Positions 1 through 64,000 of a stretch of DNA of 64,000 bases are shown here, in pieces. The notes beneath the pieces were generated by a model. That model was given only the letters and a program-made list of their open reading frames with translations. It did not search any database and was not told the origin of the DNA. Positions within the stretch are counted from its first letter, which is position 1. Every line of letters begins with the position of its first letter. Location: positions 67,390 through 131,389 of the forward strand of contig JBHJHD010000019.1 in the NCBI GenBank assembly GCA_050331115.1. Reading direction: 5' to 3'. Origin of the DNA: Elainellaceae cyanobacterium (GTDB lineage: Bacteria; Cyanobacteriota; Cyanobacteriia; CAKZMO01). The translations under genes were made by a program, and so were the position numbers.

Positions 1-333
1 TGCCACTCCTATTCAAGCCGGCTCTAATTTCCCCAATATCGGCTAGGTTACTTTCGAGTAATAAAATACTCACCATATCAGTTAGCTTTGCGGTCCTAGC
101 TCAATCAATCTAAATAGTCCTCAAACCTGGATGGCCCTCAAAAATGACGTTAGACAGCATTGGCGGTACTGCACGACCCGACCCAATAACGCCTAGGCCC
201 CTGCGTCTCACTTCAGAGAGCGTCCCCTAATTAAAAACGGACGCGGCAGCAGCTTATCCGTAAAGATTTAGCCTTCTTTAACCGCTACTGTGCGCCACGC
301 CGCGGCTTTTTGTTAGACAGAGCTGGCTTAGTC

Positions 334-362
334 AGTGAATTGCATATGAGTGAATTGCATAT
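334..362. repeat. 14-nt direct repeat x2 (15-nt period) upstream of the response-regulator gene
   Basis: AGTGAATTGCATAT at 334-347 and 349-362. Confidence 0.85.
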
Positions 363-628
363 AGTCAATAATAAGGGCGCTAGCTCTGAAAACAAATGAG
401 CCGTTGTACAGAGAAATAGGCTCATCCTAAGGGCCCATGGTTCCGAAGGCTGACGCTGGGGCGCATCTTTGGCCGCTTAAGCTGAGAAGTATGCGTAGCG
501 TCCCCGCCGACTTCAAAATCAGGTTTGGACAGCCTAGCCCCCGCTAGGTCAAGTGTATTTCCATCGATAGATGCCTTGCTGTTGAAAAAGCAGTTAGCTT
601 TAAGGCTATATATGCAGAACCTAAAGCG

Positions 629-1378
629 ATGGTTTGTAACGCTATGCACAAAATTAGCGTCGTGCTCATTGAGGATCACGATCTAACGCGAATTGGTCTA
701 CAGTCGGCTCTACATCAGCAGAGCAATATAGAGGTTATTGGAGAGGCAAGGACCGGCGCTCAAGGTCTAGAGATTCTTCAGCAGATGGAGCCCGACGTTG
801 CCATTGTCGATATTGGGCTGCCGAACATCGATGGGATCGAGGTGACGCGGCGATTTAAGCAGAGTCAGAGCCAGGCGTCAGCCAACGGAAGCGGGCAGAC
901 TCGGGTTTTGATGCTGACCATGCACGACGGAGAAGAAGAGGTCTTGGCTGCGTTTGCTGCTGGGGCGGACTCCTACAGCATTAAGGACGCCAGCATCGAA
1001 AAGCTGATTGAGGCCATCAAAGTTACCCACTCTGGAGAAAACTGGATCGACCCGTCAATTGCGCGAATTGTGCTTCGTCAGGCCCAGCAGGATCAGCTTG
1101 GGGCAGCTTTCGAGGAGAGCGAAGGCACCCGGACAACGAGCATATCTGCCCTAGCGCCAGAGTACGAGCAGGTCATGAAAACCTGCGCGTTAACGGAGCG
1201 AGAGCTAGAGGTGCTGGAGCTGATCGTTGCCGGCTGCAGCAATGCCGACATCGCTAAAGAGCTTTACGTCACGGTTGGTACCGTCAAAACTCACGTGCGC
1301 AGCATCTTGAACAAGCTGTGCGTGGGCGATCGCACGCAGGCCGCTGTCAGAGCCTTGCGTGCGGGCCTAATTCGTTAA
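629..1378 (+). CDS. NarL/FixJ-type response regulator (receiver domain + LuxR-type HTH)
   Basis: N-terminal receiver motifs (VVLIEDHDLTRIGL; DVAIVDIGLPNIDG). C-terminal LuxR HTH (LTERELEVLELIVAGCSNADIAKELYVTVGTVKTHVRSILNKL). Long Q/S-rich insert and linker. ATG at 644 (MHKISVV) is a plausible alternative start. Confidence 0.9.
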   Translation: MVCNAMHKISVVLIEDHDLTRIGLQSALHQQSNIEVIGEARTGAQGLEILQQMEPDVAIVDIGLPNIDGIEVTRRFKQSQSQASANGSGQTRVLMLTMHDGEEEVLAAFAAGADSYSIKDASIEKLIEAIKVTHSGENWIDPSIARIVLRQAQQDQLGAAFEESEGTRTTSISALAPEYEQVMKTCALTERELEVLELIVAGCSNADIAKELYVTVGTVKTHVRSILNKLCVGDRTQAAVRALRAGLIR

Positions 1379-1392
1379 AGGGGGGGTAGCTC

Positions 1393-3057
1393 GTGCAGGA
1401 GGCTGTGCAGCACAGGCTGCTTAGCCTGGCTCGATTTGGCGTTTGCGATCGCGCTGACGACGAGTCTGGGTCTCGGGTGACCTATCAGTACAAGGGAACC
1501 TGCCCGCGCACCGGAGCCGCTCTCAGCCTGCCGCGTACGGTTCTGGCTGAGGCTGTTGCTCAGGGTTTGAGCCACCAGCTCGCTGAGGAAGACGCGATTC
1601 GCAGCAAGATGTACGGCATTTTGCTGGTCGATACCCCAGCGGGCTGTCGGGTCCTCAAGGCGTTTTCAGGGCGGCCCCACGGGCGCTTTGACCCAAGCTG
1701 GGTGCCGGCTGTTCCTCAGAATGACCAGCTAGTTCTGTCCGAGCTGCAGGCGATCGCTGAGCTAGAGGCGATTCGGCAAAAGCTCTGGGCGCTCGCTCAG
1801 CTTCCGGACCGAGAGGAGCACCGCCTTCGGGCGCAGGACTTTGCGGGCCGGCTGGCCCGTCTAGCTGAACGACATCGGCAGCAAAAAGAGCGCCGCAGGC
1901 AGCGACGGCAGCAGATGGAGCAACAGCTTGCTGGCCCCTTTAGCGGTGACCGCAGCGACCTCGCCAACGCCCTCACCGACTTAGACGACGAGAGTCGCCG
2001 TGATGGCATCGAGCGGCGGCAGCTAAAGCGAGAGCGCGATCGCCTCCTGAAGCCGCTCAAACAAACGATTGAGTCTGCTGACGCCGAAGCTCAAGCGCTA
2101 AAGCACAGGCGCAGGTGGCTTTCCCGCCAGCTCCAGGCGCAGATGCATGCGGCCCATACCTTAACCAATTTCGCGGGTGAGCGACTGGCGCTTTCAGATA
2201 TCGTATCGGGCCAGAGGATACCGACTGGAACCGGGGACTGCTGCGCCCCTAAGCTGCTGCACTACGCGGCAGCCCATGGACTGAAACCAATGGCGATGGC
2301 AGAATTTTGGTGGGGCGATCCATCCGCCGACGGCAGCCGGATTTCCAGAACGTTCTACGGCGCTTGCGCGGAGCGCTGTCAGCCCATTATGGGGTTCCTT
2401 CTGTCTGGAATGCCTGCCGCTGAGCCGGCTGCCCCACAGCATCAGATCCACGTGCTCTATGAAGACAGGTGGCTGGTCGCGGTCCACAAGCCGGCTGGCC
2501 TGCTGTCGACTCCCGGACGGGCCGTGCTCAACCCCAACAACGCCGCGAGTCAGGTAAGAGATGCCGTCGCAGCCCCGGTCTATGGCGTCCATCGGCTAGA
2601 CCAAGGCACCTCTGGCGTGCTCTTGTTCGCGCGATCGCCCCAGATGCACCGGCAAATCAGCGATCAGTTTCGGCAGCGGCGGGTGGAAAAGCGCTATGAA
2701 GCCCTGGTGACGGCGCCCGTGATGGCGGACCAGGGGTCCATTCACCTCCCCATAGGCCGCTACCAGGACCACCGCCCTAAGCGCCGCGTTGATAGGGCGG
2801 GGAAGCCCAGCCACACGCAGTTTGCGGTCCTACAGCGTGGCGATGTCACGCGTTTGGACCTCACGCCGACGACGGGCCGCACCCATCAGCTCAGGGTGCA
2901 CCTGGCCGCTCCAGAGGGTTTAGGCGCGCCAATCCTGGGCGATCGCCTCTATGGCGGAGCGCCCAGCAGCCGGCTTCATCTCCACGCCCGGGAGCTGACG
3001 GTATGGCATCCAGAATTGAACAAGACGCTTTGCGTCACTGCTGAGACGCCTTTTTAA
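1393..3057 (+). CDS. RluA-family pseudouridine synthase with ~350-aa non-canonical N-terminal extension
   Basis: The C-terminal ~200 aa carry RluA motifs (VAVHKPAGLLS; catalytic-Asp motif HRLDQGTSGVLLFA; THQLRVH). GTG start lies 14 nt after the upstream stop, behind a G-rich SD-like run. The N-terminal part is unusual (see findings). Confidence 0.8.
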   Translation: MQEAVQHRLLSLARFGVCDRADDESGSRVTYQYKGTCPRTGAALSLPRTVLAEAVAQGLSHQLAEEDAIRSKMYGILLVDTPAGCRVLKAFSGRPHGRFDPSWVPAVPQNDQLVLSELQAIAELEAIRQKLWALAQLPDREEHRLRAQDFAGRLARLAERHRQQKERRRQRRQQMEQQLAGPFSGDRSDLANALTDLDDESRRDGIERRQLKRERDRLLKPLKQTIESADAEAQALKHRRRWLSRQLQAQMHAAHTLTNFAGERLALSDIVSGQRIPTGTGDCCAPKLLHYAAAHGLKPMAMAEFWWGDPSADGSRISRTFYGACAERCQPIMGFLLSGMPAAEPAAPQHQIHVLYEDRWLVAVHKPAGLLSTPGRAVLNPNNAASQVRDAVAAPVYGVHRLDQGTSGVLLFARSPQMHRQISDQFRQRRVEKRYEALVTAPVMADQGSIHLPIGRYQDHRPKRRVDRAGKPSHTQFAVLQRGDVTRLDLTPTTGRTHQLRVHLAAPEGLGAPILGDRLYGGAPSSRLHLHARELTVWHPELNKTLCVTAETPF

Positions 3058-3084
3058 GGGACAGAGCGGTGCCCCGTCCCTACC
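3056..3084. repeat. small palindromic element (GGGAC...GTCCCTACC type), copy 1
   Basis: AAGGGACAGAGCGGTGCCCCGTCCCTACC overlaps the last two bases of the rluA-like stop codon (TAA 3055-3057) and continues immediately 3' of it. Closely resembles the element at 25055-25083. Confidence 0.5.
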
Positions 3085-3094
3085 GCGATGCGGT

Positions 3095-4279
3095 TTATCG
3101 GTCCACAGAGCCCATAATGATGTCAATGCTGCCGAGGATAGCCATAATGTCGGCCACCTTGACGCCGCGCAGCAGCTCCGGCAAAATCTGTAGATTGTTG
3201 AAGTCGGCGGCACGGATTTTCCAGCGCCAGGGAAAGACATCGTTGCTGCCAATCAGATAGATGCCCAGCTCGCCCTTGCCGCTCTCCACCCGCACGTAGT
3301 GCTCACCCTCAGGAATCTTAAAGGTGGGCGGAATTTTCTTGCCGATAAACTGGTAGTCAAATTCGTTCCACTCCGACTTCGGGCCGCTGGCCATGCGCTT
3401 GGCTTCCAGGTTTTCGTAGGGGCCGCCGGGCAGCTGCTTAATCGCTTGCCGAATAATTTTTACGGACTCGCGCATTTCCCGGACTCTGACCACGTAGCGG
3501 GCAAAGCAGTCGCCCACGGTCTCCCACTGCACGTCCCAGTCGAGCTCGTCGTAGCACTCGTAGTGGTCCACCTTGCGCAGGTCCCACTTAACCCCCGAAG
3601 CGCGCAGCATGGGGCCGGAGAGGCCCCAGCTGATGGCCTGATCGCGGGTAATCACGCCAAGCCCCTCTACCCGCCGGCGGAAGATGGGGTTATTGGTAAT
3701 GAGTTTTTCGTACTCATCGACCTTGGGCAAGAAGTAGTCGCAGAAATCTTCGCACTTGTCGACCCAGCCGTAGGGCAAGTCTGCCGCCACGCCGCCGATG
3801 CGGAAATAGTTGTTGTTGATCAGCCGCGCGCCGCTGGCCGCCTCCCACAGATCGTAGATCATCTCCCGCTCCCGGAAGATATAGAAGAACGGCGTCTGGG
3901 CCCCGACATCTGCTAGAAACGGCCCTAGCCAGAGCAGGTGGTTAGCGATGCGGTTGAGCTCCAGCATGATTACGCGAATGTAGCTGGCCCGCTTGGGTAC
4001 GTCGATGTTGGCCAGCTTCTCCGGCGCGTTGACCGTGACGGCCTCGTTAAACATGCCCTCGGCGTAGTCCCAGCGGCTCACGTAGGGCACAAACATAGTG
4101 TTGGTGCGGTTCTCGGCAATCTTCTCCATACCGCGGTGGAGGTAGCCAATGACGGGCTCACAGTCCACGACGTCTTCACCGTCTAGAGTCACAACGAGAC
4201 GCAGCACGCCGTGCATAGACGGATGATGTGGCCCCATGTTGATTACCATGGGCTCGGTCTTAGTTTCGATCATCGACAT
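3095..4279 (-). CDS. ndhH: NAD(P)H-quinone oxidoreductase (NDH-1) subunit H
   Basis: 394 aa. Full-length NuoD/NdhH-like sequence ([24 protein letters not shown]-terminal [12 protein letters not shown]). Confidence 0.97.
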
Positions 4280-4480
4280 GGGTCGCAGATTTCCTCTAGG
4301 TATAACGGCTAACGGAGAGAATGGCTCGTTGCGCAGCGGCCGACTTTATTACGCTTACTTAACTTTATTATAAGGACTGACGTCAGCTTAGGCATCCATT
4401 GCTTTGGTCCGGTCGCTTAGGACAACCCGGCTGCCTCAAAGACTGATATTCTATAGGCGACCGAACGCTCAAGTGTCCCA

Positions 4481-5362
4481 ATGCATCAGGACACTTGCTA
4501 TATGGCTCCCTTTAATCACATTCCAGTTTTAGCTGACGCTGCGATCGCCAGTCTACTGCTCCGCCCTGGCGGACGCTACCTTGACGCCACGGTGGGCGGT
4601 GGCGGCCACAGCCAGCTCATTTTGGCGGTGCCAGGCACCCAAGTTGTGGCCATCGATCAAGATCCGGCGGCCCTAGCGGCGGCCCGCGATCGCCTGTCAG
4701 AGTACGGCGATCGGGTTACGTTTCACCACAGCAACTTTGCTGACTACGACCCGGAAGCCCCCTTCGACGGCATTCTGGCTGATTTAGGCGTTAGCTCCCC
4801 CCAAGTTGATCAGCCCGAGCGGGGGTTTAGCTTCCGGCAGGCGGCCCCGCTCGATATGCGCATGGACCAGACCCGGGGCGAGACCGCTGCGGACATCGTC
4901 AACCATACGGACGAAACCGAGCTGGCCAACCTAATCTATCGCTACGGTGAAGAGCGGCTGTCCCGGCGCATCGCCCGCCAAATCGTGCAGCGGCGCCCCT
5001 TTACCGACACGGTGCAGCTGGCGGAGGCGATCGCCCAAAGCGTGCCTCGCAGCTACCGCTATGGCCGTATCCATCCGGCGACGCGCACCTTTCAGGCCCT
5101 GCGGATTGCCGTCAACCAGGAGCTAGAGCGGCTAGCGCAATTCCTTGAGCGGGCTCCCGCCTGGCTATCCCCGGGCGGACGACTCACCATCATTAGCTTC
5201 CACAGCCTGGAGGACCGGATGGTCAAGCACAGCTTAAAGGACAACCCCGATCTGCTCGTAGTTACGAAAAAGCCGGCGATCGCCGATGAGGCCGAAACCT
5301 TACGCAATCCCCGCGCCCGTTCGGCAAAGCTAAGAACGGCTGAGCGGCGCGCTGAAGACTAG
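4481..5362 (+). CDS. rsmH: 16S rRNA (cytosine1402-N4)-methyltransferase RsmH/MraW
   Basis: HIPVL..., [30 protein letters not shown] motifs. ATG at 4502 is an alternative start. Confidence 0.93.
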
Positions 5363-5415
5363 CTTCTAGCGCGCCGCTCTCTAGAGCCGCTAAGCGTTGG
5401 TGAAACTGAGATCGG

Positions 5416-5967
5416 CTAGACGGCGCTCTTCACGGGAACGTAGCCCATCTCTCCCAGCTTAGAGAGAACCTTATTGGTGCTCTCCTCTAGGGTTTCGAGG
5501 TCGGTGCGGCACTCGACTTCAGGGTTCTCAGGAGCCTCGTAAGGATCAGAAATCCCCGTGAACTGCTTGATCTCGCCGGAGCGGGCCCGCTTATATAGCC
5601 CCTTAACGTCTCGCTCCTCGCACACCGACAGCGGCGCGTTGGCGTAGACCTCTATAAAGTCGCCGATGCGCTCGCGCACGTCGTCTCGGATAGCTCGGTA
5701 GGGTGAAATAGCCGAGACGAGTACGATCACGCCGTTGCGGGTCAAGAGCTGAGAGACAAAGCCAATGCGGCGGATGTTCTCATCGCGATCTTCCTTGGAA
5801 AACCCCAGTCCCTTGGTAAGATTCTGCCGCACGATGTCGCCGTCTAGCACCTCAACTTTCAGGCCCTGGTCCCGCAGCTTCTTCTCGAGCTCAATGCGGA
5901 TAGTTGTTTTCCCAGACCCGCTCAGCCCAGTGAACCAAACGGTTACGCCGCGTTGCTCAGTACTCAT
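5416..5967 (-). CDS. cysC: adenylylsulfate (APS) kinase
   Basis: GVTVWFTGLSGSGKTT P-loop, LDGDIVR and FISPY-like SAISPYR motifs. 183 aa, typical size. Confidence 0.95.
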   Translation of the reverse strand: MSTEQRGVTVWFTGLSGSGKTTIRIELEKKLRDQGLKVEVLDGDIVRQNLTKGLGFSKEDRDENIRRIGFVSQLLTRNGVIVLVSAISPYRAIRDDVRERIGDFIEVYANAPLSVCEERDVKGLYKRARSGEIKQFTGISDPYEAPENPEVECRTDLETLEESTNKVLSKLGEMGYVPVKSAV

Positions 5968-6274
5968 AAATTAGTCTCCTATAGCTCTTAGAATTAACCT
6001 AGATTAGCCCCACCAGGTTAGAAAATGCGCAAACAGCAAATGTCCTACTGCCGATTGATTTATTAATTACGCTGTAGATCGGTTCGATAGCCACGGATAA
6101 GGGCCAGACTCAATCTTACTGTCCCGTAAAAAACTTAGACCTCGTACAGGCTGTCGCATAAATCATGAGGCTACTTGACACTGTAAGAGCTCAAGCGCCG
6201 GGTGTCACAGGTTCTACAGCAAATTCACTAAATTTTTGGCATTCGGTTTACAAAAGCTTTAATTGCCCTTGACC

Positions 6275-7075
6275 TTACGCCTCTGCGTCCTGAGACTCTG
6301 ACGGGGCCGTGGCAGCCTGTTCACCACTGTGAGACTGGCTCTCTGCAGACTGGCCCTCTTCAGACTTGCTTTCAGGCTGGCCCTCTGTGGACTGGCCCTC
6401 TGTGGACTGGCGCTGTTCCCGCTTCTTGCGGTCGGCCTTCAGAATATCTTCCATCACGATGCGGGCTTGCTCTAGCTTCTCCAGATTTGAGCGATAGATG
6501 TCCAAATCTTTCTGGAGCTTATCGAAGGAAAAATGCATTCGCTCGCAGAGCGGCTCAAGGATTTCCTTCAGCCGAGCGGGGTCTTCAACAGCAGCAGCCT
6601 CTATCGTCTCTACGATCGTATACAGCCCGATCGCCCAAAGGCGACTGTACTTAAACTGAGGGTTGTTGGCAACGCCCTGCAAAGAATCGCCTAGCAGAGC
6701 CGTGTTGCTTAGCGCTTGGGAGGTTTCAGAGTGGCCAAAGGCCATCAAATCATCCACCGAAAGCTGAGCGGCATCGCCCAGGACCTGCTGCGCATCCTGA
6801 CGATACTTGTGGGGGTCGGATTCGACAGCCTGACAGAGGGCCGAGAAGATTGACGCTAGATCTTGCTCCGGGCGGTAGCCCAGCATAAAGCGATCAAAGC
6901 TGGTTACAACGCCAAGCGCATAAATCGCGTTGTACTGAAAGTTTACGTTCACCGACAGCAGATGCATTTCCACCATCAGTTCTTCAACAACTCGGCGATA
7001 GAGCGAGTTTATTGGCCGCGTGTGAGCATTATAAAAGGCACGCTTAGTGTCTGAAACGGTACGGACGTTGTTCAC
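6275..7075 (-). CDS. thf1: thylakoid formation protein Thf1/Psb29
   Basis: N-terminus VSDTKRAFYNAHTRPINSLYRRVVEELMVEMHLL is characteristic of Thf1. The acidic/Q-rich C-terminal tail contains a degenerate 15-nt repeat (STEGQ STEGQ). Confidence 0.9.
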   Translation of the reverse strand: MNNVRTVSDTKRAFYNAHTRPINSLYRRVVEELMVEMHLLSVNVNFQYNAIYALGVVTSFDRFMLGYRPEQDLASIFSALCQAVESDPHKYRQDAQQVLGDAAQLSVDDLMAFGHSETSQALSNTALLGDSLQGVANNPQFKYSRLWAIGLYTIVETIEAAAVEDPARLKEILEPLCERMHFSFDKLQKDLDIYRSNLEKLEQARIVMEDILKADRKKREQRQSTEGQSTEGQPESKSEEGQSAESQSHSGEQAATAPSESQDAEA

Positions 7076-7173
7076 TGATAGTAAGAGGCGTAGATCGTAA
7101 CCTCATTGTCCCTCCTCTCTGACCGTTTGCCAAGGAATGGGCAACTGGAGGACTCACAGCAAGGCAGTTGGCC

Positions 7174-7521
7174 TTAGCTCGGGAGCGACTCTAGAGCCGC
7201 CTGCTCAGATGAGTAGATGTCGAACACCGAATCCATCATCGTCACTTCTAAGACGAGCTTGGCGTCCGAGTGAACGTTGCAAATTCGGAAGCTGCCGTTG
7301 ACCTTATCGGCGTCGCGCATGCCGGCAACTAAGGACGTCAGCCCAGAGCTATCGATGAAGTTGACGTCGCTCAGGTTGATAATTAGATGGGGGCAGCTCG
7401 ACGAGATGCACTCCTGAAGCTTTAGGCGAAACTGCCAGGCGGTGGTAATGTCTAAGCGCCCGGATGGCCTAAGGATAGTGACTTGCCTATTCTCGTCAAA
7501 AGTTAGAGTCTCTTGATCCAT
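7174..7521 (-). CDS. STAS-domain anti-sigma-factor antagonist-like protein
   Basis: 115 aa. SpoIIAA-like pattern (VTILRPSGRLD, INLSDVNFIDSSGLTSLV). Confidence 0.8.
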   Translation of the reverse strand: MDQETLTFDENRQVTILRPSGRLDITTAWQFRLKLQECISSSCPHLIINLSDVNFIDSSGLTSLVAGMRDADKVNGSFRICNVHSDAKLVLEVTMMDSVFDIYSSEQAALESLPS

Positions 7522-7759
7522 TGTTGGCTACTACTGTTGGCTACTACTTAGTGACGTAATCTTCCACGTAGCCACGCTGCTGACTACGACGCCTTTTTGG
7601 GAAAAAGCTTGGCCCTTATTTCTCCCAGCATAATGATCTCCTACCAGACGCGAGGGCGACGTAGAAGCCTGTAGCGACATAGGGCAGGCTACTTTACTAG
7701 GGTAGCCGCTCAATGTCTCGATTTCAAAAGTTATAAACTTTCAGAAACGGCTAATCGGT

Positions 7760-8818
7760 TTAGGCGGACGCCTCTGTCGTCCAGTTGACCCAGTCCTGAG
7801 GCTTTAGAAAAACCTCATACAGCCGCGCCTCTGGGGTCTCAGGCTCTGGGCTATAGTCATATTCCCAGCGAACCAGGGGCGGCAAAGACATCAAAATCGA
7901 CTCGGTGCGCCCGTTGGTCTGTAGGCCAAAGATAGTGCCCCGGTCATAGACCAGGTTGAATTCGACATAGCGCCCCCGACGATAGAGCTGAAATTGACGT
8001 TCGCGATCGCCAAACTCCCGCCCTCGCCGCCGCTCTGCAATCGGCACGTAGGCCGGCAAAAAGCTGTTGCCGCAGGCGCGTACGAAATCAAATATCGACT
8101 CCCAGCTGCGGGATGCTACGTCGCCCAGGCGATCGCTGTACTGTGCTGCCGCTTTATCCGGATGCGGACCGCGATAAAGCCGGCCGCGTCCGTCTTGGTA
8201 ATCGAAGAAAACGCCGCCGACGCCCCGCGTCTCCCCGCGGTGCTTTAGGTAAAAGTATTCGTCGCACCAGGGCTTAAAGGTCGGGTAGTAGTCAGGGTGG
8301 TGGGCGTCGCAGGCCGCCTTGAGGGTGCGGTGGAAGTGGGCTACATCTTCGTCTACGGGGTAATAGGGCGTGAGGTCAATGCCGCCGCCAAACCACCAGA
8401 CGGGCCCTGCCTCGAAGTAGCGGTAGTTGAGGTGCACCGTCGGCACATAGGGATTGCGGGGGTGCAGCACCATCGAAGTGCCGGTGGCGTAGAACGGGTG
8501 GCCTTCTGCCTCAGGCCGCTGCGCCACAATGGACGGCGGCAGGGTCTTGCCCCAAATTTCTGAAAAGTTGACGCCCCCCTGCTCGAACAGGCTGCCCTGC
8601 TTGATGACGCGAGAGCGGCCGCCGCCGCCGCCTTCGCGCTCCCAAGCGTCCTGCTGAAAAGCCGCCTCACCGTCTAAATTCTGCAGAGCCTGGCAGATAT
8701 CATCTTGAAGCGTCTTCATAAAGTTGCTGACCTGCGCCTTGGAATCGGCGGGTGGGGCGGCAGGTGCGGCGGGCGCAGGTGCGGCGGGCGCTGAGACGTT
8801 GAGGGATGACTGTGCCAT
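7760..8818 (-). CDS. hemF: oxygen-dependent coproporphyrinogen III oxidase
   Basis: [35 protein letters not shown] and [14 protein letters not shown] motifs. Ala/Pro repeat at the N-terminus. Confidence 0.95.
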
Positions 8819-8926
8819 GGACTACTGATGAACGTTCCGCATAAAAGAGCTGTAAGCCTCTTACCCTATGGAGCGCAGCGTTGTTCAACGCCGGCGAGGC
8901 TTGCTCTAGACTATCTCGATTTCTAC

Positions 8927-9715
8927 CTAGGCAGAGGCCTGATAGTCAGACTGTAACAAACTGTAGGGCATCGGTTGGGCCACGCCTTCCTCAAGCCACT
9001 GCGCTAGAAACCGCCGCAGCCAGCGCTCAACCGTCTCTCGATGCTGTCCGTGGGCATTGCGCTGCACCTCATGGGGCTGGGCACCCAGCTGGTTGAGCTG
9101 GTCTGCTGCTTTCGCGTTCCAGAGCTCTAGCATCAGCCGCGTCATTTCTGGGTGAAACTGTAGGCCGTAGACGCCAGGGCCGTAGCGAAACGCCTGATTT
9201 GCAAACACCTCTCCCGTGAGCAGCAGCGTGCCGCCGTCCGGAAGCTCAAACCCTTCCCGATGCCACTGATAAACCTGGGATAGCTCACCGAACAAATTTT
9301 GACCCGCTGTCGTAGACTGCACGGGCGCATAGCCAATTTCAACGCGCTTTTGAGGATGGGCGCTGACGGTAGCCCCGAGCGATCGCGCCAGTAGCTGAGC
9401 CCCGAGACAGATCCCCAAATAGGGCTTCTGGGCTGCCAGCACTTCGGGCAGCCACGCCAGCTCAGCTTGGATGAAGGGCAGCTCGTCGTTGGCGCTCATG
9501 GGTCCGCCGAAGACGATCACCGCAGCATAATCCCGCAGAGCTTTGGGCAGAGCCGTCCCGGTGGCCGGACAGCGTATCTCTAGGGCGTAGCCCATCTCCT
9601 GCAGGATTTGTCCAATGCGTCCTGGGTTTGAGCTGGACTGGTGGACAATAACCAAGATTCTGTCTGTCATGCTTTTGAGGAGGGGAACGCCGGATTCCAT
9701 TGTGCCGGATTTCAC
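8927..9715 (-). CDS. class I glutamine amidotransferase (GMP synthase-like GATase domain protein)
   Basis: GICLGAQLL nucleophile-elbow Cys and LQFHPE His/Glu motif. Likely true start is ATG 9670 (MTDRILVIVHQ). Confidence 0.8.
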   Translation of the reverse strand: MKSGTMESGVPLLKSMTDRILVIVHQSSSNPGRIGQILQEMGYALEIRCPATGTALPKALRDYAAVIVFGGPMSANDELPFIQAELAWLPEVLAAQKPYLGICLGAQLLARSLGATVSAHPQKRVEIGYAPVQSTTAGQNLFGELSQVYQWHREGFELPDGGTLLLTGEVFANQAFRYGPGVYGLQFHPEMTRLMLELWNAKAADQLNQLGAQPHEVQRNAHGQHRETVERWLRRFLAQWLEEGVAQPMPYSLLQSDYQASA

Positions 9716-9786
9716 GGGCGCAAAACGTTTTCCTGGCCTTAAGATAGCGCTAAATATTGCGGCGCTCGATCATTAAACGCTAGGCC

Positions 9787-9877
9787 AATATCAGCGCGGC
9801 AGATATCAGGGCGGGCCGACAATTGAATATCAGCCAAATATCAGCTAAATATCAGCCAAATATCAGGGCGGGCCGAC
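9787..9877. repeat. ATATCAG-iterated region with 18-nt direct repeat duplicating the thiolase 3' end
   Basis: ATATCAG occurs 7 times. ATATCAGGGCGGGCCGAC is at 9803-9820 and 9860-9877 (the second copy contains the thiolase stop codon). AATATCAGCCAA-type ~12-nt units lie between. Confidence 0.8.
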
Positions 9878-11050
9878 CTGCTCTACCAGCGTGGCAATCC
9901 CCAATCCACCGCCAATGCCAATAGTTGCCAGTCCCAAAGCGCCTGAAGACCCATACTTCAGCAGTCGAAACAGCCGCGTCACTAAAATTGCCCCAGAGGC
10001 CCCATAGGGATGACCGAGGGCGATCGCCCCCCCCGCCACGTTTATCCGAGACGGGTCCAGCGCTAGCCGATCGACGCAGGCCAGTACCTGGGCCGCAAAC
10101 GCCTCGTTGAACTCGATGCGCTCAATGTCCTGCAGCGCCAAACCAGGCTGGCGGGCCAGTAGCGCCTCTACGGCAGCCACCGGCCCCAGACCCGGCAAAC
10201 TCGGCGCGACCCCGACGGCTACCGCGTCCACAACCCGCAGGCCTTGGGTAAAGCCGTGCTGCTCGAACAGGCGACGCGACAGGATCAGCGCCGCCGCCGC
10301 CCCGTCGTTAATGGGGCAGGCATTGCCCACCGTCACCGTGCCGTCTGGGGCAAAAGCGGGGGGGAGGCGCTGAAGCCGCTGGCGGGTCAGGGTAGGGCGG
10401 GGGCACTCGTCGGTGTCGATAACGGTGGTGGACGAGAGGGCTACGGGGACGATTTCGTCGGTAAACCTCCCCTCGCGCTGGGCGTGCACCGCCTTCTGAT
10501 GGCTGCTTAGGGCATAGTCATCCTGGCGATCGCGGCTGATGCCAAAGGTTTGGGCGATCGCCTCCGCCGCTGGCCCCATGTCCGGGTCTCCTAGGGCTTC
10601 GGGGGCAAACCTGGCCCGGTGGGCAAAGCGGGGCAGCTCGTGCAGCGAGCGGGGCTTTTCCACGCGCCAGGGCGCAGTGCTGACGCTCTCCACACCCCCC
10701 GCAATATAGACCTCGCCCGCCCCTGCCTGAATCAGCCGCGCCGCTAGATTGATTGCCGCCAGACCTGAACCGCACTGCCGGTCGATCGTCAGGCCGGGCA
10801 CCGTCATGGGCAGCCCCGTCGCCAGCAGCGCCAGCCGCGCGGGGTTGCCCCCCGGCCCGACTGCGTTGCCAATCACCACGTCATTCACCCGCTCAGGGGC
10901 CAGATTCGCGTCCTGCAGCAGCGATCGCAGCACCGGGGCTAGCAGCGCCTCGACGGGCAGGGTCTTGAGGCAGCCCCCGGCGCGGCCAATGGGGGTGCGC
11001 CGAGCGGCTACGATAATCGGGTCGCTGGGGGTCGGGGGCTGGCCTGACAT
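9863..11050 (-). CDS. thiolase-family protein (acetyl-CoA acyltransferase-like), second catalytic Cys absent
   Basis: Thiolase motifs are present: nucleophile DRQC93GSG, NEAFAAQ, GHPYGASG. The C-terminal box reads ATIGIGGGLG where thiolases have C(I/V)GGG. Confidence 0.85.
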   Translation of the reverse strand: MSGQPPTPSDPIIVAARRTPIGRAGGCLKTLPVEALLAPVLRSLLQDANLAPERVNDVVIGNAVGPGGNPARLALLATGLPMTVPGLTIDRQCGSGLAAINLAARLIQAGAGEVYIAGGVESVSTAPWRVEKPRSLHELPRFAHRARFAPEALGDPDMGPAAEAIAQTFGISRDRQDDYALSSHQKAVHAQREGRFTDEIVPVALSSTTVIDTDECPRPTLTRQRLQRLPPAFAPDGTVTVGNACPINDGAAAALILSRRLFEQHGFTQGLRVVDAVAVGVAPSLPGLGPVAAVEALLARQPGLALQDIERIEFNEAFAAQVLACVDRLALDPSRINVAGGAIALGHPYGASGAILVTRLFRLLKYGSSGALGLATIGIGGGLGIATLVEQVGPP

Positions 11051-11055
11051 TATCG

Positions 11056-12624
11056 CTAGCGAACCTCGTAGGGCGTCAGCTCACCGCGGCCCAGCCGCTC
11101 GGTCAGATGGGCTCTCGCCACCTTGCCGCTAGGCGTCAAGGGCAGCTCGGGCAGCGCATAGACGCGGCGGGGCAGGGCGTGGCGGCTTAGGTAGGGCCGC
11201 AGCTGCAGCCGTAGCGATCGCCGCGTCAGACCCACCTCTCGCCACACCACCACCGCGTGAATCACGTCGCCTCGACAGTCGTCGCTTAGCCCCAGCACTA
11301 CCGCCGCCACCACCTCGGGTAAATTCAGCAGCGCCGCCTCCACCGCCGCCGGGTCGACGTTCACCCCAGCGCACAGCAGCATCTCTTCGCGCCCCGCCAA
11401 ATACAGGTAGCCCTGGGCATCCCGCCAGCCGCGATCGCCTACGGTCCACCAGCCGTTGACCTGCCGAAATCCTGAAGCCGGCCTGTCGGTCGATGCTCCT
11501 AAAGCGTCGGTCAGATAGCCAGAGCAAATCATCGTGCTGCGCACGCTTACCCAGCCGCATTCGTCAACGTTGGCCTCCCCGGAGCCGTCCTGCCGCTGAA
11601 TGGAGAGCTCTACACTCTTAAAGGGGCGACCCACCGACGCGGCAGGCACGGCATTTCCCGCGCGCAGGCTGACAAACCCCAGCTCCGATGCGCCGTAATA
11701 CTCTACGACGCGGGCCTGAGGAAACGCCTGGGCGACCGCTGAGGCGATGCGGTCGGTGAGCTTGGCTCCGCCGGAGACAAGCAGCCTCACCGAAGGAAAC
11801 GCCGCGTCCTGGGCGATCGCCGCACTCGCCAGCTGGTACAGCAGCGTGGGTACAGCCACAATGACGGTGATCGCATGCTGCCGGAACTGAGCCATGGCCG
11901 CCCGGCCCGTAGCCTGATGGAGTAAATGCAGCGCTGCCCCGGCAGAAAGTACCTCAACAGTGGTGTAGAGGGATAGGCTGTGGGCCAGCTCACCCGGCAC
12001 GAGCACGCGGTCCGTAGGCCCAATTCCAAACTCAGTGCGGCTTGCGGCTAGGCCATCTAGCCAAGAGCGGTGGGTTTTGATGATGCCCTTGGGCTGTCCG
12101 GTGGTGCCGGAGGTGAAGCAGATGTAGAAGGGGCGATCGGCATCGGCTGGCGCTTCGGTAAGGATATCCCGCTTAAGCGCCCGCCCAGAAGATGCAGACG
12201 GCTGCGATCGCCAGGGGACGACGGATGACGGTAGAGCAGTAATCGACGGGATTTCTACAGACGGCGGCAGCGACCCAAGCCGCGCTGCCTCCCCCACCAG
12301 TCCGTCAGGCGGCCAGCGGCCTAGTACTGCTTGGACCTGGGCCAATCCCCAGCGGGGCGAGAGCACCATGGCGACGCCTCCTGCCGCCGCCGTCCCCAGA
12401 AACACCTGCAGAAATTCAATGCGGTTGGCGCTCAGTAGGGCCACCAGCGGGGACTTTTGGGGACGATCGCCGACCTCGCTAAGCCGAGCCGCCCAGGCCG
12501 CGACCTGCTGAACCTCGCTGAGAAGCGCACCGTAAGCATATGCGCAGTCATCCAGCACCACCGCAGTCCGCTCCGGCGTCTGGGTGGCGCGCACTATGAA
12601 TTCGTCAGTAATCCGGTGCTGCAT
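11056..12624 (-). CDS. AMP-dependent synthetase/ligase (acyl-CoA synthetase family)
   Basis: Adenylate-forming core motifs: FTSGTTGQPKGI, YGASE, GDRGWRDAQGYLYLAGR, PSGKVAR. A 5-nt gap to the thiolase gene. Confidence 0.85.
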   Translation of the reverse strand: MQHRITDEFIVRATQTPERTAVVLDDCAYAYGALLSEVQQVAAWAARLSEVGDRPQKSPLVALLSANRIEFLQVFLGTAAAGGVAMVLSPRWGLAQVQAVLGRWPPDGLVGEAARLGSLPPSVEIPSITALPSSVVPWRSQPSASSGRALKRDILTEAPADADRPFYICFTSGTTGQPKGIIKTHRSWLDGLAASRTEFGIGPTDRVLVPGELAHSLSLYTTVEVLSAGAALHLLHQATGRAAMAQFRQHAITVIVAVPTLLYQLASAAIAQDAAFPSVRLLVSGGAKLTDRIASAVAQAFPQARVVEYYGASELGFVSLRAGNAVPAASVGRPFKSVELSIQRQDGSGEANVDECGWVSVRSTMICSGYLTDALGASTDRPASGFRQVNGWWTVGDRGWRDAQGYLYLAGREEMLLCAGVNVDPAAVEAALLNLPEVVAAVVLGLSDDCRGDVIHAVVVWREVGLTRRSLRLQLRPYLSRHALPRRVYALPELPLTPSGKVARAHLTERLGRGELTPYEVR

Positions 12625-12660
12625 CGGGAGGTGAGGCGCTGCCTGAAAAGATAGCGGGGT

Positions 12661-13293
12661 CTAGGATTTAGCGATCGCCGGGTAGGCGCGCTTTACGGCC
12701 ACCACGGCCACCGCCGCGATCGCCGCCTTAACGAGGTCGCCAGGGATGAACGCCAGCGAGCCTTGGGCGGCCTGCAGCAGCGGTAGCTCGGAGGCGATCG
12801 CCAGCCAGGGTACGCCGAGGGCGTAGATGACGCCAACGCCGCCAACGACGTTGATTGCAAACGCTAGGGGCATATTCAGCCGCCCCCAAAATTGCTGCAC
12901 TAGCGCCCCAATCACCGCCGCCGCCAGCGGAAACGCCAGCAAAAACCCCCCCGACGGCCCCAAAAACACCCCCAACCCGCCCCGCCCCCCCGACAGCAGC
13001 GGCAGCCCCACCGCCACGAGCACTAGAAACACCAGCAGCGCCAGCCCGCCCCGCCGCATTCCCAAGATTGAGCCCGCCAGCATCACCCCCAAAGACTGAG
13101 CCGTAACAGGCACCGGAATAAAGGGCAGCAGGACAGGCGGAACCAGTCCCAGCACCGCCACTAGGGCCGCGAACAGGGCGGTGTAGACGATATCGCGATT
13201 GGTCATAGTATCCGAAGCATGAGCCGTTAGACTCGATACTAGATTCAAAACATTAGATTCACAAAACATCAGACTCAAAAGTATATCGCTCAA
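12661..13293 (-). CDS. bioY: biotin transporter BioY (ECF S component)
   Basis: Polytopic BioY-like sequence (PVPVTAQSLGVMLAG..., GGLGVFLGPSGGFLLAFPL, IPGDLVK). ATG 13293 overlaps the upstream stop (ATGA). ATG 13206 (MTNRDIV) is an alternative, because 13207-13289 is AT-rich and repeat-bearing. Confidence 0.85.
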   Translation of the reverse strand: MSDILLSLMFCESNVLNLVSSLTAHASDTMTNRDIVYTALFAALVAVLGLVPPVLLPFIPVPVTAQSLGVMLAGSILGMRRGGLALLVFLVLVAVGLPLLSGGRGGLGVFLGPSGGFLLAFPLAAAVIGALVQQFWGRLNMPLAFAINVVGGVGVIYALGVPWLAIASELPLLQAAQGSLAFIPGDLVKAAIAAVAVVAVKRAYPAIAKS

Positions 13294-13889
13294 TCGGTCC
13301 CATACCCGCGCGCGTCTAAGGCCTCAGTCACCTGGTCCGCCAGCCGCAGCGTCTTCACCAGCAGCGGCACCCACAGCGTCAAGGCTGGGCGAGATACCCC
13401 CCGGGCCTGCTGCGCCGCCTGAATTTCCTGTATCTGCGCCAGCAGGACTGGAATAAAGCGCACGGTGAGCATGAGGATTAGGGTAACAGTGTCGACAGGG
13501 ACTCCGAAGCGCACCAGAGGCCGCAGCGATCGCTCCAGCACGTCCATCATGGCGGTAACCTGGGTGGTCAGACTCACGACCGCGGCCAGCAGCACCAGCA
13601 CAACAAAGCGCAGCACCACCGCCACCCCGGCTTCCCAGGTGGTTGCCCAGCCGTGCAGCAGCAGGATGCCCAGCAGCACGGGCATCAGGGGCCGCAGCTG
13701 CTGGGCTACCTGCCGGGGCGGCAGCCGCGCGACGGCGGCACCCAGCGTCACCACACCCAGCGCCACGAGCAAGCCAGCCACTGAGCGCATCCAGAATAGG
13801 CCCACCCCCGCACAGGCCAGCGTCAGCAGCTTGACGGCGGCGGGGAGGCGGTGGATGGGCGAGGCGCGGGGAATATAGAGGCCTAGCAC
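13290..13889 (-). CDS. bioN: ECF transporter transmembrane (T) component, BioN/CbiQ-like
   Basis: 199-aa polytopic protein with a CbiQ-like C-terminal region (ARGVSR...). Sits between an ECF ATPase gene and bioY. Confidence 0.75.
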   Translation of the reverse strand: MLGLYIPRASPIHRLPAAVKLLTLACAGVGLFWMRSVAGLLVALGVVTLGAAVARLPPRQVAQQLRPLMPVLLGILLLHGWATTWEAGVAVVLRFVVLVLLAAVVSLTTQVTAMMDVLERSLRPLVRFGVPVDTVTLILMLTVRFIPVLLAQIQEIQAAQQARGVSRPALTLWVPLLVKTLRLADQVTEALDARGYGTD

Positions 13890-13916
13890 TTTGAGACTTG
13901 CACGTCGAGACTTGAC

Positions 13917-14603
13917 CTATGGACTTTTAGCCATCAGCTTCCGATAGTAGGCGATCGCCGCCCCGGGTTCCCCATCCCAAGCGACGCGACCCTGGCTGAG
14001 CACAATAACCCGGTCAAAATCCAGCAGCAAGTCTAGATCGTGGGACACCACGACGATGGGCTGCGCTAGGCCGCGCAAGAGCTGCTGTACCCGGTTGCGG
14101 TTGCGCAGGTCCAGCAAAGTGGTAGGTTCGTCGAACACCACGTACTGGGGCCGCATCACCATTACGGCGGCGATCGCTAAAAGCTGCTTCTCCCCGCCGC
14201 TGAGGGCGTGGGCAGGCTGATGGCGCAGCGCGCCCAGTCCGTAGCGGGCTAGGGCATCGTCAACCCGCTGCCGCCGAATTGCCGGGGGCAGCTTCAAAAT
14301 CTTCAGCCCAAACTCAACATCTTCCTCAACCGTAGGCAAAATAATCTGGCTATCCGGGTTTTGAAATACGAAGCCCACCTTGCGACGAATCTGGCGAATT
14401 TGCCTGCGAGTGTCCAGACCGTCGATGAGCACCTGCCCTCGATCGGGGAGCACTAGCCCGTTGAGCAGCCGGACTAACGTGCTCTTACCGGAACCGTTGC
14501 TGCCGATGACGCCGATGCGCGGCTCGCCGAGCCGAAGGTCAATGTCCTGTAGGACAGGCCGAGAGGGATCGAAGCAGTGAGAAACGCGCTGTAGCTCAAT
14601 CAC
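13917..14603 (-). CDS. bioM: ECF transporter ATPase component, BioM/CbiO-like
   Basis: Walker A GSNGSGKST, signature LSGGEKQ, Walker B VVFDEPT, H-loop SHD. Confidence 0.85.
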   Translation of the reverse strand: MIELQRVSHCFDPSRPVLQDIDLRLGEPRIGVIGSNGSGKSTLVRLLNGLVLPDRGQVLIDGLDTRRQIRQIRRKVGFVFQNPDSQIILPTVEEDVEFGLKILKLPPAIRRQRVDDALARYGLGALRHQPAHALSGGEKQLLAIAAVMVMRPQYVVFDEPTTLLDLRNRNRVQQLLRGLAQPIVVVSHDLDLLLDFDRVIVLSQGRVAWDGEPGAAIAYYRKLMAKSP

Positions 14604-14635
14604 CGCTCTCGATTATCACAGAGCCTGTGCATCGG

Positions 14636-14702
14636 CCCCCTTAAATCCCCCAATTCTGGAGGATTTGGACTCAGCACCCCCCAGAATTGGAGGGCAGGGG
14701 GG
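14636..14702. repeat. C-run/G-run flanked palindromic element
   Basis: CCCCCTTAAATCCCCCAATTCTGGAGG...CCCCCCAGAATTGGAGGGCAGGGGGG. A 10-bp inverted core CCAATTCTGG (14650-59) / CCAGAATTGG (14681-90). Confidence 0.4.
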
Positions 14703-14933
14703 CTACTGTGGATTAACCATATAAGTCTTAAATCAATGCGATGCATCGTAAAGCCACTCCGATCGCTCTGTGCCGGTTTGCCAATTTCTTGTAAATCCTA
14801 AATTGACCTAGCGACAAAGGAGTTCATTTTTTGTAATATTGAGCAAATATACTGTAGCATCGGCTTCACTAGCGATTTACAGACCTCTCTAGAGTAAAGA
14901 ATAGTAAGCACCTTACGGTTAAGGGACGGCGGT

Positions 14934-16286
14934 ATGCATATGAAAAATTCAGCTCAGCAGGCTCACCGAGTGGTTATTGTCGGCGGTGGTTTTGGCGGGC
15001 TTTACACGGCCAAGGCGCTGAAGAACGCGCCGGTAGATGTGACCCTGATCGATCGCCGCAACTTCCACCTGTTTCAGCCGCTGCTCTACCAAGTTGCCAC
15101 TGGCACCGTTTCCCCAGCCGACATTTCCTCTCCGCTGCGGGCCATCCTCAGCCACAACCGCAACACCAAGGTGCTCCTAGACGAAGTTGTCGACATCGAC
15201 CCCGAACAAAAGCAAGTGCTCTGTAAGCACGAGACCGTCCCCTATGACACCCTGATTATGGCCACCGGGGTGAGCCATCACTACTTCGGCAACGACCAGT
15301 GGCAAGAGCACGCCCCTGGCCTAAAGACTGTGGAAGATGCGCTGGAAATTCGCCGCCGCATTTTCATGGCTTTTGAGGCCGCCGAGAAGGAGTCTGACCC
15401 GGCGAAGCAGGCGGAATGGCTGACGTTTGTGATTGCGGGGGGTGGCCCCACCGGCGTGGAGCTGGCCGGGGCGATCGCTGAGCTGGCCTACAACATCCTG
15501 CCCCAGGACTTCCGCCGCATCGACACCCGCAAGTCGCGCGTGGTGCTGGTGGAAGGCATGGACCGCGTACTGCCCCCCTACGACCCATCGCTCTCCGAGC
15601 GGGCGGCCGAGTCGCTGCAGGGGCTAGGCGTTAGCGTGGTCACCGATTCCCTCGTTACCGACGTGCAGCCAGACCAGGTGACGCTGAAAAAGAAAGACGG
15701 CACCACCGAAACCATCGGCACGCGCACGGTGCTCTGGGCGGCTGGCGTCCGGGCCTCGAAGATGGGCAAGGTGCTCGCGTCTCGCACCGGCGCTGAGCTA
15801 GACCGGGCGGGCCGCGTGATGGTGGGACCGCGCTTGCACCTAGAAAACTACGACAGCGTCTTTGTAATTGGCGATCTGGCCCATGTGTCCCACCAGGGCG
15901 ATCGCCCGCTGCCGGGGGTCGCGCCCGTAGCCATGCAGGAGGCAAATTACGTGGCGAAGCTGGTTAAGCACCGCCTAGCCGGAAAGGCCGCCCCGGAGTT
16001 TCGCTATGTGGATCGCGGTAGCCTGGCGGTGATCGGCAAGAATGCCGCTGTGGTAGACCTAGGGTTCGTCAAGTTCTCGGGCTTCCTAGCCTGGCTGATC
16101 TGGATCTTTGCCCACATCTACTACCTGATTGAGTTTGACAATAAGCTGGTGGTAATGACGCAGTGGGCCTGGAGCTACTTTACGAGTAAGAGCGGCGCTC
16201 GCCTGATTACGGGACCTGAGGCGTTTAACCTGAGGCTGCCGACCGCGAATCAGACGGTGAAGGAGCGGGAGAAGACGCCTGCTTAG
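14934..16286 (+). CDS. type II NADH dehydrogenase (NDH-2)
   Basis: Two dinucleotide folds (VVIVGGGFGGLY; FVIAGGGPTGVELAG). NFHLFQPLLYQVATG and FVIGD motifs. C-terminal membrane-association helix. Confidence 0.9.
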   Translation: MHMKNSAQQAHRVVIVGGGFGGLYTAKALKNAPVDVTLIDRRNFHLFQPLLYQVATGTVSPADISSPLRAILSHNRNTKVLLDEVVDIDPEQKQVLCKHETVPYDTLIMATGVSHHYFGNDQWQEHAPGLKTVEDALEIRRRIFMAFEAAEKESDPAKQAEWLTFVIAGGGPTGVELAGAIAELAYNILPQDFRRIDTRKSRVVLVEGMDRVLPPYDPSLSERAAESLQGLGVSVVTDSLVTDVQPDQVTLKKKDGTTETIGTRTVLWAAGVRASKMGKVLASRTGAELDRAGRVMVGPRLHLENYDSVFVIGDLAHVSHQGDRPLPGVAPVAMQEANYVAKLVKHRLAGKAAPEFRYVDRGSLAVIGKNAAVVDLGFVKFSGFLAWLIWIFAHIYYLIEFDNKLVVMTQWAWSYFTSKSGARLITGPEAFNLRLPTANQTVKEREKTPA

Positions 16287-16400
16287 CGGCTTGAGCCCTG
16301 ATCGCTTTTTGATAGCTTTTGCGGTCTAAAGCGAACCCTACGCCAAACTCTAGCTGGTACAGGTTTAGCTTGTGTGGAAAATCGCGCTACATCCCGGCTT

Positions 16401-16455
16401 TACCCCTCTTAATCTCCCCTTGCAAGGGGGAGAAATTGTGGTTCTCCCCCTTGAG
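16401..16455. repeat. C-run/G-run hairpin element between convergent genes
   Basis: TCTCCCCTTGCAAGGGGGAGA imperfect hairpin (16413-16433), followed by a second CTCCCCCTT copy. Accounts for the spurious ORF 16319..16552. Confidence 0.4.
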
Positions 16456-16562
16456 CTTTGGCGTTAGCCTACCCGCAGGGCGTCGGGGAGCTAGAGGGAT
16501 CTTGCCAGGTCGCTATACAAATGCTCTAGCTGGCGCAGGATTCCTGGCTTAAAAGGGCTTGA

Positions 16563-18350
16563 CTATTCGCCCACAGCTACCCCTTCAGCGGGGTTTGCCG
16601 CGCTGCTAGATTCGCGAAAGCTGTTCAAGCCCCCCGTGGGCCATCCTTTAAGCCAGACCCCAAACCAGTTGTAGTGACGGGCCGCTGCGATCGCCACAAA
16701 CAGCAGGTCCAGGCCCACTACCCCAGCGATTACCAGCGCCGACCCCCCGGTGCCAAAGCCGTAGCTGTGCAGCCCCGTTCCCAGCACGAAGTTCACCCCA
16801 TACCAGGCCATCAGCACCGCGTTGAACGACACCACGCTAGCCACATTGATGCCAAAATCCCCCATCCAGCCCGTCAGCCGGCTGTGGAGCGGTGCCAGGT
16901 AGCACAGGAGAGCAATCAGCGCCCAGGTCTCCTTGGGGTCCCAGCCCCAAAAGCGCCCCCAAGAGAAGTGGGCCCAGATACCGCCCAGGATAATGCCCGC
17001 CGTCAGCAGCAGCACCCCCACCTGCAGCACCCGGTAGTTGAGCTGGGACAGGGTTTTGAACCGCTTTTTTTCGGTGGGGGCAAACAGGTCGTTGCCCAGG
17101 GCGACGTGGCCTAATCCCAGCGCCAGGGCAAAGCTGGCGTAGCTGAGGGCGATGGTGGGCACGTGAATGCTAAGCCAGAAGTTGTCCCGCAGTACGGGCA
17201 CCAGAGGCGAAATGCTGGGGTCGAGGACGGCGGGCAGACTATCCGCCAGAATCAGGCAGACCATCGCCAGGGGAGCCGCCGCTAGCAGGTAGTAGCGGCT
17301 GCGGGAGGTGAGTTCAAACAGGAGGGCGATCGCCGCGATGCCAAAGCCCACCCACACCACCGACTCATACATGTTGGTCACCGGGGGCCGTCCGGCAATC
17401 TGCATGCGCAGGAAAAAGCCATAGCTCTGCACCCCGATACCCGCCGTAAATAGGCCGATGGCGCTCCAGTAGAGGTCCCAGGGTTTGACCCAGAGGGCTA
17501 CCAGCATGACGATGAATGCTAAGCCGTATAGCCACCAGGCCTTGGCAAAGGGGTGGAAGTGGTTGAAATGGACCTCTCGCGCCAGCACCGCGTCGGCAGG
17601 ATAAATCTCAGGACTGAGCTGCTGTAGGCTCGCCTTGAGGCCGTCCGCCAGCGGCCCCACCATGGGTAAATGGGTCGACCCACCCCCATCAGACAAACCA
17701 GCTAGCAAGGCCTGCTGCATCAGGGCAAACTGGGCCATCACCGGGGCGATCGCCTCCGGTGAGTAGAGCTGCGGCGCGGTGCCCAGTCCGGCCCACTTTC
17801 CCTTACTCTCGCTGGGGTGAGGCACCACGGGCAGGCTTTTGTCTCCCACGGCCTGATACAGCAGGTTCAGCCGGCCTTCGATGGTCAGCGCCTCTCGCTC
17901 GTCGCGGCTGAGGTCTACGCCCTCGGCATCTTTCTGGTGCGCCTGCCCCACGATCGCCCCCAGCCCTCGGTTGGCCATTAGCTCTTGAAAGGTGAACTGC
18001 TTGCGTTCTAGGTCTAGGTTCGCTGCCTCTTTCAGGGGACGATAGCTGACCAGCACTACGGGCTCTTCGTTCCAGTTGCGGGTGTTGAACCACATGCCCA
18101 GGTAGGCGGTGAGGTAGTCTTCTCTCTCAACAGTTTCACCGCTGGTGTGGCGGTAGGCGGTGGAGCCGTGGATTTTGGCGATCGTTTCTTTGGCGACGGT
18201 GTCGAGGGGCTTTTTGCGCCCGTCAAGCTGCACGGCCAGGGTACGCAGGCTATCGAGTCCGTCGGGCTGGAACTGGCTGAGGGGCAGCAGTAGCAGGATA
18301 CAGCCTAAACACAGGCCGACCAGGAATTTTATGATATTGATGCCTTTCAT
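16563..18350 (-). CDS. CcsA/ResC-like cytochrome c biogenesis protein (System II haem lyase subunit) with long N-terminal extension
   Basis: WWD box WGRFWGWDPKETW (nt 16923-16961). Conserved His contexts (WLSIH, APLHS, GLHSY). Polytopic C-terminal ~330 aa. ~260-aa extra N-terminal domain behind a signal anchor. Confidence 0.85.
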   Translation of the reverse strand: MKGINIIKFLVGLCLGCILLLLPLSQFQPDGLDSLRTLAVQLDGRKKPLDTVAKETIAKIHGSTAYRHTSGETVEREDYLTAYLGMWFNTRNWNEEPVVLVSYRPLKEAANLDLERKQFTFQELMANRGLGAIVGQAHQKDAEGVDLSRDEREALTIEGRLNLLYQAVGDKSLPVVPHPSESKGKWAGLGTAPQLYSPEAIAPVMAQFALMQQALLAGLSDGGGSTHLPMVGPLADGLKASLQQLSPEIYPADAVLAREVHFNHFHPFAKAWWLYGLAFIVMLVALWVKPWDLYWSAIGLFTAGIGVQSYGFFLRMQIAGRPPVTNMYESVVWVGFGIAAIALLFELTSRSRYYLLAAAPLAMVCLILADSLPAVLDPSISPLVPVLRDNFWLSIHVPTIALSYASFALALGLGHVALGNDLFAPTEKKRFKTLSQLNYRVLQVGVLLLTAGIILGGIWAHFSWGRFWGWDPKETWALIALLCYLAPLHSRLTGWMGDFGINVASVVSFNAVLMAWYGVNFVLGTGLHSYGFGTGGSALVIAGVVGLDLLFVAIAAARHYNWFGVWLKGWPTGGLNSFRESSSAANPAEGVAVGE

Positions 18351-18406
18351 AATTATCCAAAATTGTTATTCACGGCGGGCGGTTTACGGTTTTTCAAAAT
18401 GGTTAT

Positions 18407-20248
18407 TCATGACGGGCGGGTTTGGGCGCCGACCAATTGCGGCGTCGGTTCGGCGATCGCATCTTCAACCGCATCCTCCGATGGGACTTCGGGATGGGGG
18501 GCGGGTTTGCCGCCGCGCGATCGCTTCATTACTGCCGGACCGTAAAACATGGTGCCAACCCCTACCACCACCATCAGCGATCCGATCCAGGTCAGGGCCG
18601 TCACCCACCAGGGCTCCCGCTTCAGCTGTAGGGTCGACTGCTTTAGGTCACCGGGGTTCCAAGACGCCTGGGCCAGTTTCCAGCCGCGAAACCAGGTGGG
18701 GTGGTTCATCCACACCGAGCGTTGGGTGGCGGTGTCGGTTTTGGGGTCAAACAGGGTGATTCTGCTAGTCCACATGGCCACCGACTCGCTGCCTTCGTTG
18801 CGCTCTACGATGAAGTCGTCGAGCTTCACATAGAAGGGAAGCTGCAGCAGCTTAGGCGCAAAAGCGGCGAAGTATTCGCCTTGGGGCGTATCGAGGGCCA
18901 TGGGCTCGCCCCAGGGAAGCCAAAGGGCCTTGCCAGCATTACCTTTGCCAGCATTACCTCTGCCGCCGGCTGCGATCGCCACCTGCAGCGCCGGAAAGCC
19001 TTCGTTAGCCCCGGCCCCAGCCGCAGCGGGGGTTATGGGCACGACCTGCCGCCTCACCTGGGCGTGGTCCAGGCGATTGGCTAGGGAGATTTGGAAGTCG
19101 GCCCAGCCGGGGGCAATAACGTCACCAGGACGTAGCTCGCCCGAGCTAAAGCCCTTCGATGAGAGGGCTGCGTAGAACAGCTGACTATCGGGAGCCGCTA
19201 CGACGCGGAAATAGTCTGACGCCGTGGTGTCGGGCGCGGCATAGGTCGCCTCTAAATCAATCGCATCCCCAGAGCGCACGGGAGGTAGTCCTGGCTTTGC
19301 GAACACAAACCAGCGCTCTTGAGTCTCGTCTTGAGATACATTCACCTGCACCGCCGGGTTACGAAACGCGTTCGAAGCCGATGCTGGCTTACCCGACGTC
19401 AGGCGAAAGTCGGGCCACACCGCAACAATCTCGGCGGTGATGCCGCCCGGAAGCGACACAGACTGGCTTAATTTTTTCTCGATGTCGATGGTGCGATCGC
19501 CTAGCTGCAGCGTGCCATAGGTGGACTGGGACGAAGGCGGGCTGAGAAACTGCTTCAGCTCAACCTCGTCTGCCGCCTGCCGCAGCTCTAGGCGCGCCGG
19601 CCCAATGTCCATCTGGCCATAGCCCAGGGGAGCCAGCGCCAGCCAGCGCTCTAGGGTCTGCCCCATGCGATCGCTGCGGAGCCGCAGCTGCACCGCTAGA
19701 TTCTCGGCGGCTGGACCCTTCGCGCTGTCCCCCTCGACGAAGCGCACCGTCTTAGTGGCGCGATCGCTGTAGCCCAGAAGTGAGAGTCCGGCGAACCGTG
19801 AGGGATGCACCGAGCCATCGGGCTTGACGAAAATATCGGTCTGGCGACGCGTCTGGTCTGGCGACGCCACCTCCAGCAGGTCGCCCTCCACGCGAATCTG
19901 ATTGCCGGGGCCGCTGTCGGTGCGTACTAGCAGCATGCCTTCGGTGCTGAGATGAATGACGGCGGCGGACCCCGCAATAATAATGATCAAACCCCAGTGG
20001 GTGATAGCGAAGCCCACCTTGCGGGGGCCGCGCCAGGGATAGCGGCTGAGGGTGGAAACGCCTAGGTTAACCGCCAGTAAAAACATTAGCCCGCCAAACC
20101 AGGCGCTCTTGTAAATTTCTCTTTGAACCGTGGCGGAGCCGACGTTCGACTCATAGAAAGTCGCGCCAATTAGAATGATGGCGATCGCCACAATAAGCGG
20201 AACTGCTAGGCGAATTGAGCCTAAAAAACGAATAGCCTTGGGGGGCAT
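18407..20248 (-). CDS. ResB/CcsB-like cytochrome c biogenesis protein
   Basis: ResB-like architecture: N-terminal TM pair with conserved His (FAITHWGLIIIIAG), large soluble domain, and a C-terminal FYVKLDDFIVE...W.NHP...KLAQASW...REPWW + TM segment. Confidence 0.8.
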   Translation of the reverse strand: MPPKAIRFLGSIRLAVPLIVAIAIILIGATFYESNVGSATVQREIYKSAWFGGLMFLLAVNLGVSTLSRYPWRGPRKVGFAITHWGLIIIIAGSAAVIHLSTEGMLLVRTDSGPGNQIRVEGDLLEVASPDQTRRQTDIFVKPDGSVHPSRFAGLSLLGYSDRATKTVRFVEGDSAKGPAAENLAVQLRLRSDRMGQTLERWLALAPLGYGQMDIGPARLELRQAADEVELKQFLSPPSSQSTYGTLQLGDRTIDIEKKLSQSVSLPGGITAEIVAVWPDFRLTSGKPASASNAFRNPAVQVNVSQDETQERWFVFAKPGLPPVRSGDAIDLEATYAAPDTTASDYFRVVAAPDSQLFYAALSSKGFSSGELRPGDVIAPGWADFQISLANRLDHAQVRRQVVPITPAAAGAGANEGFPALQVAIAAGGRGNAGKGNAGKALWLPWGEPMALDTPQGEYFAAFAPKLLQLPFYVKLDDFIVERNEGSESVAMWTSRITLFDPKTDTATQRSVWMNHPTWFRGWKLAQASWNPGDLKQSTLQLKREPWWVTALTWIGSLMVVVGVGTMFYGPAVMKRSRGGKPAPHPEVPSEDAVEDAIAEPTPQLVGAQTRPS

Positions 20249-20698
20249 AGCGATCTCAATAGATTGAGGGTCATTTACTCACTTTTAGAGCTTTACTTGG
20301 AAACATTTGCAGCCTTTGATACAAAATCGAAATTTAGGCATTCAGAATTCGCATCTAAAAGTACACAAATTGCATGACTTCTTTGAGCTTCTGGGTGCTC
20401 AGATGGGTGCTCAGAAGGCGCATTCAATATTTACATCAAAGCTATGCAGTATTTGAGAATAAAAGTTGAAAAGCGTATTTGATTTTACAAAAGTACAGGA
20501 GCTATCTATCTATGGTCAGATTTGAGAAGCGCACCTTTACTATGACTTTTAAAGAGCTTAAGGATTTCCCCAACAGCTTCTGTAAGCGATTCTAGAGGCT
20601 ATTTTTGTCTTGCCTTAATTGCTGTGGGATGCGTTAGGTGTCGAATTTGACAGTTGAGGGATGGCCGTTTTTCTAAAGTCTATTCAGGCTAATCCCAC

Positions 20699-20740
20699 GT
20701 CAGCCAAGGTGTTAATAAAGTCAGCCAAGGCATTAATAAA
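20699..20740. repeat. 21-nt tandem repeat x2 in the divergent ccsB/globin spacer
   Basis: GTCAGCCAAGGTGTTAATAAA / GTCAGCCAAGGCATTAATAAA, about 100 nt upstream of the globin start. A 12-nt x2 repeat TGGGTGCTCAGA is at 20392-20415. Confidence 0.85.
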
Positions 20741-20839
20741 TTTGATTATGGGTTGCGATAGGCCATGTTAAAAGGCCGCAGGCTTATGCCTTTATGCATT
20801 GATATCTGTTGAATCTAAACGTTACTTAGGAAGGCAAAA

Positions 20840-21874
20840 ATGGTTTCAAATATCGATCAAAAAGCGGCGCTAAAGGTTGAGCTTTTAGAGCAAAGCTTTG
20901 AAAAAGTGAAGCCCCACGCCAACGACTTTGCAGCGAGCTTCTACGAGAACCTGTTTGTAGATTATCCGGCAGCTGAGCCGCTGTTTGCCGAAACGGATGT
21001 GGCAGCTCAGAGTAAAAAGCTGCTGGCATCTCTTGTGTTTGTGGTTGAGAACTTGCGTAACCCCGGTGCGCTGACGGGTGCCCTAAAGGGTTTAGGGGCT
21101 CGCCACGTGGAATACGGTGCGCTGCCCGCCCACTATCCCCTAGTCGGGAATACGCTACTCAAGACCTTCGATCAGTACTTAGGCGCTGACTGGACCCCTG
21201 AGACCCAACAGGCCTGGACTGAAGCCTACGGCGTGATCACCGAGACCATGCTTGAAGGGGCTGATTACGCCGAAGAAGACGTGCAGCTTGCGCCGCCTCC
21301 CGCCGAGGTAGACGAAGCCACCGGGCTAAAGGTTGGCCTTTTGGAGCAGAGCTTCGAGAAGGTGAAGCCCCATGCAAATGAGTTTGCGATCAGCTTCTAC
21401 GAGAATTTGTTTGCGGACTACCCGGCCGCCAAGCCGCTGTTCGCGCAAACGGACGTGACGGCACAGAGCAAAAAGCTGCTGGCGTCCCTCGTGTTTGTGG
21501 TTGAGAACTTACGTAAGCCGGGTGAGCTAACCGGCGCGCTAAAAGGGCTGGGCGCTCGCCACGTTCAGTATGGTGCCTTGCCTGAGCACTACCCTCTAGT
21601 GGGCAGCAGCTTGCTAAAGACTTTTGATCAGTACCTCAAAGGCGACTGGACCCCCGAAGTCGAGCAAGCCTGGATTGACGCCTACGGCCTGATCACTGAG
21701 GTGATGCTAGAAGGGGCCGACTACTCTCCAGAAGCGGTGCAGCTTAGCCCCGTGGCCGCACCCAGCTCTACTCCTGCTGCCCCTACTGCCGAAGCTGGCC
21801 TCAAGGCGGGCCCGCTACTGGGTGGGCTAATTGGCGGTGGCGCGGTGCTGCTTGTCATCCTGCTGCTGCTTTAG
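20840..21874 (+). CDS. tandem two-domain globin with C-terminal transmembrane tail
   Basis: Two ~140-aa 3-on-3 globin-like units (SFYENLF... QSKKLL ... LGARHV.YG). By my manual alignment, 116/140 residues are identical between units. Ends in a GPLLGGLIGGGAVLLVILLLL hydrophobic tail. No signal peptide. Confidence 0.8.
   Translation: MVSNIDQKAALKVELLEQSFEKVKPHANDFAASFYENLFVDYPAAEPLFAETDVAAQSKKLLASLVFVVENLRNPGALTGALKGLGARHVEYGALPAHYPLVGNTLLKTFDQYLGADWTPETQQAWTEAYGVITETMLEGADYAEEDVQLAPPPAEVDEATGLKVGLLEQSFEKVKPHANEFAISFYENLFADYPAAKPLFAQTDVTAQSKKLLASLVFVVENLRKPGELTGALKGLGARHVQYGALPEHYPLVGSSLLKTFDQYLKGDWTPEVEQAWIDAYGLITEVMLEGADYSPEAVQLSPVAAPSSTPAAPTAEAGLKAGPLLGGLIGGGAVLLVILLLL
20870..21745 (+). repeat. 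intragenic tandem duplication (2 x 456-nt period) encoding the two globin domains
   Basis: Unit 1 is 20870-21289 and unit 2 is 21326-21745. The units are clearly alignable at nucleotide level, with many synonymous differences. Confidence 0.9.
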
Positions 21875-21912
21875 CCTGCTGCTTAACTCCATTGGGAGGA
21901 ATGTTCTAACTT

Positions 21913-22593
21913 ATGGCATCTCGAGGTCGATCCAACAGGCAACCTAGGCAACAGCGATCGCAAGCTGGCGGCAGAGGCCGTTCGCTCATCAGCTTAAGAA
22001 CGGCGATCGCTGTTGCCTGCATCGTTCTGGTGGGCTGGTTCTCGGCAGCCTTTGCCCTAGATAATAAGCAGGCTTTCTTACCGGGGGAGACCTCTGTAGG
22101 TCACTACCTCGTAGAAGCCTCCTGTAGCTCCTGTCACGAGGGATTCAAGCCCGTCAGCAACGACACCTGCATGCGCTGCCACGAAGCCGAGCTAGCCCAA
22201 GATGCCCACGGCCCTAAGAAGTTCATGGACCCCCGCTGGGCGGGCGAGCTAGCCGAGATTGAGGCGCTGACCTGCACCACCTGCCATAACGAGCATGTGC
22301 ATATGTTTGGCCGGGGGGTGCACCTGCAGCCCGACCTCTGTATGACCTGTCACGAGGGGATCATTAGCGGCGAGCTGAAGAGCCACGACGGCTTCACTCC
22401 AGACGGCTGCTGGACCGCTGGCTGCCACAACTACCACGACCACCGCACGATTTCCACCGGGTTTCTGAGGAAAAACCTCGACCAGCCCCCCATGCTGCCG
22501 GTGCAGGTTGTCCCAGAGCGCGTTGTAACAACGGAGCTAGAGACACCTCCAGCAGCGGATTTAGGCGAGGAGTTTCTGGGAGGTGAGACATGA
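21913..22593 (+). CDS. membrane-anchored multihaem cytochrome c (4 CXXCH + 1 CX4CH)
   Basis: CSSCH(71-75), CMRCH(86-90), CTTCH(121-125), CMTCH(143-147), CWTAGCH(166-172). Arg-rich N-terminus followed by one TM helix. Confidence 0.85.
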   Translation: MASRGRSNRQPRQQRSQAGGRGRSLISLRTAIAVACIVLVGWFSAAFALDNKQAFLPGETSVGHYLVEASCSSCHEGFKPVSNDTCMRCHEAELAQDAHGPKKFMDPRWAGELAEIEALTCTTCHNEHVHMFGRGVHLQPDLCMTCHEGIISGELKSHDGFTPDGCWTAGCHNYHDHRTISTGFLRKNLDQPPMLPVQVVPERVVTTELETPPAADLGEEFLGGET

Positions 22594-23432
22594 CGGTAAA
22601 TAAGCGGCTTGTCGTGTCCTGTCTATTGGCTCTGGCGCTGCTGCTGGGCTGGGCTACCCCGGCCTGGGGCGATAGGACCGGAGACGCGGTGGACCAGGCC
22701 GCATTGGATGAAACCACTCAGCTTTGGAAAACCAGCGCCCACGCCCTCAACGACATCAACTGCTCTAGCTGCCACCAAGACGAAGAGACCAAGGCGTTTG
22801 TGGCCGACCCCACTTACGAGAGCTGCCAATCCTGCCACGAGCAGTCGGTAGACACCTTTCTGCTGGGTAAGCACGGCATTCGCTTACTCGAAGACGAGTC
22901 TCCCCTGATGCCCGCCATGGCGCGACTGCCCATGAAGCAGGCTGCCCACGACCTGCAGATGACCTGCAGCACCTGCCACGATGCCCACTCGGTGAACACC
23001 GTCCAGGCCGCCGTCGACTCCTGCCTCACCTGCCACAACGACACCCACTCCCTCAACTACGAAAACTCCCAGCACGCCCAGCTGTTCGCCGCCGACCTGG
23101 TAGAGCTGCCTCGGCCCTCCGGCCCAGGGCTGCCCCGGCCCTCCGGCAGCGCGGTGAGCTGCGCCACCTGCCACCTGCCGCGCCACGAGGTGGAGACGGG
23201 CGGCGAGACGGTGACCCTGGTCAACCACAACAACACCTACACCCTGCTGCCCCGCGATCGCATGGTGGGAGAGGTGTGCATGAACTGCCACGGCGTGGAG
23301 TACAGCTACAACAGTATTTTTGACGATGACCTGGTGGAGGCCAACTTCGATGCGCCGCCCACCCTATCCCTTGAGACCTTCGACCTAGTTCGCGCCCTCG
23401 AAGAGCGGCGAGCCGGTCAAGAAGGCGAATAG
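22590..23432 (+). CDS. secreted hexahaem cytochrome c
   Basis: Signal peptide (LALALLLGWATPAWG/D). CSSCH(58), CQSCH(79), CSTCH(126), CLTCH(145), CATCH(191), CMNCH(230). ATG overlaps the previous stop (ATGA). Confidence 0.85.
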   Translation: MTVNKRLVVSCLLALALLLGWATPAWGDRTGDAVDQAALDETTQLWKTSAHALNDINCSSCHQDEETKAFVADPTYESCQSCHEQSVDTFLLGKHGIRLLEDESPLMPAMARLPMKQAAHDLQMTCSTCHDAHSVNTVQAAVDSCLTCHNDTHSLNYENSQHAQLFAADLVELPRPSGPGLPRPSGSAVSCATCHLPRHEVETGGETVTLVNHNNTYTLLPRDRMVGEVCMNCHGVEYSYNSIFDDDLVEANFDAPPTLSLETFDLVRALEERRAGQEGE

Positions 23433-23561
23433 GCTCCGTCAAATCCAGCGTTCGCTCAGACGAACTTTTCTGCTCACAAGGCTTCCTCGCTTTATATTCC
23501 GGAAGCCTCGCAAACGCTCTCACAACGACCTAACGCACGTATTGAACCCAAGGACACAACC

Positions 23562-24218
23562 ATGACAATGCTAGAGAACTGGATCAGCGCTATCCGCACC
23601 CGAACGGTGGCGTTCATTGCTATCATTTTGGCCGTCGCCGTGACGGCGATCTCTTGCAGCGGTGGCGGTACCGCCACCACCGAGGCATCCGCTGGCGTCG
23701 CCCCTGAGCTGGTGGCCGACTATATTCACACCGTGCTGGCGGCTGACCGCACCGCCTACACCAAGCACGTGGTCAACCGCGTCAAAACTCTAGAGGGTAA
23801 GGCTAAAGAGGCGGGCGTGCTTGAGGTGGAATCCACTGAGGGCTGGCAGCAGACGGACGGTATTCCCCTGCCGGCGCAGATGTTCCGCCTAGGCTCTGAG
23901 ATCGCCAACGACTCGGGCTACTTCACCTACAACCTGATCTCGCCCTGGTATATCAATGACAGCCACGCCCCCAAAGGCGAGTTTGAGGAGACTGCCGTCC
24001 AAGCCATGATCGATACGGGCGAACCCGTCAAGGAATATCAGGAGATCAGCGGTCAAACCTACTTCTCCGCGATGTATCCCGACAACGCCGTGGCAGAAGC
24101 CTGCGTCAGCTGCCACAATACTCACCCTGTTCACCTGGAGCGCTACCCCGATAAGCAGTTCGTGATGGACGAAGTGATGGGCGGCATTGTGATCAACATT
24201 CCGCTAGAGGGCGCTTGA
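23562..24218 (+). CDS. DUF3365/Tll0287-like c-type haem lipoprotein
   Basis: Lipoprotein-like signal (VAVTAISC/SGGG). A single CVSCH (aa 181-185, nt 24102-24116) near the C-terminus, in the context YPDNAVAEACVSCHNTHP that I recall as typical of the Tll0287 PAS-like haem c family. Confidence 0.7.
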   Translation: MTMLENWISAIRTRTVAFIAIILAVAVTAISCSGGGTATTEASAGVAPELVADYIHTVLAADRTAYTKHVVNRVKTLEGKAKEAGVLEVESTEGWQQTDGIPLPAQMFRLGSEIANDSGYFTYNLISPWYINDSHAPKGEFEETAVQAMIDTGEPVKEYQEISGQTYFSAMYPDNAVAEACVSCHNTHPVHLERYPDKQFVMDEVMGGIVINIPLEGA

Positions 24219-24240
24219 TAAGGGCTCATCCCTAGGTCCT

Positions 24241-24264
24241 GCCGAGGGGCGATCGCCCCTCGGC
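24241..24264. repeat. perfect 24-nt palindrome centred on a HIP1 site
   Basis: GCCGAGGGGCGATCGCCCCTCGGC lies 23 nt downstream of the DUF3365 gene stop. No T-tract follows. Confidence 0.8.
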
Positions 24265-24310
24265 TGCTCAACTGCATCGGTAGACATTGGTCTAACCCCC
24301 TTTAATCATC

Positions 24311-25027
24311 ATGAGCACCCCTCATCCCCACTCTCCACCGAATCTCCAGACATCGGCACTCACCACACACACCGATGAAGCGCCCCCTCTAGTAGAGCAG
24401 CCGCTCACCGCAAAAGCGCCCCGTCCTCGGGGCATTCAGCCCAGCCTCAAAGTGCTGATCGGCCTCACCTTACTGACGGCGCTGCTGCTGCTGCCCTTCG
24501 CCTTTAGCGCCATCTACCTCGACCGGCTGCGGGAAGAATCCGTAGAACTGCACCGGTTTATGCGCGGGGAACTATACAAGCAGGGGACCGGCTATGCAGC
24601 CTTGGGCTTTGTGCTGCTAGAGGTCATGCTCAGCGTCCGCAAGCGCAGCCGCAGCTGGATTGGCCGCATCAAGCTGCCGGGGTCGATGCAGCTGTGGCGC
24701 AGCGTTCATGTTTTCCTAGGGGTGGGGCTGGTGGCCATGGTGCTGGTCCACACACTGGGGTCCAACGGCCTCAACTTTAACGCGGCGCTGCTGTGGGTGT
24801 TCTTTGCCACAACGCTAACGGCGCTGGTGGGCGTAGTAGCCGAAACCGGCATTCTAGAGTCCACCCGCAGCTACTTTGGCAAGCTGCCCTGGAGCCCGGT
24901 CCCGCTCACCAAAGGCCCCTTAATTCGAGGGCTGCGATCGCTCTGGCTGGTGAGCCATATCTTCTTTGTCTGCGTGTTCGCCGTGATGCTGGCGTTTCAC
25001 GTTGCCTTGGCGTATTACTACCAGTAA
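24311..25027 (+). CDS. 5-TM membrane protein, predicted dihaem b-type cytochrome (ferric-reductase-domain-like)
   Basis: Five hydrophobic helices. His133-X13-His147 in predicted TM3 and His216-X13-His230 in predicted TM5. Function is inferred from the His spacing only. Confidence 0.6.
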   Translation: MSTPHPHSPPNLQTSALTTHTDEAPPLVEQPLTAKAPRPRGIQPSLKVLIGLTLLTALLLLPFAFSAIYLDRLREESVELHRFMRGELYKQGTGYAALGFVLLEVMLSVRKRSRSWIGRIKLPGSMQLWRSVHVFLGVGLVAMVLVHTLGSNGLNFNAALLWVFFATTLTALVGVVAETGILESTRSYFGKLPWSPVPLTKGPLIRGLRSLWLVSHIFFVCVFAVMLAFHVALAYYYQ

Positions 25028-25054
25028 TCGTTTCTCAAGGATGTGTATCCACCT

Positions 25055-25083
25055 GTAAGGACACAGCATGCCGTGTCCCTACC
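25055..25083. repeat. small palindromic element (GGACAC...GTGTCCCTACC type), copy 2
   Basis: GTAAGGACACAGCATGCCGTGTCCCTACC lies 28 nt after the stop of the 5-TM gene. Stem GGACAC/GTGTCC with an 8-nt loop. Confidence 0.5.
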
Positions 25084-25230
25084 AATGTCGGTCATGCCCA
25101 CATTGCGCCACAAGGGAGAGCTGACGCTTTACGAATGGCTCGACCGATACGGCGAGATGAGCCCCGCTTTCCGTAAGCTGATCGAATCCATAACCCACTT
25201 CAAATATGGCGTCCGTTAGGGAGAACTTCA

Positions 25231-25704
25231 ATGGCTACAGAGCGATTTGATTTGGAGAAAAACCGAGCCAGCTGGATTGTAGCTGCGCTCGTGGGGCTGT
25301 TTGCGATCGCCGCTGTTGTTGTGACGCGCCCAGACGGGTCATCGCCGAGTCTTTCAGCAGTGTCGGGGCTAATGAGCTTGAAGGCTACGGCCCAAGCGGC
25401 AATGCCCTACGACATCGCCATGGCCGATCCAAAACCCACCCTAGTCGAGTTCTATGCTGACTGGTGCACCACCTGTCAGGCCCTAGCGCCAACCCTGCAG
25501 GACATCCACGAGCAGGCAGGCGATCAGATCAATTTCGTCATGCTGGATATTGACGATCCCCAGTGGCGACAGCAGGTCAATCAGTTTCAGGTCAGCGGTG
25601 TTCCTCACCTAGCGCTGCTAGATTCAAGCCACGTCGTTGCAGACAGCTTTGTAGGGCGCGTTCCCCGACAAGTCTTAGTGGCTCGCATTGCCGACCTGCT
25701 TTAG
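25231..25704 (+). CDS. membrane-anchored thioredoxin-like protein (TxlA/CcsX/ResA-like)
   Basis: N-terminal TM anchor, then a thioredoxin fold with a WCTTC active site (aa 78-82; cysteines C79/C82) and a downstream GVP cis-Pro motif. Confidence 0.8.
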   Translation: MATERFDLEKNRASWIVAALVGLFAIAAVVVTRPDGSSPSLSAVSGLMSLKATAQAAMPYDIAMADPKPTLVEFYADWCTTCQALAPTLQDIHEQAGDQINFVMLDIDDPQWRQQVNQFQVSGVPHLALLDSSHVVADSFVGRVPRQVLVARIADLL

Positions 25705-25732
25705 CGCGCCTTACTTTAGGAGGCTAACCCCC

Positions 25733-25963
25733 ATGGCAATACTGCATCGATTTCTTCTATTGCTAGAGTTTCTAGATCGGCTCATCGACATCGCTGAGGC
25801 TTCAGCCGATTCGCTCACCGCGCCAGTCGCCACTGCCGCTGCGGCCTGTCTGCTGAGCTATCAGGCGCTGCTGCTTGCGGGCTGTGATGTCCTGTCCTCA
25901 GCGGTCCTCTCCAGCGCGATCGCCCTGGCGTTAAACTGTGGATTCAACCACCCCAATACTTAA
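25733..25963 (+). CDS. small hypothetical protein (76 aa)
   Basis: ATG 25733 is preceded by AGGAGG at 25718-25723. The stop overlaps the ChaN-like start (TAATG). No recognisable family. Confidence 0.4.
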   Translation: MAILHRFLLLLEFLDRLIDIAEASADSLTAPVATAAAACLLSYQALLLAGCDVLSSAVLSSAIALALNCGFNHPNT

Positions 25964-26883
25964 TGCGCCCAATCCAACGCGCCCAACTTAACGTGCCTAT
26001 GACAGTTCCCGTGTCCCGCTGGCGTCTCGGCTGTAGTGCCTTAAGCATTGCCCTGCTGCTCACGGTTCCAGCGGCCTGCTCAATCGCCGATGAGCTGCCT
26101 ACGGCTAGCGTCCCGCTAACCCTGTCTAGCGAAGCGGCGGATCTTGCCCCCCTACTCGTGGACGTGGTTTACCTTGGAGAACGCCACGACAGCGCCGAAG
26201 ACCACGCTGCCCAGCTGGAGATCATCCAGGCGCTCTACGCCGAGGACCCCAACATGGCGATCGCCCTGGAGATGTTTCAGCGCCCGTTTCAGCCTGTGCT
26301 CGATCGCTACCTGGCGGGGGAAATCTCGGAGGCGGCGCTGGTGGCCCAAAGCGAATACGAGCAGCGCTGGGGCTTCCCCTGGGAATATTACGCCCCTATC
26401 CTGCAGTTTGCCCAGGCCCACCAGCTTCCCGTGCTGGCCCTCAACGCCCCCAGCGAGGTGGTGCGACAGGTGGCGCGGGAAGGCCTTGGGAGTCTGCAGG
26501 AGCAAGACTTTCGCTACATTCCGCCGCTGGATCAGCTCGATACCAGCGGCGCTGAGTATCGAGAATTCGTCGGGGCGGCATTTGGCGGCCACGGCGACCA
26601 CGGCAGCTTCGATTTCGAAAATTTCTTTGCCGCCCAGGTCGTATGGGACGAAACGATGGCGGCCACCGTTGCGTCGTTCAAGCGGGCCTCACCGGAGACG
26701 CGGGTGGTGGTGCTGGCAGGTAGCGGCCACGTCATGTACGGCTACGGCATCCCCAGCCGAGTGGCCCGGCGTTTAGAAGGACAGGTGGGCGAGCCCCTGC
26801 AGCAAACGACGGTGCTCATCAATCCGCCGGAGGCGCTAGCGGCGTCGGAGGATGCCGCAGATGTCTTTTGGCGTAGCGAGTAG
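25963..26883 (+). CDS. ChaN-like haem-binding lipoprotein (Cofac_haem_bdg/Tiki-type fold)
   Basis: Signal with lipobox-like TVPAAC. VVYLGERHDSAEDHAAQLEII, IALEMFQRPFQPVLDRY and LPVLALNAP resemble the ChaN/PF04187 family. Confidence 0.7.
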   Translation: MRPIQRAQLNVPMTVPVSRWRLGCSALSIALLLTVPAACSIADELPTASVPLTLSSEAADLAPLLVDVVYLGERHDSAEDHAAQLEIIQALYAEDPNMAIALEMFQRPFQPVLDRYLAGEISEAALVAQSEYEQRWGFPWEYYAPILQFAQAHQLPVLALNAPSEVVRQVAREGLGSLQEQDFRYIPPLDQLDTSGAEYREFVGAAFGGHGDHGSFDFENFFAAQVVWDETMAATVASFKRASPETRVVVLAGSGHVMYGYGIPSRVARRLEGQVGEPLQQTTVLINPPEALAASEDAADVFWRSE

Positions 26884-26891
26884 GCTGATAA

Positions 26892-27278
26892 TCAGGCCAG
26901 AGTTTCTGGGCAGTAGCCCAAGCCCCGCACAAACTCGGCCCTAAAGGCCTCAATCTCTGCTGCATCGGGAGAACCGTGGGATACAATCGCCACCTGGTAA
27001 CGGCGCATCACATCGACTGGGGACTGCCCCGTTTCCAGACCCCAAAAGGTCATCTTGAGGCGCACATCTGGGACGAAAGGAATACCAACCTCGTTGAGAA
27101 AGGCGCGAAAGTCGCCATCATCTTGAGGAGAGAGCGGGCGGGCCAGCTTAACTTTGATTACCCAACCGTCGATCTGATGGATAACGGTCATAAACCGAAC
27201 AGACTTTTGGGCCCGGTTGAGCGATTCAACCACTCTTAGGGTCAAGCTGGCATTTGCGAGGCGATACGTATAGTCCAT
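26892..27278 (-). CDS. hypothetical protein (128 aa)
   Basis: An ORF with codon usage like its neighbours. No family recognised. Confidence 0.45.
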   Translation of the reverse strand: MDYTYRLANASLTLRVVESLNRAQKSVRFMTVIHQIDGWVIKVKLARPLSPQDDGDFRAFLNEVGIPFVPDVRLKMTFWGLETGQSPVDVMRRYQVAIVSHGSPDAAEIEAFRAEFVRGLGYCPETLA

Positions 27279-27365
27279 CAGATGCTGGCTACTGTGCCGA
27301 TGCTACATTACTATTTTGACGGCAATTCCTAGGGATTTATATAGGGGACTTCCCCAACTTCCCTA

Positions 27366-28649
27366 GTGATAAAAGGGGGTTTTTCCCCAACTTTCGTAAC
27401 TACGGTAACTTCTGTGACTGCAAAATCAGAGATTAGTGGCTCCTCAGACCACAGCGATGCCCATCACATTGCCCGCAGCGCTCTAGATGGTTCAATCGAT
27501 CGCCAGCTTAGCGCCTACGACTACCATCTCCCTGAGGCCTGCATTGCCCAGCATCCCGCCTCTCCCCGCGATCGCTCTCGGCTGCTGGTGGTTGACGGCC
27601 CGACAGGCTGCCGTCACCAAACCTTTTGCGATCTGCCGCAGTGGCTGCGGGCGGGCGACCTGCTGGTGCTCAACAATACCCGGGTAATTCCGGCGCGGCT
27701 TATAGGCCGCAAGGCCAGCGGCCTTGCCGTAGAGGTGTTTTTACTGGAGGAGCGAGGGCCTGACTGCTGGCACGCCCTCGTTAAGCCGGGTAAGCGGCTA
27801 AAGCCCGGTGTTGAAGTCTATTTTGATGGACTCAATGCTCCTCTCAATACACCGACTGATGCACGGGCTACTGGTTCACCGGTTAGCAGCTCACCAGCTG
27901 TCGTTGGCGAAGTCCTAGCTGTAGAGCCAGCCACCGGAGGGCGATTGATTAAGTTTAGGGTTCCCGATAAGCGGCCGTTTCGCTCACTGCTGCCCCAGCT
28001 GGGGCAGGTGCCGCTCCCCCCTTATATCACCAGCACTGACGTTGGGGCAGAGCGGTATCAGACGGTCTACGGCGATCGCCCTGGTGCGGTGGCCGCGCCC
28101 ACCGCGGGCCTGCACTTTACCCCAGAGCTGCTCCAGACCTTAGAGGCCATGGGTGTGGGCGTGGCGACGCTGACGCTGCACGTGGGCATCGGAACCTTTC
28201 GCCCGGTGGAGCGTGAAGACATTGCGGCCCACAAAATGCACGGTGAGTGGATTGAGGTAACGCCGGCGGTGGTCGCTGCGGTTCAGCAGACGCGGGCGCG
28301 GGGTGGGCGGGTGATCGCGGTGGGAACCACCAGCGTTCGCGCCCTAGAGGGAGCCGCGCAGGGCGAAACGCTGCAGCCCTACTGCGGCCAAACCAGCATC
28401 TTCATCTATCCGGGCTACCGCTGGCGGGTCATCGACGGCCTGATCACCAATTTCCACCTGCCCAAATCCAGCCTGATGATGATGGTGAGCGCCCTAATTG
28501 GCCGTCAGCGCCTGCTGGATCTCTATCAGCTGGCGATCGCCCAGGCCTACCGGTTTTACTCTTTTGGCGACGCGATGCTAATTCTGCCCGAAGCCCAGCT
28601 GCCCGAAGCCCAGCTGCCTGAAGCCCAGCTGCCCAACGCTCAGCTCTAG
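27366..28649 (+). CDS. queA: S-adenosylmethionine:tRNA ribosyltransferase-isomerase
   Basis: YDYHLPEACIAQHP, LLVLNNTRVIPARL, PLPPYI, AAPTAGLHFT, VGTTSVRALE and FYSFGDAML motifs. Start is uncertain (GTG 27366 or 27414). The C-terminus carries a 15-nt x4 repeat (PEAQL). Confidence 0.92.
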   Translation: MIKGGFSPTFVTTVTSVTAKSEISGSSDHSDAHHIARSALDGSIDRQLSAYDYHLPEACIAQHPASPRDRSRLLVVDGPTGCRHQTFCDLPQWLRAGDLLVLNNTRVIPARLIGRKASGLAVEVFLLEERGPDCWHALVKPGKRLKPGVEVYFDGLNAPLNTPTDARATGSPVSSSPAVVGEVLAVEPATGGRLIKFRVPDKRPFRSLLPQLGQVPLPPYITSTDVGAERYQTVYGDRPGAVAAPTAGLHFTPELLQTLEAMGVGVATLTLHVGIGTFRPVEREDIAAHKMHGEWIEVTPAVVAAVQQTRARGGRVIAVGTTSVRALEGAAQGETLQPYCGQTSIFIYPGYRWRVIDGLITNFHLPKSSLMMMVSALIGRQRLLDLYQLAIAQAYRFYSFGDAMLILPEAQLPEAQLPEAQLPNAQL

Positions 28650-28660
28650 GGTTTAGGGGA

Positions 28661-29623
28661 TCAGGCCAGCACCTCTAGGGTGCCGCGATCGCCGTCGAGC
28701 TGCGCCGTCGAGCCTATGGGTAGAGCTGCGTTGGGGCCGTCGTGGCCGAAGGGCAAACCTGACACCACGGGAATGCCTAAGTCCCCCAGGCGATCGCGCA
28801 GCACTTCACCTACCGTGAAGCTGGGCCGATTCCCTGAGGGGTCACAGCGGCTAAAGCGCCCTAGGGCAACGCCGCTCAAAGTCCGCAGCGCGCCCGTCAT
28901 GCGCCAGTAGGTCAGCATACGGTCGAGCCGGTAGGGGGCCTCAGACACATCTTCTAACGCTAAGATTACGCCGGTTAAGTCGGGCTGGTGGGGGGTGTTG
29001 AGGAGATGGGTCGCTACCGTAAGGTTGGCGGGCATCAGCCGGCCCCGCGCCGTTCCCCCGCCCCAGCCCTGCCCCGTCAGCGGTGGAATTGGCCGCCCGG
29101 CGACCCAGTCAAACAGGCGCTGGGCCGACCATTCGGGCTCCTGGGCTAGCGTCGTGAGCAGCGGGCCATGGACCCCGTAGACCGCTTCTTGGCAGGCGGC
29201 GCTCCACAGCAGGCTCGTCACATCTGAAAATCCGATCAGCCACGGTCGATGGGGATAGGCCTCAGAAGAGGCTTGAGGCGGCGCTTGAGACGGCGCTTGA
29301 GACGGTATTTGCGGCCAGCGCCAGGTTTCCAAAAGCCGCGTCCCACCGTAGCCGCCCCGGGCGCAGAGGATGCCGCAGCAGCTAGGGTCGGTCATTGCGC
29401 GCCGAAGCTGGTCTCGCCTGTGGCGATCGCTGCCGGCCAAATATCCCCAGCCCTGGTCATAGCCCGGGGTTAGCCCGATCTCGTAGCCTTGGGCCCGCCA
29501 CAGCGCTACCCCCGCCTCAAAAGCCTGGCGCTCCTGCAGCACGCCGCTGGGGGCAATTACGGTGAGGCGATCGCCGGGCCGGAGCGGCCTGCCGCAGTCA
29601 TTCCCTGCCATACCCGTTGCCAA
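28661..29623 (-). CDS. LD-carboxypeptidase (S66 family, LdcA/MccF-like)
   Basis: PGDRLTVIAPSG, CARGGYGGTRLL, catalytic-Ser context GFSDVTSLL, then EDVSEAPYRLDRML and GLPFGHDGPN. Internal 12-nt x3 repeat insert (SQAP). Confidence 0.85.
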   Translation of the reverse strand: MATGMAGNDCGRPLRPGDRLTVIAPSGVLQERQAFEAGVALWRAQGYEIGLTPGYDQGWGYLAGSDRHRRDQLRRAMTDPSCCGILCARGGYGGTRLLETWRWPQIPSQAPSQAPPQASSEAYPHRPWLIGFSDVTSLLWSAACQEAVYGVHGPLLTTLAQEPEWSAQRLFDWVAGRPIPPLTGQGWGGGTARGRLMPANLTVATHLLNTPHQPDLTGVILALEDVSEAPYRLDRMLTYWRMTGALRTLSGVALGRFSRCDPSGNRPSFTVGEVLRDRLGDLGIPVVSGLPFGHDGPNAALPIGSTAQLDGDRGTLEVLA

Positions 29624-29740
29624 ATCTATCGCTGCATGTATCTTTCTTAAGACATGTATAAATCATTCTACGTATAGGGTACATTATTTTATACAGGCAG
29701 CAATAGACTTAGCTGAGCTCGCATCGCAGGCCGCGCCACA

Positions 29741-29845
29741 GCACAGTAGCCTGAGGCACAGTAGCCTGAGGCATAGAGGCTGAACGCATAGAAACTGAAC
29801 GCACAGTGGCCTGACGCATAGTGGCCTGACGCATAGTGACCTGAC
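29741..29845. repeat. intergenic 15-nt tandem repeat, 7 copies (minisatellite)
   Basis: GCACAGTAGCCTGAG x2, GCATAGAGGCTGAAC, GCATAGAAACTGAAC, GCACAGTGGCCTGAC, GCATAGTGGCCTGAC, GCATAGTGACCTGAC, contiguous with no spacers. Confidence 0.9.
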
Positions 29846-30090
29846 GCTATCAGCATTTTGGGGCAAAATATCTTTGCCCTAACTTCATCCGCAGTTTATT
29901 TCCACTTCAATGTGGGAAGGCTAATTTATAGGTGGGTTGAGTCAAAACAGGGCTTTTAACCTGCCTATGTCTAGCCTCCTATGATTATCTGCCCCGCCTT
30001 ATCTTGGGGCGCTTACTATACACCAGCTGCTAAGCGGCGAACTAATCGCTGCTAATTCTCCTTGGTATCTTGACAGCGTATCTCTCATTG

Positions 30091-30116
30091 ACCCAGCTTC
30101 GGCTGGGTTTTTTATT
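30091..30116 (+). terminator. intrinsic terminator-like hairpin (7-bp GC-rich stem, TTCG loop, T-tract) oriented on the + strand
   Basis: ACCCAGC-TTCG-GCTGGGT (30091-30108) followed by TTTTTATT. On the minus strand no U-tract follows the hairpin. Confidence 0.6.
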
Positions 30117-30140
30117 GGCGTTTTTATTTTACTGGCGCTT

Positions 30141-33438
<3,298 letters not shown>

Positions 33439-33651
33439 CGTACTGCTAATTTACCCAATTAATGCTGTCAAGCCCCGCTGGTGAGATTGGGGCAAGGGAA
33501 CTCCGTATATTTTTACGAACCTGTTCACGTACCCTACCGCATTCAGGCCTTGAGGTGAACGAATTCTATAAAAAATATTAAGGGAGTCCAAGGGTGTGCC
33601 CTATAGCGATGAGGCCCTAAGGTAAACAAACCTTAATGTAGACGAGGCTCG

Positions 33652-34737
33652 CTAGTCTACTTCAACCCAAGTACGGCTTTGGTTAGACCGGTGCACTAAA
33701 TCCATCAGCTTTTGGGTGTGAAGCCCTTCTACAAGGGAGGGTGACGTGCTCTGGCCTTGATCGATATCGTTTATCCAGTGGTCTACGACTCTGATGAAAG
33801 GCGCGAGTCGCCCATCGGGATAGACGTGCCCGAACCGCAGTCGGGACGGAATCTCGATCTCCTGCAGCGGCTGGCCGGCTTCGGCCGCCCACAGGCGAAA
33901 CCCATGCACGTAGTCTTTCAGGTTGTCGCTTCCCAACACCACCGTACCGCGATCGCCATATACCTCCACCCAGTGTCCCCGCCCGGCATAGGTCGCGGCG
34001 CTAAAGACGGCGTGTACGGGGATACCATCGCCAAGCTCCAGCATAATCTGGCAGACGTCGTCGCTGTCCACCGGCTTCAACGTCTCGGTTTCAGGGTCAG
34101 GCCGCTGCGCTATGCTGGTGCTGAGATGGGCGCACAGGCGCTCAACGGGGCCAAACAGCCAGGTTACATAGTCGAGGGCGTGAGACCCGACAGCCCCCAA
34201 AACGCCGCCGCCAAGATCTTTCTGAGCGTACCAGTTCCAGGCCCGTTCGGGGTTGGCGCGACCCGGCACCAGCCAGTCAATTTTGACCAGGCGGGGGCGG
34301 CCCACAAACCCTTCCTTTAAGAGCTCAGCCAGCCGCTGCCAAGCGGGGACGTAGCGAAACTCAAAGTCCAGGCAGGTGACAATACCCTTGGCCTGCGCTA
34401 AATCCTGTAGCGCTTCAGCGTCTTGAGCCGTCAGCGTCGTCGGTTTCTCTAGCAGCAGATGCCTGCCGCTGTTGATGACGGTGCGGGCCATCTCGTAATG
34501 CAAGAAGGGCGGCGTGGAGATGCTCACCGCCTGGACGTTGGGGCTGCTGGCCAGAGCGTCTACCGTATCGTACGCCTCCGGAATATCGTGCTCTGCTGCG
34601 ATCGCTCTAGCGCTGTCTAGGTCTCTGTGGTAAACCGCTGCGAGCTGGGTTCTGGGATGAGCTTGAAATCCAGGGATATGAATCTTTCGCCCAAATCCAG
34701 TACCAACAATACCAACGCCGATAGGAAACTGTGTCAT
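33652..34737 (-). CDS. Gfo/Idh/MocA-family NAD(P)-dependent oxidoreductase
   Basis: N-terminal Rossmann motif GVGIVGTGFG. EKP motif (LLLEKPT). Family-typical C-terminal alpha/beta domain. Confidence 0.85.
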   Translation of the reverse strand: MTQFPIGVGIVGTGFGRKIHIPGFQAHPRTQLAAVYHRDLDSARAIAAEHDIPEAYDTVDALASSPNVQAVSISTPPFLHYEMARTVINSGRHLLLEKPTTLTAQDAEALQDLAQAKGIVTCLDFEFRYVPAWQRLAELLKEGFVGRPRLVKIDWLVPGRANPERAWNWYAQKDLGGGVLGAVGSHALDYVTWLFGPVERLCAHLSTSIAQRPDPETETLKPVDSDDVCQIMLELGDGIPVHAVFSAATYAGRGHWVEVYGDRGTVVLGSDNLKDYVHGFRLWAAEAGQPLQEIEIPSRLRFGHVYPDGRLAPFIRVVDHWINDIDQGQSTSPSLVEGLHTQKLMDLVHRSNQSRTWVEVD

Positions 34738-34839
34738 GAATGGGGATGCGATACAAAAAAATTGTTGATAATGAAATTAAGTAATCTGTTGGGAAATTAA
34801 ATTCCCCTACGAACTAAGCAGTCTTATAAGACGCAAAAG

Positions 34840-34887
34840 CTGATTTATAAAGTAAATCTTAACAATAAACTGATTTATAAAGTAAAT
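34840..34887. repeat. 18-nt direct repeat (30-nt period) in an AT-rich spacer next to the IS remnant
   Basis: CTGATTTATAAAGTAAAT at 34840-34857 and 34870-34887. Confidence 0.85.
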
Positions 34888-34936
34888 ATTAAACATAAGA
34901 GGTTTTAATCTTTGTCGGAAAGCCAGCCGTCTCAAG

Positions 34937-35226
34937 CTACTCGGAGAGCATGCTATCTATAGCTTGTCGCCGTTTTGCCGCTGGCCGAGCAGCCACTCGA
35001 TGCCGCTGTACAAGGCTCGATTGGGCGATCGCTGGGGTGACGCAGGTCAAACCCTCAGAAAGCTCCTCGTTGAGCTGACGGACACTTAACCGCATCGTCC
35101 GCCAGAGCCTTCTCGCTGCCATGCCTGAAAATAGCCGTATACCGTACCGCACGGGGGAAGGTCGTGGGGCTGCACTCCCACTGACAGACCGAATGCACCA
35201 GGACATTTGCCTAGCATAGGCTTAGG
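34937..35226 (-). pseudogene. remnant of an IS5/IS4-superfamily transposase (N-terminal DUF4096-like part, frameshifted and truncated)
   Basis: Two minus-strand frames read ...HDLPPCGTVYGYFQAWQREG and then ...LWRTMRLSVRQLNEELSEGLTCVTPAIAQSSLV. These resemble the conserved LP..F.PW.TVY.YF..W...G.W...L....R...GR...PSAAIIDSQSVK segment. No DDE domain follows. Confidence 0.45.
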
Positions 35227-35270
35227 CCCGGTTGAATGGTCTTCCAATTCTTTTTGGGAATGGTCCTGGT

Positions 35271-37022
35271 CTACTCTGGGGATAGCTCTGGGGATAGCTC
35301 TGGGGACGGCGCTGCTCCAGAATCGCTCGGAGCGGCCCACCATGCCAGGGCGTAGGGCTGTACGGCGTCGTTGACCTGCGCCTCATACACCACGCGAATT
35401 TTATAGCGGCCCGTTTCTGGAATCTGCTGAAAAATATGCTCGACGCTGTCGACCTCGCTGACGGACTGCCAAACGCTATCGTCGGTGTCGTCTTCGTCTG
35501 CGGGCAGCAGGTAGAGGTTGAGGTCGTTGAGGCCGTGGTTTTCAAAGCTTTCGCCTAGGTCATACTGGCTGTTCTCGTCGAGGTCGTTGAGGGTGACCTT
35601 ACGGCTCCAGGCTAGGGTGATGGAGACGAAGCTGCCCGCCTGGAGAGACTCGTCAATTACATAGTCCCGGTAGGCTGGCATCCCGGTCTCATCCTCAGCA
35701 TCATCTTCGGCAACTGTGCGATAGTCCCAGCCCTGGGCTGAGACTGGATCTCCTAGAGTGCCGTCCGGCGATCGCCCACTGGGGGGCTGCTGTCCGGCGC
35801 TGAACTGCTCGTAGGCGCGGTAGGCGTTGAGGTGGCCGGTACCCAGATCTGCGCTGAGGGGGCGAGTGTCGTCGAGATAGGCGTCGGAATCGAGCCAGGT
35901 TTGATTGCGGGGGGTGCGCAGGGTGCGGCTCATGCCCAAATACTGGCCCGAGCTATCGTCTTCGATTTTATCGGCGGCGTTGAGCATCACGGCCTTGGCG
36001 ACTTGAGGATTGCGGGAGTCGAGGCTCCAGTCGGGGCGGTTTTGCTGCAGCTGGCGATCGCCGTACTCCTGCAGCAGGGCCACGGTGGCGGTGACGTGGG
36101 GTGCGGCAAAGCTGGTGCCAGAAGCGCGGATAGTGCTGCCGTCTGGGTTGACCATCGTCAGGTTGCTGCCGGGAGCCACAAGGCTGATAGAGCGGCGCGG
36201 GCCGACGTTACTCTCCAGCTCTTCCCGCCGCCCGATAATCACTTCAGGCTCGCTGCCGAGGCTGGAAAAGTCTACCTTGGTAAAGGCACCGTCCACCTGC
36301 ACCGAGTTGGCGACCGTGAGGCCGTTGAACAGGTCCGTGGGGATAGGGATGCCGCCCCGACCCTGATTTCCCGCAATCACGTACAGAACGCCGTGCTCAT
36401 TCGAGGACCAATCAATGCACTGGGTCAGCAGGGCGTCGCCGTCTAGCATGGCCTCCGGGCGCGGATCTCGGGCCAGGGGTTCGCCAAAGCTAAAGTTGAT
36501 GGCCCGTACGTCCCCACCGTTTTGCTGCGCCACGGTTTGGGAGGCGAGACATTCCTCGGGCTGAGCGCCCCGGCGCAGCGCGCCCACAGCGGAGGAGTAA
36601 AGTCTGGCGTCGGGGGCAACCCCCGTGAGCCGCTTGTCTTGGCTGATCATGACGCTGGCGACGTTGGTGGCGTGGCCGTCCACCAGCTCATTGGCGAGGG
36701 GCGGGTTGTCTTGTCTAAACACCTGGTCGACGCGCACCACGCGATTTTGCTGAGGGATCTTGTCGAGGCGGTAGCGCGCCGGGCGGCCAATTTCAACCTG
36801 GCCAATGGCGATCTTGGCACCGGTGATATTGAAGGGGGTCTGGTGCAGCCGCAGCGCGTCGATTCCCGCCTCGCCCACAGAGTTCACCAGGGCCACAACT
36901 GGCGCCACCATCGGTATGGCAATCGCTAAGGCGACACCGCCCGCCAGCTTGGTCAAGCGCGATGCGGTGCGGCGTAATGCTTTCTGGCGCGATACTTTCT
37001 GGCGCGACGCTCTTTGAGCCAT
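35271..37022 (-). CDS. S8 (subtilisin-like) serine peptidase, membrane-anchored or secreted
   Basis: GTSFAAPHVTATVALL Ser motif and DGHATNVAS His motif. N-terminal basic segment plus TM. The Asp-box position reads IGQVEIG (see findings). Terminal short repeats. Confidence 0.8.
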   Translation of the reverse strand: MAQRASRQKVSRQKALRRTASRLTKLAGGVALAIAIPMVAPVVALVNSVGEAGIDALRLHQTPFNITGAKIAIGQVEIGRPARYRLDKIPQQNRVVRVDQVFRQDNPPLANELVDGHATNVASVMISQDKRLTGVAPDARLYSSAVGALRRGAQPEECLASQTVAQQNGGDVRAINFSFGEPLARDPRPEAMLDGDALLTQCIDWSSNEHGVLYVIAGNQGRGGIPIPTDLFNGLTVANSVQVDGAFTKVDFSSLGSEPEVIIGRREELESNVGPRRSISLVAPGSNLTMVNPDGSTIRASGTSFAAPHVTATVALLQEYGDRQLQQNRPDWSLDSRNPQVAKAVMLNAADKIEDDSSGQYLGMSRTLRTPRNQTWLDSDAYLDDTRPLSADLGTGHLNAYRAYEQFSAGQQPPSGRSPDGTLGDPVSAQGWDYRTVAEDDAEDETGMPAYRDYVIDESLQAGSFVSITLAWSRKVTLNDLDENSQYDLGESFENHGLNDLNLYLLPADEDDTDDSVWQSVSEVDSVEHIFQQIPETGRYKIRVVYEAQVNDAVQPYALAWWAAPSDSGAAPSPELSPELSPE

Positions 37023-37233
37023 AACCTACTTCCCATATCCCAGGTTTACTCCCCCTCTATCATGCCTGAAGTCTAAGGTGAACCGCAGTGATTTGTAGGC
37101 GCTATCTAATCGCCTCAATGTTAATGGTCTCGATAGAGATACCTCTAAGCTAGCCCCTCCAAATCAGATTCAGGCAGTATCTTTAGAATAAGAAGCAGTC
37201 TGGCGATCGCTAATCGGTTCTTTAACAGAGTTT

Positions 37234-37704
37234 GTGTGCCCGATGATGCAATTACACTATCAACGCTCTACTTTGATTAACGCGCCAGTTGATGTCGTCT
37301 GGCAGTTTCACGAGCGGCCCGATATTCTCGACATTTTGACGCCGCCTTGGCAGCCGGTGGAAATTAAGCGGCGGGAGGGCGGCTTAGGCGTCGGTGCCGA
37401 AACCGAGTTTAGAATCTGGCTAGGCCCGCTGCCGGTGCGCTGGGTGGCCCGCCACACCGCCTGCGAGCCCCATCGGCTATTCATCGATGAGCAGGTCGAG
37501 GGGCCGCTAGAGCGCTGGGTACACCGCCATCAGTTTGACGCCGAGAATGGCGGCACGCGCCTCACCGATGCGATCGCCTTTGCCCTACCGGGGCAGTCCG
37601 TCTCGGCCTGGGTCATTGGGGATTTTGTGAAAGCTCGGCTGGAAGATATGTTTCGCTACCGGCATCGGATTACGCAGCAGGAGTGCGAGCGCTGGGCCAC
37701 CTAG
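37234..37704 (+). CDS. SRPBCC-superfamily (cyclase/dehydrase-like) protein
   Basis: ~150-aa size. INAPVDVVWQFHERPD start, typical of SRPBCC ligand-binding proteins. Start could be one of the ATGs at 37243-37248. Confidence 0.6.
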   Translation: MCPMMQLHYQRSTLINAPVDVVWQFHERPDILDILTPPWQPVEIKRREGGLGVGAETEFRIWLGPLPVRWVARHTACEPHRLFIDEQVEGPLERWVHRHQFDAENGGTRLTDAIAFALPGQSVSAWVIGDFVKARLEDMFRYRHRITQQECERWAT

Positions 37705-37757
37705 ATTTACTGCTAAGTTTACTCAAACCCTGCGCTCTTTTTTTCCCAGCGATCCGA

Positions 37758-38555
37758 TTAGCGGTCCGAAGATTCTAGCAGCGGCAGAGTGAGCAAAAAG
37801 CCTGCGCCAAAGCAGCTCAGCATAACCGCAATCACCGCGAGCACCATCCACAGATTAAACTTGCGCCGGGGCGGCTGAGCCGCAGGCGCGAGCGGGCTGG
37901 CCACCACAGTCGAGCGGAGGCCAGCCTGGGGCTTTGGCGTCGGAAAATCAAGCCGAGGCGCGGGCGCGGCGCTGGTCCGGCGACGCACGCCGACATGGCT
38001 GAGGGCGGCCTTCAGGCTTTCGTCATCGTCTTGCGTGGTCGCCGGTGCGGGCGAATCTGCCAGTAGGCGATCGAGCTCGGCAAACATATCCTCTGCGTCG
38101 GCCTCATTGGTATTACCCTCAGATTCGGTATTACCCTCAGATTCGGTATTAGCTTCAGATCCGTCTGGCTCAGTCGTCTCTAGAGTAGGGCCTGGGGCCG
38201 TAGTGGATTGAGCCGGCGGTGCCGCTTCACCCTCGGGGGAGGGGGCACCAGCGCCCCGATTGCTGTTGCCCTCATCGCCCAGTCCGTTAGCGCCTGGGGA
38301 AGACTTGCGAGGCGTCGGCTGCTCGGAATAGACGATGTGGTGCAAATTCAGAGCGCTCGCCATGATGCGCTCAATTTCAACCCGGAGCCGCTGGTTCTGC
38401 TCGACGAGCTGCCGATTCTGCCGGTTCACCGATTTAAGCTGCTGCTGGGCGGACTGCAGTTCTGCAGCTAGCGTCTGGTGATCTGAGGCAGAGGCCGGCG
38501 AGGCTGCTGGCTGTGGTTGTCGGTGGGTGGTCGGTTGATTCACGTTAGCCCCCAT
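37758..38555 (-). CDS. hypothetical tail-anchored coiled-coil protein
   Basis: Q/R-rich heptad-like N-terminal segment, low-complexity P/A/E region with an 18-nt x3 repeat (NTESEG), and a C-terminal TM helix (FNLWMVLAVIAVMLSCFGAGFLL). Confidence 0.5.
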   Translation of the reverse strand: MGANVNQPTTHRQPQPAASPASASDHQTLAAELQSAQQQLKSVNRQNRQLVEQNQRLRVEIERIMASALNLHHIVYSEQPTPRKSSPGANGLGDEGNSNRGAGAPSPEGEAAPPAQSTTAPGPTLETTEPDGSEANTESEGNTESEGNTNEADAEDMFAELDRLLADSPAPATTQDDDESLKAALSHVGVRRRTSAAPAPRLDFPTPKPQAGLRSTVVASPLAPAAQPPRRKFNLWMVLAVIAVMLSCFGAGFLLTLPLLESSDR

Positions 38556-38766
38556 GCTGACCGCAATGCTGTTTACTTGTCACGTTATTGACATATTCCA
38601 GCGACATGCGCACGCTAGAATCTAAGCCCCAGCATAGTTCAAACCTGCTCATTCGTCTTTGCTTACCAGCTCTATTTGTCAAAAAAAGATAGCAATCGGG
38701 CAGCGGCATGCGGCGAATCGGCCTGCCTAGTCCTGTAGAAGAAGCGTCATTGGAAGAAGCGTCATT

Positions 38767-40578
38767 ATGCCTTTTGCATTTAGATCTCGAAAGCTAAATA
38801 GATCCCGAAAGCTGAAGTCAATCCTCTACCGATGCTTCTGCGCCGCGCTTGGCTTGGCTTTAGCGATCGCCACCAGCAGCTGTCAGCTCAACTGGTACCA
38901 GACCCAGGCGGCCCAAATTCCCCGCCTTGTGATCAGCGAAATCAGCGATCCCAAAACGTTTAACCCTGTGATGAGCCAAGAGGTCACCTCAGTCTTCGGG
39001 CTGCTCTACGAAGGTCTGATGCAGGAGAACGGCATCACCGGCGAGCTAGAGCTAGCCCTAGCCGAGTCCCTCGATATTTCTGAAGACCAAAAGCGGATTG
39101 TATTTACCCTGCGGGACGGACTTCTGTGGTCAGACGGCGAACCGTTTACCGTCGACGATATCTTGTTTACCTACAACGACATTTACTTCAACCCCAGCAT
39201 CCCCAGCGGCGAGAGCGATATTCTGCGAATTGGGGAGGAGGGTCTATTCCCCACCGTCAATAAGCTCGACGAGCGCCGAGTGGAGTTTGTGGTGCCAGAG
39301 CCCTTTGCGCCGTTCTTGCGCTACGCCGGCGGCATCACCATTCTGCCAGAGCATATCCTGGGGCCCACGGTCAACGAAATGGATATGGACGGCAACCCCA
39401 GGTTTTTGTCCGTCTGGGGAACGGATACCGACCCGGCCAGCATCATCGGCAACGGCCCCTACCGGATGCTGAGCTATTCTCCTGGACAGCGCGTTATCTT
39501 TGAGCGCAACCCCCACTACTGGAAAAATACGGCGGATAGCCCGCAGCCGTTCATCGAGCGCTTCGTGCTGCAGATTGTCGAATCCACCGACGCCTCGCTG
39601 CTGCAGTTTCGCTCCGGCGGACTAGACGTGATTGCCGTTCCGCCTGAGAATTTTGCCCTGCTTAAGCGGGAGGAAGATCGCGGCGGCTTTCAAATCTATG
39701 AGGATGGTCCCCGCCCCGGCACCAATTTTATTTCCTTCAACCTCAACCAGGGCAGCCGCGAGGGTAAGCCGCTGGTCGACCCAATTAAGTCAGCCTGGTT
39801 CACCAACCCCGACTTCCGCCGCGCGATCGCCTACGCCATCGACCGCGATACCATGATCAACAATATCTTTCAGGGTTTGGGAGAGCCCCAAACCTCGCCC
39901 ATATCGGTGCAAAGCCCCTACTACCTGCCGCCCGGCGACGGGCTAGAGACCTACGACTACAGCGTCGAGACCGCTAAAGCGCTGCTGACTGACGCCGGGT
40001 TTGAGTACGACGCGGAGGGCAAGCTGCAGGACGGGGAGGGCCACCCGGTGCGGTTTACCCTAATCACCAACGCGGGCAACAAAATTCGCGAGGCGATCGG
40101 GGCCCAGGTTAAGCGAGATCTGCTGGACATCGGCATTCAGGTCGACTTTCAGCCCATCGCGTTCAACACTTTGGTGGACAAGCTTTCCAACACGCTGGAT
40201 TGGGACTGCTTTATTCTGGGGCTGTCCGGCGGCGTCGAGCCCAACAGCGGCGCTAATGTCTGGCGCACCGACGGCACTCTGCACACCTTCAACCAGTCCG
40301 CCCTGCCGGGGCAGCCCCCCATCGACGGATGGACGGTGTATGACTGGGAGGCCGAGATTAGCAATCTCTATATTCAAGCGGCTCAAGAGCTCGACGAGGA
40401 GAAGCGAAAGGCCCTGTACGCTGAGACTCAGCGGCTCACCCAGGCATACTTGCCCTACATTTACCTGGTCAACCCGCTGTCCTTAGGGGCGGTGCGCAAT
40501 CGACTCGAGAACGTCCAATACTCTGCCCTGGGCGGGGCGCTTTGGAACGTAGAAGCGTTGAGGCTGAGCGAGCAATAG
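38767..40578 (+). CDS. ABC transporter substrate-binding protein, family 5 (peptide/nickel type)
   Basis: 603 aa. Lipoprotein-like signal (AIATSSC). SBP_bac_5-like blocks (FTLRDGLLWSDGEPFTVDD, GNGPYRM, FERNPHYW). Confidence 0.85.
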   Translation: MPFAFRSRKLNRSRKLKSILYRCFCAALGLALAIATSSCQLNWYQTQAAQIPRLVISEISDPKTFNPVMSQEVTSVFGLLYEGLMQENGITGELELALAESLDISEDQKRIVFTLRDGLLWSDGEPFTVDDILFTYNDIYFNPSIPSGESDILRIGEEGLFPTVNKLDERRVEFVVPEPFAPFLRYAGGITILPEHILGPTVNEMDMDGNPRFLSVWGTDTDPASIIGNGPYRMLSYSPGQRVIFERNPHYWKNTADSPQPFIERFVLQIVESTDASLLQFRSGGLDVIAVPPENFALLKREEDRGGFQIYEDGPRPGTNFISFNLNQGSREGKPLVDPIKSAWFTNPDFRRAIAYAIDRDTMINNIFQGLGEPQTSPISVQSPYYLPPGDGLETYDYSVETAKALLTDAGFEYDAEGKLQDGEGHPVRFTLITNAGNKIREAIGAQVKRDLLDIGIQVDFQPIAFNTLVDKLSNTLDWDCFILGLSGGVEPNSGANVWRTDGTLHTFNQSALPGQPPIDGWTVYDWEAEISNLYIQAAQELDEEKRKALYAETQRLTQAYLPYIYLVNPLSLGAVRNRLENVQYSALGGALWNVEALRLSEQ

Positions 40579-40623
40579 CGTTTTGCTCTACCCTGGAAGT
40601 GACGCATATAGGATAGGTAGGTT

Positions 40624-41403
40624 TTGCAGCCCGATCAGCTCCAGGCACTCCTGTACAGCGTGGCCCAGGGACAGGTCTCCCCTGAGCACGCCCTGGCCAA
40701 GCTCAAATACTTTGACGTAGAGCCCGTGGGAGACTTTGCCCAGGTCGACCACCACCGCGTGCTGCGCACCGGTTTCCCTGAGGTGGTGTGGGGGCCGGGC
40801 AAGACGCCAGAGCAAATCGTGAAAATCATGCGATCGCTCTCAGACCAGCATCCGGTCGTGATGGCGACCCGCATTGAGCCCGAGGTGTACGCGCAGCTCT
40901 CTCCCCACCTGCCGGACCTGCGCTACTACCCCAGCGCTCGCATCTGCGCTATTGCGCCTGAGGCCGCCCCGCCCCGCTACCCCGGCACCGTTACCCTAAT
41001 TTCTGCCGGCACCTCGGATCTGCCCGTCGCCGAGGAGGCCGCCGTCACCGCTGAGCTGTGCGGTTTCGCCACCCAGCGGCTGTGGGATGTGGGGGTGTCG
41101 GGCATTCACCGGCTGCTCGCCCACCGCCACCTCATCCACGAGGCGGACGTGCTGATTGTCGTGGCGGGCATGGAGGGAGCGCTGCCCAGCGTGGTGACCG
41201 GACTAGCGGCTTGCCCCGTGGTCGCCGTACCCACCAGCGTGGGCTACGGCACCCAGTTCAGCGGCCTGACGCCCTTGCTGACCATGCTCAACTCCAGCGC
41301 GACGGGGTTAGGGGTGGTGAATATTGACAATGGCTTTGGGGCGGCGATGCTAGCGGCGAAGATTTTGCGCACCGCCGAGCGATTAGCGCCAGGGACGTCT
41401 TAA
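40624..41403 (+). CDS. larB: nickel-pincer cofactor biosynthesis protein LarB (PurE-like carboxylase/hydrolase)
   Basis: DHHRVLRTGFPEVVWGPGKTPEQI followed by a PurE-like AIR-carboxylase fold (ISAGTSDLPVAEEA, VVAGMEGALPSVV). TTG start. Confidence 0.8.
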   Translation: MQPDQLQALLYSVAQGQVSPEHALAKLKYFDVEPVGDFAQVDHHRVLRTGFPEVVWGPGKTPEQIVKIMRSLSDQHPVVMATRIEPEVYAQLSPHLPDLRYYPSARICAIAPEAAPPRYPGTVTLISAGTSDLPVAEEAAVTAELCGFATQRLWDVGVSGIHRLLAHRHLIHEADVLIVVAGMEGALPSVVTGLAACPVVAVPTSVGYGTQFSGLTPLLTMLNSSATGLGVVNIDNGFGAAMLAAKILRTAERLAPGTS

Positions 41404-41411
41404 GTACCGCC

Positions 41412-42401
41412 ATGCTCAACGTTACTGAGGTGCTTAACTTCATCAGGGGCTTCAGCATCGCTGGGGTCGCCAGCCGCCTCGACACCCTCCTCAATCCCTT
41501 CGAGCGCTACACCATCCCCCTTGACGACTGGATAAGCGCCGCCGTCGACGTCCTCGTGAACAATTTCCGCCCCCTGTTTCAGGCCATCAGCGTTCCCATC
41601 GGCTGGATACTGGAGGCGATTCAGTCGGGGCTGCTGGCGGTGCCGCCGCTGGTGCTGCTGGTGCTGCTGGGTTTAGTGGCCTGGCAGCTTGCAGGCTGGC
41701 GCGTCGGGGTAGGCTGTCTACTAGCGCTTACAGTGATTGGGTTTGTCGGGGCTTGGGAGCAGGCGCTGGTGTCGCTTTCCCTGGTGCTCACCGCCCTCAT
41801 CTTTTGCGTCCTGGTCGGCATTCCCCTAGGCGTAGCCTGCGCCAGCAGCGATCGCGTTGAAGCGCTGGCCCGGCCCCTGCTCGACACCATGCAGACCGTA
41901 CCCACCTTTGTATACCTGGTGCCGGTGGTGATGCTGTTCGGCATCGGCGACGTGCCGGGGGTGATTGCCACCATTACCTACGCCCTGCCGCCCCTGATTC
42001 GCCTCACCAACTTGGGCATCCGGCAGGTGCCAGAGGACGTGGTAGAGGCAGCGATCGCCTTTGGTTCTACCCCCCGGCAGGTGCTTTGGGAGGCGCAGCT
42101 CCCCTTGGCAATGCCCACCATCCTGACTGGGATAAACCAGACGGTGCTGTTTGCCCTAGGCATGTCGGTGATTACGGCTATGATTGCCGTGCCTGGGCTG
42201 GGGCTGATGGTGATGCAGGGGGTGGGACGCTTGGATGTCGGTCTGGCGGCGGTGGGGGGCTTGGGCATTGTGGCCCTGGCCATTATCCTAGACCGCATTA
42301 CCCAGGCGATCGGGACAAGTCGCCCGGGCTCCTGGCGACAGCGCGGGCCAGTGGGACTTATCTGGACCCTGTTTGATGCTTCGTTCACCAAGGTGTCTTA
42401 A
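41412..42401 (+). CDS. glycine betaine/proline-type ABC transporter permease (ProW/OpuAB-like)
   Basis: N-terminal IPLDDWISAAVDVLVNNFRPLF segment and an EAA-like loop (VPEDVVEAAIAFGSTPRQVLWEAQLPLAMP). Confidence 0.8.
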   Translation: MLNVTEVLNFIRGFSIAGVASRLDTLLNPFERYTIPLDDWISAAVDVLVNNFRPLFQAISVPIGWILEAIQSGLLAVPPLVLLVLLGLVAWQLAGWRVGVGCLLALTVIGFVGAWEQALVSLSLVLTALIFCVLVGIPLGVACASSDRVEALARPLLDTMQTVPTFVYLVPVVMLFGIGDVPGVIATITYALPPLIRLTNLGIRQVPEDVVEAAIAFGSTPRQVLWEAQLPLAMPTILTGINQTVLFALGMSVITAMIAVPGLGLMVMQGVGRLDVGLAAVGGLGIVALAIILDRITQAIGTSRPGSWRQRGPVGLIWTLFDASFTKVS

Positions 42402-42443
42402 CCGCGATTTAAAGGCCGACAAGAGGCACTAGATCATGACGCT

Positions 42444-42917
42444 CTAGGACACCTTAATCAGCACGCGATCGCCGTCAATCTTAGCTTCGTAGGTCGGCAG
42501 CGGCTCCGACGCCGGCCCCTCAGTTACGCTGCCGTCAGGGGCAAACTTAGAGCCGTGGCAGGGGCAGGCGAACGCCTCGCCATCCCAGTCGACGGTGCAG
42601 CCCTGGTGGGTACAGAGGGTGTTCACCGCCATCACGCCCCCGGATGAACCCTGAACGACGGCCACCTGTTCGCCCTGGAAATTTTGGCTGGAAATGCTGC
42701 CCTCCTCTAGCTCGGAGACCGTACCGATTGCGGAGAAGCCTGCCGCGTCTGGGGTAGACTCTAGCTCTGCAGAAGCCGTGCCGCCCGCTGCAGATGGAGT
42801 ATCAGACGATGCGGTGCCAGACGATGCGGTATCAGACTTGCAGGCGGCGATCGCGACGGGCAGCGAGCTTGCCAAGAGACCAAAGCCGATCCAGTTTACA
42901 AATTCACGTCGTTTCAT
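42444..42917 (-). CDS. small Rieske [2Fe-2S] protein with Tat/lipoprotein-type signal (PetC3-like)
   Basis: RREF twin-Arg-like N-terminus with an AIAAC lipobox. Rieske boxes CTHQGC and CPCHGS. Confidence 0.85.
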   Translation of the reverse strand: MKRREFVNWIGFGLLASSLPVAIAACKSDTASSGTASSDTPSAAGGTASAELESTPDAAGFSAIGTVSELEEGSISSQNFQGEQVAVVQGSSGGVMAVNTLCTHQGCTVDWDGEAFACPCHGSKFAPDGSVTEGPASEPLPTYEAKIDGDRVLIKVS

Positions 42918-43064
42918 AGCTGTTTCCTTTCTGGAAAATTAGGGCTGCTGGCATGGCACATCAGGTCTTAAGCCAAAAGCTTCGCTCTAAACGATAGGGC
43001 CAACGCTCTCGGATTACAAGCAGTCTTATGCAAACAGCGTGAGTCTAGGCGGCATTATCCTAAG

Positions 43065-43104
43065 CAGAATCCATGGTGTCTGACTTTTGACACCGTGGAT
43101 TCTG
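43065..43104. repeat. 16-bp inverted repeat (15/16 matches) with 8-nt loop between pirin stop and Rieske start
   Basis: CAGAATCCATGGTGTC-TGACTTTT-GACACCGTGGATTCTG. Confidence 0.8.
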
Positions 43105-43143
43105 CAGGGTTAGAGGCGAGACTTTTGGCCTATTTCCGCTACC

Positions 43144-43869
43144 CTAGGCGGCTAGATCGAACAGCAGTAGCTCAGTATCTTTCGATGCGCCCGTCAGCTG
43201 CATCCGGGACGCTGATGACACCGCCACGCCGTCGCCGGCCGCAAGCCGCTGCGCCTCTTGCCCGTCCAGATCGCTGCTGAGGGCCACAGCGCCCTTAACC
43301 ACTTGAATCCAGGCGGCTCGCTCTGGCCTTAGGTCGTAGCTGACGCGATCGCCGTCCCCCAGCACGGCGGCAGAGAGAGAAACGTCCTGATGAATGGTCA
43401 CGGAGCCGTCCCGGCCCTCCGGCGAGCCTATGAGCCGGAGCTGTCCCTGCTTTTCTGCCTGGGGCACATACACCTGCTCGTAGCTCGGCGCTAGACCTTC
43501 GTGAGCGGGCTCGATCCAAATTTGCAGGAAATGTACACCCTCGGTTTTGGAGGGGTTAAATTCGCTGTGGCGAATGCCGGTTCCCGCAGACATGCGCTGC
43601 ACATCGCCGGGGCGAATGATAGAGCCGGTGCCGAGGCTGTCTTTGTGCTCAAGCTCTCCTTCTAGGACATAGGAAATAATTTCCATGTCCCTGTGGCCAT
43701 GGGTACCAAATCCCTGGCCTGGCTCAACGCGATCTTCGTTGATAACCCGCAGCGACGAGAATCCCATGTGGCGAGGGTCGTAATAGCTGCCAAAGGAAAA
43801 CGTGTGCCGACTATCGAGCCATCCGAAGTTGACCGCACCGCGTTCCTGGGCTGGACGAATCGTAAGCAT
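43144..43869 (-). CDS. pirin-family protein
   Basis: Bicupin. [23 protein letters not shown] metal-binding motif. Confidence 0.9.
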
Positions 43870-43958
43870 AATATCTCCCCCCTAGCTAAGGTTATTAGCT
43901 TTTTTAGGTCCTCAATGTCATTATGGATTGAATTTAAATAAAAGACAATATATGGTTT

Positions 43959-43977
43959 TAGACGCACACTGTATCTA
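43959..43977. promoter_or_regulatory. candidate LysR-type T-N11-A box in the pirin/lysR divergent spacer
   Basis: TAGA-N11-TCTA (TAGACGCACACTGTATCTA) lies 66 nt upstream of the LysR start. Confidence 0.3.
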
Positions 43978-44042
43978 TTTGATTGACAATTGAGCCAAGA
44001 TTGCCACAGCAGTACTGTGGATTAGCGAACGTGGATTAGCAC

Positions 44043-44933
44043 ATGGACAAATTTGAGGCACTGCGGGCCTTTACTCGCGTCGTTGAGCAAGGCAGCTTCG
44101 CGGCAGCGGCCCGCGAAATGGGGCAGTCTCGATCTAGCGTCAACAAGCTCGTGATTCAGCTCGAAAACCAGCTGGGGGCGCAGCTGCTGCAGCGGACTAC
44201 GCGCAAGGTCAGCCTGACGGCCACCGGACTGGCGTTCTACGAACGGTGCCTGGGAATCTTGGCAGACCTGGAAGAAGCGGAGCTAGCGGTGATGCAGCTG
44301 CACGATGAGCCCCGGGGCGACCTGCGCATCAATGCGCCCATGTCTTTCGGGCAGCTGCACGTAGGGCCGGCGATCGCCGACTTCATGGCCCAGTATCCCC
44401 AGCTCTGCGTTCAGCTCACCCTGGAGGATCGGTTTGTAGACCCAATCGCTGAAGGGTTCGACGTTGTAATTCGGATCGCGGCCCCGCCCGAAAGCCCGAG
44501 CCTAGTGGTGCACGCGATCGCCCCCATGCCCCGCCTACTCTGTGCGGCTCCCGCCTACCTGCAGCAGCATGGGGTACCTGGGCATCCGAGGGAGCTGCGG
44601 CAGCATCGCTGCTTGCATTACGGCTATCTGGCCTCTGGCAAGGCCTGGCAGCTGACTGGCCCCGATGGTGAGCACCGCGTTCCCGTCCAGAGCGCCCTAT
44701 GCTCAAATAACGGTGAAGTGCTTCACCAGGCTGCCCTAAAGGGCTTGGGCATTGTGCTGCTGCCCAAATTCATCCTTAAATCAGAATCACAGGCCGGACG
44801 CCTGCAGCACATTCTGCCGGACTACGCGCCGCCGGAAGCCGCCCTCAGCATCATCTACCCGTCGAATCGGCACCTCTCGACCAAAGTCCGCCTTCTGCAA
44901 GACTTCCTGAGCGATCGCTTTCGTGATCTATAA
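44043..44933 (+). CDS. LysR-family transcriptional regulator
   Basis: N-terminal wHTH (FTRVVEQGSFAAAAREMGQSRSSVNKLVIQLENQLGAQLLQRTTRKVSLT) plus a LysR substrate-binding domain. Divergent from the pirin gene. Confidence 0.92.
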   Translation: MDKFEALRAFTRVVEQGSFAAAAREMGQSRSSVNKLVIQLENQLGAQLLQRTTRKVSLTATGLAFYERCLGILADLEEAELAVMQLHDEPRGDLRINAPMSFGQLHVGPAIADFMAQYPQLCVQLTLEDRFVDPIAEGFDVVIRIAAPPESPSLVVHAIAPMPRLLCAAPAYLQQHGVPGHPRELRQHRCLHYGYLASGKAWQLTGPDGEHRVPVQSALCSNNGEVLHQAALKGLGIVLLPKFILKSESQAGRLQHILPDYAPPEAALSIIYPSNRHLSTKVRLLQDFLSDRFRDL

Positions 44934-45029
44934 AGATTAGCTTTAATATCTATAGCGTCAGCTCACCTACCCCAGTTGATGTCCAGTCCTTTTCTATCGC
45001 TCGCCTTAAGGCATTTTTAGCAAACCCAC

Positions 45030-45815
45030 ATGGCCATTAAATTCAAAACGTCCCAATTACGCCCGGCCCTAATCCGCCTCAGCGCTGGCCTACTGATGGC
45101 GATCGCTTTATGCCTAGGTCCCCTCCCCGCCCTGGCAGACGCCGTTCCAGCCCAGCATGACGCCCAGCACGAGACCCAGTACGACTATGGTGCCCGCCGT
45201 CCCAGCGCTGACGGCACTGGCAAAGTCTACCTAGGCCGAGAAATCGCCCAGGTGATGGGGCATCGGGGTGCAGGCTGGCTAGAGCGCCCTAGCCGCGAGC
45301 AGCAGGAGCGCCCCAGTCTGCTCGTATCGCTTTTAGAGCTAGAAGAAGACATGGTGGTCGCCGACGTTGGGGCCGGCACCGGCTACTTCACCTTTCGCAT
45401 TGCGCCTCAGGTGCCCCAGGGTAAAGTGCTGGCGGTAGATATTCAGCCTGAGATGCTAGATATCGTTGAGTTTTTGCGGGAGGACGGGCAGGTCCCTAAC
45501 GTGGAGACCATCTTGGCCAGCGAAAGCGACCCCCACCTGCCTGAACAAATCGACCTGGTGCTGCTGGTAGACGCCTATCATGAATTCGCCTACCCCTATG
45601 AGGTGACAACGGCGATCGCCCAGGCGCTGCGTCCGGGGGGGCGGGTGGTGCTGGCGGAATATCGGGGCGAAAATCCGTTTATCCCTATCAAGCGGCACCA
45701 CAAGATGACGGAGCGGCAGGTGAAACGGGAGCTAGAGCGAGCGGGGCTGCAGTGGGTGAGCACCACCGAAGCGTTGCCGAACCAGCATCTGATCACCTTT
45801 GAAAAGCCGCTGTAG
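45030..45815 (+). CDS. class I SAM-dependent methyltransferase with N-terminal signal/anchor sequence
   Basis: Motif I VADVGAGTGYFT. Post-I acidic residue context LAVDIQ. N-terminal hydrophobic segment ending ALADA. Confidence 0.75.
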   Translation: MAIKFKTSQLRPALIRLSAGLLMAIALCLGPLPALADAVPAQHDAQHETQYDYGARRPSADGTGKVYLGREIAQVMGHRGAGWLERPSREQQERPSLLVSLLELEEDMVVADVGAGTGYFTFRIAPQVPQGKVLAVDIQPEMLDIVEFLREDGQVPNVETILASESDPHLPEQIDLVLLVDAYHEFAYPYEVTTAIAQALRPGGRVVLAEYRGENPFIPIKRHHKMTERQVKRELERAGLQWVSTTEALPNQHLITFEKPL

Positions 45816-45926
45816 CGCCAGGCGGTAGACCTGTCTGTCGATTGAGCAAGATACCGCTCAGTGCAGTGCATCCGCCCATAGCGCCATAATGCCAGCCTTA
45901 CAGCCGCCGAAAGTATAGCCCCGGAA

Positions 45927-47519
45927 TTACAGCCTGCAAAAGCGGCGATCGCCGTCTCGTGCCGGGTCCTGCCAAGAATAGGCAAAATGGCTGACGGTCT
46001 GGATCTGGGGCATCGCCTGGCGAATAGCGCTCATCTGCGCCTCTAGCGGGGGGTGACTCTGCAGCGTTCGGCCCCAGGCCCCCGCCAGCACTGGCATTAC
46101 CCCCGTCGCCGAGGGAGACTGGTCCAAAACCCGCTGAATCTTGGAGAGAACACAGCTGGCGTCACCGCAGACGCCGTAGGCCATGGGGTGCCACTCCATC
46201 GATGTGGGAAAGCGATCCCAGGGCTGCAGCCGCGAATCGTAGCCCTGGCTCACCGCCGCGTTGGCGTTGGGAAAGAAAACCGCCCCAGTGGGCAGTCCGG
46301 CCCGCTCTGCCGCCAGCCGCGCCACCGCCAGAAAATCGAGCACGCCCTGGGTCGCATGGCCGACGCTCAAGTCCCAAAGGGCCTGCTGCAGCATTGGGGT
46401 CAGCTCATTGGCCTCTAGTTCCACAGCGTTGTCGGGAAGCGTCTGCCCTTGCCACTGGGGCAGCAGGTCGTCGGGGAACTGTTCCTGAACGGCGTTCAGA
46501 TCGCCTACGGTAACGTAGCCCTGGCCCAGGAATTTCTCAATCAGCGCCCTGCCGCTGGGGTTAAGCGATCGCTCTAGCAGGGCACCGCGCGCCGCATCCC
46601 CGTAAATCCATAGGTCCTGAACCCGGCTGGCGACCGACTCGCCCCCAAATCCGCGCGGGTAGCGCACGTAGTCAAACAGCATACCGTCCGGCTGCCGCTG
46701 GGCTACAGCCTGGGCCATCCAGTAGTAGTCCTGCTTCGCCTTCAGATTATAGGGGTCGATGAATACTTCCTCTGAGCTATTGGCGTCGGTAAACTCGCGG
46801 CGGGCTTCCTCGAAAGCGGTGATGCTGGTCTGCCCCCGGCCGTTGCGGGCCAAGATATCCTCGTGGACGGTGGCGTAGGAGTAGCCGAAGTTCATCGTAA
46901 ACATCCAGGCATAGACCTTTAGGCCCCGCTCGTGGCCCTTACTGATGGTCTCCGCCAGTAGGTCAGCGCTCTCGTAGCCGGGGTTGCGCACGACCGACGG
47001 CCAGGCGGTATCGTTGCTGGCCATGGGGAGCAGTACTTGACCGTTGTAAAACGCCTCTAGATAAACCTGGTTGTAGCCCAGATCGACAATGTGGTCGAGC
47101 ACCTCATCCACGACGCCGGGGCGGACGTCACAAGGGTAGAGCCGCAGCCAAATCGCCTGCTGCTTAGGCCAGGCCTGGGCGCGGCAGCGCTGTAGGTCGT
47201 CAGCGCTTTGCGCTAGTGCGGTGCTATAGCTCTGCTGCGCTCCCGGATCGCCGGAGAGGGCCGCCTGCCGAAGCGTGTCTTTGGCGGTGGGGTCTACCGT
47301 GCTGTGGCAGTAGGGCGCAGTGCGTCCCTGGACAGGGCGAATATCAAACCGGAGCACTGCGCCAAAGGCCATTAAGGCGGCGAGCAAAATCACTGCGGGC
47401 CGCCTGAGATGGCGCCAGGAAACGTGACGCCAAGAGAGATAGCGCCAAGAAAAATGACGCCAAAGTCTCTGCTTTAACTGATTAAACGCCCTATTGCCCA
47501 TATCTCTCCCGCAAAACAT
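45927..47519 (-). CDS. glycoside-hydrolase-like GHL10/DUF187 (YngK-type) family protein
   Basis: TIM-barrel-like blocks (GYNQVYLEAFYNGQVLLP, ISKGHERGLKVYAWM, DYVRYP). I trimmed the ORF start to ATG 47519 (or 47501) to avoid overlap with mutY. The N-terminus has a SWRHx 15-nt repeat. Confidence 0.6.
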   Translation of the reverse strand: MFCGRDMGNRAFNQLKQRLWRHFSWRYLSWRHVSWRHLRRPAVILLAALMAFGAVLRFDIRPVQGRTAPYCHSTVDPTAKDTLRQAALSGDPGAQQSYSTALAQSADDLQRCRAQAWPKQQAIWLRLYPCDVRPGVVDEVLDHIVDLGYNQVYLEAFYNGQVLLPMASNDTAWPSVVRNPGYESADLLAETISKGHERGLKVYAWMFTMNFGYSYATVHEDILARNGRGQTSITAFEEARREFTDANSSEEVFIDPYNLKAKQDYYWMAQAVAQRQPDGMLFDYVRYPRGFGGESVASRVQDLWIYGDAARGALLERSLNPSGRALIEKFLGQGYVTVGDLNAVQEQFPDDLLPQWQGQTLPDNAVELEANELTPMLQQALWDLSVGHATQGVLDFLAVARLAAERAGLPTGAVFFPNANAAVSQGYDSRLQPWDRFPTSMEWHPMAYGVCGDASCVLSKIQRVLDQSPSATGVMPVLAGAWGRTLQSHPPLEAQMSAIRQAMPQIQTVSHFAYSWQDPARDGDRRFCRL

Positions 47520-47595
47520 CGCGATCGCCCGCTTCGATATTCGTTGACTCAACCCTATAATCCGACAAAATTTTAAACCAAGCCTGAGTCTCCCA

Positions 47596-48723
47596 TTAGC
47601 TTTGTGGCTCATTTTGGAGCTGACTCTGCCACCGGGGGGAGCTGAGAATTGCCTCAATGATGCGCTGATTGGCCGTGGGAAAGGGGTATTGACTCAGCTC
47701 TGGGGGCGCAACCCAGCGCACCTCGTCAGACGCTAGGGGCTTGGGCTCGCCGGAGAGCTGTTGGCAGTGATGTACCGCTAGCGTCACCTTAAAGTGGGTG
47801 TAGGCGTGGTCGATGGTAATCAGATGGTCCCCCACCGCAATGTCGATGTCTAGCTCTTCGCGAATTTCCCGCTTGATGCAGTCGGCGATCGTCTCTCCCG
47901 CCTCCAGCTTGCCGCCGGGGAATTCCCACAGCCCCCCCAGCAGTCCCTCGGGCCGGCGGCGATCGATGAGGACTTGGCGCTGGGCGTTCCAAATCACGGC
48001 GACGCCAATGTGCTTGTGGGGAATGGGGGGCCGCGATTCGCTCATGGGTACCTCCAGCTGTCGGTTGAGGTGAAAGGCTTGGCAATCGGGCTTCCAGGGG
48101 CACTGCAGGCAAGCCGGACGGCGGCGATCGCACACCGTCGCCCCCAGGTCCATCAGCGCCTGGTTGAAGTCTCGGGGACGCTCTGGGTCGAGCAGGGTCT
48201 GGGACGCGTCCCACAGCAGCGCCAGCTCGCGGCTCGGCGGGGACTCTATCGCCAGCAGCCGGGCCAGGATGCGCTTTACGTTGCCGTCGAGGATAGGGAC
48301 ACAGCGGTTGAAGGCGGCGCTGAGGATACCGCCCGCCGTGGTGCGCCCAACGCCCGGCAGGGCCATGGCGGCCTCTAAATCTTTAGGAAATGCGCCATGG
48401 TGATGATCAACGACCTTCTGGGCCGCCCGGTGTAGGTTGCGGGCTCTAGCGTAGTAGCCCAGCCCTTCCCACAGCTTTAGCACCGTCTGCAGGTCGGCTT
48501 GGGCCAGCGCGTCAACCGTGGGAAACGCCGTCAGCCACCGCCGGTAGTAGGGGATCACCGTCTTCACCTGGGTCTGCTGAAGCATAACCTCAGAGATCCA
48601 GATGGGATAGGGGTCTTGGGTTTGCCGCCAGGGAAGCTGCCGACCCGACGCCTCGTACCAATCGAGCAGCGATCGCCTCAGCCGCGGGGCAGCGGCCTCT
48701 AGGTTAACGCTACTGGACGGCAT
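47596..48723 (-). CDS. mutY: A/G-specific adenine DNA glycosylase
   Basis: HhH-GPD (LPGVGRTTAGGILS). 4Fe-4S Cys cluster (C..RRPACLQCPWKPDC). C-terminal NUDIX-like domain (GGLWEFPGGK). Confidence 0.9.
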   Translation of the reverse strand: MPSSSVNLEAAAPRLRRSLLDWYEASGRQLPWRQTQDPYPIWISEVMLQQTQVKTVIPYYRRWLTAFPTVDALAQADLQTVLKLWEGLGYYARARNLHRAAQKVVDHHHGAFPKDLEAAMALPGVGRTTAGGILSAAFNRCVPILDGNVKRILARLLAIESPPSRELALLWDASQTLLDPERPRDFNQALMDLGATVCDRRRPACLQCPWKPDCQAFHLNRQLEVPMSESRPPIPHKHIGVAVIWNAQRQVLIDRRRPEGLLGGLWEFPGGKLEAGETIADCIKREIREELDIDIAVGDHLITIDHAYTHFKVTLAVHHCQQLSGEPKPLASDEVRWVAPPELSQYPFPTANQRIIEAILSSPRWQSQLQNEPQS

Positions 48724-49939
48724 CCATGACGCGGAAGATGGGCAGGTACATGGCGACCAGAATCGAGCCGACCATGCCCCCCAGCACCAAAATCATGATG
48801 GGCTCCATAATTGAGGTTAGGGCTTTGACCGCCTGCTCCACCTCGTCCTCATAGAAATCGGCCACCTTCATGAGCATGGTGTCTAGTTCCCCGGTTTCCT
48901 CACCGATGTTGATCATCTGGATCGCCATCGGGGGAAACACTTTTTCCTGCTGCAGCGCCAGGCTGATGACGCCGCCGGTCTGAATTTTCTGTCGGGCGAC
49001 CTCAATGGCGTTGGAGATCACCTGGTTGCCCGTGGTGTCGCGCACAATTTCAAGGGAGGTGAGAATCGGCACACCGGAGCGCGACAGCGCGCCAAAGGTG
49101 CGGCAAAAGCGAGCGACGGCGGTCTTTTGAATTAGGTCGCCAAACAGCGGCAGCCGGAGCAGCAGTCGGTCTACGGTCTCCCGGCCGATGCGGGTGGAAT
49201 AGTACTGCCGAAAGGCAAACGCCAGCACGAGAATGAACACCAGGAGCCCCAGCACCAGAACTGGGTTCCGCAGAAAGTCGCTGATGTTGAGCATGAACTG
49301 CGTAAACGCCGGTAGCTCAGCGTCGAGCTGCGCGAAAATATCGGCAAAGGTGGGCAGCAGAAACACCGTCATCCCCAAGAAAACGGCGATCGCAATCACC
49401 GCAACGGCGATGGGGTAGGTCATGGCCGACTTAATCTGGTTGTTGAGCCGCGCCATATCCTCGAGCAGCTTAGAGAGGCGATTCATCACCTCGTCTAGAA
49501 CGCCGCCCACCTCACCGGCCTGCACCATGCTGACGTATAGATTATCGAAGCACTGGGGGTGCTTCGTCATTGAGTCGGCCAGCGTCGTGCCCTGCTGCAC
49601 ATCGATATTGACGTCCTGCAGCGCGGCCTTAAATTTAGGGTTGGTGGTTTGATCCGCTAATATTCCTAACCCTCTGACTACGGCGACGCCGGCATTAATC
49701 AGCACCGCAAACTGACGGGAGAAGACCGCCTTGTCCTTAACGCTGACCCGCGTCAGCGCCTTTGAAATGTTTTTGAAGCTGAGGTTATTTAGGCTAAAGT
49801 CCCTAGCCTCTTTAAGGTCCTGGACAAACAGGCCTCGGTCCCGCAAAATGCCCCTGGCTTCTCCAGCAGAGGTCGCTGGCACCTTTAGGCGACGAAAGTT
49901 GCCCCGGGAATCTCTGGCTTGCACAGTGTAGGTTGGCAT
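48710..49939 (-). CDS. pilC: type IV pilus assembly platform protein PilC (GspF family)
   Basis: Duplicated GspF domains (FSRQFAVLINAGV...; FCRTFGALSRSGVPIL...). 3 TM segments. Confidence 0.9.
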   Translation of the reverse strand: MPTYTVQARDSRGNFRRLKVPATSAGEARGILRDRGLFVQDLKEARDFSLNNLSFKNISKALTRVSVKDKAVFSRQFAVLINAGVAVVRGLGILADQTTNPKFKAALQDVNIDVQQGTTLADSMTKHPQCFDNLYVSMVQAGEVGGVLDEVMNRLSKLLEDMARLNNQIKSAMTYPIAVAVIAIAVFLGMTVFLLPTFADIFAQLDAELPAFTQFMLNISDFLRNPVLVLGLLVFILVLAFAFRQYYSTRIGRETVDRLLLRLPLFGDLIQKTAVARFCRTFGALSRSGVPILTSLEIVRDTTGNQVISNAIEVARQKIQTGGVISLALQQEKVFPPMAIQMINIGEETGELDTMLMKVADFYEDEVEQAVKALTSIMEPIMILVLGGMVGSILVAMYLPIFRVMDAVQ

Positions 49940-50076
49940 GGCGATGTCCTCTCACGAAATAATGCAGTATGGGTCAGACAGGTTGGTTTGGCATCTATGC
50001 CGATTATCTATGCCGATCGCCTTACGTCGATTCAGCCCCTATGGCTAGCGGCATTTAGGCCTAGCAGCATTTAGGC

Positions 50077-51198
50077 CTAGCGGCGAGCGGCGGTCGCGTA
50101 GGGACCGGACTTCACGGCCTTACCGCCGCCGATGAGCCGCTGCATTTCATCGGGCTTTGAGGTCTTGGACATCGCCGCATCGAAGGAAATGGCACCGGAC
50201 TTGTAGAGGTCGGCCAGCACCCGCTCCAGCGTGCGCATGCCTAGGCTGCCGCCGGTCTGGATTGCCGAGTAGATTTGCGACGTCTTGCCCTCTCGAATTA
50301 AGTTGGCGATCGCCGGGGTGACCACCATGGTTTCCTGAGCCATGACGCGGCTGAACTCGCCGGGCTTGGTCTTCGCCCGAGGGAGCAGGGTTTGGCTGAA
50401 CACCGCCACAAGCGAGTTAGACAGCTGGACTCGCACCTGGGTCTGCTTGTCCGCTGGAAAGACGTCGATCATTCGGTCGACGGTCTGGGCCGCGGAGCTC
50501 GTATGTAGGGTGCCGAAAACGAGATGACCGGTTTCCGCCGCCGTGATCGCCAGGGAAATGGTCTCTAGGTCCCGCAGCTCTCCCACCAGGATAATGTCCG
50601 GATCTTCCCGCAGAGCCGAGCGCAGGGCGTTGGAAAAGCTCTTGGTATCCTCCCCGAGCTGCCGCTGGTGAATCAGGCTTTTTACGGGGCCGTAGACAAA
50701 CTCAATCGGGTCTTCAATGGTGAGGATATGCTCAGCCCGAGTTCGGTTGATGAGGTCGATCATCGCCGCCAGGGTGGTGGTCTTGCCGGAGCCCGTCGGC
50801 CCGGTGACCAGGATCAAGCCGCGGGGCTTCTCGGCCATCTCCCGCACCACGTCGGGCAGGCCCAGTTTTTCAAAGCTAGGGATGTTGGAGCTGAGGGCCC
50901 GCAGGCAGGCCGCGTAGGTGCCCCGATCTTTGTAGACATTGACGCGAAAGCGGGCCAGCCCTTTGACGCCGTAGGAGCAGTCCAGCTCCCAAGTCTGCTC
51001 GAGGGTTTTGCGCTGGGTGTTGTTGAGCATGCTGAAGATCAGCCGCTGGCACTGCTCTGAGGTTAGGGGCTCGTCTCCCACCGGCGTCAGCTTGCCCCCG
51101 ATGCGGAAGTAGGGCGGAACGCCGGCCGACAGGTGGAGGTCGGAGCCGCCCATTTCCACCAGCTGCTCCATCAAGTCTTCAATCATCAGGTCCATCAT
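50077..51198 (-). CDS. pilT: twitching-motility ATPase PilT
   Basis: GGSDLHL, Walker A GPTGSGKTT, ILTIEDPIE, Walker B/Asp box ILVGELRD, His box GHLVFGTLHT. Start set at ATG 51198 (MMDLMIEDL) rather than the ORF-track 51255. Confidence 0.93.
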   Translation of the reverse strand: MMDLMIEDLMEQLVEMGGSDLHLSAGVPPYFRIGGKLTPVGDEPLTSEQCQRLIFSMLNNTQRKTLEQTWELDCSYGVKGLARFRVNVYKDRGTYAACLRALSSNIPSFEKLGLPDVVREMAEKPRGLILVTGPTGSGKTTTLAAMIDLINRTRAEHILTIEDPIEFVYGPVKSLIHQRQLGEDTKSFSNALRSALREDPDIILVGELRDLETISLAITAAETGHLVFGTLHTSSAAQTVDRMIDVFPADKQTQVRVQLSNSLVAVFSQTLLPRAKTKPGEFSRVMAQETMVVTPAIANLIREGKTSQIYSAIQTGGSLGMRTLERVLADLYKSGAISFDAAMSKTSKPDEMQRLIGGGKAVKSGPYATAARR

Positions 51199-51267
51199 GA
51201 TGCGATCGCTCCTAAAAGTCCTAAAAGTAAGGTGAACGGCCCAAGAGCAGGCCAAGCTATTGCTAAA

Positions 51268-51319
51268 GTGCGGGGCCAGAGTGCGGGGCCAGAGTGCAGG
51301 GCCAGAGTGCGGGGCCAGG
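51268..51319. repeat. 13-nt tandem repeat x4 between pilB stop and pilT start
   Basis: GTGCGGGGCCAGA x4 (third copy has GTGCAGGG; last copy ends GG). Confidence 0.9.
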
Positions 51320-51327
51320 CCGGGACG

Positions 51328-53352
51328 CTAGCCATCGTGGAATCGGGGTGTCGTGCAGTATGGGCATTGGGACCACTCGGGCTGAAGCGCCGCCTCGCAC
51401 ACCCGGCAGACCAAAGATGCCTTGCGCCGCGCTTTCAGTTCAGCCTCCAGTCCCGAGTCAGTGAGGGTGACCCGCTCCACCTCTTCAAAGGTCGTCATCC
51501 CCTGGCGCACGAGCTCCAGGCTGTAGGCGAGCAGGGTTTTCATCCCCTCTTCAGTCGCCACCTCTTTGATGCGCTCCGTCGGCGCTCCGTCGGTAATCAG
51601 CGTTTCGATGGTCTCGTTCATGCGCATCACTTCGTAGACGCCGCAGCGCCCCTTGTAGCCTGAACCACCGCACTTAGAGCACAGCTCGCTGCTCTCCTGG
51701 GCCGCCTGGATCTGCTCAACGCTGAGCACGTTGGCCCAGTAGAAAGTGCGCTCTAGGTCTACCGTGTCCGAAATGCCGAACCGAGAGAGCTCTTCGCGGT
51801 TAGGGCTGTAGGGCTGTCGGCATTTGTCGCACACGCGCCGCACAAGGCGCTGCGCTAGGATGCCGATCAGCGAGCCCGACAGCATGAACGACTCCACACC
51901 CATCTCGTCTAGCCGGGCGATCGCGCTGGCGGCGTCGTTGGTGTGCAGCGTGGTCATCACCAGGTGCCCCGTCAAGGCCGCTTCAATTGCGGTTTTAGCC
52001 GTCTCTTTGTCGCGGGTCTCACCTACCAGAATTACGTCCGGGTCCTGCCGCAGAAAGGAGCGCAAAATCGAGGCGAAGTCGATGCCCTTCTCGCGGATCA
52101 CCTGCACTTGGGTAATGCCGGGTAGCGAGTACTCAATGGGATCTTCAACGGTGTTGATGTTGACTTCCGGGGTGTTGCGCTCGGCGAGGGCCGAATATAG
52201 CGTCGTCGTTTTGCCCGAACCGGTTGGCCCCGTCACCAAAATCAAGCCAAAGGGACGGCTGACCATCTCCTTGACCATCTGCAGGGTGGGGGGATCGGTA
52301 ATCAGGGCGTCTAGACCAAACTGGGTTGACGAGTTGTCTAAAATCCGCAGACACACCTTTTCGCCGTAGCGGCTGGGGATTGTGCTGACGCGAAAGTCGA
52401 TTACACGGCTGTCGAAGCGGCGGCGTATACGCCCGTCTTGGGGAATGCGCCGCTCCGCGATGTCGAGGTTGGCCATAATCTTGAGGCGGGCCGTTACAGA
52501 GGGCACAATCTTCTTGGGCAGAGGCTCAAAGGCCTCTCGCAAGACGCCGTCCTTGCGGTAGCGGACCCGCAGCGAGTCCTCCTGGGGCTCAACGTGGATG
52601 TCTGAGACGTCGCCCTGCAGCGCCTTGATCAGCATCTTATTGACGAGCGAAATAATCGGGGCCGCCTCGGCATCCTGAAGGGCGCTGTCAAGATTGGCCT
52701 CCATGTCGTCGGGCGCTTCTTCGAGATCGAGGTAGTCTAGGCCCTCAATGTCGGAGCGTACGTCTACCCGAGACTCCTGCTCTATCTTCTTCTCGCGCTC
52801 AACCTTTTCATCGAGGTACTGCGACATCAGCCGCTGGTAGTCATCGGGGGTGATCACCATGCGCTGTAGGGCGAGGCCCTGGGGCCGCAGAATGCGGTTG
52901 AGGTCGTCTTGGGCCGCGAGATCGTCGGGATCGACCATCGCAACTAGGACTGACGGCGGCTCGGTTTGGTTGCGCGATAGCGGAATAAGCTGGTAGCGGC
53001 GACAGGTGTCTACCGGAATTAAGCCGTCGATGAGCTGGCCGACGTGAGTGGTGGGAATCTCGCTGAGCTCAGGATCAAGCGACTCAACCCCGAAAAGAAT
53101 TTTGAGCTCGAACAGCTGCTGCTTTTTGTACTGTCGCAGCAGATCGGGCGGCAGATTCTTCCCCGTCAGGGTTTCGAGAACGTCGGTTAGCGGTCGCCCC
53201 GATTTACGACTCTCGACAAGCGCCTGCTGCATCTGCTCGGAATCGATGTAGCCAGCCTGAACGAGCTTGTTGCCAAACGGCGAAAAGTCTTGTCGAACGA
53301 CGAGCGCATTTCTTTGTGAAGATGCGCGTCTTTGTGACGAAGAATTAGCCAT
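51328..53352 (-). CDS. pilB: type IV pilus extension ATPase PilB (GspE family)
   Basis: N-terminal GSPII_E_N-like domain. Walker A GPTGSGKTT, VEDPIEY, ILVGETRD, GHLVMTTLHT. Tetracysteine CDKC...CSKC. An extra C-terminal CXXC-X11-CXXC. Confidence 0.93.
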   Translation of the reverse strand: MANSSSQRRASSQRNALVVRQDFSPFGNKLVQAGYIDSEQMQQALVESRKSGRPLTDVLETLTGKNLPPDLLRQYKKQQLFELKILFGVESLDPELSEIPTTHVGQLIDGLIPVDTCRRYQLIPLSRNQTEPPSVLVAMVDPDDLAAQDDLNRILRPQGLALQRMVITPDDYQRLMSQYLDEKVEREKKIEQESRVDVRSDIEGLDYLDLEEAPDDMEANLDSALQDAEAAPIISLVNKMLIKALQGDVSDIHVEPQEDSLRVRYRKDGVLREAFEPLPKKIVPSVTARLKIMANLDIAERRIPQDGRIRRRFDSRVIDFRVSTIPSRYGEKVCLRILDNSSTQFGLDALITDPPTLQMVKEMVSRPFGLILVTGPTGSGKTTTLYSALAERNTPEVNINTVEDPIEYSLPGITQVQVIREKGIDFASILRSFLRQDPDVILVGETRDKETAKTAIEAALTGHLVMTTLHTNDAASAIARLDEMGVESFMLSGSLIGILAQRLVRRVCDKCRQPYSPNREELSRFGISDTVDLERTFYWANVLSVEQIQAAQESSELCSKCGGSGYKGRCGVYEVMRMNETIETLITDGAPTERIKEVATEEGMKTLLAYSLELVRQGMTTFEEVERVTLTDSGLEAELKARRKASLVCRVCEAALQPEWSQCPYCTTPRFHDG

Positions 53353-54035
53353 AGCTGCTGCATTAATCCTTGAACTGTACTAATCTGCTCAGATCCATCC
53401 GGCCGAAGCGGCGCGGCTTAGCGGTTTACACTAGCCGGGCGACAGGGCTAGGAGACGCCGCGCCGCCAAACCCAATTGCCCCCGGAGATTGCCCCAGAAT
53501 GTGCCCTCCAGAAGCGCTCTAAAATCACCGCCGCCGAAAGGCTGCCACAATCCACCATCACACCGAAACCAGATGCCCTATTGAACGCATCGGTTTCCAA
53601 TCACATCCACTGCGGCGACCCTGGCGCGATAACCCTGGCGCAGCGATAACCTGACGCAGCTATGGCCGTCTGCGGATGCCGTTGCGGTCAACCGCTAGCA
53701 ACCGTCCCTAGAGGGTCGCAGTACAGACAGGCCCATCACATGTCTGTAATCTTACCCAATAACTACGGTTAGGCCTACAGGGACTAATCTTAAAAATATT
53801 GGTAGCGGGATGGAGCAGCGACTCTACGAGGGTATTTTAGGCAAATCATAGGTCCAATCTATGCATCTGCGACCGATTTGGACCTGATTTCACATTTCTT
53901 AAAGGTTATGCTGGGATGACATGGTGATTTATAGGCTGCACCGTTTCGGATTGCCGTACAGGTTTCCCCTAACCCGCCTGCCTAGCTGTAAAGTAAAACT
54001 GTCTATATAGAGTTGAATTTTGACGCCAACGGTTC

Positions 54036-54746
54036 ATGATGATTGAAGACGAAAAGCCTATTGAAGAGCAGGAGTCCCAGCAGGGTGACGCTAGCGACGC
54101 GAGCCAGACGGTTTCTGAAGACGGACCGACGCTAGACGAGATAGATCTAGACCTCGCTGAGAATGAGTCTGACGAGTCTCCCTCAGGTCAGGCGCAGGAC
54201 GAATCGCTGGGCGAACCCGAGGCCGGTGATGGCGAGCCGATGTCTGCTGCGGCGCTGCAGCAGGAAGTCGAGCGCCTGCGGGCCCAGCTTGACGATCGAA
54301 TGACTCAGTACATGCGCATTGCTGCGGATTTTGAGAACTTTCGCAAGCGGACGCAGAAAGAGAAGCAAGAGCAAGACGTTCAAGTCAAATGCGCAACTAT
54401 CTCTGAGATGCTGTCCGTAATTGACAATTTTGAGCGGGCACGATCGCAGATCAAGCCTCAGACCGACGGCGAGATGACGATTCACAAGAGCTATCAGGGG
54501 GTCTATAAGCAGCTCGTGGACGCGCTCAAAAAGCTCGGCGTCTCACCGATGCGGGCGGAAGGCGAGCAGTTTGACCCTAACCTGCATGAGGCCGTTATGC
54601 GCGAGCCGACGTCTGAGCATGAGGACGGCATCGTCATTGAGCAGCTCATGCGGGGCTATGTACTGGGCGATCGCGTGCTCCGCCACGCCATGGTGAAAGT
54701 GGCGACCTCTGACGGGGTAGCCGCTGCTGATGAAGCGGGCGCGTAG
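54036..54746 (+). CDS. grpE: nucleotide exchange factor GrpE
   Basis: Acidic N-terminus, then [22 protein letters not shown] and the C-terminal beta-domain ([16 protein letters not shown]). Confidence 0.93.
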
Positions 54747-55111
54747 GCCCCTCTGCGCAGAAGACCTCAGCACAAAAGCTCTTGGCTAGCGGTCCTTTGC
54801 TGTTGTTGACGGGCTGTTGACGGGCTGTTGACTCCGCCAACTTTGTGGGCAATTCTAAAAAGCGAGCATATTTAGGTGGCTATTTCGGCTGCTCTCTCGG
54901 GACAGGTCTTTCAAGTTGAGGCCTTCTGCCGCTAGCGATTTCTTGCTGATGTCGGCTATGGTGGTTCAAACGGCAGCATTGACGCATTGCTTGAATTTGA
55001 CTTTGATCTAGCCGGGGTCTTCAACCATATCAACCCTGATCAAAAGGTCAGTGGCTGAATAATAGCTAAAGTTAAGAGCTTCTATACAAACCGCATTCAT
55101 AGCCGCTGATT

Positions 55112-57100
55112 ATGGGAAAAGTTATTGGAATTGACCTAGGCACTACAAATAGCTGCGTTTCTGTCCTAGAGGGAGGCCAGCCCATCGTCATTCCTAACTC
55201 GGAGGGAGGACGTACAACGCCGAGCATCGTTGGCTTTGGTAAGGCAGGCGATCGCTTGGTCGGGCAGCTGGCTAAGCGCCAGGCGGTGACCAATGCTGAA
55301 AACACCATCTTCAGCATCAAGCGGTTTATCGGTCGACGCTGGGACGATACCCAGCAGGAGCGGGAGCGCGTTCCCTACTCCTGTACTAAAGGTCGGGACA
55401 ACACCGTCAACGTACAGATTCGCGATCGCACCTACACCGCTCAGGAGGTGTCGGCCATGATCCTGCAAAAGCTTAAGGACGACGCAGAGGCCTACCTCGG
55501 AGAAGAGGTGACCCAAGCGGTGATTACGGTACCCGCCTACTTTACCGATGCGCAGCGGCAGGCGACCAAAGACGCCGGCACCATTTCTGGCCTAGAGGTG
55601 ATGCGCATCATCAACGAGCCTACGGCGGCGGCGCTGTCCTACGGCCTCGATAAGCAGGACCAAGACCAGGTCGTTCTAGTCTTTGACCTTGGGGGCGGCA
55701 CCTTCGACGTCTCGCTGCTGCAGCTGGGCGACGGCGTATTTGAGGTGAAGGCCACGGCGGGCAACAACCACCTGGGGGGTGACGACTTCGACAACGCCCT
55801 GGTCCGCTGGATGATCGATGCCTTTAAAGAAGAGCAGGGCATCGATCTATCGACTGACAGCATGGCCCTGCAGCGGCTTCGAGAGGCGGGTGAGAAAGCT
55901 AAGGTCGAGCTTTCGAGTATGGTGGCTACCTCGATCAACTTGCCCTTCATCTCGGCAGATGAGACGGGGCCAAAGCACCTTGAGATGGACCTCACGCGGG
56001 CCAAGTTCGAGGAGCTGGTGGCCGATTTGGTGAGCGCTACCATTGAGCCGGTGATGCAGGCCCTCAAAGACGCCGATTTAGAGGCTGGCGACGTCGATCG
56101 CATCCTGCTTGTGGGGGGCTCAACCCGCATTCCGGCGGTTCAGCGGGCCATCAGCGAGCATTTCGATGGCAAGACGCCAGACAAATCCGTCAACCCGGAC
56201 GAGGCGGTTGCCCTAGGGGCGGCTATTCAAGGCGGCGTGCTGGGCGGCGAGGTGAAGGACCTGCTGCTGCTAGACGTCACTCCCCTTTCCCTAGGAATCG
56301 AAACTTTAGGAGAAGTATTTACTAAGATTATCGAGCGCAACACCACCATTCCCACGAGCAAAACCCAGGCCTTCTCAACGGCAACGGACGGGCAAACCTC
56401 AGTCGAGATTCACGTCCTTCAGGGTGAGCGGGCGATGGCAAAGGACAATAAGAGCTTGGGCAAGTTTCAGCTTACGGGGATTCCCCCCGCGCCTCGAGGA
56501 ATTCCGCAAATTGAAGTCTCGTTTGAGATTGACGCCAACGGCATTCTCCAGGTCGGGGCCCGCGACAAGGGCACCGGGCGGGAGCAGAGCGTCCGGATCA
56601 CCAACACGGGCGGGCTAACGCAGTCCGAAATTGAGCGGATGCGCCAGGAGGCTGAGGTCTACCGTGAGGAAGACGAGGAGCGGCGGCAGTGGACAGAAAC
56701 TGAGAACAGCATCCACACTAACCTGTTCAGAACTTACGAAGAGACGATGCGCGACAACGCTGAGCATATCTCCGAAGACCTCAAGACTCGCGCCAGTGAG
56801 CAGATTGCCGACCTTAGAGAAGCCCTCGCTAAGCGCGCGATTGGTGTAGACGAGCTGACGCGAAAGGCTGAGGAGCTGCAGCAGCTGCTGCTCGCGATTG
56901 GTACAGAGGTCTACCGACAGGCGAATCGCATGGATGAGCCAGAGGACATTATCGACATGACCAATACTGTGGATGACTCAGACGCCACGGAGATTGCCGA
57001 ACCGGTCAACGGTCAGTCAAACTCGCTCTTGGACGATGAAGAATACAGCTTTGACGACGAAGATGAGACCGTTGCAGCGGACTACGAGCCGATCGACTAG
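55112..57100 (+). CDS. dnaK: molecular chaperone DnaK (Hsp70)
   Basis: [19 protein letters not shown] and VGGSTRIP motifs. Full-length Hsp70 with an acidic C-terminal tail. Confidence 0.97.
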
Positions 57101-57191
57101 CGAGATAAGGTATACATTAGGTAGGGACCGATGTCAGCAGTGGTCCCGCTTGCATCAATTTGCGAATTCAACTTCTTCGGTATAGCGTTCT

Positions 57192-58331
57192 ATGGCTGGT
57201 GATTATTACGATACTCTCGGCATCTCTCGTGATGCAGACAAAGATGAGGTCAAGCGAGCGTATCGCCGTCTTGCCCGTCAATATCACCCCGACGTCAATA
57301 AGGAGAGTGGATCTGAGGAACGCTTTAAGGAAATCAACCGAGCCTATGAGGTTCTGTCAGAGCCGGAAATGCGGGCGCGCTATGACCAGTTTGGAGAAGC
57401 GGGCGTCAGCGCGAGCGCGGGCGCGGGCGCGCAGGACTTTGGAGACTTTAGCGGATTTGCCGCCGATATTTTTGAGAGCTTCTTTGGCGGGTTTTCGGGA
57501 GCGGCCGGCCAGGCCGGCGGGCGGCGGCGAAGCGGACCCATCCGGGGTGAAGATATTCACCACAATTTGAGGCTCGACTTTCGCGAGGCGGTCTTTGGCG
57601 GCCACAAGGAAATTCGCGTCAACCATTTAGAGACCTGCGGCACCTGCAGCGGCAGCGGCGCGAAACCGGGCACCCAGCCGCGCGTTTGTGCGACCTGCAG
57701 CGGCGCGGGCCGGGTACGCCGGGAAGCGCCGACGCCGTTCGGTCGATTTACGCAGGTTTCGGCTTGCCCCACCTGCGGCGGCAACGGTCAGGTCATCGAA
57801 GATAAGTGCGGCACCTGCGGCGGCAGCGGGCAAAAGAAGGAATCTAAGCAGCTTAAGATTACCGTCCCGGCGGGCGTCAACAACGGCATGCGTCTGCGCG
57901 TGTCTGGGGAAGGGGACGCCGGGGAGAAAGGTGGCCCTCCGGGAGACCTCTACGTCCATCTCTCTGTGGAAGAGGACGCAGAATTTACCCGGGACGGCAT
58001 CACGATCTTCTCAGAGATTACCGTCAGCTATCTGCAGGCCATTCTAGGCTGCCGCTACAAGGTTGATACGGTAGACGGCGAACCGGAAGAGATCACGATC
58101 GCCGCCGGCACCCAGCCCGACACGGTAATTACCCTGGAGAATAAGGGTGTACCGCGCTTAGGGAACCCCGTTAGCCGAGGGGATCATCGGGTTACGGTCC
58201 ATATTGATATTCCCACCAAGCTCACCTCAGAGGAGCGCGAGCTGCTGGAGAAGCTCGCCGAAATTAGCGGCAATCGCGCTAGCAAGGGCGCTGGGCTAGA
58301 GGGATTCTTGGGGGGGCTGTTTCGAGGATGA
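57192..58331 (+). CDS. dnaJ: co-chaperone DnaJ (type I Hsp40)
   Basis: J domain (YHPDVNK), G/F-rich region, four CXXCXGXG zinc-finger repeats, C-terminal substrate-binding domains. Confidence 0.95.
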
Positions 58332-58573
58332 CATCCACCGCAGCATCCCCCGATAAGCAGCTCGATCTGCGCGGCACGCCCTGCCCCATAAACTTCATTC
58401 GCACCAAGCTCTGCCTAGAAAAGATGGCCCCCGGCAGCGTTCTGGAGGTATGGCTAGACGGCGGGGAACCGATTGAGCAGGTGCCCTCTAGCCTGCCCAT
58501 GGAGGGATACACCGTCGAGAGCATTGACGATCGCGCCGCGTTTTTTGCCCTGCAAGTGCGCTGTCCAAGCTAA
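58328..58573 (+). CDS. TusA/SirA-like sulfur-carrier family protein
   Basis: 81 aa. DLRGTPCP motif with the conserved Cys. Start overlaps the dnaJ stop (ATGA). Confidence 0.7.
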
Positions 58574-58575
58574 CG

Positions 58576-59823
58576 ATGGGCGACTCGCGGGCGGCAGGGG
58601 CATCTGAGGCTGCGCTAGAAACCACGGCGCAGGGGGTTGTGATCTCTGTGCAGGCCAATTACTACTGGGTGCGGCTAGACGAATCGCGATCGCCCGAGCC
58701 TAGCCTGCTGCTGTGCACCCGCCGCGCCCGCCTAAAGAAGATCGGTCAGCAGGTATGGGTGGGCGATCGCGTTGGGGTGGAAGACATCGACTGGGGCAGC
58801 AATCGAGGGGCAGTCGCCGCCGTCATGCCCCGCCAAACAATCTTGGAGCGCCCGCCCGTTGCCAATGCCCAGCTGCTGCTGCTGGTGTTTGCCCTCGTCG
58901 AGCCCGAGCTGGACCCCTGGCAGCTGAGCCGATTTTTGGTGGCGTCGGAGTCGACGGGGCTAGAGGTAGTGCTGTGCCTCAACAAATGTGACCAGTTCTC
59001 TGCCGAGGGGCAGCAGCGGTGGCGCGATCGCCTTGGGCAATGGGGATACAGTCCTTTGATCATCAGCGTGCGCCAGGACGCTGGCCTAGATGCGGTGCGG
59101 CGTCGGATTGTGGGCCACATCAGCGTCGTCTCCGGACCGTCCGGGGTGGGTAAGTCAAGCCTCATCAATCGCCTGATCCCCGCCGTTGACCAGCGGGTCA
59201 ACGCCGTCTCCGGCAAGCTGGCTCGCGGGCGGCACACCACGCGCCACGTGGAGCTGTTTGAGCTGCCGCCGGTCTTTGATGATTTGCCCCCCACTGATTT
59301 GCCCCCCACTGATTTAGTCCCTGCTAACTTGGTCCCCGAAGCACCTGACCGGTCTGAGACAGCCAGCCTAGAGATTAAGGGTGGCCTGCTGGCCGACACC
59401 CCAGGCTTCAATCAGCCCACAATTACCTGTGCCCCTGAGGATTTAGGGTCCTACTTCCCGGAAGTGCGCCACCGGCTGAGCCAGAACGCTTGCCAGTTTA
59501 GCAACTGCCTGCACCGTGACGAGCCGGGCTGCGCCGTACGAGGCCAGGGCGAGGAATGGGAGCGCTACGAGCACTACCTGACGTTTTTAGAGGAGGCGAT
59601 CGCCCGGCAGAGGGCGCTGGGTCAGACGGCGGATGCGGAAGCCAGCGTCAAGCCGCTCAGCGGTGAGGCGGGGCAGACCTATTACGAGCCGAAGCTCAAG
59701 ACGAAGCGCTACCGCCGCCCCTCGCGGCGGTCTAAGCATCAGGATTTGCAGACCCTGTGCGGCGATATTGACGACCTGCTGGATGCGGTGGGCGAGGACG
59801 AGTCGGAGATAGAATCAAATTAA
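58576..59823 (+). CDS. rsgA: ribosome small-subunit-dependent GTPase A
   Basis: OB-fold N-terminus. Circularly permuted GTPase (LNKCD ... GPSGVGKSSLIN ... DTPGF). Zn-knuckle C.FSNCLHRDEPGC. A 15-nt repeat insert (DLPPT) and a basic C-terminal extension. Confidence 0.88.
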   Translation: MGDSRAAGASEAALETTAQGVVISVQANYYWVRLDESRSPEPSLLLCTRRARLKKIGQQVWVGDRVGVEDIDWGSNRGAVAAVMPRQTILERPPVANAQLLLLVFALVEPELDPWQLSRFLVASESTGLEVVLCLNKCDQFSAEGQQRWRDRLGQWGYSPLIISVRQDAGLDAVRRRIVGHISVVSGPSGVGKSSLINRLIPAVDQRVNAVSGKLARGRHTTRHVELFELPPVFDDLPPTDLPPTDLVPANLVPEAPDRSETASLEIKGGLLADTPGFNQPTITCAPEDLGSYFPEVRHRLSQNACQFSNCLHRDEPGCAVRGQGEEWERYEHYLTFLEEAIARQRALGQTADAEASVKPLSGEAGQTYYEPKLKTKRYRRPSRRSKHQDLQTLCGDIDDLLDAVGEDESEIESN

Positions 59824-59839
59824 CCCCTTAGTCCCATCT

Positions 59840-60985
59840 ATGCGCCCCATCTACCTCGACGCCAACGCCACCACCCCCGTCGACGAGCGCGTGCTAGCCG
59901 CCATGCTGCCCTACTTCACCGAGCAGTTTGGCAACCCCTCCAGCTCCCTCCACGCCTACGGCTGGGAGGCTGAGGCCGCCGTTAAGCAGGCCCGCGAGCA
60001 AATCGCATCGGTCCTTAACGCCGCACCGAATGAAATCGTCTTCACCAGCGGAGCCACCGAGGCCGACAACCTAGCCATTAAGGGCGTCGCTGAAGCCTAC
60101 CTCTCGCGGGGTCGCCACATCGTCACGGTGCAAACCGAGCACAGCGCTGTCCTCGATCCCTGCCGCTACCTAGAGACCCTGGGTTTTGAGGTCACCTATT
60201 TGCCTGTGCAGCCTAACGGACTGCTGCCGCTGGAGGTGCTGGAGAAGGCCCTGCGCCCCGATACGGTATTGGTCTCAGTCATGGCCGCCAACAACGAAAT
60301 CGGCGTGCTGCAGCCCCTGGCCGAAATCGGCGCCCGCTGCCGCGATCGCCAGGTGCTGTTTCACACAGACGCCGCCCAGGCGGTGGGCAAGGTGCCCATG
60401 GACGTAGAGGCCATGAACATCGACCTGATGTCCTTCACCGCCCACAAGCTCTACGGCCCTAAGGGCATTGGGGCGCTGTACGTCCGCCGCCGCCATCCCC
60501 GCGTCCAGGTGGCGGCACAGCTCCACGGGGGGGGACAGGAGGGCGGGCGGCGCTCGGGGACGCTCTATCCGCCGCAGATTGTGGGATTTGCAAAGGCCGT
60601 GACCTTGGCAGCGGCAGGCATGGCGGCGGATGCAACTCGGCTGACTCAGCTGCGCGATCGCCTCTGGCAGACCGTCAGCGGCACTCCTGGCGTCCAGCTC
60701 AACGGCCACCCGACTCAGCGGCTGCCGGGCAATCTCAACATCAGCGTTGAGGGGGTAGACGGTCAGGCGCTGCTGCTGGGGCTGCAGCCGGTGATGGCGG
60801 TGTCGTCTGGGGCGGCCTGCTCGACGGCCTCGACGGCTCCCTCCCACGTGCTCAAGGCGCTGGGGCGATCGGATGCGCTGGCCTACGCCTCGATTCGCTT
60901 CGGACTGGGGCGCTTCACCACCGAAGAAGAGATCGACCGGGCCGCGGCGCAGGTCGTTGCAACCGTAAGGGCGCTTTCGGCGTAG
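59840..60985 (+). CDS. cysteine desulfurase (class V aminotransferase, NifS/IscS-like)
   Basis: FTSGATEADN, HTDAAQ, PLP-Lys FTAHKLYGPKGIGALY, active-site loop SSGAACST. Confidence 0.9.
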   Translation: MRPIYLDANATTPVDERVLAAMLPYFTEQFGNPSSSLHAYGWEAEAAVKQAREQIASVLNAAPNEIVFTSGATEADNLAIKGVAEAYLSRGRHIVTVQTEHSAVLDPCRYLETLGFEVTYLPVQPNGLLPLEVLEKALRPDTVLVSVMAANNEIGVLQPLAEIGARCRDRQVLFHTDAAQAVGKVPMDVEAMNIDLMSFTAHKLYGPKGIGALYVRRRHPRVQVAAQLHGGGQEGGRRSGTLYPPQIVGFAKAVTLAAAGMAADATRLTQLRDRLWQTVSGTPGVQLNGHPTQRLPGNLNISVEGVDGQALLLGLQPVMAVSSGAACSTASTAPSHVLKALGRSDALAYASIRFGLGRFTTEEEIDRAAAQVVATVRALSA

Positions 60986-61038
60986 GTCGGTGGGGCGGGC
61001 TACGCAGTGGCCAAAACCGGTGGGGCGATCGCCAGCCA

Positions 61039-61194
61039 GGCCTCTCCGAAACCGTCGTTGGCGGCATGCTCACCGCCATTTCTACCTCCTTACCGAAGCT
61101 GGTGACCGCGATCGCGGCGGTGCAGTAGGGAGCCCTGACGCTGGCCGTCGGCGATATCATCGGCGGCAACTGCTTTGACGTTGCTCAGCAGTAA
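61039..61194 (+). pseudogene. remnant of a CaCA-family (Na+/Ca2+ or cation/H+ exchanger) gene: one alpha-repeat with an in-frame stop
   Basis: The frame reads [50 protein letters not shown]. This matches the exchanger signature G(T/S)SLPEL...A..G...(A/I)GN(I/V)IGSN.FN. TAG at 61126-61128. No ORF covers the rest of such a protein. Confidence 0.5.
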
Positions 61195-61280
61195 TGCGCT
61201 TGCTGCATCGCGCCACGTTTGCGACACAATAGGTAAAGGCCTGAGCTGCGGCCCCTTTTGCTGCAGTCCAGCCACATATA

Positions 61281-61310
61281 GCAACTGTCCTGATGCATTA
61301 GGACAGTTGC
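61281..61310. repeat. perfect 11-bp inverted repeat with 8-nt loop
   Basis: GCAACTGTCCT-GATGCATT-AGGACAGTTGC. The 8-mer GCAACTGT/ACAGTTGC recurs at 61315-22 and 61364-71. Confidence 0.85.
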
Positions 61311-61402
61311 GTGCACAGTTGCCTACGGAATTTCAAGGTTCCTAACCAATCGCACTGTCCTAAGCAACTGTGCCAACGCAATAGACCCGATGCACCACCT
61401 CC

Positions 61403-62095
61403 ATGCCGCCTCGCCTACAGCTTCTCCCCACCGTCCCGGCCAAGCGCTCCCGCGCCCAGGGCTGTCAGTATTTTGTCGACGACCAGGGCAACCGGTTGCC
61501 CAGCGTCACCTCAGTGCTCAACGCCACCAAGCCTGCAGAAGATCGAAGGGCCCTGGCCCGCTGGCGGGAGCGCGTCGGGTCTGAGGCCGCCAAGCAAATC
61601 TCCGGAAGGGCGAGCCGTCGGGGCACCCTAACCCACAAGCACCTCAAACAATACCTGCTCGGCGAAGAGCAGCCCTGCCCAGAAGCGGCCCAGCCCTACT
61701 GGGACAGCCTACAGCCGGTGCTCCAGGACATCGACGCCGTGCGGCTGGTGGAGAGCACCGTATTTCACTACGATCTGGGCTACGCGGGGCAGGTAGACTG
61801 CGTGGCCAGCTACCGGGGGGCGGCCTGCATTCTAGATTGGAAAACCAGCGATCGCCCCAAGGAGAGCGTGGAGCGCCTGCGGGACCAGCCGCTGCAGCTC
61901 GCTGCCTACTGCGGCGCGGTCAACCACACCTACGCCGCGGAGGATCTCCATCTACGCTGCGCTATGCTGGCGATCGCCTTACCAGACCAGCCGGCAGAGG
62001 TATTTTGGTTCACACCCGAGGCCCTGCGGGACTATTGGCAGCAGTGGCAGACTAGGCTTGAGCAGTTCAAGCGCCGCGAGAGGGCAGCGCAGTAG
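61403..62095 (+). CDS. PD-(D/E)XK-superfamily nuclease-like protein
   Basis: YAGQVDCVA ... ILDWKTSDRPK ... QLAAY fits a D...(D/E)XK...Q..Y nuclease core (RecB/MGME1-like). Family assignment from motifs only. Confidence 0.6.
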   Translation: MPPRLQLLPTVPAKRSRAQGCQYFVDDQGNRLPSVTSVLNATKPAEDRRALARWRERVGSEAAKQISGRASRRGTLTHKHLKQYLLGEEQPCPEAAQPYWDSLQPVLQDIDAVRLVESTVFHYDLGYAGQVDCVASYRGAACILDWKTSDRPKESVERLRDQPLQLAAYCGAVNHTYAAEDLHLRCAMLAIALPDQPAEVFWFTPEALRDYWQQWQTRLEQFKRRERAAQ

Positions 62096-62203
62096 CGACT
62101 GCTACGAATGATTAAAGCGTGTTCTAGGCGACGCTGGAAAAGCAAGCCGGTTTGATTTGCTAGTAGATATAGCATCTCCGCTACAACGAGAGGTTTAATC
62201 GCC

Positions 62204-63301
62204 ATGCTGATATCTACTTCATCTTGGACTTGCTACAAAAACCGCTGCGCGGTGGTCAAAGGCTGGTTCAGAGGCTCCATCGCCTTTTCCCTGATGATTG
62301 CAGCCGCGAGCTGCTCCGCTCCCCCAGAATCGCCCCAATCTGAATCCACCGCTGAATTGCCAGAGGCCGACTCTTCAGCCGCGATCGCCATCGACGGGTC
62401 GAGCACGGTATACCCAATCTCGAACGAGGTCGCCCAAGAATACATATTTGAAAAGGGGGACAGCGCGCCCGCCATTGACGTTACCTTTTCAGGCACCAGC
62501 GGCGGATTCCGCAAATTTTGCGCAGGTGAGACCGACATCAGCGACGCGTCGCGCCCGATTACACAAGCGGAAATGGCCGCCTGCAAAGAAGCGGGGGTCG
62601 AATACATCGAGCTGCCGGTAGCTTTCGACGCGTTGACCGTCGCCGTCCACCAGGATAACGATTGGGCCGATGACATTACGGTGGAGGAGCTGAAAATGCT
62701 TTGGGAGCCCGAAGCTGAAGGGCAGGTTACCCAGTGGAGCCAAATTCGCCCGGATTGGCCCGATGAGCCAATCAGTCTGTACGGCGCTGACACCGACTCT
62801 GGCACATACGATTACTTCACCGAGGCCATTGTCGGCGAGTCAGGCGCGAGCCGTACCGACTACACCGCCAGCGAGGACGACGTCGATCTGGTGCGGGGCG
62901 TGCGCACCGACCCCAACAGCCTGGGCTACTTTGGCTATGCCTATTACAAAGAGAGTCAGGCCGCCCTTAAGGCCCTGGGCATTGAGAGCGGCGGGGTGCC
63001 GGTGATGCCGGCGGATGAGACGGTTCGCAGTGGTGAATATGAGCCCCTAGCCCGCCCCCTATTTATCTACGTCAGCGTCGATGCACTAGAAGAGAAGCCA
63101 GAGCTAGAGACCTTTGTGGACTACTACCTGACCAACGCGCGCACCCTCGTGCCTGTGGTGGGCTACACGGCCCTGCCGGAGGAGGCCTATGCGATCGCCC
63201 GCGACCATTTCATAAATCGCAAGGTCGGTACCGTATTTGAGGGCGAATCACAGTTTGGCTTGACGATTGAGGAGCTGCTTAAGCGAGAGGCTGAATTTTA
63301 A
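62204..63301 (+). CDS. PstS-family phosphate ABC transporter substrate-binding lipoprotein
   Basis: Lipobox AAASC. IDGSSTVYPI, FSGTSGGFRKFCAGETDISDASRPI and FDALTVAV motifs of the PstS/SphX family. Confidence 0.85.
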   Translation: MLISTSSWTCYKNRCAVVKGWFRGSIAFSLMIAAASCSAPPESPQSESTAELPEADSSAAIAIDGSSTVYPISNEVAQEYIFEKGDSAPAIDVTFSGTSGGFRKFCAGETDISDASRPITQAEMAACKEAGVEYIELPVAFDALTVAVHQDNDWADDITVEELKMLWEPEAEGQVTQWSQIRPDWPDEPISLYGADTDSGTYDYFTEAIVGESGASRTDYTASEDDVDLVRGVRTDPNSLGYFGYAYYKESQAALKALGIESGGVPVMPADETVRSGEYEPLARPLFIYVSVDALEEKPELETFVDYYLTNARTLVPVVGYTALPEEAYAIARDHFINRKVGTVFEGESQFGLTIEELLKREAEF

Positions 63302-63429
63302 GCGCGAGCGCGATGTAAAGGCCTCGACTGGCGCACCGCGCTATGGCAACAGACGTGATACACTCCCTAAGACTCAGCCGCTAAGCTCAGGCCCTCGGCT
63401 CAGTCCCGTTGCGTCTTCAGAATTTTTCC

Positions 63430-64000
63430 ATGAGTTTTGACCACAAGCCGCGGATTCTCTTCCTATATGGCTCTCTGCGAGAGCGCTCCTATAGCCGGCT
63501 AGTGGCTGAGGAGGCGGCCCGCATTATCGAAAACTTCGGCGCGGAGGTGAAGTTCTTTGACCCGCGCGGGCTGCCGCTCCACGGCGCGGAGCCCGACACC
63601 CACCCTAAGGTGCAGGAGCTGCGGGAGCTGTCGCTGTGGTCGGAGGGCCAGGTGTGGTCGAGCCCGGAGATGCACGGCAATATTTCAGGGCTGATGAAAA
63701 CCCAGATCGACTGGATTCCCCTCACCCTGGGGGCGGTGCGTCCGACCCAGGGGCGAACCCTGGCGGTGATGCAGGTTTCGGGCGGGTCGCAGTCCTTCAA
63801 CGCCGTCAATACCATGCGGATTTTGGGGCGCTGGATGCGGATGTTTACGATTCCTAACCAGTCGTCGGTGGCCAAAGCCTATCAAGAGTTTGAGGAGGAT
63901 GGCACCATGAAGGCGTCGGCCTACCGCGATCGCGTGGTGGATGTGATGGAGGAGCTGTATCGCTTTACGATGCTGCTGCGGGAGCGTGTGGATGAGCTGA
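63430..64000 (+). CDS. arsH: arsenical resistance protein ArsH (NADPH-dependent FMN reductase), 3' end cut by the window edge
   Basis: An open frame from ATG 63430 to the window end, not in the ORF track because no stop is reached. [77 protein letters not shown]. Confidence 0.9.

Follow-up and report, generated by a model that had tools for sequence, protein, structure and literature searches.

A conserved cyanobacterial gene cluster predicted to encode a transmembrane haem wire associated with nitrogen metabolism

Introduction

The locus studied here raises the question of whether a run of neighbouring genes for globins, multihaem cytochromes c, a putative membrane dihaem b protein and cytochrome maturation factors constitutes one functional unit, and what such a unit might do. 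It lies in a 64-kb stretch of cyanobacterial DNA, the whole of which was analysed and is referred to below as the window. A first-pass annotation had described ten ORFs there as a resident island that was not a characterised complex, and had suggested electron exchange with an NO/O2-reactive globin, iron or haem acquisition, or extracellular electron transfer as its role. The coordinates and strands of all ten ORFs were borne out (Table 1), and the Pfam matches agreed with the predicted families except for the 5-TM protein (sub-threshold) and the small ORF (none). The searched literature yielded no description of the cluster or its relatives, in keeping with the view that it is not a characterised complex.

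Table 1. Features of the haem-protein cluster, in window positions
Feature	Position	Strand	Basis
CcsA-like gene	16563..18350	-	Pfam Cytochrom_C_asm
ResB/Ccs1-like gene	18407..20248	-	Pfam ResB
Divergent promoter region	20249..20839		between resB and globin operon
CRP/NtcA-family-like dyad	20308..20323	+	TGCA-N8-TACA
NtcA-type class II promoter	20475..20516	+	GTATTTGATTTTAC + 22 nt + TATGGT
Tandem two-domain globin	20840..21874	+	Pfam Globin
Pentahaem cytochrome c (cyt5)	21913..22593	+	CXXCH/CX4CH motifs
Hexahaem cytochrome c (cyt6)	22590..23432	+	6 CXXCH
Tll0287-like / sCache_haem lipoprotein	23562..24218	+	Pfam Tll0287-like
5-TM dihaem b protein	24311..25027	+	HX13H pairs, fusions
Anchored thioredoxin	25231..25704	+	Pfam Thioredoxin, WCTTC
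Small hydrophobic protein	25736..25963	+	no family match in Pfam or NCBIfam profile searches
ChaN-like lipoprotein	25963..26883	+	Pfam Cofac_haem_bdg
PetC3-like Rieske [2Fe-2S] protein	42444..42917	-	Rieske similarity, Tat signal, lipobox

Results

Conservation of the cluster

A relative of the hexahaem protein was found in 184 species-level genomes. The order globin, pentahaem c, hexahaem c, Tll0287-like protein, 5-TM dihaem b protein and thioredoxin was essentially invariant in the best 80 of these 184, all 80 of them cyanobacterial. At assessable cyanobacterial loci the globin and cyt5 genes were each present at 70 of 70 (species level), the Tll0287-like and 5-TM genes each at 73 of 73, the thioredoxin gene at 72 of 73 and the ResB gene at 45 of 46, with CcsA linked to the cluster at 43 of 46; the ResB/CcsA linkage was kept across three different gene arrangements. 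The cluster is thus a conserved unit, beyond what chance would give. Its carriers are mostly filamentous taxa, benthic or mat-forming. Its resident cyanobacterial origin, as claimed before, is sound, since HIP1 (102 copies in the window against 1.8 expected) occurs inside eight of the ten cluster genes (all but the globin and Tll0287-like genes) and the genes have a GC content (0.57-0.64) in line with that of the window.

An eleventh member, a PetC3-like Rieske lipoprotein, was found beyond the region annotated earlier, displaced to 42.4 kb in this genome. It is 57% identical to the product of the Rieske gene beside ccsA in locus L013, and its best PDB match was 5cxm (PetC3, E = 2.7e-21). A Rieske gene was present at 42 of the 46 assessable cyanobacterial loci and adjoins ccsA in 50 loci. 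The properties of PetC3 were taken from published descriptions (PMC10172866, PMC12341915), one of which reports a nitrogen-metabolism disorder in a PetC3 mutant (PMC10172866).

Globin, cytochromes c and Tll0287-like protein

The globin (344 aa, Pfam Globin 3.7e-40) consists of two domains that are 79% identical to each other. It lacks a signal peptide and has a lone hydrophobic segment, rich in Gly, at the extreme C-terminus, and is therefore predicted to be a cytoplasmic, tail-anchored protein. The tail is kept in nearly all orthologues, among which the number of globin domains varies from 1 to 5. The best PDB matches were Methylacidiphilum HGbI/IV and Vitreoscilla Hb. Of 146 cyanobacterial globin domains, 136-145 retain each of Tyr-B10, Gln-E7, His-F8 and Tyr-G5, and the same residues together with Leu-E11 occur in 44/44 non-cyanobacterial globins and 93-99% of the cyanobacterial domains.

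Both multihaem proteins carry the motifs attributed to them, four CXXCH and one CX4CH (CWTAGCH) in the membrane-anchored cyt5 (226 aa) and six CXXCH in the secreted cyt6 (280 aa), and the start of cyt6 indeed overlaps the stop of cyt5, by 4 nt. The haem motifs of cyt5, the CX4CH included, are invariant in 81 sequences, and cyt6 has exactly six invariant distal His. Both proteins matched the Pfam families Cytochrom_c3_2, C7 and CIII. In most relatives they exist as one fused protein, and alignment with one such undecahaem protein (P0253) gave 37% identity of cyt5 to residues 15-169 and 39% identity of cyt6 to residues 187-428. By sequence, cyt5 and cyt6 can be equated with the N- and C-terminal halves, respectively, of an undecahaem protein that is widespread in other phyla and here appears in split form. 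Among undecahaems that are 39-69% identical, 5+6 distal His are invariant for the 11 haems, and one further His position (H169) is conserved in at least 90% of the sequences. The 11 haems thus appear bis-His ligated, as in a wire, and since all have a conserved distal His there is no obvious catalytic haem among them; the CXXCK motif was absent from these cytochromes.

The Tll0287-like lipoprotein (218 aa, Pfam 7.6e-19) has the single CXXCH reported before, and its conserved M107, M206 and H188 are candidate haem ligands. Signalling-type sCache_haem domains bind NO (bioRxiv 10.64898/2026.02.01.703092), whereas the stand-alone sCache_haem proteins tested so far showed no strong NO or O2 binding, the tested protein being Cys/His-ligated, unlike that of the cluster (same source). 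Both the globin and the sCache_haem families include true sensors (globin-coupled sensors and NO-binding Cache_haem receptors), so one might suppose that the two proteins read gas or redox state on both sides of the membrane, with the haem chain setting the poise and an unlinked regulator as output. We consider such a sensor very improbable: no kinase, MCP or GGDEF output domain is fused to or conserved in the cluster, 12 c haems with their own biogenesis genes would be costly for sensing, and the fusion of the dihaem b protein to an NAD(P)H flavoprotein, described below, points to electron throughput.

The dihaem b protein, its fusions and the accessory genes

The 5-TM protein (238 aa) contains the two HX13H pairs noted earlier, on TM3 (H133/H147) and TM5 (H216/H230), assigned in that order, and these four His are invariant in 148 homologues (73 cyanobacterial and 75 non-cyanobacterial). 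Its N-terminus is predicted inside and its C-terminus outside. No curated family was matched above threshold, the Pfam match to Ni_hydr_CYTB (3.9e-4) being below the gathering score, and a Foldseek search with the AF2 model (five long helices, mediocre pLDDT of 69.5) gave no structural match. The protein is fused to a globin on three independent cyanobacterial contigs and to an NAD(P)H flavoprotein/[2Fe-2S] part at 42 of 49 assessable non-cyanobacterial loci. These are two independent Rosetta-stone fusions, in both of which the partner joins the dihaem b protein at its N-terminus, on the cytoplasmic side.

The last two genes of the operon are presumably accessories. The small protein, previously given as 76 aa, is 75 aa long from its ATG and 91 aa from an upstream TTG; its ORF overlaps chaN by 1 nt, a homologue was present at 44 of 65 loci and it has one near-invariant Cys. 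ChaN (Pfam Cofac_haem_bdg, 7.9e-71) is present in the window as annotated, and as part of the cluster it is only an accessory, found at 20 of 65 loci (31%) and absent from 69%.

With ChaN handling haem or iron, the 5-TM protein could be a NOX/FRE-like ferric reductase domain that feeds periplasmic haems, and the cluster would serve iron acquisition or extracellular electron transfer. The occurrence of ChaN in the window and at 20 of 65 loci, the FRD-like topology and HX13H pairs, the UniRef name of one homologue ('ferric oxidoreductase domain-containing protein') and weak MtrC/DmsE-type profile matches are in line with this. The role in iron or haem acquisition is nevertheless weak, because ChaN is missing from most clusters and Fur-like boxes were neither found nor enriched in the cluster promoter regions, and extracellular electron transfer is unsupported, because no outer-membrane beta-barrel or porin-cytochrome gene recurred among the neighbours. 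As the conserved globin and the links to nitrate and NtcA would also be left unaccounted for, we regard this explanation as improbable.

Maturation genes

The CcsA-like protein (595 aa, Pfam Cytochrom_C_asm 6.9e-33) has an N-terminal extension of ~300 aa and contains the WWD box WGRFWGWDPKETW noted before. It scored 164 bits against TIGR03144, under the equivalog cut-off of 187.6, and can be classed from its sequence as a paralogue of the System II haem lyase. The ResB-like protein (613 aa) matched Pfam ResB at 1.5e-14 over just 75 residues and had no NCBIfam match; this putative ResB/Ccs1-like System II component diverges from the canonical family. The thioredoxin (Pfam Thioredoxin 1.1e-18) has an N-terminal anchor and is predicted to be extracytoplasmic, and its WCTTC motif, present as described, is invariant across 74 sequences, suggesting an apocytochrome reductase of the ResA/CcsX/HCF164 type. 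Most simply, the three proteins are a dedicated maturation set that stands outside the wire itself.

The divergent promoter region and the link to nitrogen

The AT-rich gap between the two operons, put at ~590 nt in the first-pass annotation, measures 591 nt with a GC content of ~0.44. It contains an NtcA-type promoter, placed 365 nt ahead of the globin ATG and directed at the globin operon, and a second dyad near the resB start. In 16 of 53 orthologous divergent regions the pattern GTA-N8-TAC-N20-24-TAN3T was found, where 0.6 were expected and none of 300 controls reached 16, and 16 of the 17 sites listed for a relaxed G[TC]A pattern, that of the window included, face the globin operon. The TG[CT]A-N8-TACA dyad occurred in 27 of the 53 regions against 1.7 expected. 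The cyanobacterial cluster is apparently nitrogen-regulated through NtcA. No more than about a third of these regions have the perfect NtcA architecture. No nitrate-assimilation genes were found beside the cyanobacterial cluster, with L037 as the sole exception, and no nif genes recurred beside it.

Outside the cyanobacteria the operon encodes an NirB-N-terminal flavoprotein/[2Fe-2S] part fused to dihaem b, followed by the undecahaem protein, sCache_haem and a soluble globin, the latter in 41 of 59 operons. The flavoprotein part matches NirB residues 1-468 (TIGR02374, 8e-106). The five shared components show 24-39% identity when the cyanobacterial and non-cyanobacterial versions are compared. 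This is an ancient module, widespread beyond cyanobacteria. NasT, NrtA, NrtB and NasC genes flank it in 21 of 36 loci with sufficient flank, and two fully annotated loci have the gene order NasT, module, NrtABC. The module has ties to both nitrate assimilation and NtcA.

Discussion

On balance we lean towards a transmembrane haem wire that connects NO/O2-reactive globins to a periplasmic chain, for the handling of reactive nitrogen in nitrate assimilation. The topology suggested earlier (tail-anchored globins, a membrane dihaem b protein and periplasmic 5+6+1 haems) is backed by the six-gene order, the conserved globin tail and the two fusions. The cluster would encode one membrane redox complex with its own maturation machinery. 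Sequence, synteny and fusions place 1-5 FHb/Vgb-type globin domains at the cytoplasmic face, held by their tail anchor, and stack the two b haems of the 5-TM protein across the membrane on its HX13H helices. They also put the TM-anchored pentahaem and the hexahaem c, which jointly equal the undecahaem of other bacteria, on the outer face and let the chain end at the lipid-anchored sCache_haem protein and probably at the PetC3-type Rieske lipoprotein. The System II set presumably attaches the 12 c haems, including that at the invariant CX4CH site.

Electrons would pass the membrane via the two b haems, which would join the periplasmic chain to a partner in the cytoplasm. Outside the cyanobacteria the flow may run from NAD(P)H to the periplasm via the NirB-like NAD(P)H/FAD/[2Fe-2S] half, with a soluble globin co-encoded; in cyanobacteria the flavoprotein seems to have been lost and the globin tethered to the membrane in its place. 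The wire might hold the haem of the globin in its reduced state, for the dioxygenation of NO or for reactions of nitrite or hydroxylamine; alternatively, it might carry electrons outward from a ferredoxin-reduced globin. From its context, the NtcA-controlled complex would handle NO, nitrite and hydroxylamine arising from nitrate/nitrite assimilation. Against this reading, a periplasmic route to a cytoplasmic globin seems roundabout, ferredoxin being abundant, and a PetC3-type Rieske protein (~+135 mV) is unlikely to donate to low-potential bis-His haems. The near absence of nitrate-assimilation genes beside the cyanobacterial cluster, the minority of promoter regions with the perfect NtcA architecture, the missing family and structural matches of the dihaem b protein and the lack of strong NO or O2 binding by the stand-alone sCache_haem proteins count against it too.

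The same globins could instead manage oxygen, as tethered very high-affinity domains that scavenge or deliver O2, for instance in respiratory protection of nitrogenase in micro-oxic mats, with the wire supplying electrons for O2 reduction. The nearest solved globins (Methylacidiphilum HGb and Vitreoscilla Hb) handle O2, NtcA control is compatible with a link to diazotrophy, and the benthic or mat-forming habit of most of the filamentous carriers and the dosage of up to five globin domains fit as well. There is little probability in this proposal, given that the non-cyanobacterial module goes with nitrate assimilation and not with nif, that nif genes are not recurrent beside the cluster and that globins are not known as terminal oxidases.

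As its main function, the cluster could also reduce nitrite, NO or hydroxylamine in the periplasm with outward-directed electrons, as an assimilatory counterpart of NrfHA or epsilon-Hao; this periplasmic multihaem reductase has more in its favour and is still rather unlikely in our judgement. Catalysis would fall to the sCache_haem or to the CX4CH haem, the globin would merely mop up NO, and power would come from NAD(P)H via the NirB-like domain or, in cyanobacteria, from ferredoxin via the globin. The flavoprotein corresponds to NirB's reductase half, the haem wire taking the place of the sirohaem half. In loci L108 and L164 the module occupies the usual position of nirBD, with nasT on one side and nrtABC on the other, and neither nirB nor nirA was present within 8 kb. 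The sequence of cyt6 also resembles HAO-like proteins and octahaem nitrite reductases, and the sCache_haem protein lacks a Cys ligand and has a Met that is perhaps labile. However, the conserved distal His leave no open site on the wire haems, catalytic sCache_haem proteins are not known, and cytoplasmic nitrite would need export. Moreover, ferredoxin-dependent NirA is the normal nitrite reductase of cyanobacteria.

Several components of the proposed wire can be set beside known systems. In topology and HX13H pairs the 5-TM protein resembles the FRD/NOX family, a likeness from which membership is not demonstrable; cyt6 shares partial similarity with 6h5l, an HAO-like protein (E = 8.8e-8); and Tll0287 has a Cys axial ligand that its relative in the cluster lacks. 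A precedent for the globin is found in Bradyrhizobium, where Bjgb and Flp act as a pair in NO detoxification and are encoded in the nasC operon under NasST control (PMC4724949). With this precedent, the conserved globin pocket and the links to nitrogen regulation, the strongest support among the three roles suggested earlier goes to an NO/O2-reactive globin that lacks a reductase of its own.

Gene content and conservation in cyanobacteria

All ten ORFs of the haem-related cluster were found exactly where the first-pass annotation had placed them, and its counts of haem and thiol motifs were recovered: four CXXCH motifs and CWTAGCH in cyt5 (the membrane-anchored pentahaem cytochrome c), six CXXCH motifs in cyt6 (the secreted hexahaem cytochrome c), one in the Tll0287-like protein and WCTTC in the thioredoxin. 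Eight of its family assignments were borne out by profile searches (CcsA, ResB, a two-domain globin, two multihaem cytochromes of the c3/c7 type, the Tll0287-like protein, the thioredoxin and ChaN); the small ORF had no family match in the profile search. The spacing from globin to chaN is operon-like (gaps of 38, -4, 129, 92, 203, 31 and -1 nt), the GC content of the cluster genes equals that of the window, and HIP1 (102 copies in the window vs. about 1.8 expected) occurs within eight of the ten genes. Elsewhere in the window we observed a three-gene set for an ECF-type transporter, which lies upstream of an NDH-2 gene and appears unrelated to the cluster, a QueA-like ORF that terminates in EAQLP repeats, and short tandem repeats that yield repeat ORFs of the LCVRP and LRRR types on both strands.

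For cyt6 there are 952 detectable homologues, with top matches that are all cyanobacterial, and relatives were present in 184 genomes in a scan that used one genome per species. The best 80 of these 184 genomes were inspected and are all cyanobacterial, spread over many lineages; the carriers among these 80 include Leptolyngbya, Halomicronema, Nodosilinea, Geitlerinema, Moorena, Symploca, Coleofasciculus, Caldora, Xenococcaceae, Limnothrix, Prochlorothrix, Phormidesmis, Adonisia and Leptothoe, and Rubidibacter was found separately as a further carrier. The loci were annotated with phmmer, and the presence of a gene was scored only where the flanks allowed it. The co-occurrence of the families proved to recur across the cyanobacterial loci, a synteny on which chance co-localisation of the cluster genes was rejected. 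The placement of resB and ccsA varies (divergent upstream, co-directional upstream or downstream) while their linkage is retained, and the persistence of the linkage across three arrangements argues for selection on it.

Presence of the cluster components in assessable cyanobacterial loci
Component	Present/assessable
Globin	70/70
Cyt5	70/70
Tll0287-like	73/73
5TM	73/73
Thioredoxin	72/73
ResB	45/46
CcsA	43/46
Small ORF	44/65
ChaN	20/65

Positions of individual features in the window and in the homologous loci compared
Feature	Location	Coordinates	Strand	Remark
ECF-type transporter genes	window	12661-14603	-	BioY-like S component, EcfT-like, ATPase
NDH-2-like (Pyr_redox_2) gene	window	14934-16286	+	convergent with ccsA
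Second conserved dyad	window	20308-20323		TGCA-N8-TACA
Putative NtcA site	window	20475-20516		GTATTTGATTTTAC - 22 nt - TATGGT
EAQLP repeats	window	28590-28649		
Short tandem repeats	window	~29680-29870		
PetC3-like Rieske lipoprotein gene	window	42444-42917	-	57% identity to ccsA-adjacent orthologue
Globin copy-number example	L072	6777-9140		
Globin copy-number example	L069	7738-9258		
Globin copy-number examples	L082-L084			
Globin::5TM fusion (P0214)	L086	207-1367		separate lineage
NrtA- and NrtB-like genes	L037	15842-20292		Nodosilinea sp. P-1105
dCache-like protein gene	L090	5886-7253		
dCache-like protein gene	L091	10118-11470		

A putative transmembrane haem wire

The best reading of the structural proteins, judged from their sequences, is that they form a transmembrane haem wire. 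Cyt6 combines its CXXCH motifs with exactly six invariant non-motif (distal) histidines, and in cyt5 the four CXXCH motifs and the CX4CH motif are kept in all 81 sequences, together with at least five conserved distal histidines. The undecahaem protein, a single non-cyanobacterial protein equivalent to cyt5 plus cyt6, has 5+6 invariant distal histidines for its 11 haems, and no CXXCK motif was found in the cluster cytochromes. With a distal histidine for each of the 11 haems the chain looks like a pure wire. A catalytic reductase of the HAO/ONR/NrfA type was rejected because no open or Lys-ligated haem was found, each haem having its conserved distal histidine. Cyt5 has the TM anchor and the five haems of a quinol dehydrogenase of the NapC/NirT/NrfH type, a role that was rejected as well since it matched Cytochrom_c3_2 only and not Cytochrom_NNT. 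An outer conduit like Mtr/Omc was likewise discarded: the conserved neighbours include no recurrent beta-barrel or additional cytochrome gene, and the matches to MtrC domains remained below the cut-off.

The membrane part of the wire would be 5TM, the predicted dihaem b protein, in which two HX13H pairs, H133/H147 in TM3 and H216/H230 in TM5, are invariant in all 148 sequences. Its basic residues are concentrated at the N-terminus and in two loops (TM2-3 and TM4-5; positive-inside count by eye), a pattern that suggests an N-terminus inside and a C-terminus outside and would put one His pair close to each membrane face. The closest family is that of prokaryotic cytochrome b561, below threshold (PF01292, 20.7 vs. 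a cut-off of 30.1); there was no match to PF01794 (Ferric_reduct), and DUF4405 appeared as a faint precomputed match only. A Rieske/cytochrome b complex of the bc1/b6f type was rejected, as 5TM has no Cytochrome_B match and its His helices are, in the topology reading, oppositely oriented. Sequence searches of the PDB gave nothing meaningful for cyt5, 5TM and the Tll0287-like protein. The AF2 model of 5TM consists of five long helices (pLDDT 69.5) and had no usable PDB neighbour by Foldseek (best E = 1.6), and neither had the model of cyt6 (pLDDT 75.6, best E = 1.2); apo-multihaem models are evidently unsuited to structure search.

Putative maturation genes and accessory proteins

CcsA is recognised by Cytochrom_C_asm (Pfam, 114.5 bits vs. 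a cut-off of 29.9) and has the WWD motif WGRFWGWDPKETW with a histidine on either side in the sequence. It falls under the NCBIfam equivalog cut-off (TIGR03144, 164.1 vs. 187.6) and is 595 aa long with an N-terminal extension of about 300 aa, and both properties point to a divergent paralogue instead of the housekeeping orthologue. ResB scores 54.2 bits with Pfam ResB (cut-off 24.6) in an alignment confined to residues 466-540 and has no NCBIfam match. The thioredoxin (Pfam Thioredoxin, 67.5 bits) has an invariant WCTTC motif and an N-terminal hydrophobic anchor at residues 13-31; ChaN, predicted to bind haem, reaches 238.9 bits with PF04187 (cut-off 27.7). In a single non-cyanobacterial locus, L171, resB-ccsA is located directly upstream of the module, as we call the non-cyanobacterial operon and its cyanobacterial counterpart.

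Dedicated System II haem lyases are known from Wolinella (NrfI, CcsA1 and CcsA2). By analogy with these lyases, the most plausible role of ResB, CcsA and the anchored thioredoxin is that of a dedicated System II set that would mature the 12 c haems, including the invariant CX4CH site. As with such lyases and their thioredoxins (ResA/CcsX/HCF164), an extra ResB and CcsA and an anchored thioredoxin adjoin the presumed client cytochromes, one of which has the non-standard CX4CH motif. The differences are that ResB and CcsA of the cluster are encoded by separate genes, are unusually long and are both under the NCBIfam equivalog cut-offs.

The globin

The globin has two domains (Pfam Globin, 137.5 bits). 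His-F8, Tyr-B10 and Gln-E7 are kept in 136-145 of the 146 cyanobacterial and in all 44 non-cyanobacterial globin domains of the module, and Leu-E11 and Tyr-G5 are likewise kept; by these sequence features the globin belongs to the M-family (FHb/Vgb/Cgb-like). Its identification as a flavohaemoglobin (Hmp) was rejected, as the score with NF009805 is 135.9 vs. a cut-off of 432, the globin part alone aligns and the ORF has no reductase domain.

The number of globin domains per gene varies, for instance one in Moorena, three in L069 and five in tandem in Symploca sp. SIO1C2. The cluster globin has one hydrophobic segment, located at the C-terminus, and a Gly-rich hydrophobic C-terminal tail is shared by almost all cyanobacterial versions. 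A PEP-CTERM or GlyGly-CTERM sorting signal was considered for this tail and rejected, since by eye neither a PEP motif nor a terminal basic cluster could be recognised. About ten clusters have an additional, tail-less globin gene between 5TM and trx (L016, L021-L024, L028, L030, L039, L044 and L007).

A flavoprotein-containing counterpart outside the cyanobacteria

The module reaches beyond the cyanobacteria and is presumably older than they are. In an exhaustive profile search the remote relatives turned out to be mostly cyt5-cyt6 fusions of 400-480 aa. This undecahaem family has some 1,900 members in other phyla, with labelled examples from Rhodospirillaceae, Acidobacteriota and Dadabacteria MAGs. 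One member (P0270, 831 aa, on a JGI contig of 202 kb) has an MFS-type transporter domain N-terminal to undecahaem, which may hint at a transported substrate.

From gene contexts and 80 metagenome loci we derived a recurrent operon. In 42 of 49 loci the 5TM domain forms the C-terminus of a flavoprotein::b fusion, and in four the b domain stands alone; the N-terminal 470 residues of the fusion correspond to the half of NirB that holds the FAD/NAD(P)H and BFD [2Fe-2S] domains (TIGR02374, 8e-106, model positions 1-468 of 794). The operon continues with undecahaem, the Tll0287-like gene (57/63 loci) and a globin that is soluble, 137 aa long and devoid of signal peptide or tail (41/59 loci). Compared along their full length, the five components that both versions share have 24-39% identity to the proteins of the window. 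Loci of the Dadabacteria type have a flavoprotein-less version of the module, which is accompanied by a secreted, dCache-like protein (about 450 aa) whose hydrophobic C-terminal tail resembles a sorting signal.

In cyanobacteria, a fusion of an N-terminal globin to 5TM was found on three independent contigs, each time followed by the thioredoxin gene. In other phyla the NAD(P)H flavoprotein occupies the same position, N-terminal to 5TM, as the cyanobacterial globin. Such fusion partners must be cytoplasmic, which is consistent with a 5TM N-terminus inside, and the two kinds of fusion indicate an exchange of electrons between the b domain and a redox protein of the cytoplasm. The transmembrane electron wire proposed in the first-pass annotation finds its strongest support in these two fusions to the N-terminus of 5TM and in the tail anchor of the globin. 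The NDH-2 gene of the window was considered as the 'missing' flavoprotein and rejected, as it is conserved beside the cluster in no other locus; FLV-like genes were found in none of the cyanobacterial loci.

The Tll0287-like and Rieske proteins

The Tll0287-like protein resembles the sCache_haem family in its Pfam match (PF11845, 69 bits vs. a cut-off of 24.1) and in the position of CXXCH, which is present in 78/79 cyanobacterial and 69/69 non-cyanobacterial homologues. Unlike Tll0287 and the stand-alone protein of P. putida, it does not have the Cys/His axial ligation, for its only cysteines are lipobox C32 and the CXXCH pair; the conserved residues M107, M206 and H188 are alternative candidates for an axial ligand. 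Signalling members of the sCache_haem family bind NO, and the Cys/His-ligated stand-alone member has been described as 'redox-related' (bioRxiv 10.64898/2026.02.01.703092).

In 42 of 46 cyanobacterial loci, ccsA is followed by a gene for a Rieske lipoprotein. The protein has a Tat signal and a lipobox, and its best solved relative is the PetC3 structure 5cxm (E = 2.7e-21). PetC3 is a periplasmic Rieske protein anchored to the plasma membrane, with an Em of +135 mV (PMC10172866, PMC12341915), and a PetC3 mutant shows a disorder of nitrogen metabolism (PMC10172866). Neither sCache_haem nor PetC3 has previously been tied to such a cluster. In the window the Rieske gene is displaced by 15.5 kb from the cluster and adjoins an unrelated ABC permease gene, and in about 50 other cyanobacterial loci the orthologue directly adjoins the ccsA of the cluster.

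Association with nitrogen metabolism

Clustering of the ORFs in the non-cyanobacterial flanks yielded a NasT-like ANTAR response regulator, a nitrate-binding protein (NMT1_2), an NrtB permease, an ATPase of the ABC type and a nitrate reductase of the NasC/NasA type. Of the 36 non-cyanobacterial loci whose flanks extend for 5 kb or more, 21 contain one or more of these nas-type genes. L108 and L164 have the module between NasT and NrtABC, in the order NasT, module, NrtABC, and no sirohaem nitrite reductase is found within 8 kb of the module in these two loci. No nas genes flank the cyanobacterial clusters except in L037, in which genes for nitrate transporters of the NrtA and NrtB type were found downstream of the cluster at a distance of a few kb.

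In cyanobacteria the connection comes from the divergent promoter region between resB and the globin operon (20249..20839 in the window). The pattern GTA-N8-TAC was found in 23 of 53 such regions vs. 3.4 ± 1.8 in composition-matched controls, and the extended pattern GTA-N8-TAC-N20-24-TAN3T in 16 of 53 vs. 0.6 expected; none of the 300 controls reached either observed count. With the relaxed pattern G[TC]A, 16 of the 17 sites listed point to the globin operon. The putative NtcA site in the window contains one of only four occurrences of GTA-N8-TAC in 64 kb. The k-mer GATACAAAA was resolved into an NtcA/CRP-family dyad. A second conserved dyad, near the start of resB, has a pattern that occurs in 27 of 53 regions vs. 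1.7 expected and may be a site for NtcA or another CRP-family regulator. Consensus motifs of the Fur-like, CRP and FNR types were not enriched in the promoter regions.

Possible function

In the version with the flavoprotein, electrons would enter from NAD(P)H and run outward. For the reduction of nitrate and nitrite, cyanobacteria generally rely on ferredoxin, and other bacteria on NAD(P)H flavoproteins. Cyanobacteria would have lost the flavoprotein of the module and anchored the globins at the membrane; their wire may re-reduce the globin, or the globin may relay electrons outward. The flavoprotein fusion implies that the dihaem b accepts a cytoplasmic redox partner and thereby offers a concrete hypothesis on the way in which globins without a reductase stay reduced.

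A further-reaching reading, which we put forward tentatively and consider less likely than not, is that the module represents an unrecognised class of nitrogen-cycle enzyme. The parts would be a NOX-like dihaem b, an undecahaem c, an sCache_haem protein and a globin with either a NirB-type flavoprotein (most phyla) or, in cyanobacteria, tail-anchored multi-globins. Through the membrane haem wire the globin and the periplasmic chain would jointly convert NO, nitrite or hydroxylamine, each on its own side of the membrane; the module would stand in for the sirohaem nitrite reductase of nitrate assimilation in some bacteria and would give PetC3 and the stand-alone sCache_haem proteins a first function.

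The associations with NasT/NrtABC/NasC and NtcA suggest an unrecognised route for the handling of NO, nitrite or hydroxylamine in nitrate assimilation, and such a route would matter for the fluxes of N-oxides in mats, sponges and sediments. The cluster also touches the long-standing question of the role of cyanobacterial multihaem cytochromes and extra CcsBA sets, and several orphans (stand-alone sCache_haem/Tll0287, the PetC3 Rieske protein, reductase-less single-domain globins and a new dihaem b family) are now gathered in one testable complex.

Comparison with known systems

Neither version of the module was found described in open-literature searches for the components and their combinations, subscription-only papers being outside their scope. 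Each part belongs to a known family, and the overall design, with a redox protein in the cytoplasm, a b cytochrome in the membrane and a multihaem cytochrome c in the periplasm, is known from complexes of the Hmc/Tmc/Cbc type, NOX and MsrQ. The globin as cytoplasmic partner is unprecedented, and to our knowledge no globin wired directly into a transmembrane haem chain of the respiratory kind has been characterised; the nitrogen-assimilation context is unexpected.

FRD carriers (NOX, FRE, STEAP, MsrQ/YedZ) have their N-terminus inside, two b haems stacked by His pairs on TM3 and TM5 and, in many cases, a cytoplasmic NAD(P)H/flavin module, and MsrQ feeds the extracytoplasmic MsrP. 5TM resembles them in its His pairs on TM3 and TM5, its N-terminus inside, the fused cytoplasmic NAD(P)H module and an extracytoplasmic partner. 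Unlike these carriers it has five instead of six TM helices, its reductase domain precedes the membrane part and belongs to the NirB/Pyr_redox_2+BFD type instead of the FNR type, there is no Ferric_reduct or structural match, and it is partnered by a c chain of 12 haems.

A membrane b-type or TM-anchored module with a periplasmic multihaem bis-His chain is shared with Geobacter Cbc/CbcL, Desulfovibrio Hmc/Tmc/Qrc, NrfH/NapC/CymA and ActA of ACIII, and Hmc and Tmc also have a cytoplasmic redox subunit wired to periplasmic cytochromes. There are also weak profile matches to DmsE, QrcA, HmcA and ActA. However, there is no homology to the Cbc, Hmc, Tmc, Qrc, NrfH and ActA complexes above family thresholds, no quinone-site family was found, a globin or a NirB-like flavoprotein serves as the partner in the cytoplasm, and an sCache_haem protein ends the chain.

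With HAO, octahaem nitrite reductase and NrfA the module shares a nitrogen-related genomic context, and cyt6 resembles the HAO-like protein 6h5l of Kuenenia in a stretch of about 155 residues that includes five haem motifs (8.8e-8), with weaker similarity to TvNiR and NrfA. Cyt6 is much smaller than these enzymes, has another haem count and has no five-coordinate or Lys-ligated catalytic haem.

The Bradyrhizobium narK-bjgb-flp-nasC operon encodes a single-domain haemoglobin and a flavoprotein that detoxify the NO from nitrate assimilation under control of NasS-NasT (PMC4724949). Similarly, the non-cyanobacterial module pairs a single-domain globin of the FHb type with an NAD(P)H flavoprotein amid nitrate-assimilation genes, a NasT-like regulator gene among them. 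Unlike in Bjgb-Flp, this flavoprotein forms one chain with a transmembrane dihaem b, and genes for an undecahaem c and an sCache_haem protein come next. The cyanobacterial version has no flavoprotein, its globin is a tail-anchored tandem, and its genes appear to be under NtcA control.

Follow-up and report, generated by a model that had tools for sequence, protein, structure and literature searches.

A tail-anchored tandem globin heads a conserved multihaem cytochrome cluster of cyanobacteria that is probably under nitrogen control

Using a computational analysis of a 64,000-nucleotide stretch of DNA from an Elainellaceae cyanobacterium (GCA_050331115.1 JBHJHD010000019.1:67390-131389, hereafter the window), we found that one gene encodes two complete M-family globins on a single chain ending with a membrane tail, and that this gene heads a conserved cluster encoding multihaem cytochromes, a protein with five trans-membrane helices (5-TM protein) and cytochrome c biogenesis proteins. 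We propose, with a probability of about 0.45, that the globin forms the cytoplasmic end of a trans-membrane haem wire, probably nitrogen-regulated, where it would probably operate as an NO dioxygenase. The globin gene comprises the following features (positions in the window; supporting evidence in parentheses).

20840-21874, + strand: tandem globin gene, 344 amino acids (open reading frame, Pfam, homologue search).
20861-21289, + strand: globin unit 1, residues 8-150, with the pocket residues TyrB10 = Y35, PheCD1 = F49, GlnE7 = Q57, HisF8 = H89 and TyrG5 = Y99 (HMM bounds, invariant residues, alignments to Hell's Gate globin I, HGbI, and Vitreoscilla haemoglobin, Vgb, AF2 model).
21317-21745, + strand: globin unit 2, residues 160-302, with the pocket residues, in the same order, Y187, F201, Q209, H241 and Y251 (HMM bounds, invariant residues, AF2 model, Vgb and HGbI alignments).
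21746-21799, + strand: flexible tether rich in Pro/Ala/Ser/Thr, residues 303-320 (AF2 pLDDT, linkers of homologues).
21800-21871, + strand: C-terminal tail anchor, residues 321-344, GPLLGGLIGGGAVLLVILLLL (hydropathy, conservation).

An earlier, sequence-only reading had described this open reading frame as two complete globin-like units, and the Pfam profile PF00042 (Globin) indeed matched two stretches of it (E 3.7e-40; 137.5 bits versus a cut-off of 22), which places the product in the globin superfamily. Our codon-level comparison reproduced the manual count of 116 identical residues over 140 positions (residues 11-150 versus 163-302), with 320 of the 420 bases being identical; 62 codons are identical, 54 differ only synonymously and 24 non-synonymously, and the base differences at codon positions 1, 2 and 3 number 17, 14 and 69, respectively. 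The Nei-Gojobori method applied to residues 8-150 versus 160-302 gave a pS of 0.67, a dS of 1.72 and a dN of 0.125. Since dS is saturated and dN/dS is about 0.07, the duplication in the source genome is old and purifying selection acts on both copies, as the sequence-only reading had supposed. When compared across the whole family, the globin units evolve in concert. This family is not rare: the homologues form 690 database clusters at E<=1e-5, most of them named merely 'globin family protein', with one to three units per chain, and the tandem architecture recurs in over 100 independent database clusters and in about 30 genomes. The suggestion that the repeat restarts a third time after unit 2 was rejected on local alignment and shuffling, as the score of residues 303-344 (31, versus 24 ± 4 for shuffled sequences; p about 0.07) is not significant; this best alignment falls away from the start of the unit, and single-unit relatives bear the same C-terminal tail as the tandem globin.

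The motifs SFYENLF, QSKKLL and LGARHV.YG are present in both units and align to TyrB10, GlnE7, HisF8 and TyrG5 of Vgb, as well as to the matching motifs of HGbI (the B10, E7, F8 and G5 names of these positions follow the Vgb numbering). The residues F34/Y35, F49, Q57, H89 and Y99 of unit 1 and F186/Y187, F201, Q209, H241 and Y251 of unit 2 are invariant in 53 homologues; they include the two proximal histidines, H89 and H241, on whose conservation the sequence-only reading had made its proposal depend. At the GluH23 position, the HMMER alignment places a Glu one position off. The AF2 models of both units have a pLDDT of about 90. Their best Foldseek match is HGbI (3s1i; TM 0.86, rmsd 1.7 Å, 38% identity), followed by neuroglobin and Vgb, and the PDB relatives retrieved with phmmer were 3s1i (E 3e-27), 1vhb and 1cqx, which include flavohaemoglobin globin domains. 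From their 3-on-3 fold with nearest relatives of the flavohaemoglobin/Vgb type (AF2, Foldseek, phmmer), and their pocket comprising HisF8, TyrB10/GlnE7, PheCD1 and TyrG5 (alignment, 53 homologues), the units are M-family 3/3 globins, with HGbI as the nearest relative, and their sequence predicts that they bind haem. The question of lineage is thereby settled in favour of the FHb/SDgb type over the sensor globins (phmmer, Foldseek, alignments). The product is not a flavohaemoglobin itself (NCBIfam NF009805, NO-inducible flavohaemoprotein; 135.9 bits versus a cut-off of 432), as the globin part alone matches and there is no reductase domain. It is not a globin-coupled sensor of the S family either, as its best relatives belong to the M family and it has no domain beyond the globins and the trans-membrane tail.

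In the hydropathy profile, residues 321-344 are the sole hydrophobic segment of the protein and run up to the stop codon without a charged residue, and the N-terminal 320 residues are hydrophilic and lack a signal peptide, in agreement with the sequence-only reading. A single C-terminal trans-membrane segment without an N-terminal signal is the organization of a tail-anchored protein, the globins of which are predicted to face the cytoplasm. The AF2 pLDDT falls below 50 at residues 308-335, and the linker of the homologues has a median length of about 27 residues. A hydrophobic C-terminal 18-mer occurs in 117 of the 120 homologues listed; its charged residues are nearly absent and its glycine pattern G(-17)xxGGG (G-17/G-14/G-13/G-12) is kept, so that the membrane tail is no frameshift artefact, which the sequence-only reading had envisaged as a way to be wrong. 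In one homologue lineage the tail is replaced by an amphipathic C-terminus, which also points to a membrane location of the globin. A PEP-CTERM or GlyGly-CTERM signal was rejected on inspection of the sequence, as the protein has neither an N-terminal signal peptide nor a PEP motif, nor a basic cluster past the helix.

The globin gene lies among the following genes.

16563-18350, - strand: CcsB/CcsA-type haem-handling protein, Cytochrom_C_asm (PF01578, E 7e-33; conserved in the cluster).
18407-20248, - strand: 613-residue ResB-like paralogue of System II (cytochrome c biogenesis), transcribed divergently from the globin gene (PF05140, E 1.5e-14).
21913-22593, + strand: MHC1, N-terminal signal-anchor helix and penta-haem cytochrome c (Pfam Cytochrom_c3_2, topology, motifs).
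22590-23432, + strand: MHC2, signal peptide and hexa-haem cytochrome c (profile and topology).
23562-24218, + strand: Tll0287-like (sCache_haem) mono-haem c protein, lipoprotein-like signal (PF11845, E 7.6e-19).
24311-25027, + strand: 5-TM protein with two H-x13-H pairs (invariant His, AF2 helices, natural fusions).
25231-25704, + strand: membrane-anchored periplasmic thioredoxin, CcsX/ResA-like (PF00085, E 1e-18; N-terminal trans-membrane segment, cluster conservation).
25733-25963, + strand: small hydrophobic protein of about 76 amino acids (tblastn conservation).
25963-26883, + strand: haem-binding protein of the ChaN-like type bearing a signal or anchor sequence (Cofac_haem_bdg, PF04187, E 7.9e-71; cluster conservation).
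42444-42917, - strand: PetC3-like Rieske [2Fe-2S] lipoprotein (tblastn, Tat signal RREF, lipobox).

The position of the globin as the first gene of a cytochrome operon, noticed from the sequence-only reading, stands: the gap to the next gene is 39 nt, the MHC1 and MHC2 genes overlap by 4 nt, and the order globin-MHC1-MHC2-Tll0287-like-5TM-thioredoxin-small protein-ChaN, with the divergent ResB and CcsB genes, is kept in about 30 cyanobacterial loci from genera that include Leptolyngbya, Acaryochloris, Halomicronema, Nodosilinea and Geitlerinema. Regarding the 'respiratory-type' label given to this operon, it does encode cytochromes; they are not of the ordinary respiratory type, and constitute a dedicated, apparently nitrogen-regulated module with 12 c-type haems. 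MHC1 has four CXXCH motifs and one CX4CH (CWTAGCH) in 34/34 orthologues and found no match among the PDB sequences; MHC2 has six CXXCH in 32/32 orthologues, and among PDB entries it matches 6h5l, an HAO-like protein, best (E 9e-8). The Tll0287-like protein has one CXXCH in 30/30 orthologues, and stand-alone members of this (sCache_haem) family are reported to be of the redox type, not sensors (bioRxiv 10.64898/2026.02.01.703092). The small hydrophobic protein, the start of which was placed at the first ATG of a TTG-initiated frame beginning at 25688, is 36-62% identical in most cluster loci by tblastn, and the profile search gave it no family match. The divergent ResB-like gene adjoins the globin gene in every locus with sufficient flank, and the CcsB-like protein, which has the WWD motif WGWD and an N-terminal extension of 300 amino acids, is a divergent paralogue because it scores 164 bits with TIGR03144, below the cut-off of 187.6.

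A PetC3-like Rieske gene is a usual, not universal, member of the cluster; it adjoins the CcsB-like gene in 23 other loci and is displaced by 24 kb in the window. The best PDB match of the Rieske protein (E 2.7e-21) is the 110-residue chain of 5cxm, 'cytochrome b6/f complex iron-sulfur subunit', which we take to be PetC3. PetC3 is in use as a marker for the side of the inner membrane that faces the periplasm (PMC12341915). We also considered NDH-2 as a cluster-linked electron donor and rejected it as unconserved, its gene being found only in the window and, at a distance, in one other locus. The globin itself varies: in some lineages (L032, L034 and L048) the cluster globin is a single tailless unit, so that neither tethering nor duplication is essential. 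Outside the cluster, tail-anchored single-unit paralogues occur in L035 and L038, the gene contexts of which were uninformative.

The 5-TM protein has two pairs of histidines, H133/H147 in TM3 and H216/H230 in TM5, all four invariant in 65 homologues and located at matching depths on the AF2 helices 125-152 and 201-237, which is the arrangement of a di-haem cytochrome b. It is a putative di-haem-b trans-membrane electron carrier, the N-terminus of which is placed in the cytoplasm by K/R-rich loops (111-127 and 181-206, from hydropathy and loop charges with the AF2 trans-membrane boundaries); like that of the globin, its haem is predicted. The Pfam scores remain below the cut-offs (PF01292 Ni_hydr_CYTB, 20.7 versus 30.1 bits; PF14358 DUF4405, 16.6-23.6 versus 26.7 bits), Foldseek found no PDB match with E<0.7 for the AF2 model (pLDDT 74), and the profile retrieved only spurious matches (PPR) from the PDB sequences. 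Remote relatives are the C-terminal domains of proteins of about 660 amino acids, with an N-terminus composed of Pyr_redox_2, Rubredoxin_C and BFD [2Fe-2S] domains, or of cNMP, BFD and FNR-like domains; these reductase fusions mark the 5-TM domain as a module that passes electrons across the membrane and has its redox partner at the N-terminus, in the cytoplasm. In the natural protein P0214, one globin unit is joined to the N-terminus of the 5-TM protein, thereby preceding TM1 of a protein judged to be N-in from its K/R-rich loops. This fusion occurs on three independent contigs, and its context (Tll0287-like, fusion, thioredoxin) matches the cluster. Such a fusion in the same gene context ties the globin to the 5-TM protein.

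In proteobacteria, the relatives are NirB-like NAD(P)H/FAD/[2Fe-2S] reductases fused to the 5-TM domain. They belong to a module with the order reductase-5TM, undecahaem cytochrome, Tll0287-like protein, cytochrome c and globin, which is intact in five of the six loci examined; the globin is likewise present in five of the six. The undecahaem cytochrome corresponds to MHC1 and MHC2 fused together (four CXXCH, one CX4CH and six CXXCH, as in cyanobacteria), and homology between the cyanobacterial and proteobacterial versions was confirmed for the globin, the multihaem cytochrome, the Tll0287-like protein and the 5-TM domain. An ANTAR (NasT-like) gene adjoins four of the six loci, three of which also adjoin NrtABC-type transporter genes; the ANTAR protein is truncated to 41 amino acids in the decayed locus L053, and locus L050 contains a NasA-like Mo enzyme. 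The Rfam search for ANTAR-target leader RNAs in the proteobacterial loci gave none. As there are about 3,000 of these reductase-5TM proteins and they occur in nitrate-assimilation loci, our finding suggests that they are an overlooked component of bacterial nitrogen assimilation. Because the NAD(P)H reductase of the proteobacterial proteins faces the cytoplasm, electrons would flow outward in these bacteria, and the globin would then be a side branch, not the terminus.

Nitrogen also enters the cyanobacterial picture through the region upstream of the globin gene.

20475-20516, + strand: candidate promoter (NtcA-type box, 22 nt, -10 hexamer; sequence read).

The NtcA-type box GTATTTGATTTTAC (GTA-N8-TAC; 20475-20488) is followed, 22 nt on, by the -10 hexamer TATGGT (20511-20516); the globin start codon (ATG) comes about 320 nt further downstream. 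Canonical NtcA-activated promoters have the same consensus and spacing, with GTAN8TAC about 22 nt before TAN3T (PMC3898017). The pattern GTAN8[T/A]AC-N20-24-TAN3T occurs in 15 of 29 cluster loci versus 1.6 in shuffled sequences, and the extended motif GTN-N8-NAC-AAAA-N16-20-TAN3T, which was derived from the same cluster loci in which it was counted, in 23 of 30 versus 0.08. The extended motif is located at -171 to -392, and in 22 of the 23 cases at -224 to -392. Thus, 20475-20516 has the sequence of a class II NtcA promoter, with related boxes at a conserved position in 23/30 loci. In 20 aligned loci, the promoter block and the ribosome-binding site are the only conserved upstream blocks; beyond them nothing is kept in the 5'UTR of about 320 nt, for which Rfam returned no riboswitch or other conserved RNA. 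A generic scan of the operon for sigma-70 promoters and terminators gave matches no commoner than in shuffled sequences. From the promoter type, transcription of the cluster is probably under nitrogen control, with NtcA as the presumed regulator solely by resemblance to the consensus. A Nrt/Cmp-type transporter adjoins the cyanobacterial cluster in loci L048 and L032.

The P0214 fusion, the proteobacterial loci and the NtcA-type box in 23/30 loci tie the globin to the 5-TM protein and to nitrogen metabolism. From the computed features (the architecture, the conservation of the pocket, tail and cluster, the fusion, the proteobacterial module and the conservation of the promoter motif), we infer a physical contact between the globin and the 5-TM protein, a direction of electron flow and a substrate, as follows. 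The flexible tether (about 20-30 residues) and the tail-anchor helix would hold two cytoplasm-facing globins on the cytoplasmic membrane. The wire would consist of the globin haems on the N side, the two bis-His haem-b sites of the 5-TM protein in the membrane, and, on the P side, the 12 c-type haems of the anchored MHC1, MHC2 and the Tll0287-like protein, usually together with the PetC3-like Rieske protein; its maturation would depend on the System II set of the cluster, i.e., the ResB and CcsB paralogues, the thioredoxin and the ChaN-like protein. The ferric globin haem would be re-reduced via the N-side haem of the 5-TM protein, and, while nitrate/nitrite is being assimilated, the TyrB10/GlnE7 pocket may turn over O2 and NO, either dioxygenating NO to give nitrate or carrying out related reactions of N-oxides. 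The membrane cytochromes would thereby stand in for the flavin reductase in a flavohaemoglobin-like function, and the tandem or triple tethered units may locally concentrate haem at the membrane.

It seems extravagant to employ 12 c-type haems with private maturation merely for globin re-reduction, and the cytochromes of the periplasm probably act on some substrate themselves. We entertain, tentatively and as a rather doubtful extension, that the cluster and its proteobacterial counterpart are an undescribed nitrogen-regulated haem wire (globin, di-haem 5-TM protein, 11-12 c-haems and, in cyanobacteria, a Rieske protein) performing N-oxide chemistry on the periplasmic as well as the cytoplasmic side; for example, a periplasmic multihaem nitrite/NO/hydroxylamine reductase replacing NirBD or NirA in nitrate assimilation would be coupled to the NO dioxygenase activity of the globin. 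If so, the tandem globin would be the sole cytoplasmic redox partner in cyanobacteria, and the first globin to serve as a terminal subunit of a membrane electron-transfer complex.

The same components could be read in the opposite direction, with the globin haems relaying electrons outward via the 5-TM protein to periplasmic cytochromes that reduce periplasmic or extracellular nitrite, NO, hydroxylamine or metal, the globin replacing, in cyanobacteria, the NirB-like flavoprotein domain of the proteobacterial homologues. In P0214 the globin occupies the exact place of the proteobacterial NAD(P)H/FAD/[2Fe-2S] reductase, no other cytoplasmic redox protein is encoded in the cyanobacterial cluster, and the reductase-fused relatives are expected to pass electrons outward. 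We nevertheless regard this outward relay as unlikely. A globin is no dehydrogenase and would need a reductant of its own, its ferrous haem would bind O2 in an oxygenic phototroph, and a plain relay has no need of the strictly conserved TyrB10/GlnE7 ligand-stabilizing pocket; moreover, a separate globin accompanies the reductase in the proteobacterial modules, so that the globin is not simply a reductase substitute. Proteins that bind O2 with high affinity, Vgb among them, typically have a TyrB10/GlnE7 pocket, which, together with the predicted membrane location and the nitrogen-regulated promoter type, would suit tethered globins delivering or removing O2 at the membrane (as an oxidase-like sink fed by the wire) and, under N-limitation, shielding those parts of nitrogen metabolism that O2 would harm, a role proposed before for Nostoc cyanoglobin and for Vgb. 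GlbN of Nostoc commune, a peripheral membrane protein, is expressed when nitrogen is limiting, and an interaction of Vgb with cytochrome bo has been reported. Such O2 management is quite improbable, given that none of the loci examined has terminal oxidase or nif genes within the cluster or close to it, and that the neighbours of the proteobacterial module are nitrate-assimilation genes, not oxidases.

The sequence-only reading had linked the globin to gas (O2/NO) chemistry or sensing tied to the electron chain. The chemistry is strengthened by the globin-5TM fusion and by the globin of the proteobacterial module (5/6 loci), whereas sensing is unlikely because the protein has no output domain. 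A variant, in which O2 or NO on the globin would switch the electron flow through the 5-TM protein, the globin being an allosteric cap and no catalyst, draws on the fusion or tethering of the two proteins, and on the altered haem coordination of HGbI, the closest solved relative, upon lipid binding (PMC11203436). It is at odds with the M-family (not S-family) nature of the units, the lack of a transmitter domain and the copy number of one to three units, which fits mass-action chemistry better than stoichiometric gating; its chances are poor. Very unlikely is a role as a haem store or chaperone that would hold haem b for the private ResB/CcsB system maturing the 12 c-type haems. The cluster does encode its own System II genes, thioredoxin and ChaN-like haem-binding protein, and the globin gene is paired divergently with resB/ccsB, but the globin is naturally fused to the 5-TM protein, not to CcsB, its invariant distal-pocket residues are those for diatomic ligands, and a System I proteobacterial module (L049, with ccm genes) retains the globin. 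As for an artefact, i.e., a tail created by a frameshift or a duplication created by an assembly error, its probability is negligible: it is refuted by the divergence of the units (100 of 420 bases), the tail conservation and the recurrence of the architecture in the >100 database clusters and about 30 genomes mentioned above, and nothing was found in its favour.

Together, these data describe a widespread cyanobacterial cluster that unites 12 c-type haems and their private maturation with a new putative di-haem membrane protein and a membrane-tethered multi-globin. The general view is that multihaem cytochromes are absent from cyanobacteria, and the known cyanobacterial globins are soluble truncated haemoglobins; our full-text literature searches found no paper on the tandem globin family or the cluster. 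Re-reduction of the globin through the membrane, if it takes place, would provide a new answer to the question of what reduces single-domain bacterial globins. The proposed wire, if true, would give electrons a new type of route across the cytoplasmic membrane of cyanobacteria, bearing on NO/nitrite handling and relevant to extracellular electron transfer in phototrophs.

Comparison with known systems shows which parts are familiar. HGbI (3s1i), Vgb (1vhb) and Campylobacter Cgb (2wy4) share with the tandem globin the 3/3 fold, the TyrB10/GlnE7/HisF8/TyrG5 residues and the absence of a reductase domain, at 31-38% identity; unlike them, the cluster globin has two (elsewhere one or three) units, a tether and a C-terminal trans-membrane tail, and its gene stands first in a cluster encoding multihaem cytochromes. 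The NO dioxygenase flavohaemoglobin (Hmp/FHP) is of the same globin lineage, also with a dedicated electron supply, and the chemistry is likely alike; its FAD/NAD(P)H domain is missing from the tandem globin, for which the presumed partners are the membrane di-haem protein and the c-type cytochromes. The Flp protein of Bradyrhizobium is similar to the FAD/NAD(P)H portion at the N-terminus of NirB, the portion that is fused to the 5-TM domain in the proteobacterial module. In the narK-bjgb-flp-nasC system of this organism, a single-domain globin and a flavoprotein reductase detoxify the NO arising from nitrate assimilation, under NasS-NasT control (PMC4724949). Both cases combine a globin gene near nitrate-assimilation genes with nitrogen control (NasS-NasT there, the ANTAR gene or the NtcA-type box here), whereas trans-membrane and periplasmic cytochromes are absent from the Bradyrhizobium system, the globin of which is a soluble protein with a monomeric sequence, and the reductase of which is separate and soluble.

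Similarly to the tandem globin, GsGCS of Geobacter sulfurreducens, a membrane-bound globin-coupled sensor with a proposed role in membrane electron/proton transfer, is a bacterial globin covalently joined to a membrane domain, and, as stated in the paper on GsGCS, the only globin-plus-TM proteins described up to then were GsGCS and C. elegans GLB-33 (PMC8076648). GsGCS differs in being an S-family protein with a 4-TM PsiE domain devoid of haem ligands, in not being tandem and in its gene context. Finally, the ferric reductases of the NOX/FRE/MsrQ types and the cytochromes b561/FdnI share with the 5-TM protein the 13-residue His pairs on two trans-membrane helices and, like the 5-TM relatives, they have fusions to cytoplasmic NAD(P)H flavoproteins and transfer electrons across the membrane; the 5-TM protein, with no significant match among solved structures, has five helices versus their six (or four).

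The tandem globin gene heads a gene cluster whose order (globin, the multihaem c-type cytochromes MHC1 and MHC2, Tll0287-like protein, 5-TM protein, thioredoxin, small membrane protein and ChaN-like protein) is kept in about 30 loci that have sufficient flanking sequence, in agreement with the sequence-only reading, which had placed it first in a cytochrome operon. On the divergent side, a ResB-like gene abuts the globin gene and is followed by a CcsB-like gene, itself adjoined in 23 other loci by a PetC3-like Rieske gene. The features are as follows:

20840-21874, plus strand: tandem globin ORF, 344 residues, with two Globin (PF00042) stretches (Pfam E 3.7e-40)
20475-20516: candidate NtcA-type promoter, GTATTTGATTTTAC-N22-TATGGT
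24311-25027: 5-TM (five trans-membrane segments) protein, 487 homologues
42444-42917, minus strand: Tat-signal lipoprotein of the PetC3-like Rieske type, 24 kb from the CcsB-like gene in the window

The usual Rieske position is occupied in the window by an NDH-2 gene (14934-16286). Behind its N-terminal signal anchor, MHC1 has four CXXCH motifs and a single CX4CH (CWTAGCH), a pattern shared by 34/34 orthologues; MHC2, made with a signal peptide, contains six CXXCH (32/32 orthologues), and the Tll0287-like protein one CXXCH. Tll0287-type (sCache_haem) proteins that stand alone reportedly behave as redox proteins, not as NO sensors (bioRxiv 10.64898/2026.02.01.703092). The ResB/CcsB genes of the cluster are divergent, enlarged paralogues, with a CcsB model score under the cut-off, and the unusual CX4CH site of MHC1 is consistent with the cluster having a maturation system of its own. 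Since PetC3 is used to mark the inner membrane's periplasmic face (PMC12341915), the periplasm is suggested to be the P side of the cyanobacterial system. In 22 loci (L001, L003, L004, L044 and 18 more) the cluster is flanked by a pentapeptide-repeat protein of about 308 aa, of which the whole 64-kb window yielded no copy. Also in the window are a QueA-like (queuosine synthesis) ORF ending in three LPEAQ pentapeptide repeats (27366-28649, plus strand) and, upstream of the cluster, an oxygen-dependent coproporphyrinogen III oxidase of haem synthesis (7760-8818, minus strand) and a BioY/CbiQ/ABC ECF-type transporter (12661-14603, minus strand); neither of these last two showed conserved linkage to the cluster.

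The two globin units stand as the sequence-only reading had described them: residues 11-150 and 163-302 are identical at 116/140 residues and 320/420 bases, the 140 codons being divided into 62 identical, 54 with synonymous changes only and 24 with residue changes (17/14/69 differences at codon positions 1/2/3). With a saturated dS of 1.72 and a dN of 0.125 (Nei-Gojobori, residues 8-150 versus 160-302), the duplication is old in this genome and strong purifying selection acts on both copies, as had been claimed. The absence of a signal peptide and the hydrophobic C-terminal tail were likewise borne out, the N-terminus being hydrophilic and residues 321-344, which run to the stop codon, being the sole hydrophobic segment. 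The proposed third globin restart before the tail is unsupported, because residues 303-344 align locally to a unit with a top score of 31 versus 24 ± 4 for shuffled sequences, at a place other than the unit start, and because single-unit relatives bear the same tail.

Both units are M-family single-domain globins and not sensor globins, which settles the lineage on the FHb/SDgb-like side. Their closest solved sequence relatives are Hell's Gate globin I (HGbI; 3s1i/3ubc, E about 1e-27), HGbRL globin, Vitreoscilla Hb (Vgb), thermoglobin and the globin domains of flavohaemoglobins. The AlphaFold2 model, built on 53 homologues, has a pLDDT of about 90 in both units and a disordered stretch at 308-335; its top natural Foldseek match is 3s1i (TM 0.86, rmsd 1.7 Å, 38% identity), followed by neuroglobins and Vgb. 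TyrB10, PheCD1, GlnE7, HisF8 and TyrG5 align with their Vgb counterparts and are invariant in both units across the 53 homologues, so that the proximal His on which the sequence-only reading relied is kept. Assignment as a flavohaemoprotein was rejected (NCBIfam score of 136 versus a cut-off of 432 bits) because the reductase domain is absent.

A search of 5.8 billion proteins returned 690 clusters matching the tandem globin at E<=1e-5; among the 120 matches listed, nearly all are from cyanobacteria, and they bear no more specific a name than "globin family protein", "globin" or JGI's "nitric oxide dioxygenase". Two units occur in 101 of these and three in 19, the third having been gained several times (the closest pair is units 2/3 in some proteins, 1/2 in others). 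Mean likeness is higher between units inside one protein (0.81) than between unit 1 and unit 2 across proteins (0.75), and there are almost no family-wide position-specific residues; hence the units evolve in concert over long times, recent conversion not being visible in the window. The tail, present in 117/120, is nearly uncharged, with a conserved G(-17)xxGGG pattern and hydrophobic last residues. P0108, a Prochlorotrichaceae homologue, has instead an amphipathic, Lys-rich C-terminus, SLLQKVKSFIKKLIS, which may be an alternative in-plane membrane anchor. In the GTDB-wide scan, 38 of the 39 loci were cyanobacterial, the other being a flavohaemoglobin-like outlier from an actinobacterium. Cluster globins also exist as single-unit forms, and some lineages dispense with both tail and duplication. 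Away from the cytochrome cluster, among unrelated genes, there are also single-unit globins of the family with this type of tail anchor (locus L035, 6257-6898; locus L038, 2355-2957).

The sole conserved block upstream of the globin gene is a box lying at -171 to -392 from the ATG (22/23 boxes between -224 and -392). The strict NtcA-type pattern was matched by 15/29 loci versus 1.6 in shuffles, and an extended pattern, derived from the very loci scored, by 23/30 versus 0.08. Box and spacing have the architecture of canonical NtcA-activated promoters (PMC3898017), making this a candidate site. Immediately after the cluster, the Nodosilinea lineage has an operon for an Nrt/Cmp-type ABC transporter. 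The presumed globin 5'UTR of the window contains a tandem 21-nt direct repeat, GTCAGCCAAGG(TG/CA)TTAATAAA x2 (20699-20740), absent from all other loci examined. Another element, TTTGCAGC..TTGATACAAAA (20306-20326), recurs in about a dozen loci; it precedes the divergent ResB-like gene by 60-150 nt and is probably its promoter or operator.

The 5-TM protein has Pfam matches below threshold and no Foldseek or PDB sequence match. It contains two invariant H-x13-H pairs (H133/H147 and H216/H230), located on AF2 helices 125-152 and 201-237. Judged by its K/R-rich loops (111-127 and 181-206), the N-terminus would be cytoplasmic, with one His pair towards that side and the other towards the periplasm; this predicted layout is that of a classic di-haem trans-membrane electron carrier. 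Two natural fusions appear to identify its cytoplasmic partner. In the homologue P0214, found on three independent contigs between Tll0287-like and thioredoxin genes, one unit of the tandem-globin family is joined to the 5-TM N-terminus. A profile search of 1.8 billion representatives showed remote relatives, with both His pairs retained, as C-terminal domains of about 660-aa proteins, the N-termini of which comprise FAD/NAD(P)H (Pyr_redox_2), Rubredoxin_C and BFD [2Fe-2S] domains or, alternatively, cNMP, BFD and FNR-like domains. The 5-TM protein is thus predicted to link the globin to the cytochromes.

In 5/6 of the contexts examined for the reductase-5TM family, which numbers about 3,000 proteins, its gene is followed by a common downstream set. 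These proteobacterial modules (L049-L054), of four to five genes, encode in order a NirB-like reductase-5TM fusion, an undecahaem cytochrome c, a Tll0287-like protein, a cytochrome c and a globin. The undecahaem cytochrome (431-509 aa) corresponds to MHC1 and MHC2 fused (TM anchor, four CXXCH, CX4CH, six CXXCH) and precedes the Tll0287-like protein in 5/6 loci; the mono-haem cytochrome c occurs in 4/5 intact modules, being replaced in L054 by a 369-aa protein with no Pfam match. The module globin is soluble (121-142 aa), with TyrB10/GlnE7. BLASTP confirms the homology of the four common components (globin, multihaem cytochrome, Tll0287-like protein and 5-TM domain). An ANTAR (NasT-like) regulator gene lies upstream in 4/6 loci, directly adjacent in three, and is cut to 41 aa in the sixth locus, L053, a decayed module copy. 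Together with NrtABC-type transporter genes in 3/6 loci and a NasA-like molybdoenzyme at one, these neighbours indicate that the module sits in nitrate-assimilation loci, of which nirBD is the usual occupant. The reductase of the proteobacterial systems implies that their electrons flow outward.

As the globin is the only cytoplasmic redox protein encoded by the cyanobacterial cluster, the others being P-side cytochromes and the predicted trans-membrane di-haem protein, and as it is fused to the latter in one lineage, its most economical reading is as the cytoplasmic terminus of a haem wire. NO/N-oxide chemistry, which the globin would perform at this terminus, is indicated by its conserved pocket of the NO-dioxygenase type, by the nitrogen-assimilation setting and by the precedent of Bradyrhizobium NarK-Bjgb-Flp-NasC (PMC4724949). 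On this reading, the cytochromes would stand in for the flavin reductase of flavohaemoglobin. Rival readings would make it instead a relay for electron entry, a means of O2 management, a gas-gated regulator or a haem chaperone.

Full-text literature searches brought up no description of the tandem globin protein or of the cluster. According to a 2021 paper, GsGCS and C. elegans GLB-33 were the only known cases of a globin joined covalently to a trans-membrane domain, and all 168 globin-PsiE (GsGCS-like) sequences that it found in databases are S-family globins (PMC8076648). The globin described here, of the M-family single-domain type, differs in combining tandem units and a tail anchor with a predicted coupling to a membrane protein. 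The module as a whole may be a new kind of system.

Follow-up and report, generated by a model that had tools for sequence, protein, structure and literature searches.

Our analysis indicates that two adjacent open reading frames (ORFs), encoding a pentahaem and a hexahaem c-type cytochrome, form the core of a gene cluster that is conserved across at least 80 cyanobacterial species and is apparently undescribed; in the literature searched, we found no description of a cyanobacterial multihaem cluster of this kind or of an undecahaem/Tll0287 module. It is fairly likely that the two proteins are the halves of one eleven-haem electron wire facing the periplasm or the thylakoid lumen, and the cluster as a whole would most likely be a membrane-bound periplasmic electron-transfer module. 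The following features were considered in the window, i.e., the whole stretch of 64,000 nucleotides that was analysed, which belongs to an Elainellaceae cyanobacterium:

16563-18350, minus strand: divergent CcsA/ResC-like protein (CcsA2), 595 aa, with an N-terminal extension of ~300 aa; PF01578 match of 114 bits, WWD motif.
18407-20248, minus strand: divergent ResB/CcsB-like protein (ResB2), 613 aa; partial match to Pfam ResB (PF05140) of 54 bits.
20249-20839, no strand: AT-rich intergenic region between ResB2 and the globin operon (GC about 0.44), which presumably holds promoters.
20840-21874, plus strand: tandem globin with two VHb/Hmp-type domains and a C-terminal hydrophobic tail (aa 326-344); Pfam Globin E 3.7e-40.
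21913-22593, plus strand: pentahaem c-type cytochrome, 226 aa; Arg-rich N-terminus, one hydrophobic helix, four CXXCH and one CX4CH.
22590-22593, plus strand: ATGA overlap of the pentahaem stop and the hexahaem start, which indicates translational coupling.
22590-23432, plus strand: hexahaem c-type cytochrome, 280 aa; cleavable-looking signal peptide, six CXXCH, remote HAO-family scaffold lacking the catalytic haem-4 motif.
23106-23153, plus strand: tandem duplication LPRPSGPG/LPRPSGSA in a hexahaem loop between haem sites 4 and 5.
23562-24218, plus strand: Tll0287-like (DUF3365, Cache-haem) protein with one CVSCH; Pfam PF11845 E 7.6e-19.
24311-25027, plus strand: membrane protein read as 5-TM, predicted dihaem-b, with two invariant H-x13-H pairs (H133/H147 and H216/H230).
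25231-25704, plus strand: membrane-anchored thioredoxin-like protein with an invariant WCxxC; Pfam Thioredoxin E 1.1e-18, present in 61 loci.
25963-26883, plus strand: ChaN-like haem-binding protein, an optional accessory gene; Pfam PF04187 E 7.9e-71, in only 16 loci.
42444-42917, minus strand: small Rieske [2Fe-2S] lipoprotein-like protein; a homologue adjoins CcsA2 in 47 other loci.

The preliminary description of this stretch had proposed a pentahaem and a hexahaem c-type cytochrome, and the motifs were indeed found where it had placed them. In translation, the pentahaem protein carries C71SSCH, C86MRCH, C121TTCH, C143MTCH and C166WTAGCH (nt 22408-22428), and the hexahaem protein has CXXCH motifs beginning at C58, C79, C126, C145, C191 and C230. 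With five plus six CXXCH-type motifs and N-terminal hydrophobic helices, both can be classed as multihaem proteins, for which haem attachment is predicted. The haem motifs of both ORFs are far beyond chance: judging by how much Cys and His the window's 50 remaining ORFs contain, 0.0011 CXXCH would be expected in 506 aa, and those 50 ORFs (17,346 aa) have none. Both ORFs are conserved in homologues, and both exceed the cut-off of 25 bits for Pfam PF14537 (Cytochrom_c3_2), with 29.7 bits for the pentahaem and 41.6 bits for the hexahaem protein.

The overlap of the two reading frames had been taken as a sign of coupled translation and, probably, of a complex. The first suggestion is strengthened by the retention of a 4-nt start/stop overlap (ATGA or GTGA) in 74 of 81 cyanobacterial loci. 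The second gains independent support from many bacteria of other phyla, in which a single undecahaem polypeptide of ~450 aa usually replaces the two proteins; a complex is thus suggested for the cyanobacterial pair because both form one polypeptide elsewhere. Among the 150 best family representatives, 50 had eleven haem motifs within about 450 aa, as did 116 of the 120 fused matches.

Apart from the haem motifs, exactly five His residues of the pentahaem protein (H64, H99, H128, H158 and H175) and six of the hexahaem protein (H51, H95, H133, H153, H162 and H213) are invariant or nearly so, which is in line with the earlier idea that additional His residues could serve as distal ligands. This number fits eleven bis-His haems and therefore a wire, not an enzyme. 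Probably all eleven haems are bis-His ligated, an assignment that is a count of conserved His and not a reading of coordinates. The electron-wire interpretation put forward before is consistent both with these five plus six candidate ligands and with the HAO family's catalytic haem having been lost (see below).

The alignment of homologues, by which the preliminary description had proposed to judge the non-standard CX4CH site of the pentahaem protein, speaks in its favor. All 120 of the closest cyanobacterial homologues and 118/118 fused homologues keep the two cysteines; further away in the family, the site could be located in 117 representatives, and 102 of these have both. Its signature is strict, C-x-x-[AGS]-G-C-H followed by N-Y/F-H-D, and it occurs at one fixed position, haem 5. 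The CX4CH sequence is an established haem-binding variant, and the HAO family has been described with CX2-4CH motifs (PMC8042395).

The N-terminal helix of the pentahaem protein (about aa 28-49, nt ~21994-22059) had been interpreted as an uncleaved membrane anchor. The Arg-rich N-terminus and the helix are present as described, but the helix may also be cleaved by signal peptidase, because an AFA/LD sequence is kept at its end across cyanobacterial pentahaem proteins. The helix is a candidate membrane anchor. The predicted structure of the protein is of moderate confidence (pLDDT 76.5). A comparison with known multihaem cytochromes by structure and profile, as suggested earlier, gave an HAO-family match for the hexahaem protein and none of significance for its partner: searches of the PDB with the single pentahaem sequence, with a profile of its N-terminal half and with Foldseek revealed no structural or sequence relative, only motif-level matches or none. 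ActA (6BTM) and 9YUQ_N were set aside as relatives, their matches being weak and not significant per stretch. Residues 61-151 of the pentahaem protein are, however, homologous to residues 48-153 of the hexahaem protein (probability 96.5%), i.e., an internal duplication.

The pentahaem protein could also be read as a NapC/NirT/NrfH/CymA-type quinol dehydrogenase that takes electrons directly from plastoquinol and passes them to the hexahaem protein, since its compact multihaem domain comes after a membrane helix at the N-terminus and its partner is a soluble multihaem protein, an arrangement known from NrfH/NrfA and cM552/c554. We consider this unlikely. No match to NapC/NirT (PF03264) was found for it in Pfam or NCBIfam, the helix may be a cleaved signal, and a separate conserved dihaem-b membrane protein is always there; in other phyla, this protein forms a fusion with an NAD(P)H flavoprotein.

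The hexahaem protein starts with the cleavable-looking signal peptide recognized earlier (aa 1-27, nt 22590-22670, ...ATPAWG27/D). The 8-aa tandem duplication reported in it is real, with 19/24 nt identical between the two 24-nt copies; it is private to this genome, every aligned relative having a single LPRPSG, and lies in a loop of low model confidence (pLDDT 62 for residues 171-180). Comparison of the hexahaem profile with Nitrosomonas HAO by hhalign gave a probability of 96% (E 2e-9), and an HMM alignment to Kuenenia HOX (4N4J) covered all six haem sites (E 6e-10). The sole significant Foldseek match was the HAO-like 6T5E (E 6.7e-5), and the TM-score to HAO was only 0.46. The six motifs, a number shared by all 120 close homologues, whereas the HAO family is characterized by eight CX2-4CH, align with HAO haems 2, 3, 5, 6, 7 and 8; the catalytic haem-4 motif of HAO, CTMCH, falls in a gap of the hhalign alignment. 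The hexahaem protein ends about 45 residues after haem 6, whereas HAO runs about 140 residues beyond haem 8. On these alignments, we regard it as a remote HAO relative from which the catalytic haem-4 motif has been deleted.

This homology, which extends to ONR and NrfA, and the nitrite or NO reductase activity shown in vitro by members of the superfamily (PMC9250108) raise the question of whether the hexahaem protein, alone or with the pentahaem protein, is itself a catalytic enzyme of the HAO, NrfA or c554 type acting on hydroxylamine, nitrite or NO at one of its own haems. Such a role appears improbable: besides the missing haem-4 motif, the protein has six invariant non-motif His for its six haems, contains no CXXCK motif and lacks the C-terminal HAO domain that bears the cross-linking Tyr. 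Since haem 4, haem 1 and this domain of HAO are missing, the pair probably only carries electrons.

The gene context is consistent with the electron-carrying role of the pair. In 80 fetched cyanobacterial loci, wherever the contig reaches, the order is tandem globin (directly upstream of the pentahaem gene), pentahaem, hexahaem, Tll0287-like lipoprotein, 5-TM dihaem-b protein and, usually, thioredoxin. The carriers include the cultured Acaryochloris marina MBIC11017 and Leptolyngbya sp. PCC 7375. The tandem globin matches the NCBIfam flavohaemoprotein globin region (E 1.6e-39) and keeps its proximal His; since it has a tail helix and no signal peptide, its predicted position is on the cytoplasmic side, tethered to the membrane. 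The Tll0287-like protein reaches 69 bits against the PF11845 cut-off of 24.1, with an invariant CXXCH; the lipobox Cys32, likewise invariant, predicts a lipoprotein. The 5-TM protein is predicted to be a dihaem b-type cytochrome because of its two invariant His pairs; four of its TM segments were found by a hydropathy scan and the fifth (aa ~92-108) by reading the sequence. It has no match above cut-off to a curated family in Pfam or NCBIfam, and phmmer searches of the PDB with this and the Tll0287-like protein gave nothing usable. The thioredoxin-like protein probably reduces apocytochrome cysteines in a role similar to that of ResA/CcsX. The membership of the Rieske-like gene, which lies 20 kb away in this window, is uncertain here. 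An NDH-2 gene next to CcsA2 was rejected as a partner, as it is conserved in no other locus. In regulatory terms, a k-mer search of the regions upstream of the globin operon (n=53) failed to reveal a convincing common site, the frequency of promoter- and terminator-like sites did not exceed that in shuffled sequence, and Rfam had no match in the whole window.

The haem density of the pair resembles that of wire cytochromes, and it may be asked whether the cluster is a conduit for extracellular electron transfer or reductive iron uptake, leading to extracellular metal. The MtrC/MtrF and DmsE families gave matches, but all of these are weak and far below the family cut-offs; the ChaN-like haem/iron gene is adjacent in a minority of loci; and a porin-like Alginate_exp gene adjoins two non-cyanobacterial loci, but the cyanobacterial cluster has no conserved porin-cytochrome partner of the outer membrane. 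We therefore give this explanation little credence. The private duplication and the lack of any match of ≥90% identity to the pentahaem protein in the protein collection, where the hexahaem protein has a 100% match, might raise the suspicion that the cluster was acquired by horizontal transfer and that its ORFs have since begun to decay or are no longer expressed. This is highly improbable: neither ORF is disrupted, all residues that are invariant in the family are retained in both, no fewer than 80 cyanobacterial species share the gene order and the start/stop overlap, and the GC content of the cluster matches that of the flanking DNA, with no sign of foreign origin in base composition.

The cyanobacterial clusters are also linked to a maturation system. 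ResB2 and CcsA2, the latter being the sole WWD-motif ORF in the window, are, judging from their domains, the two halves of a System II cytochrome c synthase. They differ from the housekeeping (equivalog) form: the TIGR03144 score of CcsA2, 164, stays below the cut-off (187.6), and no NCBIfam model matches ResB2. ResB2 is linked to the cluster in 65 loci and CcsA2 in 62, in four different arrangements and within about 10 kb. The CX4CH site by itself was not accepted as an explanation for the presumed extra synthase, because in the nine non-cyanobacterial loci examined the clusters carry the same site and have no dedicated ResB/CcsA pair. The uet cluster of Tenderiales likewise has its own ccsAB (bioRxiv 10.1101/2022.05.06.490989).

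In all nine of these non-cyanobacterial loci, a Tll0287-like gene follows the multihaem gene. In other phyla, the dihaem-b domain and an NAD(P)H flavoprotein (Pyr_redox_2/Fer2_BFD) often form a single protein, as at loci L004, L087 and L088, whereas in the cyanobacterial clusters the domain is separate, with no flavoprotein nearby. H-NOX adjoins some of the non-cyanobacterial loci, and others have genes for a globin and a nitrate-type ABC transporter, cyanase and sirohaem nitrite/sulfite reductase. From these nine neighborhoods, which are circumstantial evidence, the handling of nitric oxide or another nitrogen oxide emerges as our leading, though rather doubtful, guess at the physiological role. 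In the Tll0287 family, signalling members bind NO, and stand-alone members look redox-active, with redox roles proposed for them (PMC12889525).

Taken together, these data allow us to propose the following scheme. The pentahaem protein would be held at the membrane by its N-terminal helix, and the hexahaem protein would be exported, relieved of its signal peptide and docked onto it, the two being made in roughly equal amounts through the translational coupling provided by the ATGA overlap. The eleven haems, including the one at the CX4CH site, would be attached by ResB2, CcsA2 and the membrane thioredoxin. The resulting wire may link the 5-TM dihaem-b protein, which would carry electrons across or into the membrane, to the lipid-anchored Tll0287-like haem-c protein; the direction of electron flow and the substrate are presumed. 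The cytoplasmic partner would probably be the tethered tandem globin in cyanobacteria and the NAD(P)H flavoprotein fused to dihaem-b in other phyla. More tentatively, and with more doubt than confidence, we suggest that many cyanobacteria, among them marine and mat-forming ones, and many other bacteria may have a membrane redox pathway not yet described, in which a dihaem-b protein fed by NAD(P)H, quinol or a tethered globin would pass electrons to a 12-haem chain outside the cytoplasm (five plus six haems and the Cache-haem lipoprotein) and from there to an accepting small molecule, for example nitric oxide. The cyanobacterial version would be built by a second, dedicated synthase, possibly in a different membrane from the photosynthetic one.

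Those c-type cytochromes that have been well studied in cyanobacteria carry, to our knowledge, a single haem each. The cluster, by comparison, has 12 c-type haem sites, two globin haems, probably two b haems and a private maturation system, and its strict conservation suggests that a branch of electron transport in cyanobacteria has gone unstudied. The cluster bears on the fate of an HAO-type scaffold after the loss of the catalytic haem, on why a System II organism would need a second synthase, and on the function and interaction partner of stand-alone Tll0287-like haem proteins. For the subfamily found here, the invariable pairing with an undecahaem cytochrome is unmentioned in the Tll0287-family literature examined. 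If the nitric oxide link is true, it also bears on how phototrophic mats cope with nitrogen oxides.

Several known systems share features with the cluster. In cM552/c554 of ammonia oxidizers, NrfH/NrfA and NrfB, membrane-held and soluble periplasmic multihaem proteins with bis-His low-spin haems act as partners. The cyanobacterial pair resembles these systems in combining a membrane-held multihaem protein with a soluble multihaem one; however, it has no NapC/NirT/NrfH sequence match, and its membrane link seems to be a separate dihaem-b protein. In Wolinella, CcsA isoenzymes are dedicated System II synthases beside special cytochromes. Like these and the uet cluster, the present cluster combines multihaem genes with their own ResB/CcsA pair, but here the presumed extra synthase is limited to cyanobacteria, and UetJ, with eleven plain CXXCH and a predicted extracellular location, differs from a penta- and hexahaem pair with a CX4CH site. 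Class III cytochromes c3 also have CX4CH sites, and Pfam c3-type models match both proteins of the pair, although these are much larger and have their own strict CX4CH signature at haem 5. The fusion of an NAD(P)H flavoprotein to a membrane domain with two His pairs placed for two stacked b haems, as in L004, L087 and L088, recalls flavocytochrome-b reductases of the NOX/ferric reductase type, but the membrane domain of the cluster matches no curated family and is a separate protein in cyanobacteria. The downstream gene belongs to the Tll0287/Cache-haem (DUF3365) family and keeps its CXXCH; Tll0287 itself has a described distal Cys ligand (His/Cys axial), whereas no distal-Cys candidate was found in the lipoprotein subfamily of the cluster, whose cysteines are confined to the signal peptide, the lipobox (Cys32) and the CXXCH. 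Finally, the hexahaem protein is detectably homologous in sequence and fold to the HAO family, as represented by Nitrosomonas HAO (4FAS), Kuenenia HOX (4N4J) and Brocadia HAO-like protein (6T5E), but these have eight haems against its six, including the five-coordinate haem 4 and haem 1, and a C-terminal domain with the cross-linking Tyr.

The two overlapping reading frames encode what we rate as multihaem electron-transfer cytochromes of HAO ancestry. Translation of 21913-22593 (+, 226 aa) gave a pentahaem protein with C71SSCH, C86MRCH, C121TTCH, C143MTCH and C166WTAGCH, and that of 22590-23432 (+, 280 aa) a hexahaem protein with six CXXCH motifs (C58, C79, C126, C145, C191, C230); the ATGA overlap between them was likewise confirmed. 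Given how much Cys and His the other 50 ORFs of the window contain, chance would provide 0.0011 CXXCH in 506 aa; none occurs in the 17,346 aa of those ORFs. An SD-like GGGAGG is located 13 nt upstream of the pentahaem ATG. An NCBI entry annotated “cytochrome c3 family protein [Elainellaceae cyanobacterium]” matches the hexahaem protein at 100%. The exact pentahaem sequence reached 85% identity at best in the protein collection, with nothing at or above 90%, so its gene may be missing from the annotation of the source assembly or be annotated differently there. The reported LPRPSG duplication in the hexahaem protein is present (copies identical at 19/24 nt), is private to this genome and falls in a low-confidence loop of the structural model. 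A weak terminator-like hairpin with a T-run follows 18 nt past the hexahaem stop codon (23450-23465, +); such sites are no commoner in this region than in shuffled sequence.

The haem sites are strongly conserved. All six CXXCH motifs were kept in 120/120 hexahaem homologues, and the four CXXCH and the CX4CH in all of the 120 closest pentahaem homologues (66-85% identical; all those bearing names are cyanobacterial), 112 of which read exactly CWTAGCH. When 1.84 billion representatives were searched exhaustively, 329 relatives were found; site 5, where locatable, was CX4CH in 102 of them (consensus C-x-x-[AGS]-G-C-H) and CXXCH in 15. The unusual site thus withstood the test of non-conservation proposed in the preliminary description. 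An ATGA or GTGA overlap was present in 74/81 cyanobacterial loci.

In many other bacteria, both cytochromes form one polypeptide. Among the 150 best representatives, 50 had exactly 11 motifs (389-831 aa, median 450) and 20 had only the five; with a fused member as query, 120 proteins were retrieved, of which 116 had 11 motifs, the named ones being Verrucomicrobiota. The pentahaem protein matches the N-terminal half of these undecahaem proteins and the hexahaem protein the C-terminal half, and this fusion supports the prediction that the two proteins of the window associate physically.

The hexahaem protein has a typical signal peptide ending in AWG27/D. For the pentahaem protein an uncleaved membrane anchor had been proposed: its Arg-rich N-terminus and hydrophobic helix (~19 residues) were found, and the helix may act as such an anchor. 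The absence of an AxA site past this helix in the fused relatives points to a signal anchor; AAFA/LD is kept at that position in the cyanobacterial proteins, so cleavage there is possible. The pentahaem AlphaFold model is weaker (pLDDT 76.5) than the confident hexahaem model (pLDDT 91.3), and no structural or sequence relative of the pentahaem protein was found in the PDB. That it represents a NapC/NrfH-type quinol dehydrogenase is rather unlikely, as no match to that family was obtained in Pfam or NCBIfam.

The HAO ancestry was revealed through the hexahaem half, by which a family profile search matched HAO (4N4J, E 6e-10), NrfA and octahaem nitrite reductases. The sole significant Foldseek match of the hexahaem model was the HAO-like protein 6T5E (E 6.7e-5, TM-score 0.46). 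With hhalign, the hexahaem profile aligned to Nitrosomonas HAO (sequence identical to PDB 4FAS chain A) with a probability of 96% and E 2e-9; hexahaem sites 1-5 correspond to the 2nd, 3rd, 5th, 6th and 7th HAO motifs, and the 4th, CTMCH, lies opposite a 6-residue gap. HAO haem numbers follow motif order, the 4th motif thus being that of haem 4. In an HMM alignment to Kuenenia HOX, site 6 pairs with the last HAO motif. The catalytic, five-coordinate haem of the HAO family is haem 4 (PMC8042395). Since the catalytic haem motif is gone, it is unlikely that the pair works as a catalytic HAO-like enzyme. The candidate distal ligands match the haem numbers: exactly five invariant or near-invariant non-motif His were found in the pentahaem protein (H64, H99, H128, H158, H175) and exactly six in the hexahaem protein (H51, H95, H133, H153, H162, H213). 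Judged from these counts and not from coordinates, the pair is consistent with bis-His ligation of all eleven haems, which would leave no catalytic site open. Pentahaem residues 61-151 and hexahaem residues 48-153 are homologous to each other (hhalign probability 96.5%), and the eleven-haem protein therefore originated by duplication of a four-haem module.

The following genes of the window accompany the pair:

14934-16286 (+): type-2 NADH dehydrogenase-like flavoprotein (Pyr_redox_2 + NDH2_C), adjoining CcsA2
16563-18350 (-): CcsA2, CcsA-like System II cytochrome c synthase subunit, 595 aa, divergent, scoring under the equivalog cut-off
18407-20248 (-): ResB2, its divergent ResB-like partner, with only a partial Pfam match and no NCBIfam match
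20840-21874 (+): tandem globin, two domains of the VHb/flavohaemoglobin type in which the proximal His is conserved, hydrophobic tail at the C-terminus, no signal peptide
23562-24218 (+): Tll0287-like predicted lipoprotein, invariant lipobox Cys32, beyond the signal peptide no other Cys besides CXXCH
24311-25027 (+): predicted dihaem-b membrane protein, five TM segments by reading the sequence, two invariant H-x13-H pairs (a classic pattern for a stacked pair of b haems)
25231-25704 (+): thioredoxin
42444-42917 (-): small Rieske [2Fe-2S] protein, lipoprotein-type signal …VAIAAC, motifs CTHQGC…CPCHGS

Searching 185,579 species genomes for [AG]GCHN[YF]HD yielded at least 593 relatives, the best 80 of which were all cyanobacteria or MAGs bearing the same cluster, including Acaryochloris marina MBIC11017, Leptolyngbya sp. 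PCC 7375, Xenococcus sp. PCC 7305, Moorena bouillonii and Prochloron. In these 80 loci the order tandem globin, pentahaem, hexahaem, Tll0287-like, dihaem-b was invariant as far as the contigs reach, usually followed by the thioredoxin gene. An extra single-domain globin (~175 aa) lies between the dihaem-b and thioredoxin genes in a subset of the cyanobacterial loci, namely in L002 (12542-13069) and in L006, L009, L012, L016, L072, L077 and L082; the window has no such gene. Two MAGs, Cyanobacteria bacterium J06639_14 and Phormidesmis sp. SGMAG-04, each carry two cluster copies on different contigs (loci L007/L013 and L029/L083). The 590 bp between ResB2 and the globin gene (20249-20839) have a GC of ~0.44 against ~0.6 around, and no motif common to the orthologous regions was found. 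Among the window neighbours, a gene resembling light-dependent protochlorophyllide reductase was recognized by eye from its translation, a QueA-like protein (27366-28649, +) carries a C-terminal tandem peptide repeat LPEAQLPEAQLPEAQLPNAQL past its Pfam domain, and an LD-carboxypeptidase-like protein (28661-29623, -) has a low-complexity insertion (…PSQAPSQAPPQASSEA…) separating its two Pfam domains. The protochlorophyllide reductase-like gene, the Tll0287-like gene and the System II genes all fit a cyanobacterial origin of the window.

A ResB-like gene was located within ~10 kb in 65 loci and a CcsA-like gene in 62, in four different arrangements; this linkage outlasts rearrangement, which argues for a functional tie of ResB2/CcsA2 to the cluster. 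Homologues of the Rieske lipoprotein directly adjoin the CcsA-like gene in 47 other loci and are 20 kb apart from it in the window. Adjacency of an NDH-2-like gene to CcsA2 was seen in none of the other fetched loci and is thus probably coincidental. The CX4CH site as such probably does not need a dedicated synthase, because CX4CH relatives in other phyla lack such a pair; more likely, the synthase meets a putative cyanobacteria-specific need, e.g., a heavy multihaem load or a different membrane.

Outside cyanobacteria, the undecahaem gene was followed by a Tll0287-like gene in 9/9 loci examined. A small separate dihaem-b gene comes next in L003, L005 and L086, and probably, on position only, in L089. 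In L004, L087 and L088 a Pyr_redox_2/Rubredoxin_C/Fer2_BFD flavoprotein, whose gene immediately precedes the undecahaem gene, carries dihaem-b as its C-terminal part; L090 is alike by Pfam, its membrane domain being a candidate only. Among the nine loci, an H-NOX gene was adjacent in two, a globin gene in two, and genes for a nitrate-type ABC transporter, cyanase, sirohaem nitrite/sulfite reductase or molybdopterin oxidoreductase in three. In L087 (3121-4536) and L090 (2560-3933) a porin-like Alginate_exp gene comes before the flavoprotein-undecahaem genes, a possible sign of an outer-membrane partner in these two lineages.

An extracellular electron conduit is an improbable role for the cluster, which is without a conserved outer-membrane partner. 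That the ORFs are pseudogenes is barely credible in view of their conservation. As an electron-transfer pair, the two cytochromes would constitute an eleven-haem wire at the outer face of the membrane, with haems attached by the cluster's own ResB2/CcsA2/thioredoxin set. One end may be joined to the dihaem-b protein, which would trade electrons with a cytoplasmic partner. In cyanobacteria this may be the tethered globin or quinol, and in certain other phyla an NAD(P)H flavoprotein. The other end of the wire would lead to the lipid-anchored Cache-haem (Tll0287-like) protein. Within the Cache-haem family, signalling members bind NO, and stand-alone members appear redox-active (PMC12889525). Together with the recurrence of H-NOX, globin and nitrite-assimilation genes nearby and the HAO descent of the hexahaem scaffold, this makes nitric oxide or a related nitrogen oxide the best-supported guess for the substrate, albeit a tentative one.

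These proteins are named in databases only “cytochrome c3 family protein” or “hypothetical,” and in the literature searched we found no description of a cyanobacterial multihaem cluster or of an undecahaem/Tll0287/dihaem-b module; the gene cluster around the pair appears to be undescribed. Its nearest conceptual analogue is the uet cluster of Tenderiales, in which an undecahaem gene is accompanied by its own ccsAB (bioRxiv 10.1101/2022.05.06.490989).
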